From: Candidatus Electryonea clarkiae
GTDB taxonomy: Bacteria > Electryoneota > Electryoneia > Electryoneales > Electryoneaceae
Reading direction: 5' to 3'
DNA length: 64,000 nucleotides
NCBI GenBank assembly: GCA_030765455.1
Contig: JAVCCM010000101.1
Coordinates: forward strand, 28,794 to 92,793
In this document: positions 1 through 64,000 of the stretch, piece by piece
Layout of the letters: each line of letters starts with the position of its first letter
How positions within the stretch are numbered: the first letter of the stretch is position 1
Program-made: the position numbers and the translations under genes
Notes under the pieces: generated by a model
The model's input: the letters and a program-made list of their open reading frames with translations, nothing else
The model's database searches: none
What the model was told of the DNA's origin: nothing

Positions 1-1407
1 CACTCATATCCAGTACTACCTTATCCGCCTTAATATCCTGGAGACGGGATAAAAGTCTCTTTTGAGTATTAAGTACTTCAAATTTTAATTTGTTCTCGAG
101 AAGCATTAAGCCGATTCGATACCGTACTCTTGAATTTGTTGTTACCATGACAGTTAACGGTGAAGCTTCTACATATTCAATATCCCCGGCATCTTTTACG
201 ATACCCAGCGCCCAATCCAGCCTGATTTGTGTTTTGTTATCCCAATCATTACGACAAATAATGTCAAAAGCACCAAAATCAAGCAAGTCCCGCTGGTTAT
301 TTTCCTCAGATGATTGGTCGTCACTATCGGTTTGTTTGACCTCTTCCATAAAGGTTTTATATGGATCATCGGCAATCCAGATACGTGGGATATTACGAAT
401 TTTCGATTGAGAACGCAGAGTGCGTTCCACCTCAAGCGCTCCCTTTTCCCAATAATCAGCATCCCCGACTACCAGGTCGCACCTTTTTCCGGCAATCTTC
501 TCCAAAACCTCGCTTGACTGGTCTGTGGAAATAATCTCAACTATTCCTTTTTCTTTCAGGTGTTCAGTCCACTCCTCATCTTCGCCTAAGAAAAAGATAT
601 GCGGTTCAAAGGCTTCGGCATGGATGTCATGAGATTCGCTCCGGTACCCGACTGGCGCTTCTCTCTTTTTTTTACTGCGAGATGAAAGTCCACAATCTAT
701 CTTCCAGATTTCTTCAATGATCTTTACAATCATTGTCCTGGCTACACTATCTATCTTTTCAATCTTTACAACGTATTCAGGCGAAGTGAAACGATACATT
801 TGGAGCTGGACGGGAATCTTCGTATCGTCATCCTCTAGTGTTATCGAAGCCTTTGGAATTGCTATGCCATCTGCCCCGATTTTCAGATCAAGCTTTTCCC
901 GAAAAAATATCTGGTTTATACTTGCATGTTCCGGAGTGATTTTTATCCACTCTCCCATAATAAAAAGAGAAAGTTTGATTCCGGAATTATCAGAAAGTTC
1001 AGCGATATACTCCGCAGAATCAACTTCCAGGTCAACAATATCCGATAGCAAGACAGCTTCATATTTACCATGTCTGGCAGTTCCAGCAAGAATCGCACGA
1101 AACGTAGTCGTCACCTGCATTCCGGCATCCATGTATATCAGGTTAGCATGGAACTGTACGACTTCCGAATTCGGATCAAAGTCAGGCAATGGCAGCAGGC
1201 GGTCAACAATCAGGTTAATACCTTCACCTTCACTTCTTACATCCAGTACCTGGGTAATAAAAGTATCTTCGCCACCTCTTACCAGAGTGAGACGCCCCTG
1301 TTGTAATAAGGGATTTTTGAACCACCTTATCCAATCGGCTGGAGAAGATTTGGTTGAAATATTATAGGGGGAGGGAATACTATCCTCTGAACCAGGGGAT
1401 TTGTTTC
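1..1407 (-). CDS. Hypothetical multidomain protein. C-terminal part runs off the left window edge. Start is uncertain: GTG at 1407 is the most upstream candidate, the first ATG is near 1120. Contains a degenerate receiver-like segment (IFFLGEDEEW...CDLVVGDADYWEKG...IPRIWIADD).
   Basis: Manual minus-strand translation gives an uninterrupted frame from the TAG at 1420-1422 to position 1. The ORF track omits ORFs that run off the edge. The plus-strand ORF 717..1367 is Ser-rich antisense noise. Confidence 0.5.
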
Positions 1408-1476
1408 GATCTGCCACTGGTGAATCGCTCTAATAGTAATGATTAAATGTAAACAGTTCAGGAAACAGAAAGAAGA

Positions 1477-1659
1477 TTATACGCGAACGTCGATAAGTGC
1501 AGAGTCATCAGTAGGCGGTCCTTTGCGCTCTTCCCCGTTCTCTTCTTCCTCTTCCTTTTTCTTCCGCTTGTATTCCTCGCCTTGATGCGGATTCTTGTAA
1601 GGATTATCCCGTCGTGTCACAGGCGGGACTCCAGATGTGTCGTCCATAATTAGCTCCAA
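1477..1659 (-). CDS. Small highly charged hypothetical protein (60 aa, K/E-rich)
   Basis: ATG preceded by GGAG 7 nt upstream. Lies 58 nt upstream of the previous gene on the same strand. No recognisable family. Confidence 0.35.
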   Translation of the reverse strand: MELIMDDTSGVPPVTRRDNPYKNPHQGEEYKRKKKEEEEENGEERKGPPTDDSALIDVRV

Positions 1660-1928
1660 TGTTAGATATTTTGGAAAACGAATTCATCCGACATTGTCAA
1701 AACAACTTACAACAATTAATATTCCATTTCCAATAGCTTGGCATTCAATATTTTGTTTTTTTATATTTTTTCTGTCTTCTAAGGATGGACTACAATAGAA
1801 TCATATCAACTGAAAACATTTTATATTCAAATATATATATGTATCTTTGACCTCGGATTCTTTTCACACGCATAGCATCATGGGAAAAAGTGAATCAGGA
1901 AACAAATATGTATTAAGGAGAATTTATA

Positions 1929-3365
1929 ATGTTGAAAGAAACATATCCCTACTACCTGGCAAATGAACCACGTCAACCGAATAGCGACCTTGAAGTTAAA
2001 AACAAGTATTCGGGAGAAGTGGCAACTCGTGTAGCGGTAGCAGACTCTGAAGCGATAGATGAAGCAATAGGATGGGCTGTAGAAGCGGCGGAGCCGATGA
2101 GGAAAATGCCATCGTTTAAACGCGCTGAAGTGCTTCATCATTGTGTCAAACGTTTTGAAGAACGATTCGAGGAACTCGCTTATTCACTCTGCATTGAAGC
2201 AGGAAAACCGATACGTGATTCACGTGGAGAAGTCTCCCGGTTAATTGATACTTTCCGGATCGCTGCTGAGGAAACGGTTCGTTTTGGTGGCGAGTATCTA
2301 CCTCTTGACATATCGCCCCGTGCTGAAGGTTATGAATCAATATACAAGAGAGTGCCGGTCGGTCCATGCTCTTTCATCAGTCCTTTCAATTTCCCCTTGA
2401 ATCTTACAGCTCATAAAATGGCACCTGCATTAGCTGTGGGTTGTCCATTTGTTCTGAAACCCGCTTCTTACACCCCGGTTGGAGCGTTAATAATTGCCGA
2501 AATCTTAGCTGAAACCGATTTGCCGAAGGGAGCTTTCAGTGTTCTGCCCGTTCGGAGGGAAGGCGCTGATCTGTTCACAGTCGATGAACGTTTGAAACTG
2601 CTCTCATTTACCGGATCAAGAGAGGTCGGCTGGTCTTTGAAAGCGAAAGCGGGCAAGAAAAAAGTTGTGCTCGAACTTGGCGGAAACGCAGGGTGTATTG
2701 TCGATCAGGGCACAGACCTTGAATATGCCGCCGACAGGATCACCTTCGGAGCGTTCTATCAATCGGGGCAATCATGTATCAGTGTTCAGCGGGTATTCAT
2801 CCATGAATCATTATATGAACGGTTGATTCCGATGCTGATTGAACGCGCCGGTTCATGGAAAACAGGCGATCCGACAGATGAATCCACCACCCTGGGACCT
2901 ATTATCAGTGAAGGTGATGCGATTAGAATAGAAGAATGGATCAGCGAAGCGGTTGATCATGGCGCTAATATCCTCTGCGGCGCAAAACGAAATGGTATTT
3001 TTGTTGATGCCACATTACTTGAAAATGTCGATCCCAGGGATAAAGTATCCTGCCGGGAAGTATTCGGGCCGGTTGCAATAGTAAAACCCTTCAGTGATTT
3101 CAAACAGGCAGTAGCAGAAGTTAACGACAGCAGGTACGGGTTACAGGCTGGAGTCTTTACAAAAAATATTGATCACGCTTTTTATGCCTGGAATGAACTG
3201 GAGGTAGGAGGAGTGGTAATCAACGACATCCCCTCTATGCGGGTGGACAGCATGCCTTACGGTGGAGTCAAAGATTCCGGGCTGGGACGGGAAGGGATTA
3301 TTTTCTCCATGGAGGATATGACTGAAATCCGGTTGCTGGTATTGAATCGGATCGGCAAAATTTAA
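1929..3365 (+). CDS. NAD(P)-dependent aldehyde dehydrogenase family protein (478 aa)
   Basis: AAGGAG RBS 8 nt upstream of the ATG. ALDH motifs ELGGNAG and FYQSGQSCISVQRVF with the catalytic Cys. Length typical of the ALDH superfamily, including GapN-like enzymes. Confidence 0.9.
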   Translation: MLKETYPYYLANEPRQPNSDLEVKNKYSGEVATRVAVADSEAIDEAIGWAVEAAEPMRKMPSFKRAEVLHHCVKRFEERFEELAYSLCIEAGKPIRDSRGEVSRLIDTFRIAAEETVRFGGEYLPLDISPRAEGYESIYKRVPVGPCSFISPFNFPLNLTAHKMAPALAVGCPFVLKPASYTPVGALIIAEILAETDLPKGAFSVLPVRREGADLFTVDERLKLLSFTGSREVGWSLKAKAGKKKVVLELGGNAGCIVDQGTDLEYAADRITFGAFYQSGQSCISVQRVFIHESLYERLIPMLIERAGSWKTGDPTDESTTLGPIISEGDAIRIEEWISEAVDHGANILCGAKRNGIFVDATLLENVDPRDKVSCREVFGPVAIVKPFSDFKQAVAEVNDSRYGLQAGVFTKNIDHAFYAWNELEVGGVVINDIPSMRVDSMPYGGVKDSGLGREGIIFSMEDMTEIRLLVLNRIGKI

Positions 3366-3413
3366 TTTCAGACATCATGAAAGCAAGATTTCGGGAAAGG
3401 AGTCAAATAGGTA

Positions 3414-3671
3414 TCATTTTTTAATCATGGATATCACCAGTAAAACCATTGAAGAAACAATGATTACAATAACAATTGTTGACCTGATCATCATAGTCTG
3501 TAGATCTAAAAAGAACATCAGTATTCCGGAAACGATAAATCCAAGACCTGCGATACGGCCTATCGTAGGATGAAGCGTCAACGTATATCTTCCATTCGGG
3601 ATATAGCCATAAAAAAATATCAGAATGCCAATGCCGATCAACGTACATCTAATAAAGGTAGCGCTTAACAT
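3414..3671 (-). CDS. Small integral membrane protein (85 aa, about 3 TM helices)
   Basis: ATG with an AAAGGAAA RBS. Hydrophobic helices. The alternative frame 3421..3648 is not protein-like. Confidence 0.5.
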   Translation of the reverse strand: MLSATFIRCTLIGIGILIFFYGYIPNGRYTLTLHPTIGRIAGLGFIVSGILMFFLDLQTMMIRSTIVIVIIVSSMVLLVISMIKK

Positions 3672-3726
3672 GTTGATTTCCTTTCAATTCTTTTTAATCA
3701 ACATATATTATCATAAACCCGTTAAT

Positions 3727-4428
3727 TCAAAGCATTAAAACATCAGTCATCGAATAACTTCCCGACTTTTTCCCAGCAAGGAACCTGACCGCAGGGGCAA
3801 CTCCCCTTGCGAATGCCATGCGTGATCTTGCACGGTGTATCAACTCGATTTCCTCACCATCGGAAGCGAAAATCACATGATGTTCACCGACAACTTCACC
3901 GAGACGTAAACTTGAGGTCTGAACAGGACCTTTGACTTCTTCGATAAGTTCTGATAATCGTTTTGCCGTACCTGAGGGAGCGTCGATTTTATGACGATGG
4001 TGAGTCTCTGAAACTGCTACGTCATAACCATCTGACAGGATTTTACGGATTTTAGGAGCAAGATCGAAAAGAAGGTTAACCCCGATAGAAAGGTTGGGGG
4101 CGATAATATGTGCAACTTTCAGGTTTTCAAGATATGTGGTCTGTTCTTCATTAAAACCGGTAGCGCCGATGAGAATAGGTATTCCGGCTCTTTCGGCTCT
4201 TTCAGCATGTTCGATTGCGGCGTCAGCCAGGGAAACATCCACCCAGACGTTAGCGCTGAAATCCTTGTCTGGAATATCACCTGTAAGTTCTACAGATCCA
4301 ATTTTTTCGCCATCATGTTCAAATATGTCAACTGCCCATGCGACATTGATATCATCTTCAGTTTCGAGCGCTGCCAGGATCTCCTGACCCATCCGTCCGC
4401 CTGCGCCGAATATAGTTGTAGTAACCAT
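3727..4428 (-). CDS. dapB: 4-hydroxy-tetrahydrodipicolinate reductase
   Basis: N-terminus MVTTTIFGAGGRMGQEI with the NAD(P)-binding GxxGxxG motif, and overall DapB-like sequence. Internal ATG at 4428 chosen over the longer upstream TTG/ATG extension. Confidence 0.9.
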   Translation of the reverse strand: MVTTTIFGAGGRMGQEILAALETEDDINVAWAVDIFEHDGEKIGSVELTGDIPDKDFSANVWVDVSLADAAIEHAERAERAGIPILIGATGFNEEQTTYLENLKVAHIIAPNLSIGVNLLFDLAPKIRKILSDGYDVAVSETHHRHKIDAPSGTAKRLSELIEEVKGPVQTSSLRLGEVVGEHHVIFASDGEEIELIHRARSRMAFARGVAPAVRFLAGKKSGSYSMTDVLML

Positions 4429-4491
4429 TTTGGTACTCTCGTTGATTTGGAGAATTTTCAATCTATGCAATTGCTGAATATATGTTTGCAT

Positions 4492-4546
4492 GTAGGGGCA
4501 TGATTTATCAGCCCGCAAATTCCGGGCGCATGAATGCTGCCCCTAC
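4492..4546. terminator. Inverted repeat GTAGGGGCA...TGCCCCTAC (9 bp stem, 37 nt loop with an inner GCCCG/CGGGC stem) between dapA and dapB
   Basis: Read directly from the sequence. Possible dapA terminator or dapB regulatory element. Confidence 0.3.
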
Positions 4547-4564
4547 AATGAATAAGCTATACAG

Positions 4565-5455
4565 CTAATTTTTGATTAGTTTCAAACGTAGTAGTTCTTG
4601 TTTTACTGCATCCTGGGATTCAAATCTCATTGGTGCCAAAGGAGGTCTGACATTTCCTCCGGGCAAACCCATCAATTTTAGTGCATACTTAACAGGAGCA
4701 GGACTGGTTTCGATAAAGATGGCTTTTACAAGGCGATCCAATCTTCGGTGAAGATCGTAAGCGTCCGCACTGTACCCTTCCATCTTTGCCTTCCATTGTT
4801 CCACTACAAGCTCTGGAACAAGATTGGATAGCACACTGACCGTTCCCACTCCCCCGACATCCCAGATCGGCAGGTTCAATCCATCCTCGCCGGAAAAGAG
4901 AACCGCATTTCCTACGATCAGCTTGACAATTTCCCAGACCTGGGCAAGACTTCCCGATGCTTCCTTGACAGCAGCTATCGTCGGCAAGTCCATCAGGCGT
5001 TCAAGTGTTGCGGGTGTAAGGTTAAGAGCGGTTCGTCCCGGAACGTTATAGACCATTATCGGTACGTCCGGAGCAGCCTCGACTATTGCAACAAAATGAC
5101 GCACAATACCGTCTTCCGTAGGTTTGTTATAGTAAGGAGTGATCACCAGGGCGCCGTCAGCCCCAAGCTCGCCCACACGTTTTGTTCTTTCAGCGCTTAC
5201 AGTGGTATTATTAGTCCCGCTTCCAGCGATGATCGTTGCTTTACCCTTTGCCTCAGCGACTGTTATCTCTATTACACGTTCCCATTCCGCCTGGTTCAAT
5301 GCAGGAGATTCACCTGTCGTGCCGCATGGTACGAGACCATGAATGCCGGCATCAAGCTGCCGTTGAATTAATGATCGCAGTCCATCCTCATCCAGCGAAT
5401 CGTCTTCGTTGAATGGAGTAACGAGTGCTGTAAAAACACCTTTCCAGTCTGTCAT
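4565..5455 (-). CDS. dapA: 4-hydroxy-tetrahydrodipicolinate synthase
   Basis: TALVTPF...GLVPCGTTGE...AIVEAAPDVPIMVYNVPGRT is classic DapA/NAL-family. Confidence 0.93.
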   Translation of the reverse strand: MTDWKGVFTALVTPFNEDDSLDEDGLRSLIQRQLDAGIHGLVPCGTTGESPALNQAEWERVIEITVAEAKGKATIIAGSGTNNTTVSAERTKRVGELGADGALVITPYYNKPTEDGIVRHFVAIVEAAPDVPIMVYNVPGRTALNLTPATLERLMDLPTIAAVKEASGSLAQVWEIVKLIVGNAVLFSGEDGLNLPIWDVGGVGTVSVLSNLVPELVVEQWKAKMEGYSADAYDLHRRLDRLVKAIFIETSPAPVKYALKLMGLPGGNVRPPLAPMRFESQDAVKQELLRLKLIKN

Positions 5456-5480
5456 CAGTCAATCCTGTTTATTGATTGTT

Positions 5481-5560
5481 GATAGTTCCGTCAGTTCTTT
5501 AGCGAAGCGGTGAACTGACGGAACTATCTGTCAGGTCACCACTGCGTTCAAGACCTGACA
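5481..5560. terminator. Two consecutive perfect hairpins between the glnA stop and the dapA start (GATAGTTCCGTCAGTTC/GAACTGACGGAACTATC, and CTGTCAGGTC/GACCTGACAG)
   Basis: 16 bp and 10 bp stems read from the sequence. No clear U-tract on either strand, so REP-like or attenuator rather than a canonical terminator. Confidence 0.4.
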
Positions 5561-5579
5561 GAACTTCAGAGTTTATATT

Positions 5580-6995
5580 TTAAATATCGTAATAAAGTTC
5601 AAACTCCCAGGGGTGAGGTCTTTGCCTGAGCGCATTAACTTCTTTCTCGCGTTTGTACCATATCCAGGTATCCACAACATCCTCAGTGAAAACATTTCCC
5701 TTGTAAAGGAAATCCTGGTCAGCTTCAAGAGCATCAAGGGAGTTGGCAAGTGTCGGGGGAGTTTCCGGTACTTCAGCTAATTCTTCCGGTTCCAGGTCAT
5801 ACATATTCTTATCTAATGGATCACCGGGATGAATTTTGTTCTGGATTCCGTCGAGCCCTGCCATCAGCAATGCGCTGAAAGCGATATAGGGATTACACGA
5901 CGAATCAGGTACCCGGAACTCGATACGTTTCGCCTTTGGATTCGGATCATACATTGGTATCCGGATTGCTGCAGAACGGTTACGTTGACTGTATGCAAGC
6001 CGGGTGGGAGCCTCATAGCCGGGGATAAGACGCTTGTAACTATTAGTCGTAGGATTAGCAAAAGCGCAGAGCGCCGGAGCGTGTTTTAATATGCCGCCTG
6101 CAAAATAAAGCGCCATTTCCGATAGTCCGGCATAACGGTCACCCGCGAATAGTGGTACGCCGGCTTTCCAAAGGCTCATATGTGTATGCATCCCGCTACC
6201 GTTATCCATAAATATTGGTTTTGGCATAAAAGTAGCAGTTTTATTATGCTGGAACGACACGTTCTTAACTACATACTTGAATAGCTGCAATTGATCGGCA
6301 ATTTTCAGCATTGAGTTGAAGCGCATGTCGATTTCGCCCTGCCCGCCGGTTCCTACTTCATGATGGTGCGCTTCTATAGTAATTCCCATGGACTCAAGGA
6401 TTACTGACATTTCACTGCGGATATCCTGCTGAGAATCCTGGGGTGGGACTGGAAAGTAGCCTTCTTTGTAGCGTGGTTTGTAACCAAGATTCGGATTTTC
6501 TTCCCGTCCACTGTTCCAGTGCCCTTCTTTCGAATCTATATGAAAATATCCTTCATGTTCATTTTGCGAGTAACGAATGTCATCAAAAATGTAAAACTCT
6601 GCCTCAGCTCCGAAATATGCTGTATCGGCAAAACCGAGAGATTTCAAATAATCTTCGGCTTTGCGAGCAAGCGTTCGTGGACATTTGCTATATGGCATCA
6701 TAGTTGTAGGTTCGATTATATCACAGAAAAGAATCAGGGTGGTATGTTTTGCGAAAGGATCTATTACAGCCGTAGAGGCATCAGGGCGGACAAGCATATC
6801 TGATTCGTTAATTTGACGCCAGCCTCGAATTGATGAGCCGTCAAAACCGTAACCTTTTTCAAATGCTTCAGGATTCAACCTGCTAACCGGCACAGAAAAA
6901 TGCTGCCATAAACCCGGAAAATCCATAAAGCGGAGGTCGATCATCTTGACTTCCTTGCTCTTTGTTAATTCGAAAAGGTCGTGTATCATATCCAT
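5580..6995 (-). CDS. glnA: Glutamine synthetase type I
   Basis: 471 aa with GSI signatures (FDGSSIRGW, the [18 protein letters not shown] region, a C-terminal adenylylation-site-like region). Immediately downstream of glnB. Confidence 0.95.
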
Positions 6996-7159
6996 TGTGT
7001 TTCTCCTAATTTGAAATTTTCTTGCCTTGATGGTATTATGAGTATTATCTAAATAATATACATTTATTTACTTCTGTGGTTTCCAGCAATTCAGGAAAGC
7101 GAAAAGTTATTAACAGGATCTCGTGCAGTCAAATCTAAGTTGCGGTTTTTGCATAATAA

Positions 7160-7525
<366 letters not shown>

Positions 7526-7544
7526 TTAAAAATATAGACTGCCA

Positions 7545-8606
7545 TCAAACTGCGAAACGGACATGCATTATTTCTCCATCCTGAACGATATAATCTTTTC
7601 CTTCGAGACGCAACAGACCTTTGTCACGACATGCAGAAAAAGAACCAAGCTCTATGTAGTCATTTGAGTGCACAATCTCACCCCTGATAAATCCTCTTTC
7701 AAGGTCAGAGTGGATCTCACCCGCCGCATTTACTGCCTTTATCCCGGAGGGCACTGGCCAGGCTCGGACCTCATCGTCTCCAATAGTGAAGAAACTGATC
7801 AGGTTCAATAGTTCGAAACCAGTTTGAATAACTCGTTCTGAGGCTGGACTGTCGATTTTCATTTCTTTCAGGAAATCGTCTCGATCCTCCTCGTCAAGGA
7901 TTGCAATTTCAGATTCCAATTTAGCATTCACAATATCAAAACGCTTTTTTGTTCCGATTAATTTTCCTTCAAGTGCGTCTCTTAGAATTTCGATATCCTG
8001 ATCATCTGCGACATTTATAACGATAAGGTGAGGTTTCAAGGTCAGGAATGCAAAGGTGCGGATTATTTTGTCCTGTTCAGCTTCAAATGCAAGATTACGA
8101 AGGGGGATTTCCGAATTAAGAGAGTCAAGTATCTTTTTCAGGATATCAAGTTCAATTGCATTAGTTTTAAGTCCACGGTTCTGATTAGCATCTATGCGTT
8201 CGATACGATTTTCTGCTATCCCCATATCCGACAGCAGCAATTCATCCTCGATTTCTTTTACCTCCTCGAGGATTGTTTCAACAATACCTTCAATATCATC
8301 CCAGCCAAGATGAAATACACCAATCACGGTCACAAGTAATTGTGACCCTTGTAGATGGTTTATCATTGATCTTTTGAATCCGGTAATTTCCTCCGAATGT
8401 GCAAGACCGGCAATATCAAGGTAATCAACACGTGCTGCAATTTTTTTGGACGAGGGATAAAAAGTGTGAAGAGCATCGAGACGTTTATCCGGCACAAATG
8501 CAATACCCGAATGTGCCTGCTCACCAATGCTTGATTCCATACCTGTTAGGGCTGTATATAGAGTCGATTTCCCACTGCCCTGCCAACCGATTAATGCTAT
8601 TTGCAT
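7545..8606 (-). CDS. ychF: Ribosome-associated ATPase/GTPase YchF (Ola1 family)
   Basis: P-loop GWQGSGKST. C-terminal TGS-like RLEGKDYIVQDGEIMHVRFAV closely matches the YchF C-terminus. 353 aa. Confidence 0.85.
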   Translation of the reverse strand: MQIALIGWQGSGKSTLYTALTGMESSIGEQAHSGIAFVPDKRLDALHTFYPSSKKIAARVDYLDIAGLAHSEEITGFKRSMINHLQGSQLLVTVIGVFHLGWDDIEGIVETILEEVKEIEDELLLSDMGIAENRIERIDANQNRGLKTNAIELDILKKILDSLNSEIPLRNLAFEAEQDKIIRTFAFLTLKPHLIVINVADDQDIEILRDALEGKLIGTKKRFDIVNAKLESEIAILDEEDRDDFLKEMKIDSPASERVIQTGFELLNLISFFTIGDDEVRAWPVPSGIKAVNAAGEIHSDLERGFIRGEIVHSNDYIELGSFSACRDKGLLRLEGKDYIVQDGEIMHVRFAV

Positions 8607-8633
8607 AATATCATTTCTGTTAATTAGCGAACT

Positions 8634-9629
8634 TTACTCATCAAAAATTGATGATTGTACCGGTCGAATTTCTCTTTCGGAATATGCCTTATCCAATATG
8701 GTATTCAACGGTTCTTCCCAGGGAGGTTTCGGGAAGGGAAGAGTACCGAGTTTCAATAATTCGTAATTTCCTTTCGGGGCGTTCTCTTCATCGCGCACGA
8801 ACAGGGGGACAGGATTTTCTCGTTTCAATTCTTCTGTAGCTCCTGCCCAGGTGCCGCCACTTTTGTATTCTGCGCTGATAATCAGTCCATACCGGGATAA
8901 CGCATAGATATATTTATTTCTACTCATCGCGTTGCCAACCGTAAAACGAGCTTCAGGATTGAAAGAAGATACCAGCAACAACCGTTGATCGAGTATTGCT
9001 TCACGATATTTACCTGATACTGAAGTTCTTAACAAGCTGTCAGCCATTACTCCAATGGCAACTCCTTCAGCATCTAATGTGCTTTTCATTGAAATCTGAT
9101 CAACTCCCCGCGCTCCGCCTGATATAATTGCAATTCCACGATTTGCGCAATGCTCTCCTACTGCCCTGGTAAAGTCTTCGCCTCGTTTGTCAACGTTACG
9201 GGAACCTACCACAGCCAACCCGTCACAATCAAAAAGTGAACGATCACCAACACCATAAAGAATCGGAGGACTAAGTCTATTCAGATGTTTTCGCAATTTC
9301 CCAGGATAGTTCTTTTCGCTGCGCGTGATGATCCAAATCCCTTTATTCATCCATTTCTCGACAGCGAAAGCCAGCATTGCGCCTCGTATGAGTAAATTCT
9401 CCACTCGTTGAGGATCAATACTCCCCATAATATTTTGTTTTAACAGCTTGCGAACTTCCGTTTCGAGGAGATCGCCTGGACGCATATCATTATCCGCTAA
9501 CCATTTGGCAAGTTTATTATATTCAGCGATACTTAACGGTTTTACCGATTCACGATCTTCACGGCTGCCGAAAATACCGCATAATAATAATGTAGCTTTA
9601 CTGTCATCTGTCAGTTCATAAGTTTGCAT
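8634..9629 (-). CDS. DprA/Smf-family (SLOG Rossmann) DNA-processing protein
   Basis: LAVVGSRNVDKRGEDFTRAVGEHCANRGIAIISGGARGVDQISMKSTLDAEG...EYKSGGTWAGATEEL matches the DprA Rossmann domain. Starts 13 nt downstream of the helicase stop. Confidence 0.8.
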   Translation of the reverse strand: MQTYELTDDSKATLLLCGIFGSREDRESVKPLSIAEYNKLAKWLADNDMRPGDLLETEVRKLLKQNIMGSIDPQRVENLLIRGAMLAFAVEKWMNKGIWIITRSEKNYPGKLRKHLNRLSPPILYGVGDRSLFDCDGLAVVGSRNVDKRGEDFTRAVGEHCANRGIAIISGGARGVDQISMKSTLDAEGVAIGVMADSLLRTSVSGKYREAILDQRLLLVSSFNPEARFTVGNAMSRNKYIYALSRYGLIISAEYKSGGTWAGATEELKRENPVPLFVRDEENAPKGNYELLKLGTLPFPKPPWEEPLNTILDKAYSEREIRPVQSSIFDE

Positions 9630-9642
9630 GAATTCTGCCGTT

Positions 9643-11718
9643 TTAGCCTAATGAGTTTAATGCCAATGCCAGGGGAAATACTTCTTCACAACCATGCTGT
9701 TTTAATAAAGCGGAAAGTACGGTCATAGTCCACTGCGAATCTACCATATCATCAACCAGGAAAGCCGGAGCCTGCGGGATATTGTCTGCGATTTCGAAGA
9801 CGCCGTCAAGATTTCGAGCTTGCTGGACACTATTCTGCTTTGTTTTCTGTTCGGCATTCTGTTTTACTTTTTTAATACAATCAATAAATGGTATTCCAAG
9901 TCTCTCAGCCAACCGCCGGGCAAAACCGGGGACGAGTTCCGGGTGATTCAATGATGGTACACAAGTCAGCCAGTCAGGGTAAGGTTCCGGGTTCCATGAT
10001 TGAATCATCTCAACACAACCGTCAATCAGTTCATCCCCAAATCTGCGGTCGCGGTATTTACCATGTTGAACCATCTCGCCCCAGCCCGCATCACCCCATA
10101 ATGCCAACGCTCTACCCTCTTCAGCCCTGAGGTCTTCAGAAATGAGTCCCTTCCAACCATATATTTCAAATTGATAACTGGGGGGCCATCGTTTCCTCGG
10201 CTCAATCGCCTGATGACTCCGTCTCAGGAAAATTGCAGCCTTGTTTACCAGTTTCTCCGAGGGATATTCTGAAAGTAACGGTTCTCCACGACAACCTGCA
10301 CATTTTCCACATTCCCGGGCATTCGAATCGTCAAGGGCTTCAGCAAGGTATTTCATCAGGCAAGTGTTGGATTGCATATATTCGAGCATCTCAGCTTGTT
10401 CTTTATGCCTTAATTGACCAAGCTGCCTGATCTGTCCAACATCTAATTGATAATTAATCGGCGTACGAAACCATTTGCTTCCTTCTTTGAGAACGGGTGA
10501 GGGATCTTCAACCGATAACAGTTTCAGTACTTTACTAATATCGCCAAAAGTAAGGTTGATAGATTGCTGCATCATCCAGATTGACAATCCTTCTTCAGCG
10601 CCCTCCAATGCAGTCAGCACTTGTTCCACATGTATTTGAGGAGGGAAAGCAGTGCGGATAAAATAATCGGTTATCTCCTTGTCCTCTTCACCACTTAGCA
10701 AAATGCCATATGCTTCTTCTACAGCTCTTCCGGCACGACCTACCTGCTGATAGTAATGAACTACCGATCCCGGACGTTGGAAATGAATTACAAAACCAAG
10801 GTCGGGTTTGTCGAATCCCATCCCCAGGGCAACGGTGGCAACCAAAGCCTTTACATCATTGTTCAGGAGCATTCCTTCAAGAGCCGGTCGGTCTTCGACA
10901 TCCGAATGGTATGGCAGGACATTAATGCCATTCAACCTAAGCCATTCCGCAAGTCGTTCAGAATCTCTTTTAGTCAGGGTGTAAATAATACCGCTTCCCG
11001 GAATTTCAGGCAGGTTTTCTGTCAGCCATGCCATTCTGGAGGCAGGACTCCGAAGCCAGATATTCTGGAGTTTCAAACTTTCACGGATTAGAGGTCCGCG
11101 TACAATCTCCAGGTCGCCAAGTTGTCTTGCTACATCGTTTACGACACGATTATTTGCAGTTGCTGTAGTTGCAAGTACTGGAATATTAGATGGCAAGGCT
11201 TGGAGGATTCTGACAATCCGTTTGTAGTCCGGGCGGAAATCATGCCCCCAATCACTGATACAATGGGCTTCATCAACCACAAATAACCCGACCCGGTTTG
11301 CTATATGCTGGAGGACATTTTTACGGAATTTTTCATTTGCAAGCCGCTCGGGTGAAATCAGCAGTATATCGATTTCGCCCCTTGTCAGTCTTTGTTCGAT
11401 TTCATTCCATTCTTCGACATTACTGGAATTAATGGATTCAGCTACTATGCCTATTCTATTTGCAGCCTGTATCTGGTTACGCATGAGCGCTAAGAGAGGA
11501 GAAATGAGCAGGGTCAAGCCGTAACCTTGGTTGCGGAGTAATCGCGTCGCCAGAAAATATATCATGCTTTTACCCCAACCGGTACGCTGGACAACCAGCA
11601 TCCTTCTCCTATTCAAAAGAGCGCTAATACAATCCCATTGATTATTTCGAAATTCAGCGGTGGGTTGTCCCAATGCCTGACGTAACAATTGAAGGGCTTC
11701 TTGTCTCATATATAGCAT
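9643..11718 (-). CDS. RecQ-family SF2 DNA helicase fused to a C-terminal ComFC/PRTase-like domain (691 aa)
   Basis: RecQ motifs TGWGKS, LISPLLALMRNQ, DEAHCISDWGHDFRPDY and HYYQQVGRAGR. A Cys-rich segment CGKCAGC. C-terminal ~190 aa with ComF-like VPSLNHPELVPGFARRLAERLG...KQNSVQQARNLDGVFEI and the PRPP-loop-like AFLVDDMVDSQWT. Confidence 0.85.
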   Translation of the reverse strand: MLYMRQEALQLLRQALGQPTAEFRNNQWDCISALLNRRRMLVVQRTGWGKSMIYFLATRLLRNQGYGLTLLISPLLALMRNQIQAANRIGIVAESINSSNVEEWNEIEQRLTRGEIDILLISPERLANEKFRKNVLQHIANRVGLFVVDEAHCISDWGHDFRPDYKRIVRILQALPSNIPVLATTATANNRVVNDVARQLGDLEIVRGPLIRESLKLQNIWLRSPASRMAWLTENLPEIPGSGIIYTLTKRDSERLAEWLRLNGINVLPYHSDVEDRPALEGMLLNNDVKALVATVALGMGFDKPDLGFVIHFQRPGSVVHYYQQVGRAGRAVEEAYGILLSGEEDKEITDYFIRTAFPPQIHVEQVLTALEGAEEGLSIWMMQQSINLTFGDISKVLKLLSVEDPSPVLKEGSKWFRTPINYQLDVGQIRQLGQLRHKEQAEMLEYMQSNTCLMKYLAEALDDSNARECGKCAGCRGEPLLSEYPSEKLVNKAAIFLRRSHQAIEPRKRWPPSYQFEIYGWKGLISEDLRAEEGRALALWGDAGWGEMVQHGKYRDRRFGDELIDGCVEMIQSWNPEPYPDWLTCVPSLNHPELVPGFARRLAERLGIPFIDCIKKVKQNAEQKTKQNSVQQARNLDGVFEIADNIPQAPAFLVDDMVDSQWTMTVLSALLKQHGCEEVFPLALALNSLG

Positions 11719-11793
11719 CTCCTATATACTTCGGACATTGAATTTTGTTTTGTCTAAGGAAATCAGGTCTGAACATTTTGTGCAGAAATATAT

Positions 11794-12396
11794 TCAACTA
11801 TTTTGTTTATATTTTTCAGGTATAACATCGACAATTTTCAGGCGAGTTAATATTGCCGGTAGAAGCAGAGCGAAAATAAAACCATTTGAAATTAAATGAA
11901 TAGCGGCAAATGGCAGCCCTGCAATGATAAAAGGAACCCAACCTTTTCCCGGACCAATTCCAGTTGATATGGGGAAGGCAATAGTCGTAATTATATCAAA
12001 TAAGGCTGTGACAAAAATCCCGGCAACGAGACAAATTATAACTCTTTGGAGTATGTTGCCGCTTCCAATGGGTCGTCTCAAAAGCCCGAACAAAAACCCG
12101 TTTAAACCCTGACCGACCATTTGTGCGATCCAGACGGGTGGGAAAGGGATGCCCCATGCATTCAAACCGTTATAAATTATGACGGATAATATTCCGACCG
12201 TCAAACCGCCAATCGATCCAAGATATAATCCGGCAAGAGATATGACTACAGTGATCAACTCGACATTAGGTACAGCTATCAGTATGTATCCGCATACAAC
12301 AGCCATCGCGGTAAACAGGCTGATCTGTGCCAGTCTTTTGGATTTCAGCACATTTTCTAATGATGAATGTTTCGAGTTTATTGATCCTGGAGTCAT
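11794..12396 (-). CDS. Polytopic membrane protein, ECF-transporter S-component-like (about 6 TM helices)
   Basis: Hydrophobic profile only. The start overlaps the rplS stop and the true start may be internal. Confidence 0.45.
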
Positions 12397-12767
12397 GCCT
12401 TCGCTGAACGGCGCGGCGCGGTCTTTCGCTCTTTAATGCGCGCGGCTTTTCCGATGCGGTCTCTAAGATAATAAATCTTTGCACGGCGTACGGCGCCCAG
12501 GCGATCCACCTCGATTTTTGCAATGTTTGGAGAGTGAAGCGGAAAAACACGCTCTACGCCAATACCGCCTGAGATCTTGCGGACAGTAAAAGTTGCTTTA
12601 GCAGCTTTCCCTTTTCTCCCGATAACAACACCTTTAAAAAGCTGAATACGCTCTTTGCCCGCTTCTACAATGCGTACATGCACTTTGATTGTATCACCAG
12701 GACCAAAGTCAGGAATATCTTCACGTAAATCACGACGTTCCAATTCTTGAATAATTAAATCCGACAT
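12393..12767 (-). CDS. rplS: 50S ribosomal protein L19
   Basis: [30 protein letters not shown]...conserved L19 sequence. Confidence 0.95.
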
Positions 12768-12853
12768 CTTATCACCAAAATTAAGTTTGAAGTACGAAAA
12801 TGAAAGTAATGAATATAAATATTTCAGAGTTAAAATTTCTTGTTTTTAAATTA

Positions 12854-13555
12854 CTAATTTCTAATTCCTAATTGCTTTTCATATATGTCCGGTCTCAATT
12901 TTTTTGTTCTGTCAACAGCCTGTTTTTCTCGCCACTCATCAATTTTGGCATGATGTCCACTAAGCAGAACATCAGGCGCTTTGATTCCTTCCCATTCCGC
13001 AGGCTGGGTATAGTGAGGATGATCAAGCAATCCTCGAGTAAAACTGTCACCCATTGCAGAAGCCGCATCTCCCAACACTCCCGGCTGGAGGCGGATGATT
13101 GAGTCGGCTATGGCAACAGCGGGGATTTCGCCGCCGCTAAGGATATAGTCCCCAATGCTTATTTCAGTATCAATAAATTCGTCTATTGCTCTCTGATCAA
13201 GACCTTTATAATGACCACAAATTATTGTCAATCTTTGTTTTTTTGCTAATTCTTCTACCAAGTCCTGGTCAAGTTGTCTCCCCTGGGGACTGGTATAAAT
13301 AATATACGGCTCCGGCTCTGGACGTGTTTTTCTTAAATGACGAATGCAATTTGCAATGGGCTCTACTTTTAGAACCATTCCCGGTCCGCCACCCAATGGT
13401 TTGTCATCGACCGTATGATGTTTATCTGTCGCGAAATCCCTTAATTGAATCAATTCAATCTCAACTGCTTCAAATCGTTGAGCACGCGCCGGAATTGACT
13501 CGTTTAACATCGCCCTGATTCCATCAGGGAATAGTGTGATAATTTCAATCAGCAT
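12854..13555 (-). CDS. trmD: tRNA (guanine37-N1)-methyltransferase
   Basis: MLIEIITLFPDGI...YTSPQGR...SIGDYILSGGEIPA TrmD signature. Confidence 0.95.
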   Translation of the reverse strand: MLIEIITLFPDGIRAMLNESIPARAQRFEAVEIELIQLRDFATDKHHTVDDKPLGGGPGMVLKVEPIANCIRHLRKTRPEPEPYIIYTSPQGRQLDQDLVEELAKKQRLTIICGHYKGLDQRAIDEFIDTEISIGDYILSGGEIPAVAIADSIIRLQPGVLGDAASAMGDSFTRGLLDHPHYTQPAEWEGIKAPDVLLSGHHAKIDEWREKQAVDRTKKLRPDIYEKQLGIRN

Positions 13556-13561
13556 TTCTTT

Positions 13562-14116
13562 TCAATCAGGAACTTTATTCATATCAACAAGACCGTCAGG
13601 CAATATTACCTTAATCAATTTTGTTTTAATATCAACAGATTTTACAAATTCTTTGACAGCCGGTATCATCACTACGCCATGTTTTCCTTTGACAAGCCAG
13701 ATATCCTGGGCTGACTGGTCTAAGATTTCCTCGATTATTCCTATATTGCCATGAATTTCGCATTCTACCTTACACCCGACAAGATCATCTATGAAATACA
13801 TAGATTCAGGCAATTCATCCCGCTCAGTTACATCGACGAAAAGTTCGCCACCGATCAGGGGTTCAGCAAGCTCGCGTGTCGGACATTCATGCAACCGGAG
13901 ATAAGCCATGCCCCCTTCTGTCCGGCTTCTTTTGATTGCAAAGTATTTTAAATCTCCGCCTTCAAGCTGAATCCAAATTCCCTCCAGGAATTGAAATCTA
14001 TCCAGACTCCATGTCCAGGGAAGAATCTTCAGATCACCTCTTAATCCTCTGGTCTTGACAATCTTGCCCAGATATACCCGCCGGTCTGACGGGGGGGGTG
14101 TTCTATCAGCGTTCAA
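13562..14116 (-). CDS. rimM: 16S rRNA processing protein RimM
   Basis: LGKIVKTRGLRGDLKI...PRC-barrel C-terminus. Position between rpsP and trmD is canonical. Confidence 0.9.
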   Translation of the reverse strand: MNADRTPPPSDRRVYLGKIVKTRGLRGDLKILPWTWSLDRFQFLEGIWIQLEGGDLKYFAIKRSRTEGGMAYLRLHECPTRELAEPLIGGELFVDVTERDELPESMYFIDDLVGCKVECEIHGNIGIIEEILDQSAQDIWLVKGKHGVVMIPAVKEFVKSVDIKTKLIKVILPDGLVDMNKVPD

Positions 14117-14967
14117 GCCTTATCCGTTGAAGCGTCCTTCTTCTCCTTGTCTTCGGTCTTTTTCTTCTCTGCCGGTTTAGCAGTATCAGATTTTTCAGCT
14201 TTTTTCTTTGGAGAAGCTTTCTTTTCTGTTTTTTCCTTTGGCTTTTCCTCTGGTTCCGGAGCGGCTTCTTTTTTCTCGTCAACCTTTTTTGCGCTTTTCG
14301 CCTTTGGTTCAGCTTTTGGCTTTTCTTCAGTTTTTTTGGCTTCCGGTTCTTTTTCGACTGTCTTTTCAGCTTTTACTTCAGGCTTGTCCTTGTCGCTGGT
14401 TTCCTGCTTCTTCGCGGCTTTTTTCTTTTCCTTCTCAACCGGTACCTCTGCGACTTTTTCTTCTACCTTTGCTTCGACAGCTTTTTCCGCTTTTTTATCT
14501 TCTTTCTTTTCTATTTTTTCAGCGGGTTTTTCAGCCTTGGCGGGTTTCGCTTTTGCCTTTGGTTTCTTTTCTTTTTCCGGCTCCTCTTCAGGTGCTTTGA
14601 ATTCCGGAACCTCAGGTTTAGCCGGTTTTTCTTTGTTCAGAACGCCATAATGTTTCTCCTGGAGTTCCTTTACCGCTGCTTCGATTTTTTCAGCGTCATA
14701 TCCGCGTTTTGTCATATCCCAGCGAAGCATAACGCCTTCCCGCCTGAACAAACTTTTGACTGAATCAGAAGGCAAAGCGCCTCGATTGAGCCATTTCAAG
14801 GCGATTTCATGATCGACACTTACTTCACTCGGACGTGGTATCGGATCATAAAGACCAATTTTCTCTATATATGCTCCATCTCTTTTCTTGCGGCTGTCAA
14901 CCGCTACGATGCGATAATACGGACGTTTTTTCCGTCCCATACGTGAAAGCCTGATTTTTACTGCCAC
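14113..14967 (-). CDS. rpsP: 30S ribosomal protein S16 with a ~190 aa low-complexity K/E/A/P-rich C-terminal extension
   Basis: VAVKIRLSRMGRKKRPYYRIVAVDSRKKRDG matches the S16 N-terminus. GTG at 14967 with GGAG about 10 nt upstream is preferred over the upstream extension that would overlap ffh. The tail is KPAKAEKPAEKIEKKEDKK... Confidence 0.88.
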   Translation of the reverse strand: MAVKIRLSRMGRKKRPYYRIVAVDSRKKRDGAYIEKIGLYDPIPRPSEVSVDHEIALKWLNRGALPSDSVKSLFRREGVMLRWDMTKRGYDAEKIEAAVKELQEKHYGVLNKEKPAKPEVPEFKAPEEEPEKEKKPKAKAKPAKAEKPAEKIEKKEDKKAEKAVEAKVEEKVAEVPVEKEKKKAAKKQETSDKDKPEVKAEKTVEKEPEAKKTEEKPKAEPKAKSAKKVDEKKEAAPEPEEKPKEKTEKKASPKKKAEKSDTAKPAEKKKTEDKEKKDASTDKA

Positions 14968-14986
14968 TTGGTTTTTCTCCTTTAAT

Positions 14987-16312
14987 CTATCCGGGCATAG
15001 GACCAAAGCCAAAGGGTAAGCCTTTGCCTCCTTTGCCCATCCTTTTCATCATTTTTTTCATCTGTAAAAACTGGTTGAGCAGGCGGTTTACGTCCTGAAC
15101 TGATAATCCGCATCCTCTCGCAATACGTTTGCGCCTGCTGCCGTTAATAATTTGTGGTCGCCGGCGTTCATCGGGAGTCATTGAGAGAATAATCGCTTCA
15201 ACGTGTTTCATTTCGCTGGGATCTACCTCAACGCCCTTAAGTGCTTTGCTTGCTCCCGGTATCATTTGTAAGAGACCTTCCAAAGGTCCCATCTTATTGA
15301 TCTGGCGAAGTTGATCCAGAAAATCCTCAAGGTCGAACTGCGCCTTTTTGAATTTTATGGCGAGTTTTTCCGCCTCTTCAATATCTATTACTTCCTGAGC
15401 CTTCTCAACTAAAGATACTACATCACCCAGACCAAGGATACGGTTAGCCTGTCGGGCGGGATGAAATTCATCCAGATCTTCAAGTTTTTCACCGACTCCG
15501 ATAAAACGTATCGGTTGACCGGTAACCTCACGGATGCTAAGTGCTGCGCCTCCACGCGCGTCACCGTCCATTTTGGTCAGAATTATACCCGAAATGCCAA
15601 GTTGTTCGTTAAATGCTCTGGCTGAATTGACAGCATCCTGTCCGGTCATTCCGTCAGCAACGAATATAGTCTCAGCGGGTCGTAATTCCTCCTTTAGTTC
15701 AATTAACTCTGCCATCAGGGCATCGTCAACATGTAAACGCCCTGCAGTATCAACAATCAGGGTGTCAAGCCCGGTTAACTTTGCTTCCAGTTTTGCTTCC
15801 CTTGCAACAGTTAGCGGGGTTGAGCCCTGTTTTGCAATTACTTTAATTCCAGCTTGCTGGCCTAAAATTTCCAGTTGATCAACGGCAGCAGGACGTTGCA
15901 AGTCACACGCTGCCAACAAAGGTCGCATTCCATGTTTCTTCAGATAAACGCCGAGCTTGCCAACCGAAGTTGTCTTTCCGGCTCCTTGAAGACCTACCAT
16001 CAAATATACTGAAGGCGCCTCCTTGCTGCGCCGTAATTGAGACCAATTCCCACCGAGCAGCTCTACGAGTTCATCATGAATTATTTTTATCACCTGCTGC
16101 GACGGAGTGATGGATTTTAATACCTCTTCTCCGATGGCGCGAGTTTCAACTCTTTTGAGAAAGTCGCGGGCAACTTTAAAGTTAACGTCTGCTTCAAGCA
16201 AAATGCGACGTACTTCACGAAGCGCTGCCTTTACATCACTTTCTGTAAGCTTGCCTCGTCCGCGAAGTTTCTTAAAAAAGCCGTCGAGCTTATCTGTCAG
16301 TTCATTAAACAT
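14987..16312 (-). CDS. ffh: Signal recognition particle protein Ffh
   Basis: GLQGAGKTT, DTAGR, TKMDGDARGGAA and an M-domain with a Met-rich C-terminus. Confidence 0.95.
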   Translation of the reverse strand: MFNELTDKLDGFFKKLRGRGKLTESDVKAALREVRRILLEADVNFKVARDFLKRVETRAIGEEVLKSITPSQQVIKIIHDELVELLGGNWSQLRRSKEAPSVYLMVGLQGAGKTTSVGKLGVYLKKHGMRPLLAACDLQRPAAVDQLEILGQQAGIKVIAKQGSTPLTVAREAKLEAKLTGLDTLIVDTAGRLHVDDALMAELIELKEELRPAETIFVADGMTGQDAVNSARAFNEQLGISGIILTKMDGDARGGAALSIREVTGQPIRFIGVGEKLEDLDEFHPARQANRILGLGDVVSLVEKAQEVIDIEEAEKLAIKFKKAQFDLEDFLDQLRQINKMGPLEGLLQMIPGASKALKGVEVDPSEMKHVEAIILSMTPDERRRPQIINGSRRKRIARGCGLSVQDVNRLLNQFLQMKKMMKRMGKGGKGLPFGFGPMPG

Positions 16313-16413
16313 TTTGATTTATGTCAAGATAATACAGATATTAATATAAAATACTCTTAAAATTTACTATTGAAAACAATTTTCCCTTAGGGGGATCACT
16401 CGTATCAATTTTG

Positions 16414-16914
16414 TTAAAAACTCTTTCTTTTTTCGCAATAACGTTCCAGAACTGTCTCGACTACGTTTGTGGTAGATAAGCCTTCAACAAGAGGAATAAT
16501 CTCAACTCGACCACCACCGGCCTCTACAATTTCCTTACCGACAACCGAATCAGGTGTATAATCACCACCTTTTACCAGTATATCCGGCTTAAGGTTCTCT
16601 AACAATCGGAGAGGAGTATCCTCATCAAACAAAACCACCAAGTCAACAGCATCGAGCCCACATAAGAGAGCAGCTCGATTTTGTTCATCCACAATTGGTC
16701 TAAGAGGTCCCTTTATATTTTGAACACTTTTATCTGAATTCAAACCGAGAATCAACGCATCTCCAAGCGCCCTGGCTTTTTCAAGTGTATCCAAATGTCC
16801 AGCATGAAGAATATCAAATACTCCATTGGTAAAAACTATTCTTTTACCATGCTGACCGGCATCTTCACGCCATTTTTTTGCAGCTTCCCAGTCTAATATG
16901 CATGACTTATTCAT
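16414..16914 (-). CDS. D-glycero-beta-D-manno-heptose 1-phosphate adenylyltransferase (stand-alone HldE/RfaE domain II)
   Basis: FTNGVFDILHAGHLDTLEKARALGDALILGLNSDKSVQNIKGPLRPI...PDILVKGGDY cytidylyltransferase-like motif. Confidence 0.8.
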   Translation of the reverse strand: MNKSCILDWEAAKKWREDAGQHGKRIVFTNGVFDILHAGHLDTLEKARALGDALILGLNSDKSVQNIKGPLRPIVDEQNRAALLCGLDAVDLVVLFDEDTPLRLLENLKPDILVKGGDYTPDSVVGKEIVEAGGGRVEIIPLVEGLSTTNVVETVLERYCEKRKSF

Positions 16915-16949
16915 TTTTCTTGTCCGGAATCATCAATGAGGAGATACAA

Positions 16950-17105
16950 ATGTCAAAGAGAACTAAAATAAAATACCCCGGTGTCTATTACCGGGATGTA
17001 ACAAGAATCGGAAGTTCAGGAATTGAGCGTGTATATTTCATCCGATTCAAGCGTGAAGGGAAAGTAATCGAAGAGAAAGTAGAAGGCAATACGTTGACAA
17101 TATGA
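16950..17105 (+). pseudogene. 51-aa ORF resembling the N-terminal arm-type DNA-binding domain of tyrosine integrases (probable integrase remnant)
   Basis: GAGGAG RBS 6 nt upstream. KIKYPGVYYRDVTRIGSSGIERVYFIRFKREGKVIEEKVEG resembles Int N-terminal domains. Stops after 51 aa and is followed by 330 bp of AT-rich non-coding DNA. No tRNA nearby. Confidence 0.35.
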
Positions 17106-17440
17106 CTCCTGCGAGAGCCTCGCAATTCCAGGCGTACCAAATATATGGTAAAAATGAATATAGGAGAGGAAAGAGAGTGGGTGTAGATAGCAAATATGTT
17201 CTCAATTAATTGCTTTTTTTTGGTAGAAAATATTAATATTCTTTGTAAATTCAAATATATACATCTATATTCTTTTACTGTTTTATTTAGCTAAGGTGCA
17301 AACAATAAATTCTGTGTAACCAGTAATTTAATTGGTTCGGATTGTAAAAATTTCTTATGTTCAAGTCTAAATCGCAAATTTCATTAAGATCTGAGATAGA
17401 AATCAAAATCATTTTAAAATTAAACAGTTATAATTAATTT

Positions 17441-18664
17441 ATGAATTTTGATATAATTATTATCCTCCTATCGCTTGTATTAAGTGGTTTCTTTTCAGGT
17501 ACTGAAACAGCATATACTGTCGCGGGACGTCTGGCAATGGAGGTTTTTCATCGCCACAAACGCCGCGGCGCCGCTGCCGCAGAGAAATTCTACTCAAATC
17601 CGAATCTATTTTTTACCATTACCCTTGTCGGGACTAACCTTGTTGGCGTTATCTACAGCTCTGTAGCAGCGCTTTTCCTTCATCGTCTCGGTATGCCTAT
17701 TGAGGGAATCCTGATAATCAGTCCGTTAATTCTGCTTGTATTCGGTGAAATCTTACCCAAATCGCTTGCGCGTGAAAATCCTGAAAGATTTGCATTACTG
17801 GCTTCCGCTCCTCTATGGGTTTCTTACTATTTAATGATTCCAATTATTTTTGTTGCGATGGGTGCAAGCAGATTGATACTGAAGCTTTTCAAGCAGGAAG
17901 CAGGCAATGAAGCTGCTTCTATTACTCTTTCCGAATTACGGCAAACCTGGCAGGAGCTGGAAAAATCAGGGATTGTCAACGGCGAGGAAGCGGATATGCT
18001 CGAAAGGATGATTGCCCTTAGAGATATTAAATTAAATGAAGTGATGACGCCTCGCACTCATGCGGAAGCATTGCCGATTTCTGCAAAAGTAGAAGAAGCC
18101 GAGGAAATTGTCCGCTCAAGTGGATTTTCGAAAATTCCTGTATATGAGGACGACCTTGATCATATTGTCGGTATAATATTCGCCAAAGATCTACTTAAAA
18201 ACCCTGGCAATTTGTATGAAATAAAAAGACCAATAATATTTATCCCTGAATTAGTCGGTGTCCGCCAGTTATTTGAGATGCTTCGCCAGCAGAGAGTGTC
18301 ACTCGCTGTCGTGGTAGATGAACATGGCGGTACTGCCGGGATAATTACTCTTGAAGATCTTATCGAATTGCTTGTGGGTGAGATCGAGGATGAACATGAT
18401 AAAAAGTCAGAAACAATCAAAAAAGTAGCTCATCGAGCCTGGCTCGTAACCGGTGACACAAAACTTCAACGTATTACCTCCCTACTTGGAGCTGGTATTC
18501 CTGATGGAGATTTTGAGACTGTAAGCGGCCTGATCCTGGATAAGCTTGGAAATATTCCTAAACCGGGAGAGCTGGTAGAAATCAATAGTATAATTTTCCG
18601 CATAATATCCGCAAGCAGCAACCGTATAAACAAGGTGTTGATCCGATTACCTTCGTCTGATTAA
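17441..18664 (+). CDS. CNNM/CorC/HlyC-family transporter (DUF21 + tandem CBS + CorC_HlyC domain)
   Basis: N-terminal TM region, CBS pairs and a C-terminal transporter-associated domain (GELVEINSIIFRII). Confidence 0.85.
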   Translation: MNFDIIIILLSLVLSGFFSGTETAYTVAGRLAMEVFHRHKRRGAAAAEKFYSNPNLFFTITLVGTNLVGVIYSSVAALFLHRLGMPIEGILIISPLILLVFGEILPKSLARENPERFALLASAPLWVSYYLMIPIIFVAMGASRLILKLFKQEAGNEAASITLSELRQTWQELEKSGIVNGEEADMLERMIALRDIKLNEVMTPRTHAEALPISAKVEEAEEIVRSSGFSKIPVYEDDLDHIVGIIFAKDLLKNPGNLYEIKRPIIFIPELVGVRQLFEMLRQQRVSLAVVVDEHGGTAGIITLEDLIELLVGEIEDEHDKKSETIKKVAHRAWLVTGDTKLQRITSLLGAGIPDGDFETVSGLILDKLGNIPKPGELVEINSIIFRIISASSNRINKVLIRLPSSD

Positions 18665-18908
18665 ATAGAAATCACAATTTTAGTACATTGAAATGTACCT
18701 CGTAGTAGATCCATTTTGGCGAAAGACACCTACAACTCGATACAAGAGCCGTTCTCCTGGAGACAAATTCTGATTTGAGGTGATTTTTCCCGCTCCAAGA
18801 CTTGCTTAATGGATATTATATATTTATCCTCTTTGTTAGACAATGCCTGTTTTTGATAAAATATTTTACTTATTCAGGTGGTAACAATTTATTTTAAGGG
18901 AGGATATT

Positions 18909-19346
18909 ATGAGTACAACGAAGTATTATTATATTGCAGTTAATCCTGATGGACGATCTGCAGCTGGCGGCGAAACCCACACCAAGGAATGGTTATCCTT
19001 TGAAGATAACGGCAAGATCGAAGGCAAGGGAGATGGGAATAGTATTGATATTCAATTCGGTCATGGACTTGAGGCAGACCAGACAATAGAATGGAGCGCT
19101 GCACAAGCTTTAGCCTCCGGTGGAACAGAATTTCTAAAGGATGATTTAGAAACCTCACAAGACGATGGTAAATTTGAATTTGAAAAGAACGGTGCAAAAT
19201 CCGCAGTCGTACCGGTTAAATGCACCTGCGCAGCAGGTAAGGCGAATTTTTTATCAATACAGAGCGACGACGACTGGAACACTTGGTGGGAACGAGGGGA
19301 CACATCCAACCTGACATGCGACAATGCTCCAGTAGCAGACTGGTAA
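18909..19346 (+). CDS. Hypothetical protein (145 aa, 4 Cys, acidic)
   Basis: Strong RBS AAGGGAGG. No signal peptide. Followed by a long hairpin. Confidence 0.55.
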   Translation: MSTTKYYYIAVNPDGRSAAGGETHTKEWLSFEDNGKIEGKGDGNSIDIQFGHGLEADQTIEWSAAQALASGGTEFLKDDLETSQDDGKFEFEKNGAKSAVVPVKCTCAAGKANFLSIQSDDDWNTWWERGDTSNLTCDNAPVADW

Positions 19347-19381
19347 ACAGCGTTCGGTGGTAAATTACAATGTTGTAGGGA

Positions 19382-19433
19382 CAGGATTTATCCGCCGGTT
19401 TTTGAGTCAATGGAATGGGGCGGATAAATCCTG
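19382..19433 (+). terminator. 15 bp perfect inverted repeat CAGGATTTATCCGCC/GGCGGATAAATCCTG with a 22 nt loop
   Basis: Immediately downstream of the 18909..19346 gene. No strong U-tract. Confidence 0.4.
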
Positions 19434-19622
19434 CCTCTAAATTCTCATGTATCAAATAATATCCCTAATCTATATACGCATTGATTTGTTAGCGCTGATA
19501 TAAGATATTAAAAATCTATACATTTCGGTCATTATAACTATGCAAATGGCAAATGCTCAGTATAAACATATCTTATACTTTAATTCTGTTTGTTTTGATC
19601 TTTTCTCTTTTTACCTTGCGGC

Positions 19623-22600
19623 ATGCGGCATCTATATCTTTTTCTAAGCTTTATCTTTTTCTGCCGGTTGGTACTTGCGGATGTTTCAGGTGAACCGGGG
19701 AAACCATTCCTGAAGACGTTCATTCCAGAGGAGTATGCATCTCACCCGCAGAACTGGGATGTTGCCCAGGATAGCCGTGGAATAATCTACATTGCCAATA
19801 CGCTTGGCATTTTGGAATATGACGGTATCAACTGGCGGACGATAAAACACCCAACAAAAGCATACTTTTATTCTGTCGCCATTAGTTCTGATGATATTAT
19901 TTACACTGGTTGCAGCGGAGATCTTGGTTACCTGAGACCCGATTCCTCATGTTCTTGGAGATTTACCTCGTTGCTTTCCGAGGTACCGGAAAAATTTAAA
20001 GATTTAGACCGGATCACTCATACTGTCGCCACTCAGCAAGGGATTTTTTTTCTTGGCAGACACTGTTTATTTCAATGGCAGCAGGAAGTTAAGAAGATTG
20101 GACATAGTGATGAAACTGATTATTCCGGCACTATGCGGGTTATTGAATTCAGCAAAGAAAATCCAATCACCTATATTGCTTACATAAATAATACCCTGAT
20201 CCTACGGCAATCCGGCTATGGATTGATGCAACTCCAGGACAATGAACTCATACCGTTGAATAAAGATTACGGGATATTTGCAGAGAAAAATGTTTCCTCC
20301 ATTATACCCTTTAATGAAGATGCCATAATGGTAACTACCTATAAACAAGGCATTTATCTCGTAACTGAAAAATCAGCACATCTGTACAGATCAGAAATCA
20401 CGGACTATGCAATAGATCATTTTACAAGAGGGTGTACACGCTTACCCGAAGATCGATATGTCCTTTCAACTAATAATATGGGGATAGTCCTTTTTGATCG
20501 TGAAGGGAATATCCTAAGTGTTATAAACAAATCATTGGGATTACCTGACAACAGCGTCCGTTCATCCTGCTTTCTTGATTTACAGGGCGGGCTTTGGGTG
20601 CCTTTGGATTACGGTTTAGCCAGGATTGAGCTGGAATCACCCCTGGTTTATTACGATGGCAAAGAGGGATTAGAAGGGTTTATCCTGGCGATTGCTCGGC
20701 ACAACGGGATCCTTCATGTTGGAACCGGTCAAGGTCTATATTACATGTCAATGCCGCGTCAATCAGGTGGTCTGGTAGATTTCAGAAAAATCAGGCAGAT
20801 AAATGATTTCTGCCGCGATCTTCTTTCATTCAGAGGACATCTGCTGGTTGCGACAGATGACGGCATTTATGAGGTTAAACCAGACAGATCACTTGATAGA
20901 TTGTATAAAGAGTGTACATGCAGGCTGATCGCATCTCAATCCGGCAATATGATATATGCAGGTACTATGGAACATGGTGTTCAAGTTTTTCTGTACCGTA
21001 ATAGCCGCTTTATCCCGCTGGGAAGAATAGAGCAAACTTCTGACCGCATCCGGCGCATTGTTGAAGATCGGTCAGGTGATCTATGGATTACCGCACAGAG
21101 CGCTCATCAATTTCACATAGAGAAGATCTCTGTTCAACAACGTAATCCGCTTTCATCAAAAGTCACAATATATGACAGTACCCGGGGTGTACCGGAAAAC
21201 TTTCAACAGGAACCATTTATCTGGCATGATCAACTTTTTGTAGGTGTGCTTTCAAGGGGCCTCTTGCGCTATAATGAAAAATCAGATCTTTTTGAACCGG
21301 ATTATTCCCTTGGCGAAGAAGTATTTTCAGAGCAGAGTGGAGTAGTTTACCCTGCAGTTGACGCCAGGGACCATCTCTGGTTTCTGATGGCAGATAATCT
21401 TGTGGCTCGAGCGGAAATAACAGATAAAGGAGAATGTCAATTAACTTATCCATTGCTTCGTGCTCTGACCAGAGATTACTACAAATTTTACCCGGACGGA
21501 GACGGATCGCTTGTATGGGCAGGCTCGTCTGATGGAAGATTAATTCGCTATGATGAAAAAGCTGATCATCCTGATACTACGGATTTCGCCGCGCTAATCA
21601 GAAAGGTTACTGTATCAGGCGATTCGGTTATTTACGGTGGTACTTTCATTCCGAATTGGGAAAATCCTGTCATTCCGTTCAGTTCCAATGCACTCCGATT
21701 TGATTATGCCATGCCGCGCTATAATGCAAGCGATGCCAATGAATATCAATACAGGATGGTCGGTCTGGATGATGACTGGTCCGGATGGACAAAGGAAAGC
21801 TATCGAGATTATACGAGTTTGCGGGAAGGCAATTACCGCTTTGAAGTCCACGGAAAAGATGTATTTGGTAGTATCAGTGATTCAGGCACATTCGATTTCC
21901 GAATATTGCCGCCCTGGTACAAAACAAACTGGATGTTTGCAGCTTATATCATCTCATTCATATTATTGGTATATGGGATAGTTGCTATACGTATTTACCG
22001 GATAGAGGCACAGAAGAGGCATCTTGAGAATATTGTCAAGCTAAGAACAACAGAACTTGCAGAGGCCAATTACAAAATCCAGCAATACAATGAACAACTG
22101 GAACAGGTGCTTGAGGAACGTACCCGTAACCTAATTCTTAGTGAAAGACAGGCGGTATTTGGTCAAATGGTGCAAGGCATTGTTCACAATTTGAGAAATC
22201 CCCTGACAGTAAGCAGTGGTGGTGTGCAGCTTCTTTCAATAATGACAGATAATGTGAGTAAAAGAAATTTAGATAACCGGAAAGAAACTGTAAGAGCACT
22301 TGATGATCTTGTAAAACAAGTAGTTGAGTCTGCAACATTGATTGAGGGTTCCAATAACAAATTGAACTCTATGATTACTTCAATGATGACTAAAAGCAGG
22401 ACTGATAAATCAGGAGATTCCGAGGTAGTTGACCTGAACTCAATAATTCGTACTGAGCTTGATTTCATGAAAGCAGATAATTTCTACAGGAATAAAGTAA
22501 AAAAAAGCATAAAATTATCCAAAAGATCTCTTTTAATCCAGGTTGTTCCAGGAGAACTGGCGCAGGTATTTGGAAATATTGTTCGCAATGCATTGGATGC

Positions 22601-22919
22601 AATGTATAATCTTGAAAAGCCTTCTCTTAGTATTAGCACTCGGTTCGAGAATAAAAAAACACAATTTGTAATTTCAGATAACGGGCCCGGTATTCCCAAC
22701 GATATTATTGACAGAATATTCGATCCTTTCTTCACGACAAAAATGGCGGCGGAAGATAAAGAAGATTCACCCGAACAACCATCCGGAACGGGATTGGGAT
22801 TATGGATGTGCCGCGAAGCGATTGAAAGCTTCGATGGAAGTATAAAAGTCAGCAGCGAAACAGGCAAGGGAGCTACTTTTTCAATTACCTTGCCTCTTCA
22901 CACCGAAAAATCTTCATAA
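19623..22919 (+). CDS. Sensor histidine kinase with a periplasmic two-component-regulator beta-propeller (Reg_prop-like repeats) and Y_Y_Y domain, one TM helix, HisKA and HATPase_c
   Basis: Signal peptide. TM helix WMFAAYIISFILLVYGIVAI. H-box IVHNLRNPL. N, G1 and G2 boxes (RNALDAM, DNGPGIP, GTGLGLW). No fused receiver or AraC domain. Confidence 0.85.
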   Translation: MRHLYLFLSFIFFCRLVLADVSGEPGKPFLKTFIPEEYASHPQNWDVAQDSRGIIYIANTLGILEYDGINWRTIKHPTKAYFYSVAISSDDIIYTGCSGDLGYLRPDSSCSWRFTSLLSEVPEKFKDLDRITHTVATQQGIFFLGRHCLFQWQQEVKKIGHSDETDYSGTMRVIEFSKENPITYIAYINNTLILRQSGYGLMQLQDNELIPLNKDYGIFAEKNVSSIIPFNEDAIMVTTYKQGIYLVTEKSAHLYRSEITDYAIDHFTRGCTRLPEDRYVLSTNNMGIVLFDREGNILSVINKSLGLPDNSVRSSCFLDLQGGLWVPLDYGLARIELESPLVYYDGKEGLEGFILAIARHNGILHVGTGQGLYYMSMPRQSGGLVDFRKIRQINDFCRDLLSFRGHLLVATDDGIYEVKPDRSLDRLYKECTCRLIASQSGNMIYAGTMEHGVQVFLYRNSRFIPLGRIEQTSDRIRRIVEDRSGDLWITAQSAHQFHIEKISVQQRNPLSSKVTIYDSTRGVPENFQQEPFIWHDQLFVGVLSRGLLRYNEKSDLFEPDYSLGEEVFSEQSGVVYPAVDARDHLWFLMADNLVARAEITDKGECQLTYPLLRALTRDYYKFYPDGDGSLVWAGSSDGRLIRYDEKADHPDTTDFAALIRKVTVSGDSVIYGGTFIPNWENPVIPFSSNALRFDYAMPRYNASDANEYQYRMVGLDDDWSGWTKESYRDYTSLREGNYRFEVHGKDVFGSISDSGTFDFRILPPWYKTNWMFAAYIISFILLVYGIVAIRIYRIEAQKRHLENIVKLRTTELAEANYKIQQYNEQLEQVLEERTRNLILSERQAVFGQMVQGIVHNLRNPLTVSSGGVQLLSIMTDNVSKRNLDNRKETVRALDDLVKQVVESATLIEGSNNKLNSMITSMMTKSRTDKSGDSEVVDLNSIIRTELDFMKADNFYRNKVKKSIKLSKRSLLIQVVPGELAQVFGNIVRNALDAMYNLEKPSLSISTRFENKKTQFVISDNGPGIPNDIIDRIFDPFFTTKMAAEDKEDSPEQPSGTGLGLWMCREAIESFDGSIKVSSETGKGATFSITLPLHTEKSS

Positions 22920-22963
22920 TAATATTCAGTAATTTCATTCACTGGTTGAACAGGGAATCCAGC

Positions 22964-23485
22964 CTAAAATCCTCCTCTTTTACCTCCTCTTTCTCCTCTT
23001 GGAGGACGAGGTCCGTAACCGCCCTTCATCTCATTTATGATTTCCCGCATACGTTTGGGAAACCTGTGCTGAAATATTACCAATTTTGCCTGTTGATTTT
23101 TTGAAAGAATATCGGTTGAGTTATTGATCAATTCCTTGTTTTTGTCGTGCATGGATTGTGTCAATTTTTCATGCCGGGCAATCAATTCATCAATTTTATC
23201 GTCATTTCCAGCCTTGACTACTTCTCGTAAAGCTTCGATATTTTCATGAATTTTGTCTTCAATGCCTTTGATTTCTTTCTCAAATTCGCGAAAACGCGGG
23301 AAAAAACGAGCTGATTGCTCTTCGGTCAACTCAAGAGTTTCAGTTAATTTCCATATCTTCATCGACTGGATACGTTCTCGAACCCGCCGGTCATTTTTTG
23401 GGCCGGGCTCCATGCCAGGTTGGCTGAACGCTGAAAAAGCAAACAACAAAACCAGCAAAGTGATAATAAAAGTCCTCGTTCTCAT
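22964..23485 (-). CDS. Periplasmic Spy/CpxP-like LTXXQ-motif protein
   Basis: Signal peptide. LELTEEQSARF LTXXQ motif. Gly/Arg-rich C-terminus. Downstream of the ECF sigma/anti-sigma pair. Confidence 0.75.
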   Translation of the reverse strand: MRTRTFIITLLVLLFAFSAFSQPGMEPGPKNDRRVRERIQSMKIWKLTETLELTEEQSARFFPRFREFEKEIKGIEDKIHENIEALREVVKAGNDDKIDELIARHEKLTQSMHDKNKELINNSTDILSKNQQAKLVIFQHRFPKRMREIINEMKGGYGPRPPRGERGGKRGGF

Positions 23486-23509
23486 TATATATTCCTCCTT
23501 TTGCCTAAG

Positions 23510-23971
23510 CTATAGAAGCTCGACATTTCTAATCCTGTCCAATGTTTCTTCCAGCAAATCATCTTCAAATCCCATCAAAATGTCCTCGGGATCATCAACA
23601 TAATCTTCCTGCATCGCAAAGTATAGCTCCGAAGTATTATCATCCAGAAGCGTCACGGCAATATCATCTAACTCAATTCCATCTTCCTCGATTTGTTCTT
23701 CAATCAAAGTCATATCGTATGATTCTGCAAGCAGGTCAGGCTGGGCTGTCGTCCCGGAATATCGATCAAGGAAATCAGCTCCTTTCCAAACCGCGAACGT
23801 AAGCAGGAACGCACCGACTACAGAAGAAATCATGCTGATCTGAGCCTGCCTTTTTCTTCGAAAGTGAGAAATGATTTTGATCTGTTCAACAAATCCATCG
23901 TCAGCAGAAGGTGTGAATTCAACATTCCTGTATGCTTCGATGTAACGATTAATCTTCTCATGATTTTCCAT
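23510..23971 (-). CDS. Putative anti-sigma factor (single TM helix, acidic periplasmic domain)
   Basis: Position between the ECF sigma and the LTXXQ gene, 4 nt after the sigma stop. TM helix MISSVVGAFLLTFAVW. Confidence 0.5.
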   Translation of the reverse strand: MENHEKINRYIEAYRNVEFTPSADDGFVEQIKIISHFRRKRQAQISMISSVVGAFLLTFAVWKGADFLDRYSGTTAQPDLLAESYDMTLIEEQIEEDGIELDDIAVTLLDDNTSELYFAMQEDYVDDPEDILMGFEDDLLEETLDRIRNVELL

Positions 23972-23974
23972 AAT

Positions 23975-24670
23975 TTACTCCTCGAGAAGAATCCTTAATT
24001 TTTTTAAACCCTGGTGTACGTTAGCCTTTGCGCCACCAATACTTATGCCCATAACCTCAGCAATGTCTTTGTAGGGCATTTCACGAATTGTTCTCAGAAT
24101 TACAGCAGTTCTCTGGCGAGTGGGTAGTTTTGAAAGCCCACGATGGGCATGTTTTGCCAGGTCTTTCCACTCTATGTTTTGTTCAGGCGATGCCTGGGTG
24201 AGAGCTTCTGCAGGTGGAAGTTCTCCCTGATCATTACTTCTTTGCATTCTCCACCGTTTTATACGACGTGTATAACTTATGGAGATGTTAATAGCGATTC
24301 TGTATAACCAGGTTCGAGGATGGGCGTCGCCTCGAAAAGAACTCAAATTGTTATACGCCTTGATAAAGGTTTCCTGTGTCAGATCTTCAGCCTCAGACAC
24401 ATTCCCGCTGATACGGGTACATAAATCGTGAATTTCTGATTTATAAAGATTTACAAGTTCGATAAACGCCTTTTCCCTGTCTGCTCTGAGGAGTTCCATC
24501 CAATCAGATGTATTGGCGGAAACAGATTTGGGATTTGCAGGCATAATTCTTTTCACTAATGGATTGCCATTAACAGGCAAATTGACGGCATTAATTCTAT
24601 ATTTCAATGAGTCCGTGGGACCAAATTGGTCACGCAAAAGACTATTATCATTGATTATAGTTGAATTCAT
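23975..24670 (-). CDS. RNA polymerase ECF-type sigma-70 factor
   Basis: Region 2 (LTQETFIKAYNNLSSFRG...TWLYRIAIN) and region 4 (LPTRQRTAVILRTIREMPYKDIAEVMG). The listed start is probably too far upstream; likely internal ATG near 24544 or 24499. Confidence 0.85.
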   Translation of the reverse strand: MNSTIINDNSLLRDQFGPTDSLKYRINAVNLPVNGNPLVKRIMPANPKSVSANTSDWMELLRADREKAFIELVNLYKSEIHDLCTRISGNVSEAEDLTQETFIKAYNNLSSFRGDAHPRTWLYRIAINISISYTRRIKRWRMQRSNDQGELPPAEALTQASPEQNIEWKDLAKHAHRGLSKLPTRQRTAVILRTIREMPYKDIAEVMGISIGGAKANVHQGLKKLRILLEE

Positions 24671-24888
24671 TGAAATTCCATTAAAACTCGTTTGCCAGGC
24701 AGCTTGTCCTGCACTGTTTATCTGACGCTTAATATTAAGCCGGGTTTAATGGATATTTCTCTTGATGGATATTTACGTGTATTATTTTTTTTTCATGCAG
24801 AAGATTTTTATTGCTGAATCCCCGCTGCTACCTATCGAAGGGGAGACACAGGGGGAGAGATACTTTCTTATCACCCATAAAATATATG

Positions 24889-26661
24889 TTATTCAGCAGA
24901 ATAAACAATCTCTCCATCAACAATTGTATATAGTACTTTTATGTCTAACAGCCATTTATACGATTTGGATTGCTGCTCATTGTGCCCTGATGATTTTGAT
25001 AGTCCCGGATCCCCTGCGTTTTTTACGTCATCCAGGATCTCCATAAAGTCATCACCTTTAACAATTGTTAAATCCGCAAGTTTTCCAACCTCGATGGTAC
25101 CGGTTTCCTTCTCTGAAAAACCGGCATATGCAGCATGGATCGTATAACCCTTTACCGCTTCCAACAGTGTCATTTTTTGTTCCGGATACCAGCCATTATC
25201 AGGAAAACCGTTATGATCCATACGGGTAACAGCGGCAAAAATTCCCCAGAATGGATTAACTGATTCCACCGGTGCATCGGAGCCACAGGGAATAAACGAG
25301 CCTTGTTCCATCAGGCTCCTCCAGGCATAAGCGCCTTTTATTCGATCTATGCCAACACGGTCTTCAGCCCAATACATGTCCGAAGTAGCATGAATCGGCT
25401 GCATTGAAGGTATGATACCAAGGTTGGCAAATCGGGAAATATCCTCAGGAGCAACAACCTGGGCATGCTCAATTCTGAACCGATGATCTGCTACCGGGAC
25501 CTTTTTCAAAGCCTTCTCATACGCATCCAGAGTATTTCGATTTCCCCTGTCACCAATGGCGTGTGTGCAGATCTGAAATCCATTTTCAAGGGCTTTTACT
25601 GCTTGATTATACATAAAATCAGGTTGGTTGACTATTAATCCCGTATTCCCTATATCGTCCGAATATGGCTCAAGCAATGCAGCTCCTCTTGATCCAAGAG
25701 CGCCGTCAACGTAAAGTTTGATAGCCTCTATCCTCAATCTCTTTCGTGGATCTCGATTTACACCTTTGCTGATATATTTTTCAACCAGGACTTCGTCATC
25801 ACCATCCAGCATTCCATAAATTTTTAGATTTAACTCATTACTTTCTTCAAGCGCCTGGAGAGCTTCTATTGCACTTGTATCCAGACCGGCGTCATGCATT
25901 CCCACTAATCCAAACCGGTTGCATTCCTTTATTCCTTTTCGAGCCCATTCCTGGTATTCTGATTTTGTTGCTTTCGGAACATGTGTCCTGATCAGTTCAA
26001 TTGCTTTATCTAATAGAATTCCCGTAGGAAAACCGTTTTCGTCCCTGATTATTTTCCCGCCATCAGGATCAATTGTATTTTGATCTATTCCACAAATCTC
26101 GAGTGTTTTTTTGTTTACCCAGGCAGCATGACCATCAACTCGCCGTAGATAAACCGGATGAGATTCCGTTCCTGCCAAATCTTTGAATGATGGGAATTCT
26201 CTTATCTTCCAGTCATTTTGATCCCATCCGCGACCCTTTATCCACACGTTTTCAGCATCAGTTTCGATCTCTTTCAGTACCATTTCCCTGACATTTTCAT
26301 GAGATGTAGTCCCAATAAGATTCAGTTGCGATAATGAACGACCAAGGCCTGTTAAATGAGCATGGGTATCAACTAACCCCGGCAGGACAGTGCTTCCCTG
26401 GAGATCGAAAATTTTTGTATTGCAGCCTTTTAGTGCTTTCGCATCTTCTGCCTTTCCAACAAAAACGATACGGTTTCCTTTGACAGCGATTGCTTCAGCC
26501 AGAGGTTGTGAAGGATTTAAAGTTAGTACTTTGCAGTTTGTAAAGATCATATTGGCACACCGGGGATTTGCACAGGAATTTAAAGAAAAAACTGAATAAG
26601 TAAAAAAAGCAAACAGTATTAATATATTACATAACGATCTGTTAACCTGGATTCGATACAT
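24889..26661 (-). CDS. Amidohydrolase-3 family metal-dependent hydrolase, probable lipoprotein or secreted
   Basis: VDTHAHL metal-binding motif. Amidohydro_3-like length. Signal peptide with an LNSC lipobox-like motif when started at ATG 26661. Confidence 0.8.
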   Translation of the reverse strand: MYRIQVNRSLCNILILFAFFTYSVFSLNSCANPRCANMIFTNCKVLTLNPSQPLAEAIAVKGNRIVFVGKAEDAKALKGCNTKIFDLQGSTVLPGLVDTHAHLTGLGRSLSQLNLIGTTSHENVREMVLKEIETDAENVWIKGRGWDQNDWKIREFPSFKDLAGTESHPVYLRRVDGHAAWVNKKTLEICGIDQNTIDPDGGKIIRDENGFPTGILLDKAIELIRTHVPKATKSEYQEWARKGIKECNRFGLVGMHDAGLDTSAIEALQALEESNELNLKIYGMLDGDDEVLVEKYISKGVNRDPRKRLRIEAIKLYVDGALGSRGAALLEPYSDDIGNTGLIVNQPDFMYNQAVKALENGFQICTHAIGDRGNRNTLDAYEKALKKVPVADHRFRIEHAQVVAPEDISRFANLGIIPSMQPIHATSDMYWAEDRVGIDRIKGAYAWRSLMEQGSFIPCGSDAPVESVNPFWGIFAAVTRMDHNGFPDNGWYPEQKMTLLEAVKGYTIHAAYAGFSEKETGTIEVGKLADLTIVKGDDFMEILDDVKNAGDPGLSKSSGHNEQQSKSYKWLLDIKVLYTIVDGEIVYSAE

Positions 26662-26807
26662 GGGAATTTTAGCTGACATAATGCGACTCATGAAAATAAA
26701 TTTTAATTGAAATTGTGTTTCAGACAAAGACGAAAGGAGTTAAAGATAGTCAGTTGTTCGATATCTTGCATATCCCTTAAAACTTGTACTGGTATGTCCT
26801 GGTCATG

Positions 26808-27887
26808 TCAATCCAACAATTTTCTTCCGCAGAAAATTCCTAATGCTTCTGCAGTATGAATTAGTTCGCCTTCGGGATTGACAAGTTTCTGCTTTCCGGC
26901 AGCTTCAGTGATCAGCACATCATTAATGCTTCTTCCCTGGAGAGTAACCATTCGTCCGAATTTCTCCTCTTTTACCAGCTCAGCGGCATGAACCCCGAAT
27001 CTTGTTCCCAGCATCCTGTCAAAGCATGTCGGACCACCCCCTCGCTGCAAATGCCCCAGAATAGTTGTACGGACATCGACATTAAGGTGTTTACGTACCA
27101 TTCCTGCGAACCATGGGGCTGGACTATCAGTATCTCGTCGTTTTTCATAAGTTTCTGTGGGATGGGGAGCAGGAACGGCTGCTTCAGCTAAGACCGCAAT
27201 ACAAAACGTACTGCCTCGTGCGTAGCGCGTCCTGATATATTTTAGTGCTGCATCCAGATCGTATGGGATCTCCGGAATTAAGATCAAATCTGCTCCACCT
27301 GAAACTCCAGCTTCCAGAGCAATCCAGCCTGCATCACGTCCCATGACTTCGAGTACCATTGTCCTGTGATGCGCTTCAGCCGTAGTATGCAGCTTGTCTA
27401 TCGCGTCGGTAGCTGTGGTAACTGCTGTATTAAAACCAAAAGTCACATCTGTGACCATCAGATCATTATCGATAGTTTTCGGGACTCCTACAACAGGCAT
27501 CCCTTTTTCAAAGAATTTCTGTGTAATTGCCATAGTTCCATCACCACCGATAGCGATCAGGGCATCAAGTCCCAGGGACTCAAAGTTTTCCATACACTTA
27601 TCGGACACATCCAATGTAGTGGTGGTGCCATCGAGATTCTTGTAATCGTATTCGAAAGGGTTGCCGCGATTAGTGGTCCCTAAAATAGTACCACCCTTGG
27701 GAAGTATGCCGCGTACAAAAGCCTCATCAAGTTTTACTATATGGCGGGTATCAATAAGTCCATGGAAACCGTCCTCAATTCCGATAACATCCCAATGGTA
27801 CTTTCTCCTTGCCGTTTTCACGACAGCCCGGATGACGGCGTTTAGTCCGGGAGCATCGCCCCCTCCAGTGGTGATTCCGATTCTCAT
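26808..27887 (-). CDS. pfkA: 6-phosphofructokinase (PfkA family)
   Basis: MRIGITTGGGDAPGLNAVIRAV, GGDGT and PKTIDND. Start at ATG 27887 with GGGAGA upstream; the listed upstream extension is not PFK-like. Confidence 0.9.
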   Translation of the reverse strand: MRIGITTGGGDAPGLNAVIRAVVKTARRKYHWDVIGIEDGFHGLIDTRHIVKLDEAFVRGILPKGGTILGTTNRGNPFEYDYKNLDGTTTTLDVSDKCMENFESLGLDALIAIGGDGTMAITQKFFEKGMPVVGVPKTIDNDLMVTDVTFGFNTAVTTATDAIDKLHTTAEAHHRTMVLEVMGRDAGWIALEAGVSGGADLILIPEIPYDLDAALKYIRTRYARGSTFCIAVLAEAAVPAPHPTETYEKRRDTDSPAPWFAGMVRKHLNVDVRTTILGHLQRGGGPTCFDRMLGTRFGVHAAELVKEEKFGRMVTLQGRSINDVLITEAAGKQKLVNPEGELIHTAEALGIFCGRKLLD

Positions 27888-28145
27888 GCCAAATCTCCCA
27901 TTTATACGGCATTTACTAACTTTAAGAAAACAAGTACCTAAAAAAATATCGGGAACAGACAGACTCATTGTGTGAAAAAGTTCAATTTGAACGAAAAGAC
28001 GAAAGAAACACAACTCTTTTAGAAGAAAGATATTTATATTGAGAGAAATACAAAGCTCCATCACAAAGAAGATCATGATGCAACCTTTTCATTTTATCAT
28101 GGTAATATTTTAAACATGAGAAGCGAATAAAGGATGATTCATTAA

Positions 28146-29903
28146 TTGAATACAATCGTCAATAAATTGATTTTTAAAATACTGATCGCAATAATCAGCT
28201 TCTTTTATACCTCCTCAATCCAAAGCTCCGAAATATCCAGCCCGCCTGAAAATCGAAAAGTAAGAATACATAAAATTCACTTTTCAGGTTTGGAAACCCT
28301 GGGCAGCAATGACATTTTGTCGGTAGTAGAACTCGAAGAAGGGGAATCATATCCTATTGGTTTTCTCGAATTCTTCGGAGATACACTGATAAAAAAGCTT
28401 CGTGGGGAATTGAACAAACCTTTTGCGCAAATCCTGGAATACGACCGGAAATATGGAAAAGATTCAAGTTATGTGGAATTGAATTTTATTATTGATGAAG
28501 GGCATTCAGCAATTGTTGACACCGTTATGATATACGGTCCTCTCGGGGGCCGGCAGTCGGAAGTATTTGATAAACTAAGGACTCATCAAGGAGAATTATT
28601 CGACCCGAGGCGCTGGGACGGCGACATGGAAACGTCACTCGAATATTTTGAATCCCAGGGTCATCCATTTGTGCAGATATTGACTTACCCTCTCGAGCCC
28701 GATTTTCGCTCCGGGAAAGTTGGTCTCAATCTTGGAATGAAGATTAATCCCGGTCGGGTGGTTACCCTCGAAAGAGTAGAAATCGCAGGTCTTACCAAAA
28801 CACGACCCAAAACTGCCGGAAGGGCGCTGGGGCTGGAGCCGGGGATTCGTTTTGATCCTGTGGTAAATTCCCGCGCAGGGAGACGATTGGAACGGACCGG
28901 ATGGTTTTCTGAAGTCAGTCAGCCTCGCCTTTTCCATGACAATTACGGCGCTTACGGAATTGTTTACGAAGTTCAGGAACAATCCACCAGTACTGTCACA
29001 GGAGCTTTGGGTTATGTCCCAAGGCAGGAGAGTGGGGGTGAGTTGGCTGGAAACCTGGATGCAAGATTTTCAAATCTCCTCGGAACGGGACGGGAATTCT
29101 CGCTTAACTGGCGCAGGGACAGTGATTCACAGAGTTCATTCGCATTGGGTTATATGGAGCCCTGGTTGTTTGGCAAGCCCCTGGATTTGAACCTTGGGTT
29201 TTCGCAGGAAGTGATAGAGTCGTTGTATGTTGCGCTTGAGTATGAAGCCGGGTTGACCTTGCGTATGGGTGATTTCTGGTCATTGGGAGGAGCCGGGCAG
29301 CAACGATTTGTATCAGCCGACAGCGCTGCTTCCGGTATTGACAGTTTATCATATAATCTCACTGGTGTTCGGGCTTTCTTGAGCATGGATTCCCGTGACT
29401 ATCCCGATAATCCGAGCACGGGGAGTCGTTGGATAATTAGATCGAGCCGGTATTCAGCGTCAAAAAAGGCTGAATTTGATGTTTTGTACAAAAACAGCTT
29501 CGAATTTGAAAAGGCGATTGAATTGCGTCCTTCCCTGGTTGGTTTTTCAGGACTGCATTATGAAGAAACCAAGGTAGAGAGTGAAACTGTTCCCCCGGCA
29601 GAATGGGTACGTATTGGCGGAGCTTCAACGGTTCGGGGATTTGCGGAGCGCAGTCTCTCTGCTCCTCGAGCAGGATGGATAAATCTTGAATTGAGACAAT
29701 TGACCGGTAGAGATAGCAGGGTTTTTCTTCTTTCAGACATTGCAGTTCTGGAAATTCCTGTCGAGACAGTATGGGAATTCTCATACGGCGGTGGAGTCCT
29801 GGTTAATACCGCCGCAGGTTTAATTACCACAGCAGTGGCATTGCCGGCGGGAGAGGGCTGGACTGCTGCGGTCGTTCATGCCTCCGTAGCGGCAAGATTT
29901 TGA
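28146..29903 (+). CDS. Omp85-superfamily outer membrane protein (BamA/TamA-like; POTRA region plus surface-antigen barrel)
   Basis: Signal peptide. C-terminal barrel with a VRGF motif. 585 aa. Confidence 0.8.
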   Translation: MNTIVNKLIFKILIAIISFFYTSSIQSSEISSPPENRKVRIHKIHFSGLETLGSNDILSVVELEEGESYPIGFLEFFGDTLIKKLRGELNKPFAQILEYDRKYGKDSSYVELNFIIDEGHSAIVDTVMIYGPLGGRQSEVFDKLRTHQGELFDPRRWDGDMETSLEYFESQGHPFVQILTYPLEPDFRSGKVGLNLGMKINPGRVVTLERVEIAGLTKTRPKTAGRALGLEPGIRFDPVVNSRAGRRLERTGWFSEVSQPRLFHDNYGAYGIVYEVQEQSTSTVTGALGYVPRQESGGELAGNLDARFSNLLGTGREFSLNWRRDSDSQSSFALGYMEPWLFGKPLDLNLGFSQEVIESLYVALEYEAGLTLRMGDFWSLGGAGQQRFVSADSAASGIDSLSYNLTGVRAFLSMDSRDYPDNPSTGSRWIIRSSRYSASKKAEFDVLYKNSFEFEKAIELRPSLVGFSGLHYEETKVESETVPPAEWVRIGGASTVRGFAERSLSAPRAGWINLELRQLTGRDSRVFLLSDIAVLEIPVETVWEFSYGGGVLVNTAAGLITTAVALPAGEGWTAAVVHASVAARF

Positions 29904-30004
29904 AGAACTATTTTACTATATTCAATATTGATTATGTTCACTGTGTTCAGTGATTAAATATATTAGTAATTCTTGTTTAGAAAAGTGACCAAAAGGAGCG
30001 TCAA

Positions 30005-31078
30005 ATGGCTTCAAGAAAAGTCGGAGTACTAACTGGAGATAGTGTCCAGGAAGTGTTTGCGATTGCCAAGGAAAATGATTTTGCATTACCCGCAGTGAAC
30101 GTGGTAGGAACAAATACTATCAACGGCGCTATGGAAACCGCCCGTGAAGCAAACTCACCGATCATAATTCAACTTTCAAGCAGCGGAGCACATTTTTATG
30201 CGGGCAAGGGATTGTCCAATGATGGTCACCAGGCGATGATAGCCGGGGCTGTCTCAGCGGCAAAACATGTTCACCTGCTGGCGGAAATGTACGGGATACC
30301 GGTTATTATGCATACCGATCATGCTGCCCGGAAACTGCTGCCCTGGGTTGACGGAATGATTACAGCGAGCGAAGAGCATTATGAACAATTCGGTTATCCC
30401 CTTTTCAGCTCTCATATGATAGACCTCTCAGCAGAACCGATTGAAGACAACATTAATGAATGCCTGATTCGCCATGAGCGTATGAGCAAAATTGGCATGA
30501 CACTCGAAATCGAACTCGGTGTCACCGGCGGGGAAGAGGACGGCGTGGATAACACAGGTATTGATTCTTCAAAACTCTATACTCAACCTGAAGATGTTTG
30601 TTACGCATACGAGGAACTCGGAAAAATCAGCGACAGGTTCACTATTGCAGCTTCATTCGGAAACGTTCATGGTGTATATAAACCGGGAAATGTCCAACTT
30701 CAACCTGTCATCCTGAAAAACTGCCAGGAGTATATTGAGAAGAAACATGGCACCGGTCATAATCCTGCAAGTTTCGTTTTCCACGGTGGCTCCGGATCTT
30801 CTCAAGAGCAAATTCGTGAAGCAATCAGCTACGGCGCTATCAAGATGAACATAGACACCGACCAGCAATGGGCTTTCTCAATTGGTGCCAGGGATTATTT
30901 CAACGAGTACAGTGAGTACCTTAAAACCCAGATCGGCAACCCGGATGGTGATGACAAGCCGAATAAGAAGTATTATGATCCCAGGAAATGGCTGAGAAAA
31001 GCTGAAGAAACTTTCATAACAAGACTACGAGAAGCATTCGAAGATCTGAACGATATCAACAGAACTCCGCTTCTGTAA
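30005..31078 (+). CDS. fbaA: Class II fructose-bisphosphate aldolase
   Basis: AAAGGAG RBS. Class II FBA motifs: PAVNVVGTNTINGAMETAREANSPIIIQLSSSGAHF, HTDHAARKLLPWVDGMI and ELGVTGGEEDGVDN. Confidence 0.95.
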   Translation: MASRKVGVLTGDSVQEVFAIAKENDFALPAVNVVGTNTINGAMETAREANSPIIIQLSSSGAHFYAGKGLSNDGHQAMIAGAVSAAKHVHLLAEMYGIPVIMHTDHAARKLLPWVDGMITASEEHYEQFGYPLFSSHMIDLSAEPIEDNINECLIRHERMSKIGMTLEIELGVTGGEEDGVDNTGIDSSKLYTQPEDVCYAYEELGKISDRFTIAASFGNVHGVYKPGNVQLQPVILKNCQEYIEKKHGTGHNPASFVFHGGSGSSQEQIREAISYGAIKMNIDTDQQWAFSIGARDYFNEYSEYLKTQIGNPDGDDKPNKKYYDPRKWLRKAEETFITRLREAFEDLNDINRTPLL

Positions 31079-31166
31079 TTGTTAAAATCTTATATAATAT
31101 GTTTACAGTATTTATAATCCCGGGATACTTCTCGGATAACAACACACCAACGAAGGAGAAACAGGA

Positions 31167-31370
31167 ATGAGGATCACGATACAATTTGAGGTGAGCAAGG
31201 GATCTCATAGTTATGACCTTTCGGAAGATGACTTAAATCAGATATGTTCTGAAGGAAGGGTTTATATTGAACAGCAGGACCCAGAAAAAAGTTTGAGTAT
31301 TGGGGGAACTCCAGATGAACTTGAACTCCTTGCGGAAGCCTTAATGAATTGTGCAAATTCGAATCGTTAA
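31167..31370 (+). CDS. Small hypothetical protein (67 aa)
   Basis: RBS AAGGAGAAAC. No family recognised. Confidence 0.4.
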   Translation: MRITIQFEVSKGSHSYDLSEDDLNQICSEGRVYIEQQDPEKSLSIGGTPDELELLAEALMNCANSNR

Positions 31371-31797
31371 TCTGACTGATTGAAATTCAGCAGAAAGAAA
31401 AATACATTGGACCAACTCACATTTAATGCTGTGTTATTACTCGACTTGATCGAGTATTCCTTTGCTCTAACTTGTTGATAATGGTATATGCACGGGTCAT
31501 ACCTGAGAATGGCAAAACAGCTAGAGGCATGTGATCTGATCCACAATTTTTACAGTAATTTCGAGTAGATCGTTGTAAAATACGGATAGCTATGCCCACA
31601 TTTGAATAAATTGCTTATTTTCAAGGAGATTGTCAATAATTACTTGAAAATGCTATATCAGAAGATAGAAATATTATAGTCGAATTTTAAGCTTCATATA
31701 TTCTAAAGACAGTATAACCATTAAAATTCTTATAATAGTTTGTTTGTATTGTAAGATTTTGAACCTGAGTCAAAGATTGTTATTTTGGGATAATTTT

Positions 31798-33093
31798 ATG
31801 TCCATTTCAACAAAACATCAAATTGTTAACGGTGATAGCAGAAACATGTCAGAATTGGCTGACAATTCTGTAAATTTAATTATTACATCTCCTCCATATT
31901 GGCAACTGAAAGATTATGGGAATGATGAACAGATAGGCTATAATGATAGTTATGAAAATTATATAAACAATCTGAATTTAGTTTGGCAGGAAAGTTATCG
32001 AGTTTTAGATAACGGTTGCAGATTATGCATAAACATAGGTGATCAATTTGCACGAGCTGTTTATTATGGCAGATATAAAGTAATACCAATAAGAACAGAA
32101 ATCATAAAGTTCTGTGAAACTATTGGTTTAGATTATATGGGAGCAATAATATGGCAAAAAAGAACCACGACTAACACAACCGGTGGCGCAAGTGTGATGG
32201 GTAGTTTTCCATTTCCACGGAATGGGATTTTGTCAATTGATTATGAATTTATATTACTGTTTAAGAAACTCGGAAACCCCAAAAAACCAGATAAAGAATT
32301 AAAAGAGCAATCGAGACTCACGAAAGAGGAATGGAGGGAATATTTTTCGGGACATTGGTATTTTGGTGGTGTTAAGCAAGATGGTCATATGGCAATGTTT
32401 CCGGAAGAATTACCGCGACGATTAATTAAAATGTTCTCTTTTGTTGGTGATACTATTCTTGATCCATTTTTAGGTAGTGGCACAACATCCTTAGCTGCTA
32501 AAAACCTGGACAGAAATTCTGCTGGATATGAAATAAATTCTGAATTTATACCTTACATCAAGAAGAAATTGAATTTTGAACAACAGGATTTATTGCAGAC
32601 AGAGTATCAGTTTTTCACTCAAGAGAATGAAGATCATAGATTTGATGCAAGAATCAGTAATTTGCCATACATTTTTAAAGATACACATAAATTAGACAAA
32701 AAAATTGATCCTAAAAATCTACAATTTGGATCTAAAATTGACAAGAACTCTAATCAAAGAGAAGAATATTATAGTGTTAAAGATATTATTTCTACCGAGA
32801 ATTTTATGCTCAACAATGGACTTAGAATTCGATTATTAGGCATTAAAAGCAATGAAACACAAGATGGAAATGCAAGGGATTTTTTATTAAAGAAACTGAA
32901 AAATCAAAAAGTGTTTTTGAAATTTGATAAACTCAAACATGATTCCGAGAATAATCTATTCTGTTATTTATACCTGAAAAATAAGACTTTTATAAATGCT
33001 CACTTGATAAAAAATGGTTATGCAAAAGCAGACAGGGATATTGAATTCAAGTATAAAAATAAATTTATTGGATTGGAACAACATCATGGATAA
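31798..33093 (+). CDS. Beta-class DNA methyltransferase (SPPY motif: N4-cytosine or N6-adenine) with a C-terminal degenerate staphylococcal-nuclease-like domain
   Basis: Motif IV NLIITSPPY precedes motif I DTILDPFLGSGTT. Residues 300-432 align to the SNase fold (LRIRLLGIKSNE, ARDFLLKKLKNQKVFLKFDK, NLFCYLYLKNKTFINAHLIKNGYAKA) but lack the catalytic Asp and Arg residues. Start set at ATG 31798. Confidence 0.85.
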   Translation: MSISTKHQIVNGDSRNMSELADNSVNLIITSPPYWQLKDYGNDEQIGYNDSYENYINNLNLVWQESYRVLDNGCRLCINIGDQFARAVYYGRYKVIPIRTEIIKFCETIGLDYMGAIIWQKRTTTNTTGGASVMGSFPFPRNGILSIDYEFILLFKKLGNPKKPDKELKEQSRLTKEEWREYFSGHWYFGGVKQDGHMAMFPEELPRRLIKMFSFVGDTILDPFLGSGTTSLAAKNLDRNSAGYEINSEFIPYIKKKLNFEQQDLLQTEYQFFTQENEDHRFDARISNLPYIFKDTHKLDKKIDPKNLQFGSKIDKNSNQREEYYSVKDIISTENFMLNNGLRIRLLGIKSNETQDGNARDFLLKKLKNQKVFLKFDKLKHDSENNLFCYLYLKNKTFINAHLIKNGYAKADRDIEFKYKNKFIGLEQHHG

Positions 33094-33790
33094 GGAATGG
33101 ATCAAGGGAAACGAAGGTCGCAATCTCAAATTTAAGAGAGAAACCCTGTTAAATTATGGAATGAACAGATGGGGTTTGAATAAAGCTCACAGCGTAGGTT
33201 CTACATCTGAATTAATAAGAGCATGCACTCCTAGTTCTTTTGAAGATTGGGAAGGATTCTATTTTAAAAATGCCAGGCAAAAGAAAAAAGATGGCATTAA
33301 TATAACAAAGGAATACATAACAGGTTTAGGACAAACTCTATATATAAAATTGTCAGAAGTTATTCAGAATGAATTAGAATCAATACAAGAGGAAGAATGT
33401 ATTGACTATGCATACAACCTAATTCTAAACCGGACTTATGAAGGTTATAGAGCTGAAATTGATACTATCTACGGCCAATTAGAAGGCATTCTGAAAATAA
33501 AAATTGATCCAGCACCTGATAAATGGGATAGAACTTATAATGTTGATTTTTGCATTGAAGTAAAAGATCGGTTTATTGGAATACAAATTAAACCGATATC
33601 GACAGGAATTCCTTTAGACCATTATCAATGGGAAGAAATGCATCGTAAAAATCATGAAAGATTCTTTCATGATCAAGGTGGAAAAGTATTTTTCGTATTC
33701 TCTGTCAAATCAACTGGTAAAAAGAAAATAATTCATAATGTTGAAGTAATTGATGAGATTCAAAAAGAAATAGATAGATTGAGTAAATAA
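33086..33790 (+). CDS. Probable type II restriction endonuclease (PD-(D/E)xK)
   Basis: Start overlaps the MTase stop (ATGGATAA). Putative catalytic YNVDFCIEVKDRF (D...E-x-K). AT-rich, low-GC context. Confidence 0.55.
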   Translation: MDKEWIKGNEGRNLKFKRETLLNYGMNRWGLNKAHSVGSTSELIRACTPSSFEDWEGFYFKNARQKKKDGINITKEYITGLGQTLYIKLSEVIQNELESIQEEECIDYAYNLILNRTYEGYRAEIDTIYGQLEGILKIKIDPAPDKWDRTYNVDFCIEVKDRFIGIQIKPISTGIPLDHYQWEEMHRKNHERFFHDQGGKVFFVFSVKSTGKKKIIHNVEVIDEIQKEIDRLSK

Positions 33791-33794
33791 TTTG

Positions 33795-34058
33795 ATGAGT
33801 TCAGAAGCGCCTGGAATGAATATTTCAGAAGTTGAGGTAACAAATATTTCTGCTCATGGCATATGGGTGCTTGTGAGTGGTAAAGAATATTTCATGTCCT
33901 ACAAAGATTTTCCCTGGTTTGAAGAAGCGCCGGTGGGGAAAATAATTAATGTTGTTGAATTGTCTTCGGGTCATCTCTATTGGCGAGAGCTTGATATCGA
34001 TCTGAGTCTTGAGTCGATTAAACATCCGGAACGTTTTCCATTAATAACAAAGCTATAG
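33795..34058 (+). CDS. DUF2442-family small protein
   Basis: HGIWVLVSGKEYFMSYKDFPWFEEAPVGKIINVVELSSGHLYWRELDIDLSLESIKHPERFPL matches the DUF2442 consensus. No DUF4160 partner present. Confidence 0.6.
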   Translation: MSSEAPGMNISEVEVTNISAHGIWVLVSGKEYFMSYKDFPWFEEAPVGKIINVVELSSGHLYWRELDIDLSLESIKHPERFPLITKL

Positions 34059-34156
34059 AATAAGAATACGATAAGTACAGTTTGTACATTATTCAGAATG
34101 TGCAGGATTTATCGAAATCCTTATTTTACAACAGTCTCAGTTTAATACATAGATTC

Positions 34157-36634
34157 TTAATATCTCGCTGTAAGTGTTACAAAATAATTCCGCTCCGCTC
34201 CGACGAAATAGAAATTCTCCCCTTCCCAGGAATCGTACCAGCCTGCTGTTTCGTATTCTTCATCGAGCAGGTTGTTTGCCCTGAATTTGATTTCCCATCC
34301 ACTCAAAGGAATATTTTCAGGAACTTTATATGACATACTCAAACCAAGAAGCGAGAAAGGATCAATTGTACGATCTTCATCCTCAGTATTATCGAGGTAT
34401 TGTTTGCCGACGTAACGCAAATTGATTCCAGGGACAAAACCCATCCAATAATAACTTACCCCGCCATGGAGCATGATACTTGGGAATAATGCGATATGAT
34501 TATCGGACAGATCGATTGTTTCAGTACCTATTGGATTCCAGTCATCATCATATAGTTGGTTATAGGTTAAATACTCAGTCAACCTGTCGTCTGAAATGGA
34601 AGCATTCAACCAAGCCTTGGTTTCACGTATAGGCTTCACAACCGCTTCGAATTCCAAGCCGCGATGAACCGATCTGTCAGCATTATCTTTAACCGGGGCA
34701 CCATCATTTACACCACCGTATGGAATAATCGCATTCTTATATTCCATCCAGTATGCGCCAAGCTTGAATTTGTACCAGTCAGCTTTGAACGATGTACCCA
34801 GCTCGAAATCAATTAATTGTTCAGGTTCTACAATCGGGCCAGACCATTCAATTCTTTCAACCTGACCCCCAGATCTGATCGTGTCCGGTGTATTAAATAG
34901 TGGATCTTTTCCCAGATCATCCGGACCTTGCCAAACATCCCAGTATTCATCGTTATACGGCGCACGATGCGTTAATCCAACACCTCCGAAAAGATTCAAT
35001 TCATTTGTCATATCGTAAGATAATCCGAATTTTGGATTTAGAAATGTGTAATTGATATTAAAAGCATTCAATTCCTCGTTCTGGAAATTTGCCATTGGAG
35101 TTTGCTTAAAAGAATATGTTTTGTGCCTGAACTCAAGGTCACCTATCAACCTCGTTTTGTCATTGAGACGATATAGATCATGAACGAACAATCCTGCCTG
35201 ACTAACCTGTCCGTTATAAGCATAATACTGATGCTGAGGCTCAGCTCCAGGTGGTAGTTGATCACCCCAGATCACATACCCGAAATGATCTCCCTGGTAC
35301 CACTGTAGATCACCGCCGACTTGAAGAGTATTCTTCTCCTGTTCCCAGATCAGTCTCGGAACCCAGCCCACATGATTTTTCTTCACCCATTTCTGGTTGA
35401 CCAAGTCTGTTTCTGTGATAGTGTCGGTAGGTGTATAAAACTCCTGGTAACCAAAATCCTCCAGGTCTTCACCTGATTTATACTGTTCGTAATATCCCTC
35501 GCCCCTGATATAAAACAGGCTGTTTTCGATCTGGATATTCGGATTCAGGGTGTAGCTGTGATGGAGTTCGTAATGAGGTTGATAGAAATTGTCAATTGTG
35601 TTTTCATAAGTATAAGGATTGTGTTTTCTGTTTTTGTTTATATCACTTTCTGCTGAAGCGTTCCAGGCAGCATGCGTTAATTCTGGTCCACCATAAACAT
35701 TTATCGTAAGTTTACTTCTCTGCCAGTATCTCGTTGCAGTCAGGAAATAACTCCATAACTCCACACCGCTCCTGTCACGATATCCGTCTGTCTGGATTCG
35801 GGAAAATCTGCCGTACATCCCATAGGTGTTGTTAATTAATCCTGAATTATATGCAAGTCCCCATTTCCTGGTATTAAAACTTCCTCCTCCAAAAGTTGCT
35901 TCAAGCTGAGGTTCCGCCAATTGCGGCGACAATGTAAGAAGGTTGATTGTCCCACCAAATCCTCCGGTGCCATACGGTGAGTAACCTACTCCACGCTGCA
36001 CCTGGGCATCCTCCAAATTAGCAGCGAGGTCTGGCATATCGACCCAGTAAACCTGTCCATCTTCGGGATCGTTGAGCGGAATATTATTTATTGTAACAGC
36101 AATACGGGTCTGATCGAATCCCCTGATCTTTACATTGGAATAGCCAATCCCATTACCGGCATCCGAATATGAATAAACCCCGGGAATAGATTCGAGCAAC
36201 ATCGGGATATCCTGTGCCCAATATGTTTCTCTCATTTGAATGCCAGACATATTTGAAAATGATGCAGGAGCTATTCCTTCAACTGCACGGCTTGCTGTAA
36301 TCACAACATCATCGGTGGAAATCAGGGCATGGGATAGCGAAAGTACAAAATCGGATATGTCACTCACCAGATTAACATTAATTTTATTAACATGATATCC
36401 AAGAAAACTCGCTGAAATTTTATAATTACCGGGATTGATACCATGGAAACTGAAAATACCGTTCTGATCTGTCACAGTACCTGTTCCGGTTCCTTCAATG
36501 ATAACATGAGCGCCTCTCAATGGTTTACCGGATGTTTTATCCCTGACCTCACCGGCGATGTCAAAAGCATAGGAAGAAATGACAAAGAATAAACACAAGA
36601 AGAGATAAAACAACAAAATTACGGTACGTTTCAT
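34157..36634 (-). CDS. TonB-dependent outer membrane receptor (CarboxypepD_reg + plug + barrel), probably for thiamine or a thiamine precursor
   Basis: Signal peptide MKRTVILLFYLFLCLFF. TonB box region. 825 aa barrel. TPP riboswitch in the 5' leader. Start ATG 36634 with a GAGGG RBS. Confidence 0.9.
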   Translation of the reverse strand: MKRTVILLFYLFLCLFFVISSYAFDIAGEVRDKTSGKPLRGAHVIIEGTGTGTVTDQNGIFSFHGINPGNYKISASFLGYHVNKINVNLVSDISDFVLSLSHALISTDDVVITASRAVEGIAPASFSNMSGIQMRETYWAQDIPMLLESIPGVYSYSDAGNGIGYSNVKIRGFDQTRIAVTINNIPLNDPEDGQVYWVDMPDLAANLEDAQVQRGVGYSPYGTGGFGGTINLLTLSPQLAEPQLEATFGGGSFNTRKWGLAYNSGLINNTYGMYGRFSRIQTDGYRDRSGVELWSYFLTATRYWQRSKLTINVYGGPELTHAAWNASAESDINKNRKHNPYTYENTIDNFYQPHYELHHSYTLNPNIQIENSLFYIRGEGYYEQYKSGEDLEDFGYQEFYTPTDTITETDLVNQKWVKKNHVGWVPRLIWEQEKNTLQVGGDLQWYQGDHFGYVIWGDQLPPGAEPQHQYYAYNGQVSQAGLFVHDLYRLNDKTRLIGDLEFRHKTYSFKQTPMANFQNEELNAFNINYTFLNPKFGLSYDMTNELNLFGGVGLTHRAPYNDEYWDVWQGPDDLGKDPLFNTPDTIRSGGQVERIEWSGPIVEPEQLIDFELGTSFKADWYKFKLGAYWMEYKNAIIPYGGVNDGAPVKDNADRSVHRGLEFEAVVKPIRETKAWLNASISDDRLTEYLTYNQLYDDDWNPIGTETIDLSDNHIALFPSIMLHGGVSYYWMGFVPGINLRYVGKQYLDNTEDEDRTIDPFSLLGLSMSYKVPENIPLSGWEIKFRANNLLDEEYETAGWYDSWEGENFYFVGAERNYFVTLTARY

Positions 36635-36690
36635 GTTACCCTCGAAAACCATGACCAATTTGAAAGTCGGGGGGTGAATAAACGGAAATA

Positions 36691-36709
36691 CCCGCCGGGG
36701 AGAGCGGGC
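36691..36709 (-). terminator. Putative expression-platform terminator hairpin of the TPP riboswitch (GCCCGCUCUCCCCGGCGGG followed by a U-rich tract)
   Basis: Hairpin plus UAUUUCCGUUUAUU on the minus strand, between the aptamer and the start codon. Confidence 0.35.
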
Positions 36710-36742
36710 AGAAAGGAGATAATCATGCAAAAGGAATAAATC

Positions 36743-36830
36743 GCCCTGTTTCCTACGCCAGCATTAACCGGATCAGGTTCCACGGGTGTATTCTCAGACT
36801 CGTCGTCGAGACGAACCACCCCGAAGCAGC
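36743..36830 (-). promoter_or_regulatory. TPP (THI-box) riboswitch aptamer
   Basis: Minus-strand RNA reads CUUCGGGGUGG...CUGAGAAUACACCCGUGGAACCUGAUCCGGUUAAUGCUGGCGUAGGAAACAGG. This matches the THI-box consensus (GGGGUG, CUGAGA, ACCC, GAACCUGAUC-GG-UAAUGCC/UGGCGUAGGGAA). Confidence 0.8.
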
Positions 36831-37072
36831 AATTTCAAGATAGATAAATTATACAAGAGGGTCAAGCAGGCGCAGAAATAATTGAGATGCATGATTATTT
36901 TGCATTAATGACAAGTAGGTAGATTGGTTAACGTTGTTCAAAAGTTACCTGGGATTGAATTTATGATGGCAAAAAATCTCTCAAGGATTGACATTATGTT
37001 GTTTAAAAGCTCCAGCGGAGCGAAATCATGTAGCACGGTGCGTAAGCGCCGGGAGGTGAAGTAATAATTATT

Positions 37073-37134
37073 GCAGCCCTGCAGGGGCGAAAGCAAACAG
37101 CATTCACTATCAATCTCTTTCGCCCTTGCAGGGC
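37073..37134. repeat. Long hairpin: 18 bp inverted repeat GCCCTGCAGGGGCGAAAG / CTTTCGCCCTTGCAGGGC (one G-U wobble) with a 23 nt loop
   Basis: Read directly from the sequence. Lies just 5' of the tandem-repeat block. Confidence 0.5.
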
Positions 37135-37179
37135 TTGGGATATATTGGATCAATTCACTCCCCCGGCTTACGCCGAGGG

Positions 37180-37440
37180 CTACATGCTTTCAACCCTTTG
37201 GGTTTACATGTTTTCGACCCTTCTGGGCTACCATACATTCGAACCTTTGGGATTACATGTTTTCGACCCTTCTGGGCTACCATACATTCGAACCTTTGGG
37301 TTTACATGTTTTCGATCCTTCTGGACTATCATACATTCGAACCATTGGGTCTACATGTTTTCAACCTTTATGGCTACTATACATTCGACCCTTTGGATTT
37401 ACATGCTTTTGATCCTTTGGGTCTATTATATGACTCAAAC
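37180..37440. repeat. Tandem repeat, about 5 copies of a 49 bp unit (TACATGTTTTCGACCCTTCTGGGCTACCATACATTCGAACCTTTGGGTT) with an internal 24-25 bp sub-periodicity
   Basis: Copies at 37206, 37255, 37304 and 37353 plus flanking partial units. Three overlapping spurious ORFs in all three + frames are a by-product. Confidence 0.8.
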
Positions 37441-38712
37441 ACTAATGCCATGCCTACGGCTGCGCACCCCCCCGGCGAAACCTAGTATGTCTTCTCCATA
37501 AGTATCCCTTAATGAATCAAGTGCCTTGTACATTTTCAATCTTTTACAGACGGTTTCAGCATAAAAAAGATCCTCCTGAACGCCATTACCTTCTCCCGGA
37601 CGAAAAAGACGGGATACACTTATTCCGATCAGACGAACCGGCATTTCTCCCTCTTTCCATAGATCGCTAAGTAAAACACTTGCAACTTTGTAGATCTCCT
37701 GGGCATCATCAGTTTGATGAACCAGCGCTCGCTGATGTGAGTATGTTTTAAAGTTTGAGGTACGCAGTTTCAGGGTTACGACCTTTCCAAGATAGTTTTC
37801 TCTTCGCATTCTCCTTGTAGCTTTATCACAAAGGTGAAGCAGTTTTCCATGTAGAATATCACAACGCTCAACATTGGTCATAAATGTATGCTCATGACCC
37901 ATAGATTTATCATCAGGTCTTTCCTCGAGGCCTGTAATCTTGTCCCCACCTTTGCCTTGCGCCATTTTGATCAGAGCTTCACCGTTCACTCCAATCTTTG
38001 CTTTCATTAATTTAACAGGATAGTCCGCCAGTTGAGCCACGGTGCGTATTCCCATCCCGGCAAGTGTCTTCCTTGTTGACTCCCCTACGCCGGGTATCTT
38101 TTCGACCGGCAGTGGACCCAACACATTCCTTACATCATGGGCTTCAATGACAGCCAGCCCGTCAGGTTTATTAAGGTCTGATGCCATTTTTGCTACTATC
38201 CGCGAAGGACCGATACCCACCGAAGCTGTCAGGTTGAGTGTGTTCTTGATTGCATTCTTTACAGCTCTGCCATATTCCTCCGCTCCACCCCAGAGCTGTG
38301 CGCATCCGGTCGCATCAAGAAAGGCTTCGTCAATGCTGTACGGTTCCACCTGTGGGCTGTATCGTCTCATCAGCGCCATCAACCGTAATGATACCCAGGT
38401 GTATTTGCCGCTAAATGTTTTCAGGTAAATCCCATCCGGGCAGAGCCTGCCTGCCAGCGACAGGGACATCCCAGAGTGCACGCCGTACTTCCGTGCAGGA
38501 TAATTACATGTTGTAACTACCCCTCTGCTACCTTTGGGACCGCCGATAATGACAGGTTTTCCCTTTATCGAAGGGTTGTCCTTTTCCTCGATTGCGGCAA
38601 AGAATGCATCCATATCCACATGAAGAATCAGGCTGGATTCTTTCAGTTTCCCGGTTTTTTTGCGTCTTCCCGCTTCTGCGCGCATTTTCTGACTGACAAT
38701 TGGGTTTATCAT
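37435..38712 (-). CDS. dinB: DNA polymerase IV (Y-family)
   Basis: ILHVDMDAFFAAIE, PVIIGG, RGVVTTCNYPARKYGV and little-finger region. 425 aa. Confidence 0.9.
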   Translation of the reverse strand: MINPIVSQKMRAEAGRRKKTGKLKESSLILHVDMDAFFAAIEEKDNPSIKGKPVIIGGPKGSRGVVTTCNYPARKYGVHSGMSLSLAGRLCPDGIYLKTFSGKYTWVSLRLMALMRRYSPQVEPYSIDEAFLDATGCAQLWGGAEEYGRAVKNAIKNTLNLTASVGIGPSRIVAKMASDLNKPDGLAVIEAHDVRNVLGPLPVEKIPGVGESTRKTLAGMGIRTVAQLADYPVKLMKAKIGVNGEALIKMAQGKGGDKITGLEERPDDKSMGHEHTFMTNVERCDILHGKLLHLCDKATRRMRRENYLGKVVTLKLRTSNFKTYSHQRALVHQTDDAQEIYKVASVLLSDLWKEGEMPVRLIGISVSRLFRPGEGNGVQEDLFYAETVCKRLKMYKALDSLRDTYGEDILGFAGGVRSRRHGISV

Positions 38713-38754
38713 GATAATTAAGAATTATGAATTAGGAATTTAAAAACAACCACC

Positions 38755-38849
38755 GACGTCATTGCGAACGAAGTGAAGCAATCCCAAATGATTAACATAC
38801 AATACTCTCAAGAATAAAAAAGATTGCTTCACTCGTTCGCAATGACGTC
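38755..38849. promoter_or_regulatory. 28-29 bp near-perfect inverted repeat (GACGTCATTGCGAACGAAGTGAAGCAATC ... GATTGCTTCACTCGTTCGCAATGACGTC) with a 39 nt spacer, upstream of dinB. A third partial copy (TTCGCAATGAC) sits at 38860
   Basis: Read directly from the sequence. Located 43 bp upstream of the dinB start. Confidence 0.55.
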
Positions 38850-38937
38850 CTGGCTTCTTTCGCAATGACAACCTGCCTATACTATTATGTAACAGCTATT
38901 CATCTTTTACACTTTATGCTTGTACGCTTTCTCACGG

Positions 38938-39192
38938 TTATCCAACAAGGCATACCCTCGCCAGCATCCATACCTTGTTGATGGTATTGAAGGTTACCTC
39001 ATACACATCCGGGCCGGTGGTCATGACTGAAAAATGGTGAAACCTTGTTTGCCCCTGATCGGACACCCATTCACCATTCACTCTTTCCACTCGATAGACC
39101 CTGTCTTTCCAACGGAATTTCAGAGGCTGAATGCGTCCGTCGCGAAACAATGCGATGACTTCAACTTTGTCGCCAATGTCTTCATATCTCAT
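38938..39192 (-). CDS. Small hypothetical protein (84 aa from ATG 39192; the listed TTG extension is unlikely)
   Basis: MRYEDIGDKVEVIALFRDGRIQPLKFRWKDRVYRVERVNGEWVSD... No family recognised. Weak RBS. Confidence 0.4.
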   Translation of the reverse strand: MRYEDIGDKVEVIALFRDGRIQPLKFRWKDRVYRVERVNGEWVSDQGQTRFHHFSVMTTGPDVYEVTFNTINKVWMLARVCLVG

Positions 39193-39718
39193 GATAATGC
39201 CTGAGAAGCTATGGTTTCCCCGATTATGTGAATACCCCGATATACATGTGTAACACCGAAACAATATGAACAGATGTGCAGTATATAATACTCACTTCTC
39301 AAGCGGCTGTCAAGTGAAATGACGACACTCCGTGTTATATAATGATAAAATTTGAAGGGAACTATCGGATAGTAAGAAGAGTATTTTACTATGTTCACGT
39401 TATCTTTTGGCGTGCGAGTCTCTTGAAATTCTATAATTACTTGACACTGCCGACAAGGTGAGACTATTTTGAAGTAGTTAATCCTACCAACACCCACAGG
39501 AGTTTAACCCGAAAATTTAGTTAAGGGTTTAGTCGAAATACTTTTTACCGCCAATTCGGTGCTTTAGAACCGAAAAATCCATGTTGTGTGCAAAATTCTG
39601 TTATTTTCAAAGATTAATAAGAACAATTATGACGAAATAATGCTATTGGATTGTATTTAATATCACTATATCATAACATTATCTGCAAATCCGATTATAC
39701 CGGATCAAATTATTGTAG

Positions 39719-42700
39719 ATGACGATTATGATTGAAAAAATGGCAGTTATCATGAGAAAGTTTAATATAGTTATTCCGGTTTTCCTGTTTTGCATTCCAG
39801 CAATGCTGTTTGCAACGACAGGACTCCGTGTAATTGAAGATACTCAGTCCGGTCTGGTGGTGAGAGTAACCCCTGATGACTGGCATCGATTCGAATTAGA
39901 AGATGGATTTATCCCTATTCCAGCTGGAGCAGGTGTTGATAACAGAGAAAATAGTCTGGCGGTTCCGTACTACCGCACTTTAATCGGATTGCCCTCTAAT
40001 AAATTACCGGCAATTCAGGTTGAGAAGATTCAATGGGGTGAGTGGGCTGCTGCTAATATTAAGGAAGGCAAAGAACAACCAAGAAATCAGCGTATTCCAG
40101 TACTGGATAACGGACAGCCTGTTATAGTCGGCAAGCCTTTTCTCTGGCGCGGCAAATGGGTTACGGATTTATATGTAATTCCTGTCCGGATAGATGGAAA
40201 AGGCGTTAGAAAGCTAAAAGATTTACAGGTGCGTGTAACATATAAAGGAAACAACCAGGGTGGATTATCGCAACCCGACAGGCTGTCAGACAAGATTCTC
40301 CTGAATCATGAAGCGTCAAGATTATGGTCTGCCGCTGAGTCAAAACCGTTATTTCGCCGTTCGCAATCCTGGGTTGAATATGATGAATTAATACGCATTG
40401 AAATTGAGGTTGAAGGTATTTATGAAATAAACCGTGAAACTTTGCTTCGTTCGGGTATAGATCTGGGCGGTTATGATCCGCGGAGTTTCAGGATTTATGG
40501 AAATGGCGGGTTTGTTCTTAACGAAAATATTGGCTCTTCCCGCGACAGCACATTGATTGAGAACGCAATTGTTGTTACCGGAGAGGACGACGGCTCCTGG
40601 GATGAAGGAGATAAAATACTCTTTTATGGACGCAGCGTGAACAGTTGGGATGCACATCAGCCGCCGGGAGAATACAGGCATTCAAATAATCCGTTTACGA
40701 TGCGAAATGTTTATTGGCTGGTAGTACCTCCATTAGGAAGTGCAGACGGGAAAAGGATGGAAACTATCGGTACAACCCGTCCGATCACATACGAGGCTAC
40801 GGTAGCACGTTCGAGAGTATTTTCCGAGAATGATAATTTTATTCATCATAGTATCGACAATCCGGAATCTGGAAAAAACTGGTATGCTGCTGACTTATAT
40901 GGCGGCGATAGATATACGACTAATTTTCAACTCGATCAACCTCACCCAGAACAAGAGGCGGTCTTGTTGCTTGGACAGAGAAGGATTCAACGTGATGGGA
41001 ATGCACTTATCAGGGTGCTGATAAATGGAATAGAAATAGAATCATATTCCTTGACAACAAGTGTGCATTCTATAGATATACCGGCGGGAGTGCTGAATTC
41101 AGGTTCCAATACGTTTTCTTACCAGGTTGAACGTGTAGATGCTGATAAACCCGGGCATAGCCTGTTCGACTGGTTTGAGATTAACTACCTGAGATCTTTT
41201 GAAACATCCCTGAGTTCAATTGCCTTTGATCAGCTTCCTGATGACGGTGTTGCAAGTATCAAGCTGCATGGCTTGGATGCACCCTGGGTATTCGATATAG
41301 AGGATTTTGAAGAAGTCCAACATATTCGGTCCGACAGTTTTGCAGTTGAAGCTCAAGTGACTCGGCCTCGAAGATACCTGGCAGTTTCAGATGGTGAATT
41401 TCTTACACCATCATATATATCAAGGGACGACATCGGGTATGGCGAATATCCTGACGGTCTTCGCGACCAATCATTAAATGCAGATTATTTAATGATTGTC
41501 CATCGCGATTTCTGGGAAACTGCCGCAGCGCTTGAAAGCTATATCGAGGAACGTGATAATATTGAAGTAATGAGAGTTCTTGTATCTGATATTTATGATG
41601 AATTTTCATGGGGGTTATTGGATCCCACAGCGATCAGGGATTTTCTGAAATATGCCCTATATGATTGGACGGACTCTGACCCGGTTACCTGTCTTTTCAT
41701 TGGTGATGGAGATTATGACTATCGTAATCTTATCCCCGGTGATGACAAGAACTTGATACCACCTTATGAAAACAACCAGGAATCGCGAGATGACTGGTTT
41801 GCAGAGTTCGACCCCTCCGGCGGCGAACCGGAATACATTATGGGGCGGCTTCCGTTTCAATCTAACCAGGAACTGGATAACTATGTCAATAAATTGATGT
41901 CCTATGAAAGCGATACGGAACGGGGAGCATGGCGGAACAGGGTTATTGTCGTAGCCGATGACGAATACGGTGAAGGTGGCCCAAATTCTTATGACAAAAC
42001 CCATTTGCAATATTCAGAAGCATTATCCCGTGATCACATTCCGAATTATGTAGAACTCGAGAAAATATATATTGGTACTTATCCGACTGAATTTGATCCG
42101 TCAACCGGTGAACGGCGTAAACCTCTTGCTACTCAAGAGTTGATCGAATCATTAAACCGGGGAGCATTGGTTGTAAATTACATGGGGCATGGGAATGCCC
42201 ATGTCTGGGCGCACGAATCTCTCCTTTTAGATACTCGCGACAACATTCTTATTAACAGCGGATTAAGAGAGCCGATATACGTCGCAGCCACTTGCTCCTG
42301 GGGACATTTTGACAGACCAAACAATGAAGCTTTTTTCGAAATGCTTTTAGGACGGAAGGGTGGAGCGATTGGCGCCGTTGCCGCCACAAGGAACACAAGT
42401 GGCTCTGGAAATTTAGTGTACGTCCAGGAATTTTATGCGCAGTTTTTTGACCGGATCAACAGGCGAACACTTGGTGAAAGTGTATTGCTTGCCAAGATAA
42501 ACGTTGAAGGGCCTACAAACCGTTATTATCATTGTTTCTCTGAACCAAACATGATTCCCGCTGTTCCCGGTCTTGACATGATAGTAACTGATATAAACCC
42601 GGACAGCCTTGTTGCGCTTCAAATCGGGAAAGTTCTTGGCGAGGTTCGTGAGATTAATGATGACAATCCGGTCACAGATTATAATGGCGAAGCAGTAGTA

Positions 42701-43618
42701 ACTGTTTTTGACAGTTATGATTCTTTAACCTACACATTCTTTGACGGCTCTACTATGAGTTACAGGATGCCGGGCGGGATCCTCTTCAGAGGTCGCTCGA
42801 CAGTCGGAAGCGGCGACTTTCTTTCAACCTTCATGGTTCCTCGAGATGTTAGTTATGGTTCTTCTGACAGTTGGATCCAGATGTTCGCATCTGACGGCAA
42901 TAAGGATGCTGTAGGCTCAAAACAGGGTGTAGAGATCGCTGCGATCTATGCGGATGAATTTGGCGACAATACTCCACCCGAGATCAATATTTATTTTGAT
43001 CACCGTGGTTGGCAGGATGGTGACATGACTACTCCACAACCAACACTGATAATTGATCTGGTCGATACAAGCGGTATTAATTTGACCAGTGAAATCGGGC
43101 ATGATATCAAAACGGTGGTGGATCCGGGAAAAGCGAATGAGATAACCTATAATCTCACCGAAGATTTTATTTATGAACGTGATAGTTATACTCGTGGAAC
43201 GGCTGAGCATATCATCACTGGATTGGGAGACGGCAGACACGAGCTTGAGGTCTGGGCATGGGACAATGCTAACAATATGGCTCGCAAGGAAATTCTGTTT
43301 ATTACGATAGGATCTGGCGAGGATGTCAGGCTTGAGAATGTAGTTAATGTTCCGAATCCTTTCGAAGAGAGGACTCATTTTACATTCGAAGCTATTGGTG
43401 CGGATGAAGCAGTGATAAAAATTTACACAGCGAGCGGTCGCCATATAAAAACCATAGGTCCACAAACAATTTACAATGGTTTCAATTATATAGAATGGGA
43501 TGGGTTTGACCATTATAATGATCAAATCGCAAACGGCGTTTATCTTTATAAAGTAAAAGTAACAGATTCCTCCGGTCATGAAGACGAATCTATTGGGAAA
43601 CTGCTTCGTATCCGTTAA
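39719..43618 (+). CDS. porU: Type IX secretion system C-terminal signal peptidase PorU (peptidase C25 family) with its own T9SS C-terminal domain
   Basis: C25 motifs YLMIVHRDF...VTCLFIGDGDYD, catalytic His in YMGHGNAHVW and Cys in ATCSWGHFD. C-terminal CTD (VPNPFEERTHFTFEA...NGVYLYKVKV). 1299 aa. The signal peptide probably starts at the internal ATG 39752. Confidence 0.85.
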   Translation: MTIMIEKMAVIMRKFNIVIPVFLFCIPAMLFATTGLRVIEDTQSGLVVRVTPDDWHRFELEDGFIPIPAGAGVDNRENSLAVPYYRTLIGLPSNKLPAIQVEKIQWGEWAAANIKEGKEQPRNQRIPVLDNGQPVIVGKPFLWRGKWVTDLYVIPVRIDGKGVRKLKDLQVRVTYKGNNQGGLSQPDRLSDKILLNHEASRLWSAAESKPLFRRSQSWVEYDELIRIEIEVEGIYEINRETLLRSGIDLGGYDPRSFRIYGNGGFVLNENIGSSRDSTLIENAIVVTGEDDGSWDEGDKILFYGRSVNSWDAHQPPGEYRHSNNPFTMRNVYWLVVPPLGSADGKRMETIGTTRPITYEATVARSRVFSENDNFIHHSIDNPESGKNWYAADLYGGDRYTTNFQLDQPHPEQEAVLLLGQRRIQRDGNALIRVLINGIEIESYSLTTSVHSIDIPAGVLNSGSNTFSYQVERVDADKPGHSLFDWFEINYLRSFETSLSSIAFDQLPDDGVASIKLHGLDAPWVFDIEDFEEVQHIRSDSFAVEAQVTRPRRYLAVSDGEFLTPSYISRDDIGYGEYPDGLRDQSLNADYLMIVHRDFWETAAALESYIEERDNIEVMRVLVSDIYDEFSWGLLDPTAIRDFLKYALYDWTDSDPVTCLFIGDGDYDYRNLIPGDDKNLIPPYENNQESRDDWFAEFDPSGGEPEYIMGRLPFQSNQELDNYVNKLMSYESDTERGAWRNRVIVVADDEYGEGGPNSYDKTHLQYSEALSRDHIPNYVELEKIYIGTYPTEFDPSTGERRKPLATQELIESLNRGALVVNYMGHGNAHVWAHESLLLDTRDNILINSGLREPIYVAATCSWGHFDRPNNEAFFEMLLGRKGGAIGAVAATRNTSGSGNLVYVQEFYAQFFDRINRRTLGESVLLAKINVEGPTNRYYHCFSEPNMIPAVPGLDMIVTDINPDSLVALQIGKVLGEVREINDDNPVTDYNGEAVVTVFDSYDSLTYTFFDGSTMSYRMPGGILFRGRSTVGSGDFLSTFMVPRDVSYGSSDSWIQMFASDGNKDAVGSKQGVEIAAIYADEFGDNTPPEINIYFDHRGWQDGDMTTPQPTLIIDLVDTSGINLTSEIGHDIKTVVDPGKANEITYNLTEDFIYERDSYTRGTAEHIITGLGDGRHELEVWAWDNANNMARKEILFITIGSGEDVRLENVVNVPNPFEERTHFTFEAIGADEAVIKIYTASGRHIKTIGPQTIYNGFNYIEWDGFDHYNDQIANGVYLYKVKVTDSSGHEDESIGKLLRIR

Positions 43619-43915
43619 CTTACGAAGTTAGGCACAAGTACGGTAGAAAAGAATTTTCAGTATTTGCTGTTTTAAATTGAACTTGTATTATGATAGATAT
43701 TCTTGCGGTAGTCTGTGTAATTGGCTTGTATAAGTAAAATATAAACAGGTCTGTAATTTGCTGTAACTATTGATTAAGGTATTCAGCAAATTCATTTCTG
43801 AGACTGGATTTGGATTTTCTTTGGAAATACTCTGGATATAAGGTTCAGGGGATTGGTAATATTATAGATAGGTCATTTAGTGAACATTTATTCTCAAAGA
43901 TACATGGGGCGAAAT

Positions 43916-45013
43916 ATGGGTAGGAAAGCTGTTCTTCGTGAACGCGCTCATGTGATTGTTATAGCGCTTGTAGTATTGCTGTGTACGTTTACCGCGGTAA
44001 AAGATGCCGCCGCTGTTTCTGTTTCACAGGCAGGTGTTCTATTCCTTAAAATCAGTCCGGGCGCTCGTCCCGGTGGAATGGGCGAAGCATTTGTAGCAGT
44101 TGCCGATGACGCAACAGCTACCTGGTGGAATCCAGCCGGATTGGCATATCAGGATCATAATGAGTTGACACTGATGCATGTTAATTGGCTGCCGCAATTC
44201 AAGCTCGAAGATCTTTACTACGATTTCATCAGTTATGTGCACTTAGTTCCCGAGTGGGGGACTTTTGGCGGCAATCTCGTTTTTCTGAATCTGGGCGAAA
44301 CAGAACGGCGAGGCGAGAACAATGAATATCTTGGCACATTTTCCTCTTATGAATATGCCGTAACAGGCAGCTATGGTTCATTGATGACGGAAAAGCTGGC
44401 TCTTGGTGTTAATATGCGATTCATTTATAGTCATCTTTCCGACAGAGGTGCCGGTGCGGAACAGGGTTCTGGAGTCGCAACGTCCATAGGGGTTGATATT
44501 GGTATGATTGCAAAAGGTCCGTTTGGATCCTGGTATGATCCTCTTGAACGTCTTGACTTAGGTGCAAATTTATCCAATATGGGACCAAAGGTCGCATATA
44601 TAGATCGTGCCCAGGCTGATCCACTTCCCACAAACCTTAAGTTCGGATTCGCCTATCATGTGGTTGACAGTCCTTATAATAAATTGTCTCTCATCGGCGA
44701 TGTTAATAAAGAACTTGTTCGCCGGGATGACAAGGGTGACTCTGATCCGTTTTATCTTGCACTGGTTTCCGCATGGGGTGATGGGCCATTCTTTCCAACG
44801 ATGATTTATAATGCCGGGATAGAGTACTGGTACAGTGATCTTATAGCATTGCGAGGTGGGTACTGGAATGATGATCTCGGCAAGATCTGGCCAATAACAT
44901 TCGGCGCCAGTCTGCAATATTCTCTTTACAGATTCGATTTCTCATACATTCATGCCGGTGAAGGTCATCCCCTGCAGGATACAATGCGATTCAGCCTTTC
45001 AATAGGGTTCTGA
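43916..45013 (+). CDS. porV: T9SS outer-membrane shuttle protein PorV/LptO family
   Basis: Signal peptide. PorV signature GARPGGMGEAFVAVADDATATWWNPAGLA. About 365 aa FadL-like barrel. Immediately after porU. Start at one of the ATGs 43880, 43904 or 43916. Confidence 0.85.
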   Translation: MGRKAVLRERAHVIVIALVVLLCTFTAVKDAAAVSVSQAGVLFLKISPGARPGGMGEAFVAVADDATATWWNPAGLAYQDHNELTLMHVNWLPQFKLEDLYYDFISYVHLVPEWGTFGGNLVFLNLGETERRGENNEYLGTFSSYEYAVTGSYGSLMTEKLALGVNMRFIYSHLSDRGAGAEQGSGVATSIGVDIGMIAKGPFGSWYDPLERLDLGANLSNMGPKVAYIDRAQADPLPTNLKFGFAYHVVDSPYNKLSLIGDVNKELVRRDDKGDSDPFYLALVSAWGDGPFFPTMIYNAGIEYWYSDLIALRGGYWNDDLGKIWPITFGASLQYSLYRFDFSYIHAGEGHPLQDTMRFSLSIGF

Positions 45014-45170
45014 TAAATTTTGTGTTGAGTTTTTGAGAAGATATCAAAAGGTAGAAAATTGAAACGACCCTGTTCTTTGGAAATCCTGGGGGGGTAGTTG
45101 TACCGGGGCTTCCAAACGATTCGGGGCAGAACAAGAGCAGCTTGACAACCTTAGGATTTATCACCCCGAT

Positions 45171-48100
45171 ATGAAATTTCTGTTCCAAAAAAATCTCGCT
45201 GGTATTATTTTCTTGTGTGTGTTTTTCACTACATCGCATTTATTGTATGGAAAAAACATTGATGATAAACTAAACCTCAATCTGTTCCAAACGCTTGGTT
45301 CCCAGGAGCAAAGTTTTAATTTCAATTCAGTTAATGACATTAGACGAGATTATCTGGCAGAGACCCTGACAATAATCGCAATTCGTGTGGATTTTTTGCC
45401 GGACACCCTTGCCACGACTACCGGGACCGGTTCATTCTTTTATGAGCTTCCGGATTCTATCGAACCGGAAGAATGGCAGATTGATCCACCTCCTCACGAC
45501 AAACAATATTTCAAAGATCAAATTCTTGCGCTGCATAATTATTTCAAACGGTTCAGTCGCGGAAAACTTAATATTGTTGGGAAAATATATCCTGAAGAAG
45601 ACCAGGACGCTTACACACTTGACTATCCAATCTGGCATATTAATTATGGCGATGATGACAATGACCGTCTTAATCGTACCCTTACTGAGTTGTTTGTTGA
45701 TTCATGGGAAGCAGCCCGTGAAGATCTTGAAGCTGATGGTGTTACTGTAAACGATTCGACTCTCTTCGTCATTTTTCACGCCGGAGCAGGGAACGAATTT
45801 GATACCGGTTTTGATACCACTCCACATGATATCCCTTCTGTTTACATTGGTCCGGAGGATCTGGAAACTTTTGCTGATCTCCCTGATGCCGGAATTCCCC
45901 TGGGAAATGACCTGATTACACGTGGAGTAATTTTGCCCGAAACACAACGTCAGGGTGATGTTGAAGTTGGAATGATCGGGACAATATGCACACAGGTCGG
46001 TTTTTTAATGGGTATGCGACATCTTTATCAACCTGATACCGGCGATCCGGGAATAGGGTTGTTAGGATTAATGGATCGTGGATTCGGTGGTTTTTTCGGA
46101 TTCGGTCCTATTCCACCAAGTGTCTGGGCAAGAGCTTACATGGGGTGGGACAGCGTAAAGGTTGTAGAGGAAGGACCAATCGAACTTATCGCCCAGCAAT
46201 GGCTTGATACACTTTTTACTGAACCGGATACTAATTATCATCTGGTAAAAGTACCAATCAATAATGATGAATATTATCTGCTTGAAGCCAGGCTTCGTGA
46301 TCCTGAAGAAGACAGTGTGACTGTTGCTTACGACCGTGATGGTCGCCGATTGACCATGAATTACGATTATTCCTTTGAAACCGGTGATGGTTTTCGTGTA
46401 CCGGTATGGGTAGAAGATCATGATTTCGACTTTCCATCAAGCGGCATTCTTATCTGGCATATTGACGAGAGTGTGATCAGGGAAAAAATCGATGAAGACC
46501 GTATACAGGAAGATCGTAATCGCAGGGGCGTCTCCCTTGAGGAAGCTGATGGAAGTGAAGATATCGGCGAGGATTATCCATTCCTAACACCAGGTGATGG
46601 TGCCGAATACGGAGTGCGCGAAGACGCCTGGTACGCGGGGAACAAAGTATGGCAGCTTGCAAACAATAATGCTCGCGATGTGGTTTTCGGACCCTATACC
46701 AATCCTTCAACAGCAGCAAATTCAGGTGGAGCAAGCCATATAATATTCGAAAATTTCACTGTTCTCGGCGATACTATGTCCTGTGAAGTAAGCAATGCAT
46801 GGAAGCAGGGCAATTTTCCACAGAATTTAGACTGGAATCCCGGAAGCCAGGTATCGTCCACATTCGCCGACTTGACAGGTGATGGGATTGATGAATTGGT
46901 TCTGTATGATTCAAAAGGGAAGATCCGGTTTTTCTATGGCGACGGTTCGATGCCTTTTAACATTGATCAGACCTATGATCTACCTATAAACAAGATATCT
47001 CATCTTATTGCTGCTGACCTGGATAATGATGGATCGGATGAATTGATCATCGCTGGAGATGCAACGCTTCTGATTCAAAAATATTCTGACGCCGGCGTTT
47101 TGGTAAATGAGGGTGATCCATTTCAATTTGGTCAGCAGGAAATGATATCGTTGACGATTTCAGGACCAGAGGTAGAGCCGGTTATAAATGTAGCATTGAA
47201 AAATCAAAATGAGGATATATGCCGGATTTATTCCATTTATCGTGATCCTGCCGGATATAATCATAGATATATCCAGATTCCTGCAACAGCCCATCTCAGA
47301 TTCGCATTGCTCGGTAGTGAATGGACTGATACGCTTGCAGTGGTTGACAACAAGGGAAATTTGTCGATATACAGAGTCGAAAGTTTCCAGGAGCCATCTG
47401 AATTATTCAGGACTCCAAATACCGAACCATTTGAAACAATCAATTATCTCATATCTGGTGATTTCGATGGCGATAACATGTGGGATATAATGGCATCTGC
47501 ATCCAACGGTAATTTGATTTTCTGGTGGGGAACGGAGGATTGGAGCGAGCCTCATGTTCATCAACTCGAAAAACAGTTATGGAAATACACTGCTTTTGAT
47601 ATTGATGACGACGGTGTAGTAGAACCGGTAGGTATTAGCGGAGATTTTCCGGTAGAAGTGGTTGGAATTGAACCCGGTGGAATTTTCTCCGAGGATACAC
47701 CGATAAGGCTCCCGGAAGGAACACATGCTTCAGGTGCATCTCCCTTAATAATAAATCAGGGTAACCGTCAAAATAAGCTAATGATTTGCGCTGCTCAACT
47801 TGACGATACACTTGGACATGGTGTTGTCGCTACAAATCTTCATTTGAAACGACCTCTTTCCGGCTTCCCGCTTGATTATGGGAGTAATCAGACTAATCTA
47901 AAAATTACAATCGGTCAGATTGATGATGACAGCGATATTGAATTAGTTATGACTTCAATCGCTTCCGGAGGTTTGAAAGTAATCAACATTCCATCCGACC
48001 CAGGAACGTCACATGAAATTCTATGGGGCATGGAAGGCGGCAATCCCCGGCATACATATCATATTTTTTCTTCACCTTCTTCAGTTTCAGGTCTGTCTTC

Positions 48101-48368
48101 AACGGATCTTGAAAATTCATACTGTTGGCCCAATCCGGTGATAGAAGATGTGGCGCATTTTCGGTTCCAGTCAAATTCATCTGGAAATGCGGAAATAAAA
48201 GTCTTCGATCTTGTCGGACGAGAAGTACTCGTGAAGAAGCAGGCAGCAAGGCTTGGAAACGATCAGGAGATTGCCCTCGATGTCAGCAACCTCCCGAGTG
48301 GTGTATATTTAGCCAGGCTTGAGGTAGGTAGCAATTCTACTTTAATACGGTTTGCGGTGGTGCAATAG
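45171..48368 (+). CDS. T9SS-secreted 1065 aa protein: signal peptide + inactive M6 (InhA)-like pseudopeptidase domain + FG-GAP/VCBS beta-propeller repeats + T9SS C-terminal domain
   Basis: VIFHAGAGNEFDTG and GTICTQVGFLMGMRHLYQPD sit where M6 enzymes have the HEFGHDLGLPDLYD motif, so the HExxH is lost. FG-GAP motifs ADLTGDGIDELVL, AADLDNDGSDELII, SGDFDGDNMWDI, AFDIDDDGVVEP and IGQIDDDSDIELV. CTD CWPNPVIEDVAHFRF...SGVYLARLEV. Confidence 0.8.
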   Translation: MKFLFQKNLAGIIFLCVFFTTSHLLYGKNIDDKLNLNLFQTLGSQEQSFNFNSVNDIRRDYLAETLTIIAIRVDFLPDTLATTTGTGSFFYELPDSIEPEEWQIDPPPHDKQYFKDQILALHNYFKRFSRGKLNIVGKIYPEEDQDAYTLDYPIWHINYGDDDNDRLNRTLTELFVDSWEAAREDLEADGVTVNDSTLFVIFHAGAGNEFDTGFDTTPHDIPSVYIGPEDLETFADLPDAGIPLGNDLITRGVILPETQRQGDVEVGMIGTICTQVGFLMGMRHLYQPDTGDPGIGLLGLMDRGFGGFFGFGPIPPSVWARAYMGWDSVKVVEEGPIELIAQQWLDTLFTEPDTNYHLVKVPINNDEYYLLEARLRDPEEDSVTVAYDRDGRRLTMNYDYSFETGDGFRVPVWVEDHDFDFPSSGILIWHIDESVIREKIDEDRIQEDRNRRGVSLEEADGSEDIGEDYPFLTPGDGAEYGVREDAWYAGNKVWQLANNNARDVVFGPYTNPSTAANSGGASHIIFENFTVLGDTMSCEVSNAWKQGNFPQNLDWNPGSQVSSTFADLTGDGIDELVLYDSKGKIRFFYGDGSMPFNIDQTYDLPINKISHLIAADLDNDGSDELIIAGDATLLIQKYSDAGVLVNEGDPFQFGQQEMISLTISGPEVEPVINVALKNQNEDICRIYSIYRDPAGYNHRYIQIPATAHLRFALLGSEWTDTLAVVDNKGNLSIYRVESFQEPSELFRTPNTEPFETINYLISGDFDGDNMWDIMASASNGNLIFWWGTEDWSEPHVHQLEKQLWKYTAFDIDDDGVVEPVGISGDFPVEVVGIEPGGIFSEDTPIRLPEGTHASGASPLIINQGNRQNKLMICAAQLDDTLGHGVVATNLHLKRPLSGFPLDYGSNQTNLKITIGQIDDDSDIELVMTSIASGGLKVINIPSDPGTSHEILWGMEGGNPRHTYHIFSSPSSVSGLSSTDLENSYCWPNPVIEDVAHFRFQSNSSGNAEIKVFDLVGREVLVKKQAARLGNDQEIALDVSNLPSGVYLARLEVGSNSTLIRFAVVQ

Positions 48369-48470
48369 ATTATGAAAACGATTATAGAAAAAGAGTTTTA
48401 TGCAATAAACATAATATCGCATCTAATTCATGTCATCATTAGTACTGCGATTCATCTGATTCAGTGCGTT

Positions 48471-48554
48471 GTCATTCCTGCGAAGGCGGGAATCCAGAGA
48501 GCGAGCATTATTGTGAAATTGAACTTTCTGGATTCCCGCCTTCGCGGGAATGAC
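48471..48554. repeat. REP/MITE-like palindromic element: 27 bp arms GTCATTCCTGCGAAGGCGGGAATCCAG / CTGGATTCCCGCCTTCGCGGGAATGAC, 29 bp spacer
   Basis: Perfect inverted repeat. A second full copy at 53963..54039 and partial arms at 52983 and 53913. Translates to the artefactual peptides PAKAGIQ and SRLRGND. Confidence 0.75.
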
Positions 48555-48593
48555 ATCTCGATTGAGCGGAATTGGTGTACTATCACTGTTTCA

Positions 48594-51500
48594 ATGATTT
48601 TTGGATTTGTTCTTGCCATATCAAACGTTTCCGCTCAACCTCTCGATGCGAACCATCCGGAGCTTCTCTGGAATACTTTTGAGACAGACCATTTTGTGGT
48701 TCATTATCATGATGGCGCGGAACGAACTGCCAATGTTATTGCAAAAATCGCAGAGGAAATTCATCCGAAAATCACCGGATTGTACGGATATGAACCGGAC
48801 ACGAAGTTCCATTTTATCGTAAAGGATACAGACGACTACGCCAACGGAGCAGCATATTATTACAACAATAAAATGCTTATATGGTGTACCGCACTGGATT
48901 ATGACCTGAGGGGCACGACTAACTGGCTGCGAAATGTTATTACACATGAATACACCCACATCATCCAGCTGGGTGCCGCCAGGAAAGCGCCTCGACCGAT
49001 GCCTGCTTTTTATTTCCAGTGGATCGATTATGAATTTGAGAAGCGGCCTGATGTTTTGTATGGATACCCCAACATTCTCGCCAGTTATCCCATAGCAATG
49101 ACTACAATTCCGATGTGGTTCGCAGAAGGAACAGCACAGGCGAATGTACCGGAGCTTGAATATGATTATTGGGACAGCCACCGGGATATGCAGCTTCGAA
49201 TGCGGGCTTTGAATGATTCCCTGCTCCCTCTGAATGATATGGAAGTTTTCGGTAAAACCAGCCTTGGAAATGAAGGAGTGTATAATCACGGTTTCAGTCT
49301 GGTGCTATATATCACACAGAAATATGGGGCAGATGCCCTGAGTGATATGACACAAGAAATGAAAAAGTTGCATCGCGTTGATTTTAACAAAGCTATTGAA
49401 GCAGCGATTGGAATTGACGGATGGCAGCTTCATGAAGAGTGGGCTTCTTATCTAAAAGACAACTATCTGCAAAAGTCTGAAATAATCAGTGCGAATGAAG
49501 TAACCGGGCGTGATTTCGAATCTGAAGGTTATGCAAACCTTTATCCGAAATGGAGTTCGGATAATGAATACATTTACTACTCCTCTAACAGGGGCAAAGA
49601 CTATTTAACCAGCAGAAGCATCTGGCGAAAATCTTTAGAAACAGGGAAAGCAGAAAAGATTGCCCCGGAAGTAAACAGCCCTTTTGACATTACCGCTGAT
49701 GGCAAATGGATGGTTTATAGCCAGATAGTACGACAAAAGAATGAGAGCTATTACGCAGATATCTACCTCCGTGACCTGGAGAAAGAGAAGCAGATTCGTC
49801 TCACACGGTCTGCCCGTGCGATGGAGCCATCTTTTTCGCCGGACGAAAAAAGTCTTGTGTTTGTGCTGAATAAGGATGGAACAAAAAATATCGCTGCTTT
49901 GGAATTACCTGATAGGGAGGAATGGCGCAAAATTAAACCGGTGACCTCTGACAGCATAACTCATATTACAGATTACCGGGACGGCACTCAATGCTGGAGA
50001 CCGCGTTTCAGCCCGAACGGTGAACAAATAGTGTACTCTATGGGACGTGACATAGGACGCGAAATTGTGCTGATAAATCCTGACGGCAAGAATCGACAGA
50101 TAATTATTGACGGTCCCGGCGACCAGAGAGATCCTGCCTGGTCGTCCGATGGTAATGAAATATATTATGTTTCAGATGAAACAGGTATTTATAATCTATA
50201 TAAATATTCTCTGAATGATGAATCCACCATCGCGCTGTCCAATGTCGTCGGTAGTGCATTTATGCCAAACGTAAGAGAAGATGGCGATATCGTTTATACT
50301 GAATTTACCGGGCGAGGATTCGAGCTTCGTATTCTTGATCCAACAGGGCCGGTCGATAGGTTCAAGATGATTTACGATCAGGATTTTATCGAGAATATTC
50401 CAGAGATTACTTTTGATGACACTGACATTGACACTGCTGAGACGGTAGGATACGAGAATCCATTTGAAAATATCTTTGTAGTACCTCGCCTGGCAATGGA
50501 TTATAACACATTCAAGCCAGGAGTTTATCTCTTTAGCAGCGATGTGCTTGAAAGATTGTTCATGCTTGCAGGATTTTCGATTAACCAAAAAACAGAATTT
50601 GACGCATTTGCATTATTTGATTTCAAAGCTCTGCGCCCAACCATTTTCCTTGAAGGATATTATATCAAACGTACTGACGACGCTCGTTTTGAAGACCCGT
50701 ACGTCATTGTAGATGAAAAGCCGGGACCAGAACCCGTTTTTGATACTTATGGTGTTGATTATTCTTTTCATTTAATAGAGGTTGATGGTGGAGCCCGGTG
50801 GAGGCTTTTCACCCCTGTGAGCCTCGAGGCGCGTGGGGTATGGAGTCGTTACCAGGCATACCTGAATTTTGAGGATCTTAGCTCGATTCATTATACTTAT
50901 TTCATAGGAAGATATTTACAAGCCAGGCTGGACGCTGATTTAACGGTGCCAATGGTAAAAGGAAATGTTCATCCCAGGAAAGGTTGGGCTGGCCAGCTAA
51001 CAGCGGCATATGAGAATAACAAGTTCTTTGACGGTTTCGAAGTGAACCTTGACAAGTTTACCTTGCAGGAAAAGTATATTCCTTATAAATACTGGCGATT
51101 GGAAACCGATGTTACCGGTTGGTGGAATCCGGTTGGAAAATTAGTGTTTCAGCCCCGTTTCAGGGGTGGTTACCTTGATAAACAGGTTGATCCATTTATG
51201 CATCTTTATTCCGGCGGCTTGCATGGAATGCGGGGATACAGTTACTATAGCCTTGGCGGAACAAGAAAAATAATTGGTTCATTGGCATTACGACATCCAA
51301 TATACACTCCCAAGCGTCCAAGGTTTGGCTGGGTTCATTTTGACGGATTATACCTTGGTATTTTTGGTGATGCTGGCGACACATGGCGTGAGAGGGATTT
51401 TGATTTTGATAATGTGATAAGTGATGCGGGTGTGGAACTAAGGGCAAAATTGTTCTCATGGTATGGCTTCCCGACTGCTGTAACTTTTTCGGCAGCAAAA

Positions 51501-51650
51501 GGATTTGATCAATTAACTGTTACAGAAAATAATAATACAACTGTTTATGATCCGGACTGGAGATATTATTTTACCTTACTATTTGATTTTGAAACAATAT
51601 TTCCCTCGAATGATCAAAAAGGTAGAATGACGAACGGGTTTGGAAGATAG
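48594..51650 (+). CDS. Omp85-superfamily outer membrane protein with an unusual periplasmic region: Peptidase_MA-like zinc-binding domain (HExxH...EG) + PD40/TolB-like beta-propeller repeats + C-terminal surface-antigen beta-barrel
   Basis: Signal peptide MIFGFVLAISNVSAQP. NVITHEYTHIIQ...WFAEGTAQ. PD40-like repeats (WSSDNEYIYYSS, FSPDEKSLVF, FSPNGEQIVYS, WSSDGNEIYYVS). C-terminal Bac_surface_Ag-like LYSGGLHGMRGYSYYSLGG...SLALRHP...HFDGLYLGIFGDAGDTW...ISDAGVELR. The listed start 48372 reads through the REP element and is rejected. Confidence 0.7.
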   Translation: MIFGFVLAISNVSAQPLDANHPELLWNTFETDHFVVHYHDGAERTANVIAKIAEEIHPKITGLYGYEPDTKFHFIVKDTDDYANGAAYYYNNKMLIWCTALDYDLRGTTNWLRNVITHEYTHIIQLGAARKAPRPMPAFYFQWIDYEFEKRPDVLYGYPNILASYPIAMTTIPMWFAEGTAQANVPELEYDYWDSHRDMQLRMRALNDSLLPLNDMEVFGKTSLGNEGVYNHGFSLVLYITQKYGADALSDMTQEMKKLHRVDFNKAIEAAIGIDGWQLHEEWASYLKDNYLQKSEIISANEVTGRDFESEGYANLYPKWSSDNEYIYYSSNRGKDYLTSRSIWRKSLETGKAEKIAPEVNSPFDITADGKWMVYSQIVRQKNESYYADIYLRDLEKEKQIRLTRSARAMEPSFSPDEKSLVFVLNKDGTKNIAALELPDREEWRKIKPVTSDSITHITDYRDGTQCWRPRFSPNGEQIVYSMGRDIGREIVLINPDGKNRQIIIDGPGDQRDPAWSSDGNEIYYVSDETGIYNLYKYSLNDESTIALSNVVGSAFMPNVREDGDIVYTEFTGRGFELRILDPTGPVDRFKMIYDQDFIENIPEITFDDTDIDTAETVGYENPFENIFVVPRLAMDYNTFKPGVYLFSSDVLERLFMLAGFSINQKTEFDAFALFDFKALRPTIFLEGYYIKRTDDARFEDPYVIVDEKPGPEPVFDTYGVDYSFHLIEVDGGARWRLFTPVSLEARGVWSRYQAYLNFEDLSSIHYTYFIGRYLQARLDADLTVPMVKGNVHPRKGWAGQLTAAYENNKFFDGFEVNLDKFTLQEKYIPYKYWRLETDVTGWWNPVGKLVFQPRFRGGYLDKQVDPFMHLYSGGLHGMRGYSYYSLGGTRKIIGSLALRHPIYTPKRPRFGWVHFDGLYLGIFGDAGDTWRERDFDFDNVISDAGVELRAKLFSWYGFPTAVTFSAAKGFDQLTVTENNNTTVYDPDWRYYFTLLFDFETIFPSNDQKGRMTNGFGR

Positions 51651-51747
51651 TAGCCCGGACAGCTTGTGTCCGGGAAAGAAAGGTCTTGGATTCTTGATCC
51701 AGAATAATACTTAAAAGAATAATCCCGGACACAAGCTGTCCGGGCTA
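51651..51747. terminator. Compound palindrome directly after the stop codon: TAGCCCGGACAGCTTGTGTCCGGG ... CCCGGACACAAGCTGTCCGGGCTA. Each arm is itself a hairpin CCCGGACA-loop-TGTCCGGG
   Basis: Read directly from the sequence. Belongs to the same CCGGGACA hairpin family as 53814 and 61220. Confidence 0.5.
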
Positions 51748-51809
51748 CAAAAAGATATTTTATAAGCTTCAATTTTTAGTTTGATTTCCGGTTTTACCTG
51801 GAGGTAGAG

Positions 51810-52886
51810 ATGAAAAAGTCGATTTTATTATTAGTGGCGTTCGCCGTTCTGTTCTCATTTGGGACAATTGTTGCAGGGACGGATACTGCAGCGTCTCGAG
51901 AAACGGAAAATACCGGTAATGGTTCTGATGAAAGTTCAATCGTATTTCTGAACAAGGAAACGACTCAGGAAAATATTGCGAATACTGATGCGGGCTATGA
52001 AGAGGAAGCGCATATTAAGTCACCTCTTTTCCCTTCAAAGAAATCCTTCGATCTGCGACAGAAGATGTCTTTTTATTCGCAAACGGATGAAGGATCAGGC
52101 GCTGTGGCTTCAGTTTCGACCGGTGAGAAACGTCTCAATCCGGGTAGAGCTGTGATGATGTCAGCTATAATTCCCGGCGCGGGTGAATTTTTTCTGGGCT
52201 ATAATAAAGAAAAGCCGATGTTATCATATCTGAAATCAGGATTATTCTTCTCAGCCGAAGTCGGTTTCTGGTATGGCGCTATTTCCTATGCCATGCGTGG
52301 GGAAGCAGTAGAGGACGATTACGAAATATACGCTGATGATAAATGGAATGAAGATGTTTACAGGGGATTTGAATATTGGTTGGCGAAAAATTATCCAACA
52401 CCCGACAATATTTATCCTGATGATAAAGCTAAATGGCGCTTGGAAAGATGGGAAGATAAACTGAATTATTTGCCGACCTGGTTCACCCATGAATTACCGG
52501 AAGAAGAAGACCAGCAATACTACGAGATGATAGGTAAATATCTGCAGCAGTTCGGCATTGCATGGGATGGGGCGCATGATAATTGGATTGAATCCGGTGC
52601 CAATGATCCATTTTATCGAGCCTATCTTGTTGATGAAAGACATGTAGATTATGCTAATGCCAAGGCGTTTCATTATGGCGATATGCGATATGAATCCAAT
52701 CAATTGCTGGATGCTTCCGCCGCATTTTTTATGGCTATCATGGTCAACCACGTCATGTCAGCCCTTGACGCCGGTTTTTCTGTGCGTATCCACAATCGTG
52801 AACTGGCGCGAGCAGAAATGGGATTTGATATAAAGCGCCTTAATGGCGAGGAAATAGCCCTCGGAGGTTTGAGAGTTAGATTTTAA
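51810..52886 (+). CDS. Secreted or outer-membrane protein with a DUF5683-like PGxGQ/E motif (358 aa)
   Basis: Signal peptide. AVMMSAIIPGAGEFFLGYNKEK motif. C-terminal ...GGLRVRF ending in Phe, an OMP-like terminus. Confidence 0.6.
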   Translation: MKKSILLLVAFAVLFSFGTIVAGTDTAASRETENTGNGSDESSIVFLNKETTQENIANTDAGYEEEAHIKSPLFPSKKSFDLRQKMSFYSQTDEGSGAVASVSTGEKRLNPGRAVMMSAIIPGAGEFFLGYNKEKPMLSYLKSGLFFSAEVGFWYGAISYAMRGEAVEDDYEIYADDKWNEDVYRGFEYWLAKNYPTPDNIYPDDKAKWRLERWEDKLNYLPTWFTHELPEEEDQQYYEMIGKYLQQFGIAWDGAHDNWIESGANDPFYRAYLVDERHVDYANAKAFHYGDMRYESNQLLDASAAFFMAIMVNHVMSALDAGFSVRIHNRELARAEMGFDIKRLNGEEIALGGLRVRF

Positions 52887-52995
52887 ACAAACTCTTGCTT
52901 TCAATAAATAAATGCCAATGCCTGTTAAACATTTGAATATATACTTGAACAGTACACACACTCAGAGCAATCGAAGTGTCATTCCCGCGAATCCG

Positions 52996-53700
52996 ATGAA
53001 TCATAAAATTAGATTAGCAAATATAGCAGGAAAAATATTCTCTTTCCTGCTGATCTTGATCTTTTTCGTATCGAAGGGCTACAGCCAATCCCTCGATCTG
53101 AATGCTACTTTCTCTTCGAGTGCTGTATCTCATACCGACACTTACCTTGCCAAACGTCCTCAACAGGCTTTCGTCCGCAGTTTAGTTCTACCGGGCTGGG
53201 GTCAGCGTTGGGGTGAAAGACCTTCACGAGGGACATTTTATACCGGGGTTGAAGCAGCATTATGGACAGGATTGTTCTACTCCTTTGAATCTTACAACTC
53301 TCGCACCAACCATTATGAAGCATTCGCCAGGGAACATGCCAGTGTTACAGGGGATCACCCGCATCAGTTCTTCGTAGATATGGGTAATTATGAAAATGTT
53401 GACGTATTTAATGCCAGACGTCGGCAGGTTCGTGATTATATTTCACAATATTCAGGCGATGATGACTGGTGGGAGTGGGATGACATGAGCAATCGTCAAA
53501 AGTTCAAAGATTTACGTATAAGCGCAGACTTGAATAAGAACCGGATGTATTATATCATCGGGGGAATGGCGTTGAACAGGATTGTCTCGGCTATTGATGC
53601 AGCAAGAGGATTGACGAAGGAACAGAAAGAGATGAAGAAAAAAATGGGACTTTCGCTGGGATTTGCTCCGAATTCAATAGGTATATCTTTTAACTGGTAG
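52996..53700 (+). CDS. Paralogous secreted or outer-membrane protein with a PGWGQ motif (234 aa from ATG 52996)
   Basis: Signal peptide MNHKIRLANIAGKIFSFLLILIFFVSKGYSQ. SLVLPGWGQRWGERPSRGTFYTGVEAALW. C-terminal SIGISFNW. The start is abutted by a partial REP arm. Confidence 0.6.
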   Translation: MNHKIRLANIAGKIFSFLLILIFFVSKGYSQSLDLNATFSSSAVSHTDTYLAKRPQQAFVRSLVLPGWGQRWGERPSRGTFYTGVEAALWTGLFYSFESYNSRTNHYEAFAREHASVTGDHPHQFFVDMGNYENVDVFNARRRQVRDYISQYSGDDDWWEWDDMSNRQKFKDLRISADLNKNRMYYIIGGMALNRIVSAIDAARGLTKEQKEMKKKMGLSLGFAPNSIGISFNW

Positions 53701-53739
53701 AGAAATAGACCGGGGAACCATATGCCTGACCTGAAAAAG

Positions 53740-53886
53740 CCAGAACCAATAACTAACTATAGTGATTCTCGAAAATATTGTCCCATATATTTAATTTTGA
53801 TTTCGTTGATAAACCAGGACATCGAGCTGTCCTGGGCACACACAATGAGACATTCTTTTCAAGAGACCAGAACCAATAACTAACTA
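53740..53886. repeat. Perfect 20 bp direct repeats CCAGAACCAATAACTAACTA (53740-53759 and 53867-53886) bracketing a 107 bp segment that contains the hairpin CCAGGACATCGAGCTGTCCTGG (53814-53835)
   Basis: Read directly from the sequence. Confidence 0.5.
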
Positions 53887-53962
53887 ATACACCAATTCAG
53901 ATCAATCGAGTTGTCATTCCCGGGAAGTAGGCTGTCCGAGAATGCAATAATCAGCCAAGAAT

Positions 53963-54039
53963 GTCATTCCTGCGAAGGCAGGAATCCAAGTTTAACAACA
54001 GGTTGCAATCTTGTGGATTCCCGCCTTCGCGGGAATGAC
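53963..54039. repeat. Second full copy of the GTCATTCCTGCGAAGGC(G/A)GGAATCC palindromic element, with an additional partial arm at 53913-53927
   Basis: Arms at 53963-53987 and 54014-54039. The spurious ORF 53911..54132 carries the SRLRGND translation. Confidence 0.75.
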
Positions 54040-54182
54040 AGCCCCCTGAATCAGATGAATCGTAGTACAAGGATGTACAGGATAAACAGAATTATTTCTT
54101 TGCGGCTTTGCGCGAGAAAAATATCTCCTTAACTGTCTCGGTAGATCAATCTGCTATGTCAATCCTGGTTTTCAGTCAGGGA

Positions 54183-54908
54183 TTATTTTATATAAACCGC
54201 TTTCCTCATTTCCACCTGCCCTGCCGTCTCAACTTTTACCAGGTACAATCCACTTGAAAGGTCAGGAGTCATCTTTATACTGAAGTCATGACTGCCGGCG
54301 GAAAAAATACTATTTGCAAAGGATTTTACAGTTCTTCCGTCAGGAGTAATCATCGAAATCATTACATTTCCAGTTGATGGAATGGTAAAATTAATTCTTG
54401 CAGAAGAGTTAAATGGATTTGGATATACATTCGATAATCTGAATTCAGCAGGTGCTGTTGCCTCTGCAGGAACAACATTTTCGCCTTCAGCATTCACAGT
54501 AAACATCAAACTATCAATAACTTCAGGGTCATTTAAGCTTTGAACTACCAACCACAGGATACCAGTCCCGGCAGATCGTATATGATAATCTATCTGCACG
54601 GTATCAGATTCATCAACCGTAAGCGAATCAGGGTACTCACGAACAAAACTGCCGAAACAATAACCATCAGCACACATGGATGTTTCCCATCCTTCAGGCA
54701 CATCTTCATAGCGGAGCATAAGCATAAAAATATCATCGGATGCACCGGTATTTAATAGAAAATTATTGAATCTGCTTGTTGTTTCGTCTTCATAGTCAAA
54801 TGTATTTACAAGATCATCGAGCGGCTCCAGCTCAAAACCTGCCTGGGCAAAAGTTAATGCAGGCAGCAGCAAAACAGCGGACAGTAAATAAAGAAAAAAG
54901 TGCTTCAT
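54183..54908 (-). CDS. Small T9SS cargo protein (signal peptide + about 150 aa domain + T9SS C-terminal sorting domain)
   Basis: C-terminal NVYPNPFNSSARINFTIP...SGLYLVKVETAGQVEMRKAVYIK matches the T9SS type A CTD. Confidence 0.8.
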   Translation of the reverse strand: MKHFFLYLLSAVLLLPALTFAQAGFELEPLDDLVNTFDYEDETTSRFNNFLLNTGASDDIFMLMLRYEDVPEGWETSMCADGYCFGSFVREYPDSLTVDESDTVQIDYHIRSAGTGILWLVVQSLNDPEVIDSLMFTVNAEGENVVPAEATAPAEFRLSNVYPNPFNSSARINFTIPSTGNVMISMITPDGRTVKSFANSIFSAGSHDFSIKMTPDLSSGLYLVKVETAGQVEMRKAVYIK

Positions 54909-55677
54909 CGTCTTTCCTAAGGTTAATCAATTGTTTGCGATAGCTCTAACATTTTCCGGATCTATTGTTCTCCCAGAAAATTCCATTTCATAAAATAGCT
55001 CAATTATTCACTTCAAACAACGATTCTTGGACATGTGAAGTGAGTCATCGGGCAATGAGTTCATTTGGTAGCAGCGGAGGTACAAATTCCCTGTTGTTTT
55101 CACCTGAATAAAATCTGAAACGTTCCTCGAGATTGCAAGATTCTAAAAACAAGCGAGCAACCTCTATAATTGTATTTTTTTACCTTACTTTATCAGTTAT
55201 TGGATTGCAGATATCATAAATATTGTATGGCGTCAGGGAAATTACATAGAGTCAGCGCTCTAATTATGTTTAGTTCAATATGTAAGGTAAACCTAATTTT
55301 GTCATATAGATCGGGGCTTACAGGTCATATCGGTATTTACTTCCATCCATGATTATTATATATTGATGGCGATAGAATCTGGTCTTATTCAGGAGAACTG
55401 AATTAAGATCTTTGCTTGAAAAGTGCTATGTTTCATCATAGTTCAATTTCATAATTTGACGGATGTTTTTAAGCCACATATCCCGAATTGGATCAAAGGA
55501 ATCACTATCCATTCATCCTGCGGTTAAATCAGACGAACGGATGCACTCTTCGGGTTAGCTTTGAGTGACGATCTACCTCGTTAATCCTCTGCTATACCCC
55601 TTTCATCTGTTCGCCGGTTTCGACAGGATCAATTGCACCGGTGATTCATATTCCATGGAAGATAGGAGTTAAACCCC

Positions 55678-58371
55678 ATGGCAGAAGCTACGAAAACAAA
55701 AGAAGACGTTTGGGTCCCGACATGTTGCGGACAGTGTTATTGCATGTGCGGTGTAAAGGTCCGGCGGCAGGACGGAATAGTCACACAAGTCGAGGGAAAT
55801 CCTGATGCGCCTACCGGGCGCGGCTCGATCTGTGCAAAGGGTCTCGCCTCCCCCCACCTCCTTTACGATCCATACCGTGTGAACTATCCACTCAAGCGTA
55901 CTAACCCTGAAAAAGGTCTTGGTGTTGATCCCAAGTTTGAGCGTATCTCCTGGGATGAGGCGTATGATATTATTATCAAGAAACTGAAAGAATGCCAGGA
56001 ACGCGATCCGCGGGGTCTATTCTTCCAGGCAACCACGACCCAGGCATCGGAGATCCGGTTCGGAGTAATCGGGTTCATGAAAGCCTTTGGCACACCCAAT
56101 TACTGGGTATCAGGCGGTGGGCTGCATTGCGGTAATGGCGCCCACTTTATGAACGGAATCATGCATGTATCCTGGTCTATCATTCCTGATTTCGCCAACT
56201 GCAACTACGCTCTGAATTTTGGCTGCTCCAAGGGACATGGCGCGGGTCATGCGGCAATACAAAATGCCACCCAGGTGGCTGACGCCCGTTTCAGGGGCTT
56301 CAAGAACGTAGTCTTTGATCCCTTTATGAGCGCTCAAGCCTCAAAGGGTCACGAGTGGGTTCCCATCCGTGTTGGTACCGATGGCGCCCTTGCCCTGGGG
56401 CTGGTCAATTCCCTGATAAATGAGCACGGTATCTACGATGCCGAATATCTCATGTACAAGACCAATTCTCCTTACCTGATCCGTCCCTCCGACGGGCGGT
56501 ACATGCGTGACAAGGAAACAAATAATCCCCTGGTGTGGGACCTGGTTGACAACAAACCCAGGGTACATAACGATCCATTGGTAACACGTGTCGAGTATGA
56601 GGACGAGGCTCATGAAGTAGCACTTACCGGCACATACAATGTGGACGGTATTGACTGCAAGCCCTCTTTCGAGCTGCTCAAGGAGCATGTAAAGACATAC
56701 ACCCCAGAGTATGTAGAAAAGATTACCTGGGTACCTGCCGCCACAGTAAGCAGGATTGCTAAAGAGTTCGGTGAAGCGGCAGAGATTGGTTCTACCGTAA
56801 CTATTGAGACAGAAAATGGTCCCAAGAAGATTCCCAAGCGACCCGTAGCCACTCATTTCTTCCGTGGTTCCCAGGGTCACGCCAACTCGGGATGGACCTG
56901 CCTGTCAATCGACATGGTGAACCACATCGTTGGCGCAGCCGACACTTACGGCAGCGCACTGGGGCTGGGTGGAACGGTAATGGACGGTTACAAGAAGACC
57001 GGTAAGCCATACCAGATTCCTTACCCCTGCCCGGATGGTCTGCTCACGGCAAAAGCATGGGTATATGATCACACGCCATATCCGTTGCGTGAGCCCAAAC
57101 CTCCTACGCGGCTTGATTTGCACGACATGTTCCCAACATCAATTTACAACGCATTTACTATATGCAGTCCCAAATGGTTTGATATGCTCGAACGGTTCAA
57201 GATCCCGTACCGTCCGGACGTGATGGTCAATTTCGGCTCAAACTCGGTGATGACTATGGGTAACGCTGAGACAGTAACCGAGAATTTCCTTAAGAAGTTC
57301 AAATTCATCTTCTCGTTCCAACTCTATATAACAGAGTTCGAAGAAGCTGTTGCGGACATCGTACTACCTGATGCCTGCTTCCTCGAACGCTTTACACCGG
57401 CGGTCAGTTTCCCCTCCACCTTCTCTCATCCCCAGGGCGAGGACGACTGGGGTTGGACAATCCGGCAGCCTGTGGTGGAACCATTGTACGAACGAAGGGA
57501 TTTCAACAAGGTGATGATTGAAATCAGCAAGCGTTGCGGCATCCTTGGCAAGTATTACAAGGGGCTTAACGATGCTATCCCCATTCGTTACGGTGGTGAA
57601 ATGGAAGAGAAGTACAAACTCACAGAGGACGGCAGCGTTGAGCACTCATGGGAGGATGTCTGCGACCGTCTTGTAAAGGATCGGTTCGGGGAGGAGCATG
57701 ACCTGGAGTACTTCAAGAAACGGGGCGTTTTCACATGGCCCAAGCGTAAAGAAGACGTTTACTGGAAATGGTTTAATCCATCTCGCGTACCGGTTTATTT
57801 CGAGTATTTCATTGATTCAGGGGAAAAGATAACGAAATTATGGAATGAATACGGCGGCAACGATTTCTTCAATTTTGATTGGTCGCGGTTCAAAGCGCTT
57901 GCCGACTGGTTTCCCTGCCCCACTCACGGCGATGACAAGCCCGAGTACGACATGAATACCTTCTACTGGCGTGCCGTGATGCACTGCAACTCGCTGACTC
58001 AGCAGAATCCTTACCTGGATGAATGCGCCCAGGAGGACCCCTATGTCTATGCGATTCAGATGCACAAGGACACTGCTGCGGAAAAAGGCATCGAGGATGG
58101 GGACTACGTCTGGCTTGAAAACCCGGAGGGGCATCGTGTGAAGGGTTGGGTTGCGCTGTGCGAAGGTATTGAACCTCATCACCTCGCTATCGCAGCGGTA
58201 GCGGGACATTGGGGTAAGCACATGCCTATTGCAAAAGGTAAGGGCATATTTTTCAATGATCTCGTTGAAATGGATCTGGAACATACCGATCCTTTGACAT
58301 TCAACCAGGATATCTGTTGCCGTGTCAAGATTTATAAGGCTGACAAGGCTGACGCTGAGCGGCAGGAATAG
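55678..58371 (+). CDS. Molybdopterin (bis-MGD) oxidoreductase catalytic subunit, CISM family, with no Tat signal
   Basis: N-terminal FS0 cluster motif TCCGQCYCMCG...GSICAKG. 897 aa. Partnered with 4Fe-4S and NrfD subunits and FdhD. No RRxFLK motif. Confidence 0.9.
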   Translation: MAEATKTKEDVWVPTCCGQCYCMCGVKVRRQDGIVTQVEGNPDAPTGRGSICAKGLASPHLLYDPYRVNYPLKRTNPEKGLGVDPKFERISWDEAYDIIIKKLKECQERDPRGLFFQATTTQASEIRFGVIGFMKAFGTPNYWVSGGGLHCGNGAHFMNGIMHVSWSIIPDFANCNYALNFGCSKGHGAGHAAIQNATQVADARFRGFKNVVFDPFMSAQASKGHEWVPIRVGTDGALALGLVNSLINEHGIYDAEYLMYKTNSPYLIRPSDGRYMRDKETNNPLVWDLVDNKPRVHNDPLVTRVEYEDEAHEVALTGTYNVDGIDCKPSFELLKEHVKTYTPEYVEKITWVPAATVSRIAKEFGEAAEIGSTVTIETENGPKKIPKRPVATHFFRGSQGHANSGWTCLSIDMVNHIVGAADTYGSALGLGGTVMDGYKKTGKPYQIPYPCPDGLLTAKAWVYDHTPYPLREPKPPTRLDLHDMFPTSIYNAFTICSPKWFDMLERFKIPYRPDVMVNFGSNSVMTMGNAETVTENFLKKFKFIFSFQLYITEFEEAVADIVLPDACFLERFTPAVSFPSTFSHPQGEDDWGWTIRQPVVEPLYERRDFNKVMIEISKRCGILGKYYKGLNDAIPIRYGGEMEEKYKLTEDGSVEHSWEDVCDRLVKDRFGEEHDLEYFKKRGVFTWPKRKEDVYWKWFNPSRVPVYFEYFIDSGEKITKLWNEYGGNDFFNFDWSRFKALADWFPCPTHGDDKPEYDMNTFYWRAVMHCNSLTQQNPYLDECAQEDPYVYAIQMHKDTAAEKGIEDGDYVWLENPEGHRVKGWVALCEGIEPHHLAIAAVAGHWGKHMPIAKGKGIFFNDLVEMDLEHTDPLTFNQDICCRVKIYKADKADAERQE

Positions 58372-58396
58372 TCTAAGAGGAACTGGAGTTATTTAA

Positions 58397-59023
58397 ATGC
58401 CACAATACGGAATGGTTATCGACCTCAAAAGGTGTTACGGTTGTTACGCCTGTGTCATGGCTTGCAAGGTGAAAAACCACACACCACCCAGCGTTTTCTG
58501 GGCACGCCTTCTGAAAGGCGAACGGGGCAAGTTCCCCAACACAATGCGGCAGGCTCTTCCTGTCTTGTGCATGCACTGTGACGAACCCTCCTGTCTGGAG
58601 GTATGTCCCACGGGTGCAACACAGCAGTTGGACAATGGCATCGTGATCGTGGATAAGGACAAATGCATGGGATGTAAAGCCTGTATTATGGCTTGTCCCT
58701 ATGGCGCCAGGTATTCAGTGGAAAAATGGGAGAGCTATTTTCCTGATGGACTTCCACTCTCTGAATATGAGGAGTTTGCGAAGAAACACTGGGATGATAA
58801 TTCCGGCTGTGGCGTTGCTACAAAGTGCGATTTTTGTCTCGACCTGCTCAATGAAGGCAAACTACCGGCATGCGTGGAAGCCTGCGCTGCCAATGCCCGG
58901 ACATTTGGCGACCTCGATGACCCGGACAGCGAGATATCCGTGTTGATCAGGAAATACAGGGGAGAGGTGCTGAATCCTGAATTAGGTAATAAACCAAAGG
59001 TCTATTACCTCGCCCCGAGGTAA
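58397..59023 (+). CDS. 4Fe-4S ferredoxin-type electron-transfer subunit (PsrB/NrfC/DmsB-like)
   Basis: Four Cys clusters (CYGCYACVMACK, CMHCDEPSCLEVCP, CMGCKACIMACP, CDFCLDLLNEGKLPACVEAC). Confidence 0.9.
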   Translation: MPQYGMVIDLKRCYGCYACVMACKVKNHTPPSVFWARLLKGERGKFPNTMRQALPVLCMHCDEPSCLEVCPTGATQQLDNGIVIVDKDKCMGCKACIMACPYGARYSVEKWESYFPDGLPLSEYEEFAKKHWDDNSGCGVATKCDFCLDLLNEGKLPACVEACAANARTFGDLDDPDSEISVLIRKYRGEVLNPELGNKPKVYYLAPR

Positions 59024-59024
59024 A

Positions 59025-59115
59025 GTAGATCCCTTTCGTTGAAAGGGATTTATGTTGGACAGGTTAGGTTCTTTCGTTTATAAATTCAAATCCTTTTCAA
59101 CGGAAGGGATCTACT
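59025..59115. repeat. Nested palindrome between the FeS and membrane-subunit genes: outer arms AGTAGATCCC/GGGATCTACT enclosing two hairpins ATCCCTTTCgttgGAAAGGGAT and ATCCTTTTCaacgGAAGGGAT
   Basis: Read directly from the sequence. Confidence 0.5.
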
Positions 59116-59178
59116 GAACAACTAATAAATAGTCTTGAAGAAGTAGTAGATATTTAGCAAGAAAGTGAGAGAGGTATC

Positions 59179-60147
59179 ATGGATCCGAAAGTCAATGGTC
59201 AGTTGCAGAAGGATTGGGGTTTGTTGCTTGCGATCTACCTGTTCCTCGGCGGTGTCGGCGGAGGAGCTTATACTATTGCTGCCATCAACAGCTTCCTTGG
59301 CAAGAGCATGGAGTTATCCACTACAATAGGTTTGTGGATCGGATTTCCGGCGCTGCTTATAGGAAGTGTCATTCTGATTGCCGACCTGGGAAATCCAGGC
59401 AAATTCATCCTCGCCGGTTTAAAACCAGGGACTTCCTGGATAGCCCGGGGAGTATGGATAATTTCTCTCTTTATGGTTTTTTCCTTTTTGCATCTCGTCC
59501 TCCATCAGTTCACGGAGATAAGCAAAACCGCAACCGGTATGAACGTCATTGCGATTCTCGGAATCATATTTGCGATCCTGACCATGGCTTACACCGGGAT
59601 TCTGCTCGGGACATCCAAAGGTATCCCTTTCTGGCGTTCCGGGATGGTGCCCGTACTATTTGTCGTCTCAGCCCTGGTAACCGGGCATTTCTCAATCATG
59701 CTTGGTATGGTGATCTTTAACGAGGGAGCAGCGACTGTGTCTCAGCTTAGTTTCATGGCTGTCGAAGCTGTAGTGGTTGTCGTTGTTGAAGTGCTGGCTA
59801 TCCTGTTTTTTCTCCAGGCAGCGTACAGGCAGCCGGATGCCAGGGAATCGGTAGAACGGATTATGCGCAAGACAATTTTCATAGTTGGCTACTTTATCAT
59901 GGGACTCGGTGTTCCGTTGGTACTTATGCTGATCCTGCGCTATGCCATGACTGAATCGGGACTGAGCGCAGTCCTTGGAGTTGCATTCATTGGCGCCCTG
60001 CTCGGGTTGATCGGCGGTCTCTTGTTAAGGCTGGCAATATTGATCACCGGCGCATTACCAACATTGAACATGGCAGGATTCCAGTTCCGCCGTATTGCAA
60101 GACCCAAAGATCTGAAACCGGGCATAGGCTTGACACCTCCACAATAA
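59179..60147 (+). CDS. NrfD/PsrC-family polytopic membrane anchor subunit
   Basis: LFLGGVGGGAY motif and about 8 TM helices. 322 aa. Confidence 0.85.
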   Translation: MDPKVNGQLQKDWGLLLAIYLFLGGVGGGAYTIAAINSFLGKSMELSTTIGLWIGFPALLIGSVILIADLGNPGKFILAGLKPGTSWIARGVWIISLFMVFSFLHLVLHQFTEISKTATGMNVIAILGIIFAILTMAYTGILLGTSKGIPFWRSGMVPVLFVVSALVTGHFSIMLGMVIFNEGAATVSQLSFMAVEAVVVVVVEVLAILFFLQAAYRQPDARESVERIMRKTIFIVGYFIMGLGVPLVLMLILRYAMTESGLSAVLGVAFIGALLGLIGGLLLRLAILITGALPTLNMAGFQFRRIARPKDLKPGIGLTPPQ

Positions 60148-60171
60148 AGAGTTTTAAAAACTGAGGATGGA

Positions 60172-60224
60172 GCTCCGTACCCATAGTATAGGACAATTCA
60201 ACAAAGTCTGGATGGGTACGGAGC
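60172..60224. repeat. 13 bp inverted repeat GCTCCGTACCCAT/ATGGGTACGGAGC with a 28 nt loop between the NrfD-like gene and fdhD
   Basis: Read directly from the sequence. Confidence 0.45.
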
Positions 60225-60258
60225 CCCGTCCTCCTAACCTGATATTCTTAAGCCTGTA

Positions 60259-61083
60259 ATGGACAATTCAAACAAACATCTTGATGTTATCCACACGGTA
60301 AAAGCTCACCGCATTTCAACAACGGATCCTGTAGAACCTCCAGTTGATGAAGAGGTGAGTGTCATTGTCGAAACACCGCTGCATATTGATGTTGAGGGTA
60401 TCGAGACGTACACAATTTTGTGTACTCCAATGGATAAACTCGCTATGGCGGCAGGATTTCTTTTCTCTGAGGGTGTGATTACAAGCCTGGATGATTTGTC
60501 CTTGATCGAGGAATGCGAGGATGATCCTGATGTAGTACGTATTAAGCTAACCGCTGACATACCCCAAATCATGGATCCGGGGCGCAACTTGCTGATCACC
60601 TCTTCCTGCGGAGTCTGTGGAACCGAAGAGTTTTACAAAAAGCTGGATGCCCTGCCAAAAGTTGATGACTCGCTGCGCATTGAGAAAAAGATGCTGCGTT
60701 CAGCTATGCAGGATATTTCCGGGATACAACCTCTTTTTGATACCTGCGGCGGCACACATTTAGTTGCGATTCTTGACAGCGATGGGAAAATCATAGCCCA
60801 TGCTGAGGATACGGGAAGGCATAACGCACTTGACAAGGTAGTTGGTATGTGCCTGTTCGAGGGTGTGTCTTTTGTTGGCAATTGGGTTGTACTGTCCAGT
60901 CGAGTCAGCCTGGAGATGGTCAGTAAATGTGCAAGGGCGGGAATCGAGCTAATCTCCGCTATATCCGCACCTACTTCACTTGCTATTGAAATGGCGGAGC
61001 GTTGCGGAATCACGCTTTGTGCTTTCGTACGAAAAAACCGGGCGACCGTATTTACACATCCCGAACGCATTATTAAGAGTTGA
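60259..61083 (+). CDS. fdhD: FdhD/NarQ-family sulfurtransferase (formate dehydrogenase accessory protein)
   Basis: SSCGVCG catalytic Cys motif, GGTHLVA and GRHNALDKVVG. 274 aa. Confidence 0.85.
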   Translation: MDNSNKHLDVIHTVKAHRISTTDPVEPPVDEEVSVIVETPLHIDVEGIETYTILCTPMDKLAMAAGFLFSEGVITSLDDLSLIEECEDDPDVVRIKLTADIPQIMDPGRNLLITSSCGVCGTEEFYKKLDALPKVDDSLRIEKKMLRSAMQDISGIQPLFDTCGGTHLVAILDSDGKIIAHAEDTGRHNALDKVVGMCLFEGVSFVGNWVVLSSRVSLEMVSKCARAGIELISAISAPTSLAIEMAERCGITLCAFVRKNRATVFTHPERIIKS

Positions 61084-61298
61084 CATATTAAGAAAGTACT
61101 GTATCCTATTCTGGATAAAGCTTAATAGAAACCTACCGATAAGTCAAAAACCTAAAGATTACAGGATACAAGGATATTTAGGATACACAGAATTTTTCTC
61201 TGTGCGCTTGAGGGGGTGCCCGGGACAGCTCGATGTCCCGGTTTATCAATATTTTCCGTATTGAATAGCCGGACAATATTTTCGAGAACCACTATAAC

Positions 61299-61327
61299 CA
61301 AAAAAAAGACCGGTTGCCCGGTCTTTA
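61299..61327 (-). terminator. Rho-independent terminator for the minus-strand gene 61445..61810: AAAGACCGGGCAACCGGUCUUUUUUUU
   Basis: GC-rich 7 bp stem, 4 nt loop, U8 tract on the minus strand. Confidence 0.7.
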
Positions 61328-61444
61328 AGGTGGTGATTATATCCGCAGATAATAAAGGGAATTAGCGCCCTGATGTGGTGGTGTGGTGTGGTGTGGTACT
61401 ATCTGCAATATGTCACCGATTTATGATAAATGGTAGAAATAGAA

Positions 61445-61810
61445 TCAATCCACTCGTTTCGATTTCTGCCTCTTTGAGATGCAACATCTCGCCCCGAACT
61501 TGGGATCGTAAAATATATGCGATGGCTGATCGATGATGAGTTTTACATCATTACCATTATTGTCAGCCTTAAAGTTCGGATCTGTTGCATCCGGTAATTC
61601 ATAAGGAATAAATCCAGTCTGGGACAGGAAATATCCTTGCAGAATTTCCGCTTTCTTTACGGGATTGAAATTATCTACCGGAATAGGCGGTTCGGAACTG
61701 ATTGTCGACAGGACCTTCCAGTCGATTTCACCTTTTCCAAACGAGGTGGAAACGAGCAGGAATGCTAAAGCAACAACCAGTAATACGTGTGTCTTTCTCT
61801 TGAACAACAT
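61445..61810 (-). CDS. Small secreted hypothetical protein (121 aa, signal peptide)
   Basis: Strong RBS AAAGGAGGA. N-terminal hydrophobic signal sequence. Confidence 0.6.
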   Translation of the reverse strand: MLFKRKTHVLLVVALAFLLVSTSFGKGEIDWKVLSTISSEPPIPVDNFNPVKKAEILQGYFLSQTGFIPYELPDATDPNFKADNNGNDVKLIIDQPSHIFYDPKFGARCCISKRQKSKRVD

Positions 61811-62130
61811 GATATCCTCCTTTTACCTGGGTCAAAATCTGTCCTGAACTTCTACGAAGGAAATATGCAATGGGTGTGCCAGAAAGACAACTGATTAACA
61901 TGAGCTGACCATAAAGGGCTGTATTATAAAAGGATAGGCTTGGTTTGTGTGGCTGATAAGATATCAAAATTGCCGGTTTCGGTCTTATGAATCTGATATT
62001 ATTGCGACAATGCTACATGAATCGATAATACCGGTATTGATTCGCTACTCAGATAATATTTTATAATCCTGAATTGATATGAAGAACTGAGCCCGGCATT
62101 AACAAATCAGAAAAGCCATAGTTTCAATTA

Positions 62131-63630
62131 TCAAATCAATGCGCTTCCGCCAAAAAATTCACGAAGAATACTTGTACGGGGAACGTAATCGTCGGTCCAA
62201 TCCCTCGGAAGCTCCACGACAGCATCAAGCAAACTTTTCAAGCGGTTTGCTTCCGTTTTCAATTCAGGGTTATTAACTTCATCAAGCACTTCGCCGGCGA
62301 GTGGTTTCAACGCATTCAATTCATAGGGCAGCGCTGAATTGAACATCACATCTGCCTCTTCCTGGTGAGGGAAAATATGTGCTTTCTCGCCTCTGCGAAC
62401 TGAATCCCATCTTGAAAGAGTATCTTCCGCAGAATAACCTCGCGAAAAACGGTCACGAACGATCCGCCTGATAAGCCGGAGATCAGTTGTTGAGACGCGG
62501 CTTAGTTTATCGAGATTAAGATGATTCAAGGCTGAAACAAAAACTTTGAAAACACTTGGTGCTGTCAGATGAGGAGTAAGGGCTGGATTAAGTCCGTGCA
62601 TACCCTCAACTATCAGAATACCGTCCATGTCCAGTTTAAGCGGTGGTCCCTGTTCCCGCTTGTGAGTTTCGAAATTCAGGATCGGAGGATGAATTTCTTC
62701 CCCGGCAACCAGCCTTATCAGGTTTTCATTAAACAGTTCAACATCAATAGCGTCAAGTGTTTCATAATCCGGATCACCGGATTCATCGACGGGAATTATG
62801 TTGCGTGGCAGATAATAGTTATCAAGGCTCATTGTTTTAGGATGTAATCCAAGTACTCTTAGCTGCACTAATAACAGCTTTGAAAAGCTTGTCTTTCCCG
62901 AACTCGAAGGTCCGCTGATCAAGACTACTTTAGGACGGGGCTGCATAAGGGTGATTTGATCAGCAATCAGGGCGATTTTTCTTGCATGTAAAGCCTCAGC
63001 GACCTGGACAAACTCAAACATCTCACCGGATCTTATCACTCTATTAACATCGCTGATGTAGGAAGCGCCGTGTATCATCCCCCATCGTGATGCTTCGAAA
63101 AATGATCTGAATAATGTTGGTCTTTCACAAAACGGCGGCAATTGATCATGACTGAAAGGCGCCACCAACATCAGTATCCCTGGTGGATAAGGAATCAGAT
63201 CCCAGACTCCTGCATCCGAGGTGGTATCCGACAATTGACCTTTGAAGGCAAGGAGTCCATAGGTGCTTTCGTAGAAATATGGAAGACTGCCATCCATGTC
63301 ATGCACCCAGTTCCATGTGTCTTCTTTACCGGGTTGATCAAGCTTTTCAAGTGCTTCTTCTCGAGATAAATGAGCTTGCTTCAATGCGCGGTTTTCATCA
63401 ACTTTTCGGAGCATTACCTGTTTAATTTTCTCAACTTCGGCTGGGAGGATAGCATGATGATTTTTAAACTGGTAGAAAAAGGCATCCCCTATTCGGTACA
63501 AAACGGACGCAAATCCTGAACCGAATGTTTCTCGATACGCCTCGTAGAGAAGAAAAGTTCTCGTTCGCTGCCGACGTCGTTCTTCCTTTAATAATATAAA
63601 ATCAGAATCTGGTTGTATATTTTCGCTCAT
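62131..63630 (-). CDS. PRK/uridine-kinase family P-loop nucleoside kinase-like protein with an N-terminal extension domain (499 aa)
   Basis: Walker A ISGPSSSGKTSFSK. Uridine kinase-like DNYYLPRN...ILIVEGMHGLNP. Confidence 0.75.
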   Translation of the reverse strand: MSENIQPDSDFILLKEERRRQRTRTFLLYEAYRETFGSGFASVLYRIGDAFFYQFKNHHAILPAEVEKIKQVMLRKVDENRALKQAHLSREEALEKLDQPGKEDTWNWVHDMDGSLPYFYESTYGLLAFKGQLSDTTSDAGVWDLIPYPPGILMLVAPFSHDQLPPFCERPTLFRSFFEASRWGMIHGASYISDVNRVIRSGEMFEFVQVAEALHARKIALIADQITLMQPRPKVVLISGPSSSGKTSFSKLLLVQLRVLGLHPKTMSLDNYYLPRNIIPVDESGDPDYETLDAIDVELFNENLIRLVAGEEIHPPILNFETHKREQGPPLKLDMDGILIVEGMHGLNPALTPHLTAPSVFKVFVSALNHLNLDKLSRVSTTDLRLIRRIVRDRFSRGYSAEDTLSRWDSVRRGEKAHIFPHQEEADVMFNSALPYELNALKPLAGEVLDEVNNPELKTEANRLKSLLDAVVELPRDWTDDYVPRTSILREFFGGSALI

Positions 63631-63850
63631 TTAACAATGCTTTCAGGATAAGAAAAGTAAGCCTCTCTCATCTGTATTTGGTTAAGGATTATTAGTCACA
63701 CTATAAAACTGTTCTTATTATGATAGATTGGAGTATCTATTTGTAGTCTTTAGTCTCGCCGTCTGGTTTCCTCGATATTCACGACCCGTTGGAATTAGTC
63801 TGCTGATAATTCTTTGAGTCAATCAATAGCAAATCCGGAATATTAGCTGT

Positions 63851-64000
63851 TACCGGTCTTTCCACTTTGGACTTCTACCTTCAAGAATTGCTTTGATTCC
63901 TTCACGAGCATCATGGCTGGTCAGCAATTCACTCATATAGATATTTTCCGTGGTACGGATAGCGACAAGCACTTTTTCGTAAAGCGCCGATTCGATTGCT
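63851..64000 (-). CDS. C-terminal fragment of an enoyl-CoA hydratase/isomerase (crotonase) family protein; the gene starts beyond the right window edge
   Basis: Minus-strand translation ...AIESALYEKVLVAIRTTENIYMSELLTSHDAREGIKAILEGRSPKWKDR* resembles the crotonase C-terminus. Confidence 0.5.

What the first reader, a model, noticed from the sequence alone, without database searches (positions are those of the whole stretch)
8634..11718. RecQ-family helicase fused to a ComFC-like PRTase domain, adjacent to a DprA/Smf protein: a ComFA-ComFC-DprA-like DNA-processing module or conflict system
Seen in sequence: ORF 9643..11718 has all RecQ signature motifs and then about 190 extra C-terminal residues with the ComF/PRTase-like signatures VPSLNHPELVPGFARRLAERLG, KQNSVQQARNLDGVFEI and AFLVDDMVDSQWT. 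A DprA Rossmann-fold gene starts 13 nt downstream. Both are co-directional with ychF, glnB and glnA. Established: in Gram-positive transformation the helicase ComFA, the PRTase-like ComFC and DprA act together to import ssDNA and load RecA. SLOG/DprA-like domains also occur in helicase-associated conflict systems. Inference: this fused two-gene cassette is a non-canonical arrangement, either for DNA uptake or repair or an uncharacterised defence module.
Basis: partly seen in the sequence, partly recalled or inferred. Interest (0 to 1): 0.75.

Follow-up and report, generated by a model that had tools for sequence, protein, structure and literature searches.

The report
Known PsyrTA (RqlHI) toxin–antitoxin defence pair
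The two genes are a clear member of the already described PsyrTA/RqlHI toxin–antitoxin and anti-phage system (a RecQ-like helicase fused to a ComF-like phosphoribosyltransferase toxin, plus a DprA-like antitoxin), so the sequence observation is right but the module is not new.

Summary
Two intact co-directional minus-strand genes lie 13 nt apart. [quoted passage not shown] The other (8634..9629, 331 aa) is DprA-like.

The module is not uncharacterised. Both proteins match the PADLOC models PsyrT (969 bits, full length) and PsyrA (392 bits). They are 52% and 41% identical to the E. coli RqlH/RqlI locus. PsyrTA/RqlHI is a published toxin–antitoxin pair and anti-phage system.

Neither gene reaches the NCBIfam cut-off for housekeeping RecQ (301 vs 640 bits) or canonical DprA (104 vs 191 bits).

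The source is a MAG of Candidatus Electryonea clarkiae. Three related contigs keep the ffh–rpsP–rimM–trmD–rplS–ECF … ychF–glnB–glnA–dapA order but carry an HD-GYP-like gene in this slot, so psyrTA is an accessory acquisition.

The only local peculiarity is a short antitoxin lacking the C-terminal HTH, which experiments showed to be dispensable.

Verdict: new member of a known kind, low interest.

The parts
9643..11718 (-). psyrT / rqlH: toxin gene for a RecQ-like SF2 helicase fused to a ComF-like PRTase. Layout: helicase about residues 1-350, linker, 4-Cys RecQ-type zinc module 438-477, PRTase domain about 497-691. The likely true start is Met4 at 11709 (688 aa).
9646..10230 (-). Part of psyrT encoding the C-terminal ComF-like PRTase domain (residues 497-691). 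Its PRPP-loop motif is VDDMVDSQWT (D656, D657, D660). D657 corresponds to E. coli RqlH D663, which is needed for toxicity.
   Evidence: The mutational data are in PMC4670107.
8634..9629 (-). psyrA / rqlI: DprA-like (SLOG/Rossmann) antitoxin gene, short form without the C-terminal HTH.
   Evidence: PADLOC PsyrA scores 392.4 bits, E 6.1e-118, matching profile positions 3-323 of 398. Pfam DNA_processg_A scores 127.7 bits. It is 41% identical over 291 aa to the E. coli RqlI-type protein. The GSR Arg144 and SRN Arg237 align with the ssDNA-binding arginines of H. pylori DprA and ShosA (PMC12961424).
9630..9642 (-). 13-nt spacer between psyrT and psyrA. The close spacing fits an operon-like arrangement with the toxin gene first.
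   Evidence: The same order and tight spacing occur in 53 of 73 related loci and are described for rqlHI (PMC4670107).

Best explanation
This is a PsyrTA (RqlHI) two-gene toxin-antitoxin and anti-phage cassette on the chromosome of Candidatus Electryonea clarkiae.

Shown here:
- PsyrT is a RecQ-like 3'-5' helicase-type protein with intact ATPase motifs and zinc module, fused to a ComFC-like PRTase domain with an intact Asp-Asp PRPP loop.
- The cassette is an accessory insertion in an otherwise conserved housekeeping gene array.

Inferred from characterised relatives:
- The PRTase domain is the toxic part. It depends on the PRPP pocket and causes DNA damage, SOS induction and filamentation.
- The helicase domain and the co-expressed PsyrA hold it in check through direct binding.
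- Phage infection, most plausibly through ssDNA or replication intermediates or loss of the antitoxin, frees the toxin. That stops DNA replication in the infected cell, an abortive-infection type of defence.

The chemical reaction of the PsyrT PRTase and the trigger are not known for any member of the family.
For: Family membership:
- Full-length, very strong matches to both PADLOC models.
- 52% and 41% identity to the E. coli locus, whose RecQ-family product is 698 aa, the length the paper gives for RqlH.
- Conserved K50, D149, the four zinc cysteines, and D656/D657/D660.

Not the housekeeping genes:
- RecQ equivalog 301 bits against a 640.2 cut-off, and no match beyond position 344 of the 591-position RecQ model, where its C-terminal domains lie.
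- DprA equivalog 104 bits against a 191.15 cut-off.

Gene pair conservation:
- A DprA-like gene lies directly downstream in 53 of 73 genome loci from many phyla. It is absent mainly in Actinomycetota. This matches the published distribution.

Accessory nature:
- Three related contigs have the same 10-gene synteny but a different gene in the slot.
- The closest homologues (about 70% identity) sit in unrelated neighbourhoods.
- Only 1656 of 5426 complete E. coli genomes have a DNA-level match to the pair.
- Four IMG/VR viral contigs carry both genes.

Function, from the literature:
- Helicase biochemistry: PMC3378886.
- PRTase-dependent toxicity, neutralisation by RqlI and physical interaction: PMC4670107.
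- Phage resistance, and psyrA could not be deleted: 10.1101/2022.05.11.491447.
Against: - No experiment exists for this organism or for this short-antitoxin form.
- The native E. coli PsyrTA of strain NILS69 gave no detectable protection against the phages tested when expressed in K-12 (10.1101/2024.12.20.629700), so defence is phage-specific or conditional.
- The cassette has no compositional anomaly and no flanking mobility genes.
- It is not in a defence island. The nearest other defence genes, an R-M pair, are about 20 kb away.
- It sits tightly packed among translation and nitrogen genes and may be co-transcribed with them. That would also fit a domesticated role.
- Solo RqlH in Actinomycetota shows that the helicase-PRTase protein can exist without an antitoxin.
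Confidence: 0.85

Rival explanations
1. A housekeeping or domesticated DNA-repair module. PsyrT would act as the cell's RecQ-like repair helicase, as proposed for solo RqlH in mycobacteria, and the DprA-like partner would act as a RecA-loading or regulatory cofactor. In this reading it is not primarily a defence or toxin-antitoxin system.
For: - RqlH is an active 3'-5' DNA helicase, and mycobacteria that have it lack classical RecQ (PMC3378886).
- No canonical recQ is present in this 64-kb window.
- The cassette is embedded co-directionally in a housekeeping array with very short spacers and has the same G+C as its surroundings.
- The related ShosA antitoxin acts through RecA and ssDNA (PMC12961424).
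Against: - The cassette is absent from the same syntenic slot in the three closest relatives found. Presence/absence at one site is typical of accessory genes.
- Its closest homologues sit in unrelated contexts.
- In E. coli the helicase-PRTase protein is genotoxic without its partner, rather than protective (PMC4670107).
- The rest of the genome could not be searched for recQ or dprA, so their absence from the window says little.
Confidence: 0.08
2. A DNA-uptake or competence module analogous to ComFA-ComFC-DprA. The helicase would pull in ssDNA, the ComFC-like domain would hand it over, and the DprA-like protein would load RecA.
For: - Its best NCBIfam families are GntX and ComF.
- ComFC binds ssDNA and interacts with DprA in C. 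jejuni and S. pneumoniae (PMC9005727).
- PsyrA keeps the DprA ssDNA-binding arginines.
Against: - The scores are far below the ComF and DprA family cut-offs (24.5 vs 233.55 bits; 104 vs 191.15 bits).
- The helicase is of the RecQ clade, not ComFA.
- No comEC, comEA or pilus genes are in the window.
- The same pair occurs in about 30% of E. coli genomes. There it behaves as a toxin-antitoxin pair and not as a transformation factor (PMC4670107).
- The pair also occurs on viral contigs.
Confidence: 0.03
3. An inactive remnant: a decaying toxin-antitoxin cassette whose antitoxin has lost its C-terminal domain and which no longer functions.
For: PsyrA is 331 aa and matches only positions 3-323 of the 398-position PADLOC profile. 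E. coli RqlI is 400 aa.
Against: - Both ORFs are uninterrupted, and every residue that is invariant in the family is kept.
- Short partners recur in 16 of 52 paired loci, including the closest homologues at 336-342 aa.
- A truncated RqlI (1-320) fully neutralises RqlH (PMC4670107).
Confidence: 0.04

Closest known systems
PsyrTA / RqlHI toxin-antitoxin and anti-phage system (P. syringae PsyrTA; E. coli F11 RqlH/RqlI; M. smegmatis RqlH)
   Same: The architecture is the same: a helicase-Zn-PRTase protein of about 690 aa. The gene order is the same, toxin first with a DprA-like gene directly downstream. Both PADLOC models match over the full length. Identity to the E. coli proteins is 52% and 41%. 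The helicase residues (K50, D149) and the PRPP-loop residues (D656/D657/D660) are conserved.
   Different: The antitoxin is a short form (331 aa) without the C-terminal HTH of RqlI (400 aa). The host is a candidate phylum (Ca. Electryoneota). The cassette lies inside a ribosomal-protein / ychF / glnBA array, whereas in E. coli it lies between gntU and yhgN.
ShosTA (PRTase-pyrophosphatase toxin ShosT + DprA-like antitoxin ShosA)
   Different: ShosT has no helicase and carries a pyrophosphatase domain. ShosA does not bind ShosT directly, whereas RqlI binds RqlH. PsyrA scores far higher on the PsyrA model (392 bits) than on the ShosA model (98 bits).
ComFC (ComF) with DprA in natural transformation
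   Different: ComFC is a stand-alone, membrane-associated protein of about 190-250 aa that works with ComEC/ComFA. Here the domain is fused to a RecQ-like helicase. Sequence scores are far below the ComF family cut-off. The PRPP loop reads DDMVDSQWT rather than DDIITTGTT. No competence genes lie nearby.
Bacterial RecQ (housekeeping)
   Same: It shares the SF2 helicase core and the Cx16CxxCxxC zinc-binding spacing. The best PDB sequence hits are RecQ cores (4q47, 1oyw; E about 1e-54).
   Different: It matches only positions 3-344 of the 591-position RecQ equivalog model, so the C-terminal part of RecQ (which includes the HRDC domain) is not matched, and it scores 301 bits against a 640-bit cut-off. 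A linker of about 90 aa separates the ATPase domain from the zinc module. A PRTase domain takes the place of RecQ's C-terminal domains.
DpdF helicase of the Dpd (7-deazaguanine DNA modification) system
   Same: The helicase core gives PADLOC and NCBIfam DpdF matches (up to 309 bits).
   Different: The match covers only the helicase region and is much weaker than the PsyrT match. No other dpd genes are present. The NCBIfam DpdF score is 150.8 bits against a 550-bit cut-off.

Membership tests
PsyrTA / RqlHI | The toxin is a protein of about 690 aa with a RecQ-like SF2 helicase, a 4-Cys zinc module and a C-terminal PRTase domain. | tested here: met
   PADLOC PsyrT 969 bits, full length. Pfam and NCBIfam domains. 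Motifs. PRTase fold.
PsyrTA / RqlHI | A DprA-like partner gene lies immediately downstream on the same strand. | tested here: met
   13-nt spacer. PADLOC PsyrA 392 bits. The same arrangement is found in 53 of 73 related loci.
PsyrTA / RqlHI | The residues shown by mutation to matter are conserved: helicase K49/D148 and PRPP-pocket D663 (E. coli numbering). | tested here: met
   K50, D149 and D656-D657 (VDDMVD) are present and invariant in alignment A1. The mutational data are in PMC4670107.
PsyrTA / RqlHI | The antitoxin has a C-terminal helix-turn-helix domain, as in E. coli RqlI. | tested here: not met
   PsyrA ends at profile position 323 of 398. 16 of 52 partners are likewise short. RqlI 1-320 is fully active, so this domain is not defining for function.
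PsyrTA / RqlHI | The toxin is toxic alone, is neutralised by the partner, and the pair protects against phage. | not testable with these tools
   This needs cloning and expression plus plaque assays.
Housekeeping RecQ (TIGR01389) | Reaches the equivalog score and has RecQ's C-terminal domains (including HRDC). | tested here: not met
   301 bits against a 640.2 cut-off. Only model positions 3-344 of 591 match. No match to the C-terminal part of the RecQ model was found, and no HRDC family appears in the Pfam results.
Canonical DprA (TIGR00732 / PRK10736) | Reaches the equivalog score. | tested here: not met
   104 bits against 191.15, and 75.8 bits against 495. The Pfam DprA domain itself is present at 127.7 bits.
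ComF / ComFC family (TIGR00201) | A stand-alone 4-Cys + PRT protein that reaches the family score. | tested here: not met
ComF / ComFC family (TIGR00201) | Works with ComEC/ComFA at the membrane in DNA uptake. | not testable with these tools
   No comEC/comEA/comFA-like genes are in the 64-kb window. The rest of the genome was not available.
ShosTA | The toxin is a PRTase plus pyrophosphatase without a helicase. The antitoxin fits the ShosA model best. | tested here: not met
   No ShosT model is among the best 25 of 35 PADLOC matches listed for PsyrT. For the antitoxin, ShosA scores 98 bits against 392 bits for PsyrA.
Dpd system (DpdF) | DpdF reaches the equivalog score and lies in a dpd gene cluster. 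| tested here: not met
   150.8 bits against a 550 cut-off. The neighbours are rplS, an ECF S-component and ychF.

The most novel reading that the evidence does not exclude
The strong ComFC-like fold of the toxin domain, together with a DprA-like partner that keeps its ssDNA-binding arginines, could mean that PsyrTA is an exapted copy of the ComFC-DprA ssDNA hand-off used in transformation. In that reading, the PRTase-like domain acts as an ssDNA/PRPP-binding sensor-effector riding on a 3'-5' helicase, not as a metabolic PRTase. The DprA-like protein would release it when phage ssDNA or RecA filaments appear. The naturally HTH-less antitoxin seen here would be the minimal working form.
Probability: 0.2. 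Interest if true: 0.5.

Novelty: new member of a known kind. Interest (0 to 1): 0.15.

Why it matters
For genome annotation, public records name these genes 'RecQ family ATP-dependent DNA helicase' and (in the E. coli records) 'DNA-processing protein DprA'. That wrongly suggests housekeeping repair and competence functions. They should be labelled PsyrT/RqlH and PsyrA/RqlI.

Biologically, the locus extends PsyrTA to a candidate FCB-group phylum. It also gives a clean presence/absence case at one syntenic site.

The biochemical activity of the PsyrT PRTase domain and the trigger of the system are still unknown for the whole family. The clear ComFC-like fold and the minimal, HTH-less antitoxin may help to design experiments. 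These are family-level points, though, and do not make this locus new.

Tried and rejected
- A first AlphaFold2 run on the full-length protein without an alignment gave an unusable model (pLDDT 35.4). It was discarded and replaced by a domain model built with a 23-sequence alignment.
- The promoter/terminator scan of 7000-13000 found no more sites than shuffled sequence, so nothing can be said about transcription units.
- No tRNA genes and no compositional anomaly mark the cassette as an island. Direct repeats were not searched for.
- One look-up of a window protein (48372-51650) found no record, and another returned only a 3.5-kb contig. The right half of the window was therefore annotated with Pfam instead.
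- The DpdF, Cas3-like and BrxH PADLOC matches were rejected as helicase-core cross-hits.
- A profile search of the PDB with the C-terminal domain did not recover ComFC by sequence. Only the fold comparison did.
Full report
**Observation**

The region holds two intact minus-strand ORFs: 9643..11718 (691 aa) and 8634..9629 (331 aa), separated by 13 nt. They are co-directional with ychF (7545..8606), glnB and glnA on one side. On the other side lie an ECF-transporter S-component, rplS, trmD, rimM, rpsP and ffh.

The larger protein has these features:
- DEAD and Helicase_C domains, and it passes the NCBIfam RecQ-family subfamily cut-off (248.5 vs 219.8 bits).
- Walker A GWGKS (K50) and DEAH (D149).
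- Four cysteines at 453/470/473/476, spaced Cx16CxxCxxC.

The gene probably starts at Met4 (11709). AGGAG lies 9 nt upstream of it (sequence), public gene calls give 688 aa, and Met4 is invariant among homologues.

**Is the C-terminal domain a ComF-like PRTase?**

Yes. The evidence comes from sequence and from fold.
- In the whole protein, Pfam Pribosyltran falls just short of its cut-off (24.1 vs 26.3 bits). As an isolated domain it passes (26.7 bits), and 8 of 13 homologous domains match.
- A 13-sequence profile of the domain finds only type I PRTases among PDB sequences (PRPP synthetase, E 4.9e-7).
- In NCBIfam the most often matched families are GntX (9 of 13) and ComF (8 of 13). Scores are far below the family cut-offs (24.5 vs 233.55 bits).
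- An AlphaFold2 model of residues 497-691, built with 23 sequences, is confident (pLDDT 88.9, pTM 0.88).
- Foldseek returns only PRTases. The highest query-normalised TM-scores are ShosT (0.55) and H. pylori ComF (0.52).

**What it is**

Both proteins match named models in PADLOC over their full length:
- PsyrT: 969.3 bits, E 2.6e-292, residues 3-689 against profile positions 3-685 of 689.
- PsyrA: 392.4 bits, E 6.1e-118.

A DNA-level search hits an E. coli locus annotated 'RecQ family helicase | DprA' in 1656 of 5426 complete genomes. In the example fetched, the pair lies between gntU and yhgN, and the helicase product is 698 aa. That is the length reported for RqlH of strain F11. The window proteins are 52% identical to it over 691 aa and 41% identical to its partner over 291 aa.

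The literature on this pair reads as follows:
- The P. syringae orthologues PsyrT/PsyrA behave as toxin and antitoxin (Sberro 2013, as cited in PMC4670107).
- E. coli RqlH induces SOS, filamentation and growth arrest unless RqlI is present. Toxicity needs the PRTase domain and its PRPP-pocket residue D663. The two proteins interact (PMC4670107).
- PsyrTA confers phage resistance, and psyrA could not be deleted (10.1101/2022.05.11.491447).

The residue equivalent to D663 is D657 in the motif VDDMVD. K50, D149, D656, D657 and D660 are all invariant in the alignment of 12 homologues.

**What it is not**

- It is not the housekeeping RecQ. The equivalog model scores 301 bits against a 640.2 cut-off and matches only positions 3-344 of 591, so RecQ's C-terminal part (which includes the HRDC domain) is not matched.
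- The partner is not canonical DprA (104 vs 191.15 bits). It does have the DprA Pfam domain (127.7 bits). It also keeps the GSR and SRN arginines (R144, R237), which align with the ssDNA-binding arginines of H. pylori DprA and ShosA (PMC12961424).
- The DpdF, BrxH and Cas3-like PADLOC matches are cross-hits on the helicase core.
- The window holds no recQ, dprA, comEC/comEA or pilus genes.

**Conservation of the pair**

A scan of one genome per species returned 80 loci with full-length PsyrT homologues (42-66% identity). They come from many bacterial phyla and one archaeon.
- Of 73 loci with at least 1 kb of downstream DNA, 53 have a DprA-like gene directly downstream on the same strand.
- The 20 without it are mostly Actinomycetota. 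This reproduces the published pattern of paired genes in Gram-negatives and solo rqlH in Gram-positives.
- Of 52 partners that could be measured, 36 carry a C-terminal extension of about 50-165 aa, and 16 are short like the one here.
- The partners of the closest metagenomic homologues (about 70% identity) are also short, at 342 and 336 aa.
- A truncated RqlI (1-320) lacking the HTH fully neutralises RqlH. The short form is therefore expected to work.

**Origin and context**

The 100%-identical protein is recorded for a MAG of Candidatus Electryonea clarkiae, which belongs to the FCB group, phylum Ca. Electryoneota.

A metagenome scan with the neighbouring YchF found three related contigs (YchF 54-57% identical, GlnA 76-82%). 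They keep the order (ffh-rpsP-rimM-)trmD-rplS-ECF_S-[slot]-ychF-glnB-glnA-dapA; ffh, rpsP and rimM are seen in L119 and L120, and L121 begins within trmD. In all three, the slot holds one gene of 386-427 aa that reads as HD-GYP-like from its motifs; no domain search was run on it. None of them has psyrTA. The window has no homologue of that gene.

The closest PsyrT homologues lie in unrelated neighbourhoods, and four IMG/VR viral contigs carry both genes. PsyrTA is therefore a horizontally acquired accessory cassette in this lineage.

It shows no G+C anomaly and has no flanking mobility genes or tRNA. The nearest other defence genes are about 20 kb away: a methyltransferase-SNase fusion and an MjaI-like endonuclease in a 32% G+C patch.

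**Mechanism**

Shown here are the architecture, the intact catalytic and ligand-binding motifs, the tight toxin-first gene pair and the accessory status.

Inferred from relatives:
- The ComF-like PRTase domain is the toxic effector and depends on PRPP binding.
- The helicase domain and bound PsyrA restrain it.
- Infection relieves the restraint and blocks DNA replication.

The related ShosTA system offers a model. There a PRTase toxin disturbs purine metabolism, and a DprA-like antitoxin acts through ssDNA and RecA (PMC11961720; PMC12961424).

PsyrT differs from ShosT in having a helicase and in binding its antitoxin directly. Its substrate and trigger are unknown.

One caution applies. A native E. 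coli PsyrTA gave no protection against the phages tested in one study.

**Verdict**

The module, however, is the already described PsyrTA/RqlHI system and not an uncharacterised or competence-type arrangement. It is a new member of a known kind, and interest is low.

Noticed in passing
window 31744-34058 (+): A low-G+C patch (32% against about 43%) carries a type II restriction-modification pair. The N6/N4 DNA methyltransferase is fused to a staphylococcal-nuclease domain (31744/31798-33093). It is followed by an MjaI-like endonuclease (33014/33086-33790) and a DUF2442 gene (33795-34058). This looks like a separate horizontally acquired defence element.
   Followed up: partly
window 36732-36833 (-): A TPP riboswitch (Rfam RF00059, 58.9 bits against a 54.3-bit threshold) lies directly upstream of a TonB-dependent receptor gene (34157-36730, minus strand). 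This suggests thiamine-regulated outer-membrane uptake.
   Followed up: no
window 14113-15012 (-): The rpsP (ribosomal protein S16) ORF carries a Lys/Glu/Ala/Pro-rich C-terminal tail of about 200 aa, far longer than a typical S16. The antisense strand gives long spurious ORFs over the same low-complexity stretch.
   Followed up: no
window 11709-11718 (-): The first-in-frame ATG of psyrT directly abuts the AGGAG. The second ATG (Met4, 11709) has the better spacing, is the start used in public gene calls (688 aa), and is invariant among homologues.
   Followed up: yes
L119 6688-7848, L120 6510-7793, L121 1701-2978: In three related contigs with the same housekeeping synteny, the slot occupied by psyrTA in the window holds a gene of 386-427 aa with HD...HHE..DG.GYP motifs (HD-GYP-like, read by eye). 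The window has no homologue of it.
   Followed up: partly
L064 6001-8040 (Halorubrum cibi): An archaeal (haloarchaeon) genome encodes a full-length PsyrT homologue (46% identity) without a DprA-like neighbour. Its PRPP loop reads Asp-Glu (VDETVNS) instead of Asp-Asp.
   Followed up: no
L050 5046-5996 (Chloroflexota MAG): Here a DprA-like gene lies immediately upstream of the psyrT homologue instead of downstream. The literature describes the toxin-first order as invariant.
   Followed up: no
L087, L089, L090, L091 (IMG/VR contigs): Both psyrT and psyrA homologues (full-length psyrT; psyrA matched over about 290-300 residues) occur on contigs classed as viral, so the cassette may also travel on prophages or phage-like elements. 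The phage nature of these contigs was not checked.
   Followed up: partly
window 39719-54908: A cluster of type IX secretion-related genes: a C25 (gingipain-like) peptidase of 1299 aa, PorV, and several proteins with Por_Secre_tail sorting domains. This fits the FCB-group origin.
   Followed up: no
window 55678-61083 (+): A higher-G+C stretch (about 50%) encodes a molybdopterin oxidoreductase, a 4Fe-4S subunit, an NrfD-type membrane subunit and FdhD. It resembles a polysulfide/thiosulfate-reductase-like respiratory complex.
   Followed up: no

Follow-up and report, generated by a model that had tools for sequence, protein, structure and literature searches.

Gene content and composition of the locus

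The window, by which we mean the whole stretch of 64,000 nucleotides of Candidatus Electryonea clarkiae DNA that was analysed, contains a pronounced AT-rich stretch with three genes, which encode a DNA methyltransferase, a restriction endonuclease and a lone DUF2442 protein (Table 1). The first two form a cassette that sits between fba and the gene for a TonB-dependent receptor. In 1-kb bins across positions 31001-34000, the GC content was 0.337, 0.315 and 0.331, against 0.38-0.53 in the other bins of the window, and the lowest-GC 2.7-kb stretch of the window starts at position 31501 (GC 0.319). With a whole-window mean of 0.431 (sd 0.030), this minimum is about 3.7 sd low, which bears out the drop relative to the flanks (about 0.32 versus 0.43) noticed in a preliminary description of the sequence. 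Third-position GC is 0.25 in the methyltransferase gene and 0.23 in the endonuclease gene; in the flanking fba, Omp85-like and TonB-receptor genes, it is 0.41-0.46.

The preliminary description had presented the AT-rich stretch as a single island. When positions 30900-34400 were compared with 82 loci by blastn, only 31788-33791 was matched, at 72-75% DNA identity, as in the loci L082 and L014. The methyltransferase and endonuclease genes are thus the only part common to the related loci, and a three-gene island acting as one unit was rejected, since DNA homology stops at 33791. No homologues of the Omp85-like gene, the TonB receptor, orf67 or the DUF2442 gene were found in 80 related loci.

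Upstream of the cassette, searches of Pfam, NCBIfam and PADLOC placed orf67 in no family at their thresholds, and a terminator-like hairpin (31438-31456) follows it on its 3' side. The AT-rich spacer beyond orf67 presumably holds the cassette promoter. It gave no Rfam match and no homology to the 81 related loci compared, its promoter-like sites were no commoner than in shuffled sequence, and its small antisense ORFs matched no family.

Table 1. Features of the AT-rich stretch and its upstream side (window positions).
Feature	Position	Strand	Evidence and remarks
orf67, 67-aa ORF of unknown function	31167..31370	+	between fba and cassette; strong Shine-Dalgarno AAGGAG; GC 0.397
AT-rich non-coding spacer 5' of methyltransferase gene	31371..31797	.	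GC 0.311; no credible ORF
Conserved mobile cassette of methyltransferase and endonuclease genes	31788..33791	+	sole AT-rich part with DNA homology to related loci
Beta-class DNA methyltransferase, 431 aa, predicted N4-cytosine and CTAG-specific	31798..33093 (stop codon included)	+	Pfam N6_N4_Mtase 4.6e-42
Catalytic methyltransferase domain, residues 1-262	31798..32583	+	2zie alignment over residues 7-257
Linker, residues 263-322	32584..32763	+	conserved block LPYIFKD.H.(F/L)DKKIDPK.LQFGSKID at residues 289-316
SNase-fold (OB-fold) domain with degenerate catalytic site, residues 323-431	32764..33090	+	Pfam SNase 1e-07
MjaI-family type II restriction endonuclease, 234 aa	33086..33790	+	Pfam RE_MjaI; overlaps methyltransferase gene
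Solitary DUF2442 gene, 87 aa	33795..34058	+	Pfam DUF2442 4.8e-14; 4 nt after endonuclease stop

The methyltransferase and its partner endonuclease

The methyltransferase ORF extends over 31744-33093, with a likely ATG at 31798. Its product matched the full Pfam profile N6_N4_Mtase (PF01555, 1-221) with 144.9 bits, well above the cut-off of 26.7. As had been described, the motifs follow the beta-class order: motif IV (SPPY, residues 31-34) lies N-terminal to the F-x-G-x-G of motif I (224-228), which is part of a DPFLGSG sequence at 222-228. SPPY and DPFxGSG are invariant among 198 relatives, and the catalytic domain has a mean identity of 81% to 197 relatives. Among solved structures, the protein matched TTHA0409 (PDB 2zie) with an E-value of 2.1e-51, and residues 3-259, its core, share 34% identity with M.MthZI (E 4e-40). 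The PADLOC model MTase_II PDLC03259, a type II model, spans residues 5-424, that is, the whole fusion of catalytic and C-terminal domains (2.4e-178). An identical protein in Ca. Electryonea clarkiae is named 'DNA methyltransferase' by NCBI.

The endonuclease gene starts within the methyltransferase gene, its ATG at 33086 preceding the end of the methyltransferase TAA codon (33091-33093). The 8-nt overlap reported in the preliminary description was thereby confirmed, and is identical in L082. The same description had taken the product for an anonymous PD-(D/E)xK-like endonuclease with a D...EVK motif. It is indeed a restriction endonuclease, but one that clearly belongs to the MjaI family: Pfam RE_MjaI (PF09568) was matched at 6.8e-35, with 120.8 bits versus a cut-off of 22.7, PADLOC REase_II at 3e-32, and the identical protein P0121 of Ca. 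Electryonea clarkiae carries the NCBI name 'MjaI family restriction endonuclease'. BLASTP against the MthZI endonuclease of pFZ1 gave 24% identity over 178 columns (E 2e-07).

The proposed D...EVK motif proved wrong, E158 being kept in only 2 and K160 in 19 of 68 relatives. The residues conserved among these 68 are D/E119, E124, D148, D154, Q167 and K169, and of these, D/E119, D154 and Q167-x-K169 probably make up the active site, a variant of the PD-(D/E)xK type. In the structural model (pLDDT 76.6), a helix bears residue 119, and D154 and Q167-x-K169 are placed on two strands predicted next to each other (155-159 and 162-170). A Foldseek search with this model returned nothing at E <= 0.001; the weak matches were nearly all PD-(D/E)xK nucleases, including cap-snatching endonucleases, Hjc, HincII, Can2 and RecE, and the support for this fold comes from the kind of proteins among these weak matches.

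The neighbouring DUF2442 gene

The absence of an adjacent DUF4160 gene, pointed out previously, was verified: the upstream neighbour of the DUF2442 gene is the endonuclease gene, and on its 3' side a convergent TonB receptor gene follows after a 98-nt gap. A putative toxin-antitoxin-like DUF4160-DUF2442 pair was rejected for this reason. The Pfam match of the DUF2442 protein exceeds the curated cut-off, and the GC content of the gene (0.394) lies between those of the cassette and the genome.

We considered whether the DUF2442 protein could be a functional third component, for instance by regulating the restriction-modification system or as its addiction partner. Its ATG follows the endonuclease stop at such short distance on the same strand that co-transcription is likely, its GC content is below the genome mean, and the three genes lie between the arms of an imperfect inverted repeat of 21 nt with 18 matching positions (31567-31587 and 34117-34137). 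However, tblastn on 80 related loci, together with inspection of L082, revealed a DUF2442 gene 3' of the cassette in none of the 81, the DNA homology ends at the endonuclease stop codon, and DUF2442 gave no PADLOC match. About 0.4 such inverted repeats are expected by chance in 3.5 kb by our estimate, and 17 pairs were reported in the region. We therefore give very little credence to a three-gene system; judged from these comparisons, the DUF2442 gene is a neighbour and not a member of the cassette.

Spread and integrity of the cassette

At least 586 species from many bacterial phyla have copies of the fused methyltransferase, at 67-78% identity. The fusion is not rare, and is already contained in the full-length PADLOC type II methyltransferase model. 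Of 80 related loci, about 70 (about 85%) have an MjaI-family endonuclease gene downstream in the same orientation. The related cassettes are AT-rich as well, with a mean GC of 0.33, and have a lower GC content than their flanks in 58 of 66 loci. The GC anomaly, the species spread and the confined DNA homology together support the earlier proposal of a horizontally acquired type II restriction-modification system.

Traces of the vehicle or the insertion event were sought in several ways. PLSDB contained no plasmid with the full fusion; its matches covered the methyltransferase core only, at less than 60% identity, and include uncharacterised Helicobacter suis plasmid methyltransferases with 39% identity. 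In an empty-site search with the fba protein against metagenome contigs, the best relatives were at most 71% identical, and this route yielded no insertion boundaries. Flanking repeats that might be insertion scars were limited to one weak inverted repeat, compatible with chance. The window contains no tRNA gene, and no integrase or transposase was found among the genes annotated in roughly 23-45 kb.

Not all copies have the second gene: about 10 of the 80 loci show no endonuclease, and in L001, the closest relative among species genomes, the methyltransferase gene is followed by an unrelated gene and there is no endonuclease. These orphan copies, and a CTAG site at 33231 within the endonuclease gene itself, would fit a decaying cassette in which the methyltransferase survives as an orphan beside an inactive endonuclease. 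The state of the genes argues against this. The endonuclease is of full length (234 aa versus 233-238 in relatives), has no frameshift and keeps every invariant residue of 32 close and 68 diverse relatives; the methyltransferase likewise has the full length and every invariant residue of its family, and the overlap expected to couple their translation is intact. Decay is thus very unlikely.

The SNase-like C-terminal domain

The linker that follows the catalytic domain contains a block 81% identical across relatives, which is the level of conservation of the catalytic core, and this block was modelled at low confidence (pLDDT 52-59) when the methyltransferase domain was left out of the prediction. 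For the region beyond the linker, the similarity to staphylococcal nuclease noted earlier was recovered. Pfam SNase (PF00565) scored 32.8 bits versus a cut-off of 21, the NCBIfam model NucI matched at 7.8e-09, and an AlphaFold prediction for the last 149 aa (core pLDDT about 90) was aligned by Foldseek with staphylococcal nuclease 3sr1 (E 2.3e-07, TM 0.73, rmsd 2.1 A, 21-22% identity). A PDB search with the last 150 residues as a single sequence gave no match. Profile searches connected only the C-terminal half to SNase, at no better than E 0.07-0.15, and hhalign against the SNase sequence aligned only residues 56-112.

We then compared the catalytic positions in 198 relatives, the register of the N-terminal equivalents (D21, R35, D40 and E43) being set by the extent of the Pfam match and by secondary structure. 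The D21 equivalent is Glu in 187 relatives (E334), the R35 equivalent is Arg or Lys in 194 (R/K345), the D40 equivalent is Lys in 181 (K350) and the R87 equivalent is Asn in 171 (N386, among the conserved cleft residues). The E43 equivalent is variable. E351 is present in 160 relatives and D382 in 197, and the D83 equivalent is retained. The catalytic set, comprising D21, D40 with T41, E43, R35 and R87, is not complete. The preliminary description, according to which the catalytic Asp and Arg residues are absent, was therefore right about D40 and R87 but overstated the loss, since R35 is kept and D21 is conservatively replaced by Glu.

The conservation of the cleft residues E334, R/K345, K350, E351 and D382, and the name 'thermonuclease family protein' given to family members by some sources, might indicate an active nuclease with a non-canonical site, for example with Lys350 replacing the calcium ion, and hence a bifunctional modification-nuclease protein. 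Against this, the domain lacks equivalents of D40, R87 and E43, and in staphylococcal nuclease the loss of any one of these lowers activity by orders of magnitude. In addition, position 351 is Ser in the protein of the window, where the family mostly has Glu, about 85% of loci pair the methyltransferase gene with an endonuclease gene of its own, and an unregulated nuclease on the protective enzyme would be a hazard to the host. We regard an active nuclease as highly improbable, and the domain should not, on this evidence, be filed as a functional thermonuclease.

With D40 and R87 lost and E43 not conserved, the domain is most likely a non-catalytic binder of nucleic acid, and probably a DNA-binding module of the methyltransferase. 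The DNA-binding role suggested in the preliminary description thus stands as the most reasonable inference, part of the catalytic set being missing. Constraint on the domain (60% identity across relatives) accompanies that on the linker (81%). A more far-reaching idea is that linker and domain together are a functional innovation, more than a passive DNA-binding appendage, which explains the very wide bacterial spread of the cassette. The two might act as a nuclease or nickase of a non-canonical kind, for instance one that needs no metal, with Lys350 occupying the site of the calcium ion. They might instead sense or tether the endonuclease and so set the balance of restriction and modification after transfer into a new host, or provide target recognition that lets the minimal methyltransferase core act on CTAG. 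We consider this idea unlikely as a whole. The literature search found no publication on a fusion of SNase with a DNA methyltransferase, nor on SNase with N4-cytosine.

Probable specificity for CTAG

The target of MjaI and MthZI is CTAG, with cleavage as C/TAG demonstrated for MthZI, and the modification made by M.MjaI and M.MthZI is m4C (PMC2615612, PMC11033074, PMC5867850). Membership in PF09568 therefore points to CTAG. In the window, 4 CTAG sites were observed versus 59.3 expected (O/E 0.07), which makes CTAG the most depleted palindromic tetramer; two of the four lie in the AT-rich stretch, at 31521 in the spacer and at 33231. It is also the most depleted palindrome in the flanks of the endonuclease-bearing related loci (pooled O/E 0.29, per-locus median 0.16) and inside the endonuclease genes (O/E 0.10). 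Many bacteria have few CTAG sites from causes other than restriction, so that the depletion is weak evidence for specificity, and the cassette, since it looks recently acquired, cannot itself have caused the depletion in its host.

As to the target base, PDB matches to m4C and m6A enzymes have similar E-values, and sequence alone cannot separate N4-cytosine from N6-adenine enzymes. SPPY as motif IV is typical of N4-cytosine enzymes (PMC5867850); together with the 34% identity to M.MthZI, it favours m4C in CTAG, and the methyltransferase most likely makes N4-methylcytosine.

The bacterial, SNase-fused subfamily might nevertheless have diverged from the archaeal prototypes to another recognition sequence or to N6-adenine chemistry. 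Restriction enzymes can change specificity at a distance of about 24% identity, which is all that the endonuclease shares with MthZI. The methyltransferase is closer to the uncharacterised Helicobacter suis plasmid enzymes than to M.MthZI (39% versus 34%), and identity among the endonucleases of the 80 loci drops to 31% with one another's subgroup. On the other side stand the SPPY motif, the depletion of CTAG above all other palindromes in the window, the related flanks and the endonuclease genes, and the characterised PF09568 members named in the cited papers, all of which recognise CTAG. A different specificity or chemistry is accordingly unlikely, and that of the cassette is probably CTAG. 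No methylome or enzymology was found in the literature for Ca. Electryonea clarkiae or for any member of the fused subfamily.

Proposed function and significance

Taken together, we consider it likely that the locus is a horizontally transferred two-gene type II cassette of the MjaI/MthZI kind, probably directed to CTAG, with a degenerate SNase-like tail on its methyltransferase and with the DUF2442 gene and the upstream spacer standing apart. The beta-class SPPY methyltransferase would place N4-methylcytosine in CTAG and so protect host DNA. The endonuclease, translationally coupled to it, as we suppose, through the overlap of the two genes, most likely cuts unmethylated C/TAG in incoming DNA. 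Of the pair of Asp residues that bind calcium, the SNase-like domain has lost D40, and of the pair of Arg residues that bind phosphate, R87; nor does it have a conserved general base (E43). It therefore most likely serves as a non-catalytic nucleic-acid-binding module that raises the hold of the methyltransferase on DNA. What the analysis shows are the genes and their families, the SNase fold with its substitutions, the distribution among species and the anomalous composition; the CTAG target, the m4C chemistry and the binding of DNA by the tail are inferred.

For Ca. Electryonea clarkiae itself, the result is a routine annotation, one more type II cassette, already so named by NCBI. According to a recent review, archaea have CTAG-specific systems more often than bacteria do (PMC11033074). 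If the CTAG assignment is true, systems of this type are common in bacteria too, and may be one of the causes behind the well-known rarity of CTAG. The SNase-like methyltransferase tail is widespread but unstudied, and the linker with the degenerate SNase-fold domain offers a clean and abundant case of a nuclease fold recruited to a methyltransferase.

Comparison with known systems

The closest characterised systems are MthZI of the Methanothermobacter plasmid pFZ1 and MjaI of Methanocaldococcus jannaschii (MJ0984/MJ0985), which recognise C/TAG, make m4C and share the endonuclease family PF09568. They have in common with the window endonuclease D154, the x-I-K-P motif and, at position 119, a conserved acidic residue; MthZI has Ser at the position of Q167. 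The methyltransferase resembles M.MthZI as a beta-class SPPY enzyme. The archaeal methyltransferases, of 303-364 aa (PMC5867850), are without the conserved linker and SNase-like domain. The C-terminal extension of M.MthZI was rejected as a relative of either (hhalign probability 0.8%). The two genes are convergent in pFZ1, but co-directional and overlapping in the window.

The best solved relative of the catalytic domain is TTHA0409, a putative beta-class methyltransferase of Thermus thermophilus HB8, in which the motifs come in the same order and the target-recognition region is likewise short; at 297 aa, it is without a C-terminal domain. Staphylococcal nuclease (PF00565, PDB 3sr1) shares the fold of the C-terminal domain, and its R35 and D83 have retained equivalents there, but D40 has become Lys, R87 Asn and D21 Glu, and E43 is not conserved. 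Unlike the secreted nuclease, the domain is fused to a methyltransferase, and it belongs to the family by fold and not by catalysis.

An orphan m6A enzyme for GANTC, CcrM (PDB 6pbd) differs in chemistry and target, and in the searches made its C-terminal domain had no sequence similarity to the SNase-like domain. It is, like the methyltransferase of the window, a beta-class N6_N4 enzyme with an extra C-terminal domain, and the two are related in their catalytic domains (E 2.2e-08). CcrM needs its C-terminal domain to bind DNA, and the SNase-like domain may, by analogy, play a comparable role.

Gene content and organisation of the cassette

The methyltransferase matched the Pfam family N6_N4_Mtase (4.6e-42), and residues 7-257 of its core aligned to TTHA0409, a beta-class enzyme of solved structure (PDB 2zie; 2.1e-51). 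The SPPY motif (residues 31-34) lies ahead of DPFLGSG (222-228), both invariant in 198 relatives, which establishes the beta-class motif order that had been read from the sequence. The downstream endonuclease matched Pfam RE_MjaI (6.8e-35). Identical proteins are public under Candidatus Electryonea clarkiae, assembled from Ace Lake, Antarctica (PMC9324843), as 'DNA methyltransferase' and 'MjaI family restriction endonuclease'. The PADLOC type II endonuclease model matched the endonuclease (3e-32), and the corresponding methyltransferase model, of 423 positions, spanned residues 5-424 and took in the SNase-like part as well (2.4e-178), so that the entire fused architecture is already in a curated defence library. 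The arrangement of open reading frames in the preliminary description, with its short overlap of the two genes, was confirmed.

Coordinates of features in and around the cassette
Feature	Position	Strand	Remarks
T-rich stretch	about 14100-14960	+	possible low-complexity coding region on minus strand, by eye
67-aa ORF	31167-31370	+	strong ribosome-binding site AAGGAG
Terminator-like hairpin	31438-31456		downstream of 67-aa ORF
CTAG sites	31521; 33231		inside AT-rich stretch
Inverted repeat	31567-31587 / 34117-34137		21 nt, imperfect (18/21 complementary)
Methyltransferase ORF	31744-33093	+	likely start ATG 31798, giving 431 aa, a length equal to that of relatives; stop 33091-33093
DNA homology to related loci	31788-33791		10 nt before methyltransferase ATG through endonuclease stop
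Endonuclease ORF	from ATG 33086	+	start consistent with family; 8-nt overlap with methyltransferase gene
DUF2442 ORF	from ATG 33795		
TonB-dependent receptor gene	34157-36730		
TPP riboswitch	36732-36833	-	Rfam RF00059, 58.9 bits, E 5.4e-09
GC-raised region	56001-59000		GC 0.50-0.53, window mean 0.43

The surroundings are housekeeping genes and not a defence island: neighbours encode a sigma factor, an amidohydrolase, phosphofructokinase, an Omp85-like protein, fba, a TonB-dependent receptor, a Y-family polymerase, a C25 peptidase and PorV. The TPP riboswitch lies directly upstream of the TonB-dependent receptor gene, which suggests that uptake is regulated by thiamine.

The two-gene unit and its spread

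Base composition falls sharply at the cassette, as had been noticed at first sight. GC content was 0.337, 0.315 and 0.331 in the 1-kb bins of 31001-34000, and 0.38-0.53 in all remaining bins of the window. The minimum among all 2.7-kb windows (start 31501) was 0.319, about 3.7 standard deviations under the mean of 0.431 (sd 0.030). At third codon positions, GC was 0.25 in the methyltransferase gene and 0.23 in the endonuclease gene, and 0.41-0.46 in the fba, Omp85-like and TonB-receptor genes on either side. Among related loci of other species genomes, the cassette was AT-rich nearly everywhere (mean GC 0.33). In 58 of the 66 loci its GC content was lower than that of the flanks, and the mean difference was 6 points. 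Its GC content stays at about 33% regardless of host. Two other compositional features of the window were seen. In the GC-raised region no Rfam family, those of rRNA included, reached the gathering threshold. The bin 14001-15000 has an AT skew of -0.47 and a heavily T-rich plus strand, which looks by eye like a long low-complexity tail, rich in lysine, glutamate and alanine, of a gene on the minus strand; the gene may encode ribosomal protein S16.

A scan of one genome per species yielded at least 586 stretches encoding relatives of the fused methyltransferase. The best 80 of these are full-length and 67-78% identical, and their hosts include Bacteroidota, Ignavibacteriota, Desulfobacterota, Gammaproteobacteria, Campylobacterota, candidate-phyla-radiation groups, Planctomycetota and Spirochaetota, among others. 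In about 70 of the best 80 loci, an MjaI-family endonuclease (31-77% identity) is encoded downstream on the same strand. Across related loci the methyltransferase is much better conserved (67-83%) than its partner endonuclease (31-77%). A metagenomic contig, L082, carries a pair that is 80% identical, with the same 8-nt overlap, flanked by unrelated housekeeping genes.

The preliminary description had drawn a three-gene island that included DUF2442. This did not hold, as DUF2442 was found in none of the 80 related loci nor in L082, and the homology stops at the end of the endonuclease gene. The 67-aa ORF was likewise in none of the 80 loci, and had no family in Pfam, NCBIfam or PADLOC. Since the homology is confined to 31788-33791 and these two genes are missing from the loci compared, the mobile unit comprises the methyltransferase and endonuclease genes, with the upstream spacer, the 67-aa ORF and DUF2442 as local neighbours outside it. 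The inverted repeat brackets the methyltransferase, endonuclease and DUF2442 genes; by our estimate, chance alone would give about 0.4 pairs of this kind in the region, and the repeat is probably meaningless.

Variants of the unit were also observed. The closest species-genome relative among the best 80 (L001:5001-6912; methyltransferase 78% identical) is an orphan copy, with an unrelated 171-aa gene and no endonuclease after the methyltransferase. At least 17 of the 80 loci have an additional ORF, about 107 aa long, between methyltransferase and endonuclease (for example, L006:6299-6622). This ORF matches no Pfam family, is absent from the window and may be a controller-like regulator; no controller gene was found in the window.

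The SNase-like domain of the methyltransferase

The staphylococcal nuclease fold proposed for the C-terminus was borne out by sequence profile and by structure. The Pfam SNase match (1e-07) exceeds the curated cut-off and begins at the 'IRLLGIK' strand. The final 149 residues were modelled in AlphaFold with 21 aligned relatives as input. The model had a mean pLDDT of 80.8, with about 90 in the folded part and about 55 in the first 40 residues, which form the linker. Its best PDB matches were about 300 staphylococcal nuclease entries, headed by 3sr1 (E 2.3e-07; target-normalised TM 0.73; rmsd 2.1 A; 21% identity). The HMMER profile alignment placed the family's D-x-x-N-N-L-L-C-Y-L-Y on D83-K-Y-G-R87-G-L-A-Y-I-Y of SNase.

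Equivalents of SNase residues were counted over 198 non-identical relatives. The catalytic Asp and Arg residues had been described as lost, and this was correct for D40 (K in 181, never acidic) and R87 (N in 171), but not for R35, which is kept as R in 163 and K in 31 (194 of 198), while D21 is changed to E in 187. D83 is retained in 197, D19 is S in 186, T41 is E in 160 (S in the window protein), and E43 is variable (K 82, P 40, E 18). The domain lacks the general base, and both the pair of calcium-binding aspartates and the pair of phosphate-binding arginines are short of one member. Loss of any such residue in SNase cuts activity by orders of magnitude. Because of these missing residues, the domain is predicted not to be a functional thermonuclease.

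The domain is nevertheless under constraint: its identity across phyla is 60%, and that of a block in the linker (residues 289-316) reaches 81%, on par with the catalytic core. When the C-terminal 150 residues were used for an exhaustive search, 903 cluster representatives were recovered, of which ten were sampled. Seven were N6_N4_Mtase fusions or fragments thereof, including distant ones at 34-37% identity, and three were multi-repeat SNase-type proteins with no methyltransferase domain. The joining of methyltransferase and SNase-like domain is therefore old. Most likely, the domain would bind DNA without catalysis and so aid the minimal methyltransferase core in holding its substrate, a role comparable to that of the C-terminal region of CcrM; an activity of its own or a regulatory role for the degenerate domain appears improbable. 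Our literature search found no paper that discusses this fusion variant.

The endonuclease active site

The endonuclease was aligned with MthZI and with 66 others encoded at related loci, the most distant at 31% identity (n=68). D154 and K169 are present in all 68 sequences, an acidic residue occupies position 119 in each of them (57 D, 11 E), and E124, D148 and Q167 each occur in 67, Q167 being S in MthZI. The D...EVK motif suggested initially is not conserved, since E158 is found in 2 and K160 in 19 of the 68. In the structural model, D154 and Q167-x-K169 lie on two neighbouring strands, with residue 119 on the preceding long helix, a layout usual for PD-(D/E)xK sites whose second acid is supplied by a helix. 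A structural search with the model gave no significant match, and the weak matches were nearly all PD-(D/E)xK nucleases. The fold is likely PD-(D/E)xK.

Predicted CTAG specificity

MjaI is CTAG-specific and MthZI is its isoschizomer (PMC2615612). MthZI cuts C/TAG, and the product of M.MjaI is m4C in CTAG (PMC11033074). The group of beta-class SPPY enzymes that make m4C includes M.MthZI, M.MjaI, M.BfaI and HVO_0794, which are 303-364 aa long (PMC5867850). When plasmids were searched at the protein level, relatives were identified on pFZ1, the Methanothermobacter plasmid carrying the MthZI system: the methyltransferase encoded there shares 34% identity with that of the window over residues 3-259 (E 4e-40), and its 'MjaI family' endonuclease shares 24% (E 2e-07).

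CTAG occurs 4 times in the window against 59.3 expected under a second-order model (O/E 0.07), the strongest depletion among the 16 palindromic tetramers. The flanks of related endonuclease-carrying loci likewise show CTAG as the most depleted tetramer (pooled O/E 0.29; per-locus median 0.16), and its O/E within their endonuclease genes is 0.10. Because CTAG is scarce in many bacteria for other reasons, the depletion is no proof; together with the homologues, it is consistent with CTAG specificity of the cassette. Two of the four CTAG sites lie inside the AT-rich stretch, which fits a recent arrival in a genome already CTAG-poor. As a separate observation, GGCC comes second to CTAG in depletion among palindromic tetramers of the whole window (27 observed, 142 expected; O/E 0.19). 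This is a hint that the genome or its lineage has a restriction system specific for GGCC; no such system was seen in the annotated part of the window.

In the proposed mechanism, both proteins would be produced from a single transcript, with the endonuclease gene starting shortly before the methyltransferase gene ends. Host CTAG sites would be marked by the methyltransferase, probably as N4-methylcytosine, and the endonuclease would cleave unmarked CTAG in incoming DNA.

Comparison with known systems

Each test run places the cassette, at the level of sequence, among type II systems of the MjaI/MthZI kind. The fused methyltransferase variant is abundant; public annotation already names it, and PADLOC has a model of it. 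The cassette differs from the archaeal prototypes MjaI and MthZI in gene order. Moreover, the characterised archaeal CTAG methyltransferases lack an SNase-like domain, whereas the methyltransferase of the window carries both the linker and this domain, to which the 80-residue C-terminus of M.MthZI has no similarity.

Follow-up and report, generated by a model that had tools for sequence, protein, structure and literature searches.

In Candidatus Electryonea clarkiae, a member of the FCB group, the genes porU-porV-g3-g4-g5-g6 probably constitute a co-transcribed envelope operon with a core conserved in several FCB phyla and putative roles for g3 to g6, and the four genes beside porU and porV suggest an undescribed outer-membrane part of the T9SS. 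The window, the whole stretch of DNA analyzed, spans 64 kb (GCA_030765455.1, contig JAVCCM010000101.1, positions 28,794-92,793 of the forward strand), and coordinates given here refer to it. The six genes run in one direction (+) within 39719-53700. All seven open reading frames that an earlier note on this DNA had placed in 39719-54908 exist at the coordinates it gave. The features of the region are as follows.

39719..43618, + strand: porU, T9SS C25-type sortase; C25 domain nt 41486-42508; C-terminal CTD/FlgD_ig nt 43352-43570
43880..45013, + strand: porV, PorV-family FadL-like outer-membrane barrel
45171..48368, + strand: g3; inactivated M6-like protease nt 45315-46802; FG-GAP ~nt 46848-48050; type A CTD nt 48126-48344
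48442..48582, no strand: REP-like element between g3 and g4 (I4), 32-nt arms, 94% complementary; RNA fold -81 kcal/mol, z -10
48594..51650, + strand: g4; gluzincin-type peptidase nt 48669-49493; TolB-like beta-propeller nt 49494-50348; BamA-like 16-strand barrel nt 50475-51581
51650..51748, no strand: perfect 26-bp inverted repeat between g4 and g5 (I5), 100% complementary; fold -63 kcal/mol, z -11
51810..52886, + strand: g5, DUF5683-like; signal peptide, disordered linker, helical core, insert, C-terminal beta-hairpin nt 52809-52880
52996..53700 (ORF from 52912), + strand: g6, second DUF5683-like paralogue; PGWGQ motif
53885..54068, no strand: REP-like elements after g6, at the convergent-gene junction (D4, D8, I1, I3, I6); fold -51 kcal/mol, z -6
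54183..54908, - strand: small type A CTD cargo gene, 241 aa, outside the conserved cluster

Conservation of gene order

Eighty species-level loci were collected via g4, with denominators that vary by gene. In these g4-retrieved loci PorV is encoded upstream of g3-g4 in all cases (58/58), g3 is present in 60 of 61, g5 in 67 of 69 and g6 in 54 of 64, porU immediately precedes porV in 35 of 52, and all five are collinear with g4 on the same strand. The loci belong to Electryoneota, Calditrichota, KSB1, LCP-89, Ignavibacteria, and Marinimicrobia-type MAGs, and identical gene order is found in independent metagenome contigs. Intergenic gaps in relatives have medians of 27, 42 and 6 nt with overlap at a quarter of junctions, while the genes flanking the cluster are unrelated from locus to locus. 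The locus counts, the short or overlapping gaps and the unrelated flanks establish PorV-g3-g4-g5 as the conserved core across several FCB-group phyla. The earlier note had proposed a conserved, undescribed T9SS-linked module after porU and porV, with accessory genes specific to the lineage, and had named synteny in relatives as a check. The genes downstream of porV are indeed conserved, but the module spans several phyla and is thus not lineage-specific, its linkage to PorU is limited, and the g3 family already bears a name.

Linkage is least stable for PorU, which is separate from the cluster in roughly a third of the loci, and in KSB1-type loci housekeeping genes stand upstream of porV in its place. 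The g6 gene is absent in L072, the one Ignavibacteria locus read, and the other loci lacking a g6 match are mostly Ignavibacteria-type too. A pair of PorV-like and DUF5683-like genes occurs alone in L088, and in a remote member an FG-GAP protein with a CTD, g4 and DUF5683 are found together. The 241-aa gene on the minus strand, described earlier as small CTD cargo and borne out as such by TIGR04183 (35.9 bits) and PF18962 (E 8e-8), has its position occupied by differing genes in related loci; its lack of conservation shows how ordinary cargo behaves at such loci.

REP-like palindromes punctuate the region, as had been observed before. A 27-mer core is present in four copies versus zero expected, with matches at 53962 and 54014 among them. 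Folding energies of the hairpins range from -51 to -81 kcal/mol (z-scores -6 to -11). Translation of the element at 48442..48582 yields the artefact 'IPAKAGIQ...LDSRLRGND' that heads the long g4 ORF. The g6 ORF from 52912 starts within a degenerate copy (52951-53015), and the true g6 start is probably the Met at 52996. These mobile-looking elements between genes, and nothing else, would favor the view that the genes came together here by chance or only recently, with no functional meaning, a view of negligible probability given that collinearity extends to dozens of species in several phyla; furthermore, the elements are specific to this genome, and the corresponding junctions of relatives are short or overlapping. 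The synteny analysis refutes chance juxtaposition.

PorU and PorV

PorU matches NF033707 (T9SS sortase) over its full length with 693.7 bits (cut-off 420) and Peptidase_C25 (PF01364) with 225 bits (E 2e-66), and contains the His motif YMGHGN and the Cys motif ATCSWG of clan CD/C25. Its C-terminal domain scores 30.1 bits against FlgD_ig (threshold 27) and 22.7 bits against TIGR04183, just below 23. These matches agree with the previous description of PorU as a C25 peptidase with His/Cys motifs and a CTD, and homology shows it to be the C25 sortase.

PorV scores 101 bits against PF19572 (threshold 27; E 8e-29) and 274 bits against the PorV/PorQ family model NF033709 (threshold 90), in accord with its earlier identification, whereas its score of 203.7 bits against the equivalog NF033710 is below the cut-off of 250 for this Bacteroidota-tuned model. 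PorV orthologues of other phyla score 206-243 bits against the same model, and the query score for PorV far exceeds those for PorQ (85) and PorV2 (57). PorV is thus shown by homology to be the putative CTD-binding shuttle and anchor barrel. When a PorQ-like second barrel was sought, the 64-kb window, the cluster included, proved to contain a single gene of the PorV/PorQ family.

An inactivated protease encoded by g3

The 1065-aa product of g3 carries a type A CTD (TIGR04183, 38 bits) and FG-GAP repeats, as expected of the CTD cargo protein reported after porV. It also has an N-terminal M6-like domain, which the earlier note overlooked. Against NF052323 ('T9SS-dependent M6-like inactivated metalloprotease') g3 scores 432.9 bits, below the cut-off of 600, with its N-terminal half and CTD aligned, whereas syntenic orthologues from Ignavibacteria-type loci score 885 (L072), 803 (L064) and 883 bits (L047), full-length and above the cut-off. 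Because its syntenic orthologues score so much higher, g3 is, by position, a divergent orthologue of the NF052323 family. The HExxH motif is missing from g3, where the motif column reads GFLMGMRHLY, and is lost in 61 of 62 orthologues; the family is nonetheless conserved. No paper on the operon context of NF052323 or g3 was found in the full-text literature searched.

The proposal that g3 is a PorZ analogue is not directly supported, since no PorZ model was matched (NCBIfam, E<=0.01), the only matches being NF052323, M6 and CTD models, and the domain make-up differs. What remains is the position and the CTD, from which it may reasonably be inferred that g3 is a positional counterpart of PorZ.

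A protease, propeller and barrel in g4

The 1018-aa g4 protein contains the zinc motif HEYTH (nt 48945-48959); across 50 sequences H118, E119 and H122 of the HExxH do not vary, nor does E178, the Glu that follows downstream. It scores 23.5 bits against Peptidase_MA_2, less than the gathering score of 32.4. Judged by these motifs g4 is a gluzincin (MA clan) metallopeptidase with an intact zinc site and is predicted to be active. The structure prediction of 48594..51650 suggested by the earlier note gives a three-part model (pLDDT 88, pTM 0.85) of peptidase, propeller and 16-strand barrel. The match to Pfam Omp85 is 16 bits, below the threshold of 24; by the criterion of a 16-strand barrel of the BamA/TamA/FhaC type with a loop-6 (V/I)RG(Y/F) motif, g4 belongs to Omp85, its loop-6 motif reading GMRGYSYY. 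No POTRA domain is detected by profile in g4, and the model has the peptidase and propeller ahead of the barrel. The original reading of g4 as an Omp85-barrel protein with MA-like and PD40 domains is therefore upheld, in the form of a 16-strand barrel, an HExxH protease and a TolB-like propeller.

The intact zinc site of g4 would also suit a nutritional protease, and such a function has been considered for both g3 and g4, secreted or surface-displayed and parked by their handling machinery, with g3 as ordinary cargo and g4 as a type Vd-like autotransporter of its own N-terminal protease and propeller. PlpD-type (Vd) autotransporters carry their passenger N-terminally, ahead of an Omp85 barrel, a layout that g4 recalls. 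Published work moreover portrays the organism as a degrader of proteins that exports many peptidases (PMC9324843). A nutritional function nevertheless appears very unlikely: g3 is dead in nearly all orthologues and so is not a digestive enzyme, a fixed order beside porV across phyla is atypical of ordinary cargo genes, of which the neighboring small CTD gene is an unconserved example, and g4 lacks both a CTD and the POTRA domain that is retained in Vd passengers.

The DUF5683-like pair g5 and g6

Comparison of g5 with g6 by BLASTP yields nothing significant (E 0.13); alignment of their family profiles by hhalign gives 99.9% probability (E 8e-33), identifying them as paralogues of DUF5683-like type. 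The g6 protein scores 21.2 bits (E 3e-4) against PF18935, below the gathering score of 26.7, and g5 is unmatched; orthologues score 27.8 and 28.6 bits (E 8e-5 to 2e-6), and precomputed annotation assigns PF18935 to many homologues of g5. The g6 protein and many orthologues of both share with DUF5683 an S-x-x-x-P-G-x-G-Q/E helix motif, seen in the helical core of g5 as PGAGE (nt 52173-52187). The AlphaFold2 model of g5 (pLDDT 80), a further prediction that the earlier note had called for, consists largely of helices and has at its C-terminus a beta-hairpin ending in GLRVRF. The C-terminal residue is F, W or Y in 62 of 68 g5 and 39 of 55 g6 orthologues, and the helices of the two proteins are only moderately hydrophobic (Kyte-Doolittle 1.0-1.5). 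Neither PGxGQ protein is predicted to form a beta-barrel, and the g5 model is not one. The paralogy claimed for the two PGxGQ outer-membrane proteins thus stands, but the outer-membrane label is only partly backed, given the mainly helical g5. No function has been described for DUF5683, a term that in the full-text literature searched turns up solely in a nematode GPCR survey.

Canonical DUF5683 genes lie in housekeeping contexts. The g4 family is itself large (3,425 representative clusters at E<=1e-30), and remote g4 homologues of the same architecture occur away from PorV, in L089 adjoining LptE, a lipoprotein and a HEAT/cyclophilin protein, and in P0370 in an unrelated neighborhood, implying that the wider g4 family is not T9SS-specific. 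Such observations would be expected if g4-g5-g6, an Omp85-family protease with small DUF5683 partners, served envelope proteins of all kinds in outer-membrane biogenesis or quality control, not as part of the T9SS, and stood beside porV only through shared regulation of outer-membrane genes. This explanation is considered unlikely, although it carries some weight, in that the g4 subfamily at >= ~36% identity has PorV (58/58) and the CTD-bearing protein (60/61) across phyla with scrambled other neighbors, gene overlaps are frequent, and such conservation usually reflects physical partnership rather than shared regulation.

A proposed role in the T9SS

As members of a T9SS-linked operon, the individual proteins might act as follows. 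The g3 protein would be exported by the T9SS via its type A CTD and stay attached to a PorV-type barrel at the surface as a ligand-binding subunit devoid of catalysis, taking the position of PorZ without being its homologue. The BamA-like 16-strand barrel would place g4 in the outer membrane, and the periplasm, where other Omp85 proteins have POTRA domains, is the most plausible location of its N-terminal zinc protease and its TolB-like propeller. In that location the lateral seam of g4 might serve to assemble partner proteins or keep them in place, and g4 could trim T9SS cargo, CTD fragments or stalled subunits or clear them away, as a single chain that pairs BamA with a BepA-like activity. 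The g5 and g6 proteins would be Sec-exported and helical, each with a C-terminal beta-hairpin bearing a canonical beta-signal (G-x-x-hydrophobic-x-aromatic). Most likely the g4 barrel, the PorV barrel or both would have them as clients or as stable partners.

A more specific and rather doubtful proposal is that the attachment stage of the T9SS differs outside Bacteroidia, such that g4 captures the beta-signal hairpins of g5 and g6 and, with PorV and g3, forms a stable outer-membrane complex in place of PorZ/PorQ, by which cargo and CTDs are processed or cleared. If true, this would add to the Omp85 machines a new class, defined by function and represented by g4, and DUF5683 would acquire its first function.

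Comparison with known systems

The likeness of g4 to TolB of Tol-Pal is at the domain level only, as the TolB N-terminal domain and a Tol-Pal gene context are missing, and its protease may be compared with BepA by functional analogy. Unlike other members of the Omp85 superfamily (BamA, TamA, FhaC, Sam50), g4 has no POTRA domains; where these would sit, the same polypeptide carries a protease of gluzincin type and a TolB-like propeller. Relative to DUF5683 (PF18935), the g5 and g6 of the window fall below the gathering score and g5 has a conserved insert of ~100 residues, while both finish in a beta-hairpin with a beta-signal-like terminus. With the NF052323 family g3 has in common the match over the N-terminal half and CTD and the loss of HExxH, whereas its C-terminal half has diverged, leaving it below the family cut-off; the name of that family covers the protein alone.

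In the Porphyromonas gingivalis attachment complex PorU-PorV-PorZ-PorQ, PorU and PorZ retain their CTDs and sit on the PorV/PorQ barrels (PMC8545088). That complex has PorQ, a second PorV-like barrel for anchoring the PorZ-type subunit, whereas the Electryonea cluster has no second PorV/PorQ-type gene. The complex as described has no counterparts of g4, g5 and g6. PorZ, a functional associate of PorU and PorV, consists of two seven-bladed beta-propellers and an uncleaved CTD, binds A-LPS or a surface glycolipid for presentation to PorU, and is non-homologous to g3, with its dead M6-like protease, FG-GAP repeats and CTD. The two systems are alike in that porU adjoins porV and that a large second CTD protein with propeller-type repeats, here g3, is encoded alongside.

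Gene content of the porU-porV cluster

The earlier note had proposed seven genes in this region, and the ORF list recovers all of them, six co-directional and one on the opposite strand:

39719-43618 (+), PorU: NCBIfam T9SS sortase at 693.7 bits against a cut-off of 420; C25 peptidase domain, E 2e-66
43880-45013 (+), PorV: above the Pfam PorV and the NCBIfam PorV/PorQ family thresholds
45171-48368 (+), g3: cargo protein of 1065 aa with a T9SS C-terminal domain (CTD)
48594-51650 (+), g4: Omp85-like protein of 1018 aa
51810-52886 (+), g5: DUF5683-like PGxGQ protein
52996-53700 (+), g6: DUF5683-like PGxGQ protein, with a probable start at 52996
54183-54908 (-), small CTD gene: signal peptide and type A CTD

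The gene identities are established at domain level. The PorU translation contains the motifs YMGHGN and ATCSWG and ends in a FlgD_ig/CTD domain. On the PorV equivalog model PorV reaches 204 bits, short of the 250-bit cut-off; its scores on the PorQ (85) and PorV2 (57) models are far lower. No additional T9SS genes were found outside the cluster within the 64-kb window, and an Rfam search inside the region returned no RNA family.

Conservation of gene order

A scan with the g4 profile over one genome per GTDB species identified at least 577 relatives, of which the best 80 loci were analysed. The six proteins of the cluster were placed on these loci by tblastn, and only loci with sufficient contig reach were counted.

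Presence of cluster proteins at assessable loci among the best 80 loci
PorV (upstream): 58/58
g3: 60/61
g5: 67/69
g6: 54/64
PorU: 35/52

These counts define a conserved core of PorV-g3-g4-g5, to which PorU and g6 are frequent additions; the linkage of the downstream genes to porV, for which the earlier note had suggested a synteny comparison, is thus borne out in relatives. Every cluster hit in the best 80 loci is collinear and on the same strand, and the identical gene order recurs in independent metagenome contigs, whereas the flanking genes are unrelated from locus to locus. The operon structure is conserved across phyla: by record title, Electryoneota relatives, LCP-89, Calditrichota (among them Caldithrix), KSB1, Ignavibacteria and Marinimicrobia-type MAGs are among the loci. 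Complete genomes with the cluster include the 5.4-Mb chromosome OY769902.1 and Caldithrix abyssi CP018099, and Caldithrix abyssi, Ignavibacterium album and Melioribacter roseus are cultured carriers. In KSB1-type loci gatB, efp, accBC and gcvHP lie upstream of porV, so PorU is unlinked there, and one Ignavibacteria locus (L072) has a single DUF5683-like gene. Median gaps are 27 nt for g3-g4, 42 nt for g4-g5 and 6 nt for g5-g6, and one quarter of the junctions overlap, a spacing that fits a single transcript with coupled translation. Promoter and terminator consensus scans gave no enrichment over shuffles and do not define the operon boundaries. In a close relative whose g4 is 63% identical (locus L002), an extra gene of 409 aa with no Pfam match lies between g3 and g4 (8757-9986).

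The cargo protein g3 as a pseudo-protease

Profile searches find in g3 both the FG-GAP repeats and the CTD seen in the earlier note. Its N-terminal half scores 433 bits against NCBIfam NF052323, named "T9SS-dependent M6-like inactivated metalloprotease", and so misses the family's 600-bit cut-off; the syntenic orthologues in Ignavibacteria-type loci are full-length members at 803-885 bits, and this makes g3 a divergent orthologue within the named family. The window g3 contains no HExxH, its zinc site being lost. Across 62 aligned orthologues the corresponding column reads like LMFGHQLGLPNLY: the first His and the catalytic Glu have given way to other residues, and HExxH occurs anywhere in only one of the 62. 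Judged from this alignment, the catalytic site has been lost and g3 is a conserved pseudo-protease. PorZ models gave zero matches to g3 in the profile search, and a PDB sequence search with g3 found nothing.

Predicted architecture of g4

The AlphaFold2 model of g4, built from 50 homologues, is confident (pLDDT 88, pTM 0.85) and establishes the following predicted fold:

residues 26-300, alpha/beta peptidase domain
residues 300-585, beta-propeller
residues 628-996, 16-strand barrel

The barrel segment GMRGYSYY, in which the glycines and the tyrosine are invariant, fits the RGY signature that Omp85 proteins carry in loop 6. Neither the domain search nor the predicted model contains a POTRA domain, and no solved structure is related to g4 by sequence beyond the TolB-like part. 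The HExxH motif (H118, E119, H122) and the downstream glutamate E178 are invariant in 50 of 50 sequences, which argues that the catalytic site is retained in g4 as an active gluzincin site under selection.

The DUF5683-like proteins g5 and g6

Pairwise BLASTP between g5 and g6 gives no significant match (E 0.13); only the comparison of a g5 profile (55 homologues) with a g6 profile (31 orthologues) reveals them as paralogues, at 99.9% probability and E 8e-33. Pfam DUF5683 is carried by many g5 and g6 homologues, with orthologues at 27.8 and 28.6 bits reaching the gathering score and the window copies below it. In the g5 model (pLDDT 80), a signal peptide and ~80 disordered residues are followed by a helical core, whose PGAGE motif joins two helices, together with a g5-specific insert and a C-terminal beta-hairpin. 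The model has no meaningful relative among PDB structures, and neither the g5 nor the g6 profile has relatives among PDB sequences. The earlier description of these proteins as paralogous PGxGQ outer-membrane proteins is thus upheld as to paralogy, but they are not barrels.

An inner-membrane location was considered and is at most one possibility; the helices of g5 and g6 are only moderately hydrophobic (Kyte-Doolittle 1.0-1.5). The C-terminal residue is F, W or Y in 62 of 68 g5 orthologues, 61 of these 62 also having hydrophobic residues at -2 and -4, and in 39 of 55 g6 orthologues. Typical endings such as GLRVRF match the beta-signal G-x-x-hydrophobic-x-aromatic, which Omp85 insertases recognise, and g5 and g6 resemble envelope proteins whose tail is directed at a barrel.

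On another contig of the same species (L085, 7804-10999), a 698-aa FG-GAP+CTD protein is directly followed by a 332-aa protein, ~7 kb from an SprA gene. This second g5-like gene of the same MAG was rejected as part of a full paralogous pair: the similarity of the 332-aa protein to g5 is confined to the g5-specific insert domain (hhalign 99.8%), and its neighbor has no g3 homology beyond repeats and CTD.

REP-like elements and start sites

A 27-nt core (TGTCATTCCTGCGAAGGCGGGAATCCA) occurs in four copies in the window against zero expected, all four inside the region. The REP-like elements fold into long hairpins in the g3-g4 gap and downstream of g6, and the g4-g5 gap contains a separate perfect 26-bp hairpin; folding energies range from -51 to -81 kcal/mol (z-scores -6 to -11). 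Relatives do not have such spacers, which marks the elements as a species-level addition to the operon. The elements also account for over-long start calls of g4 and g6: first-ATG calls cross them at 48372-48593 (g4) and 52912-52995 (g6), adding the repeat-encoded residues IPAKAGIQ...RLRGND and SVIPANP, respectively. The head of the long g4 ORF from 48372 translates the palindrome (IPAKAGIQ...LDSRLRGND), and the public g4 annotation (1045 aa) likewise starts within the element. The start at 48594 proposed earlier agrees with the orthologues, which begin at the corresponding signal peptide.

The wider g4 family

The wider family comprises 3,425 representative clusters at E<=1e-30. One member at 672 bits still has an FG-GAP+CTD protein and a DUF5683 gene as its neighbours, and a full-length member at 520 bits has an unrelated neighbourhood. 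On a high-GC contig (L089, 12578-18638), a distant homologue with 22% identity and the same architecture has a HEAT-repeat/cyclophilin protein on one side and a lipoprotein plus LptE on the other; PorV is absent, and a short DUF5683 gene lies 4 kb upstream. A canonical short DUF5683 gene is located among housekeeping genes. Because g4 relatives occur away from PorV, the g4 architecture as such is not T9SS-specific, but one large subfamily is firmly tied to PorV and a CTD protein. On a marine contig (L088, 8800-10855) with no g3 or g4, a weak PorV-like barrel gene is directly followed by a DUF5683-like gene whose product has the same PGxGQ motif and a QKRF terminus, which hints at a direct partnership of the PorV and DUF5683 families.

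Host and remainder of the window

The top database match of g4 has 100% identity and carries the annotation Candidatus Electryonea clarkiae. Candidatus Electryonea clarkiae, of the candidate phylum Electryoneota (AABM5-125-24) in the FCB group, was described from Ace Lake metagenomes (PMC9324843), and type IX secretion is absent from the discussion in that genome paper. The remaining window holds housekeeping genes, a restriction-modification pair, a further POTRA-bearing Omp85 gene and a thiosulfate-reductase-like cluster. The second Omp85-family gene (28146-29903, +), 10 kb upstream of the cluster, has a POTRA domain and ShlB/FhaC-type barrel matches. A low-GC island (31744-33790, +; GC 0.32 versus ~0.43) encodes an N4/N6 DNA methylase that carries a fused staphylococcal-nuclease domain, along with an MjaI-type restriction endonuclease; the two probably form a restriction-modification pair gained by horizontal transfer. 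A TPP riboswitch (36732-36833, -; Rfam RF00059 at 58.9 bits, which exceeds the gathering score) immediately upstream of a TonB-dependent receptor gene (34157-36730, -) suggests thiamine-regulated uptake. Between these and a DinB-like polymerase gene, a tandem array (37177-37422; period 49 nt, also readable as 24; ~5 copies, 84% matches) yields several overlapping spurious ORFs. The genes at 55678-61083 (+), encoding a molybdopterin oxidoreductase, a 4Fe-4S protein, an NrfD-type membrane subunit and FdhD, are probably the thiosulfate reductase (Phs) cluster treated for the species in PMC9324843.

Discussion

PorU and PorV are well known, and the g3 family has already been named by NCBIfam. In the literature searched, neither the operon nor a POTRA-less protease-bearing Omp85 nor a function for DUF5683 is described; the operon was likewise not found in literature on T9SS outside the Bacteroidota, and mention of a protease-bearing Omp85 or of DUF5683 is absent from the F. 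johnsoniae BAM paper.

We infer that the cluster products cooperate with PorV at the outer membrane, and consider it fairly probable that the operon is a functional T9SS-linked outer-membrane module; any single mechanistic step of the model is considerably less probable. Most simply, the N-terminal domains of g4 would be periplasmic, like the POTRA domains of other Omp85 proteins, although they may instead reach the cell surface by a type Vd-like route. If periplasmic, a protease linked to an insertase-type barrel could hold or assemble g5 and g6 with their beta-signals, and could also clear cargo or CTD fragments.

To our knowledge, almost all that is understood of the late steps of T9SS (cargo hand-over, CTD removal and surface attachment) comes from Porphyromonas gingivalis, in which PorZ and PorQ complete the attachment complex. 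In the P. gingivalis model, PorU and PorZ are held on PorV and PorQ (PMC8545088). The operon points to a different, widely conserved set of PorV partners in many environmental FCB phyla, the candidates being a pseudo-protease cargo, an Omp85-family barrel with an intact zinc protease, and DUF5683 proteins. If these cooperate, the attachment stage would be modular across phyla, the Omp85 repertoire would gain a POTRA-less, protease-bearing form, and DUF5683 would gain a testable role. The order PorV-inactivated M6-like protease-Omp85 protease-DUF5683 also gives a simple genomic marker by which the T9SS loci of uncultured lineages can be annotated. Compared with the P. gingivalis attachment complex, g3 would by position and CTD most naturally fill the role of a PorZ-like surface subunit without catalytic activity, although it is not a PorZ homologue.
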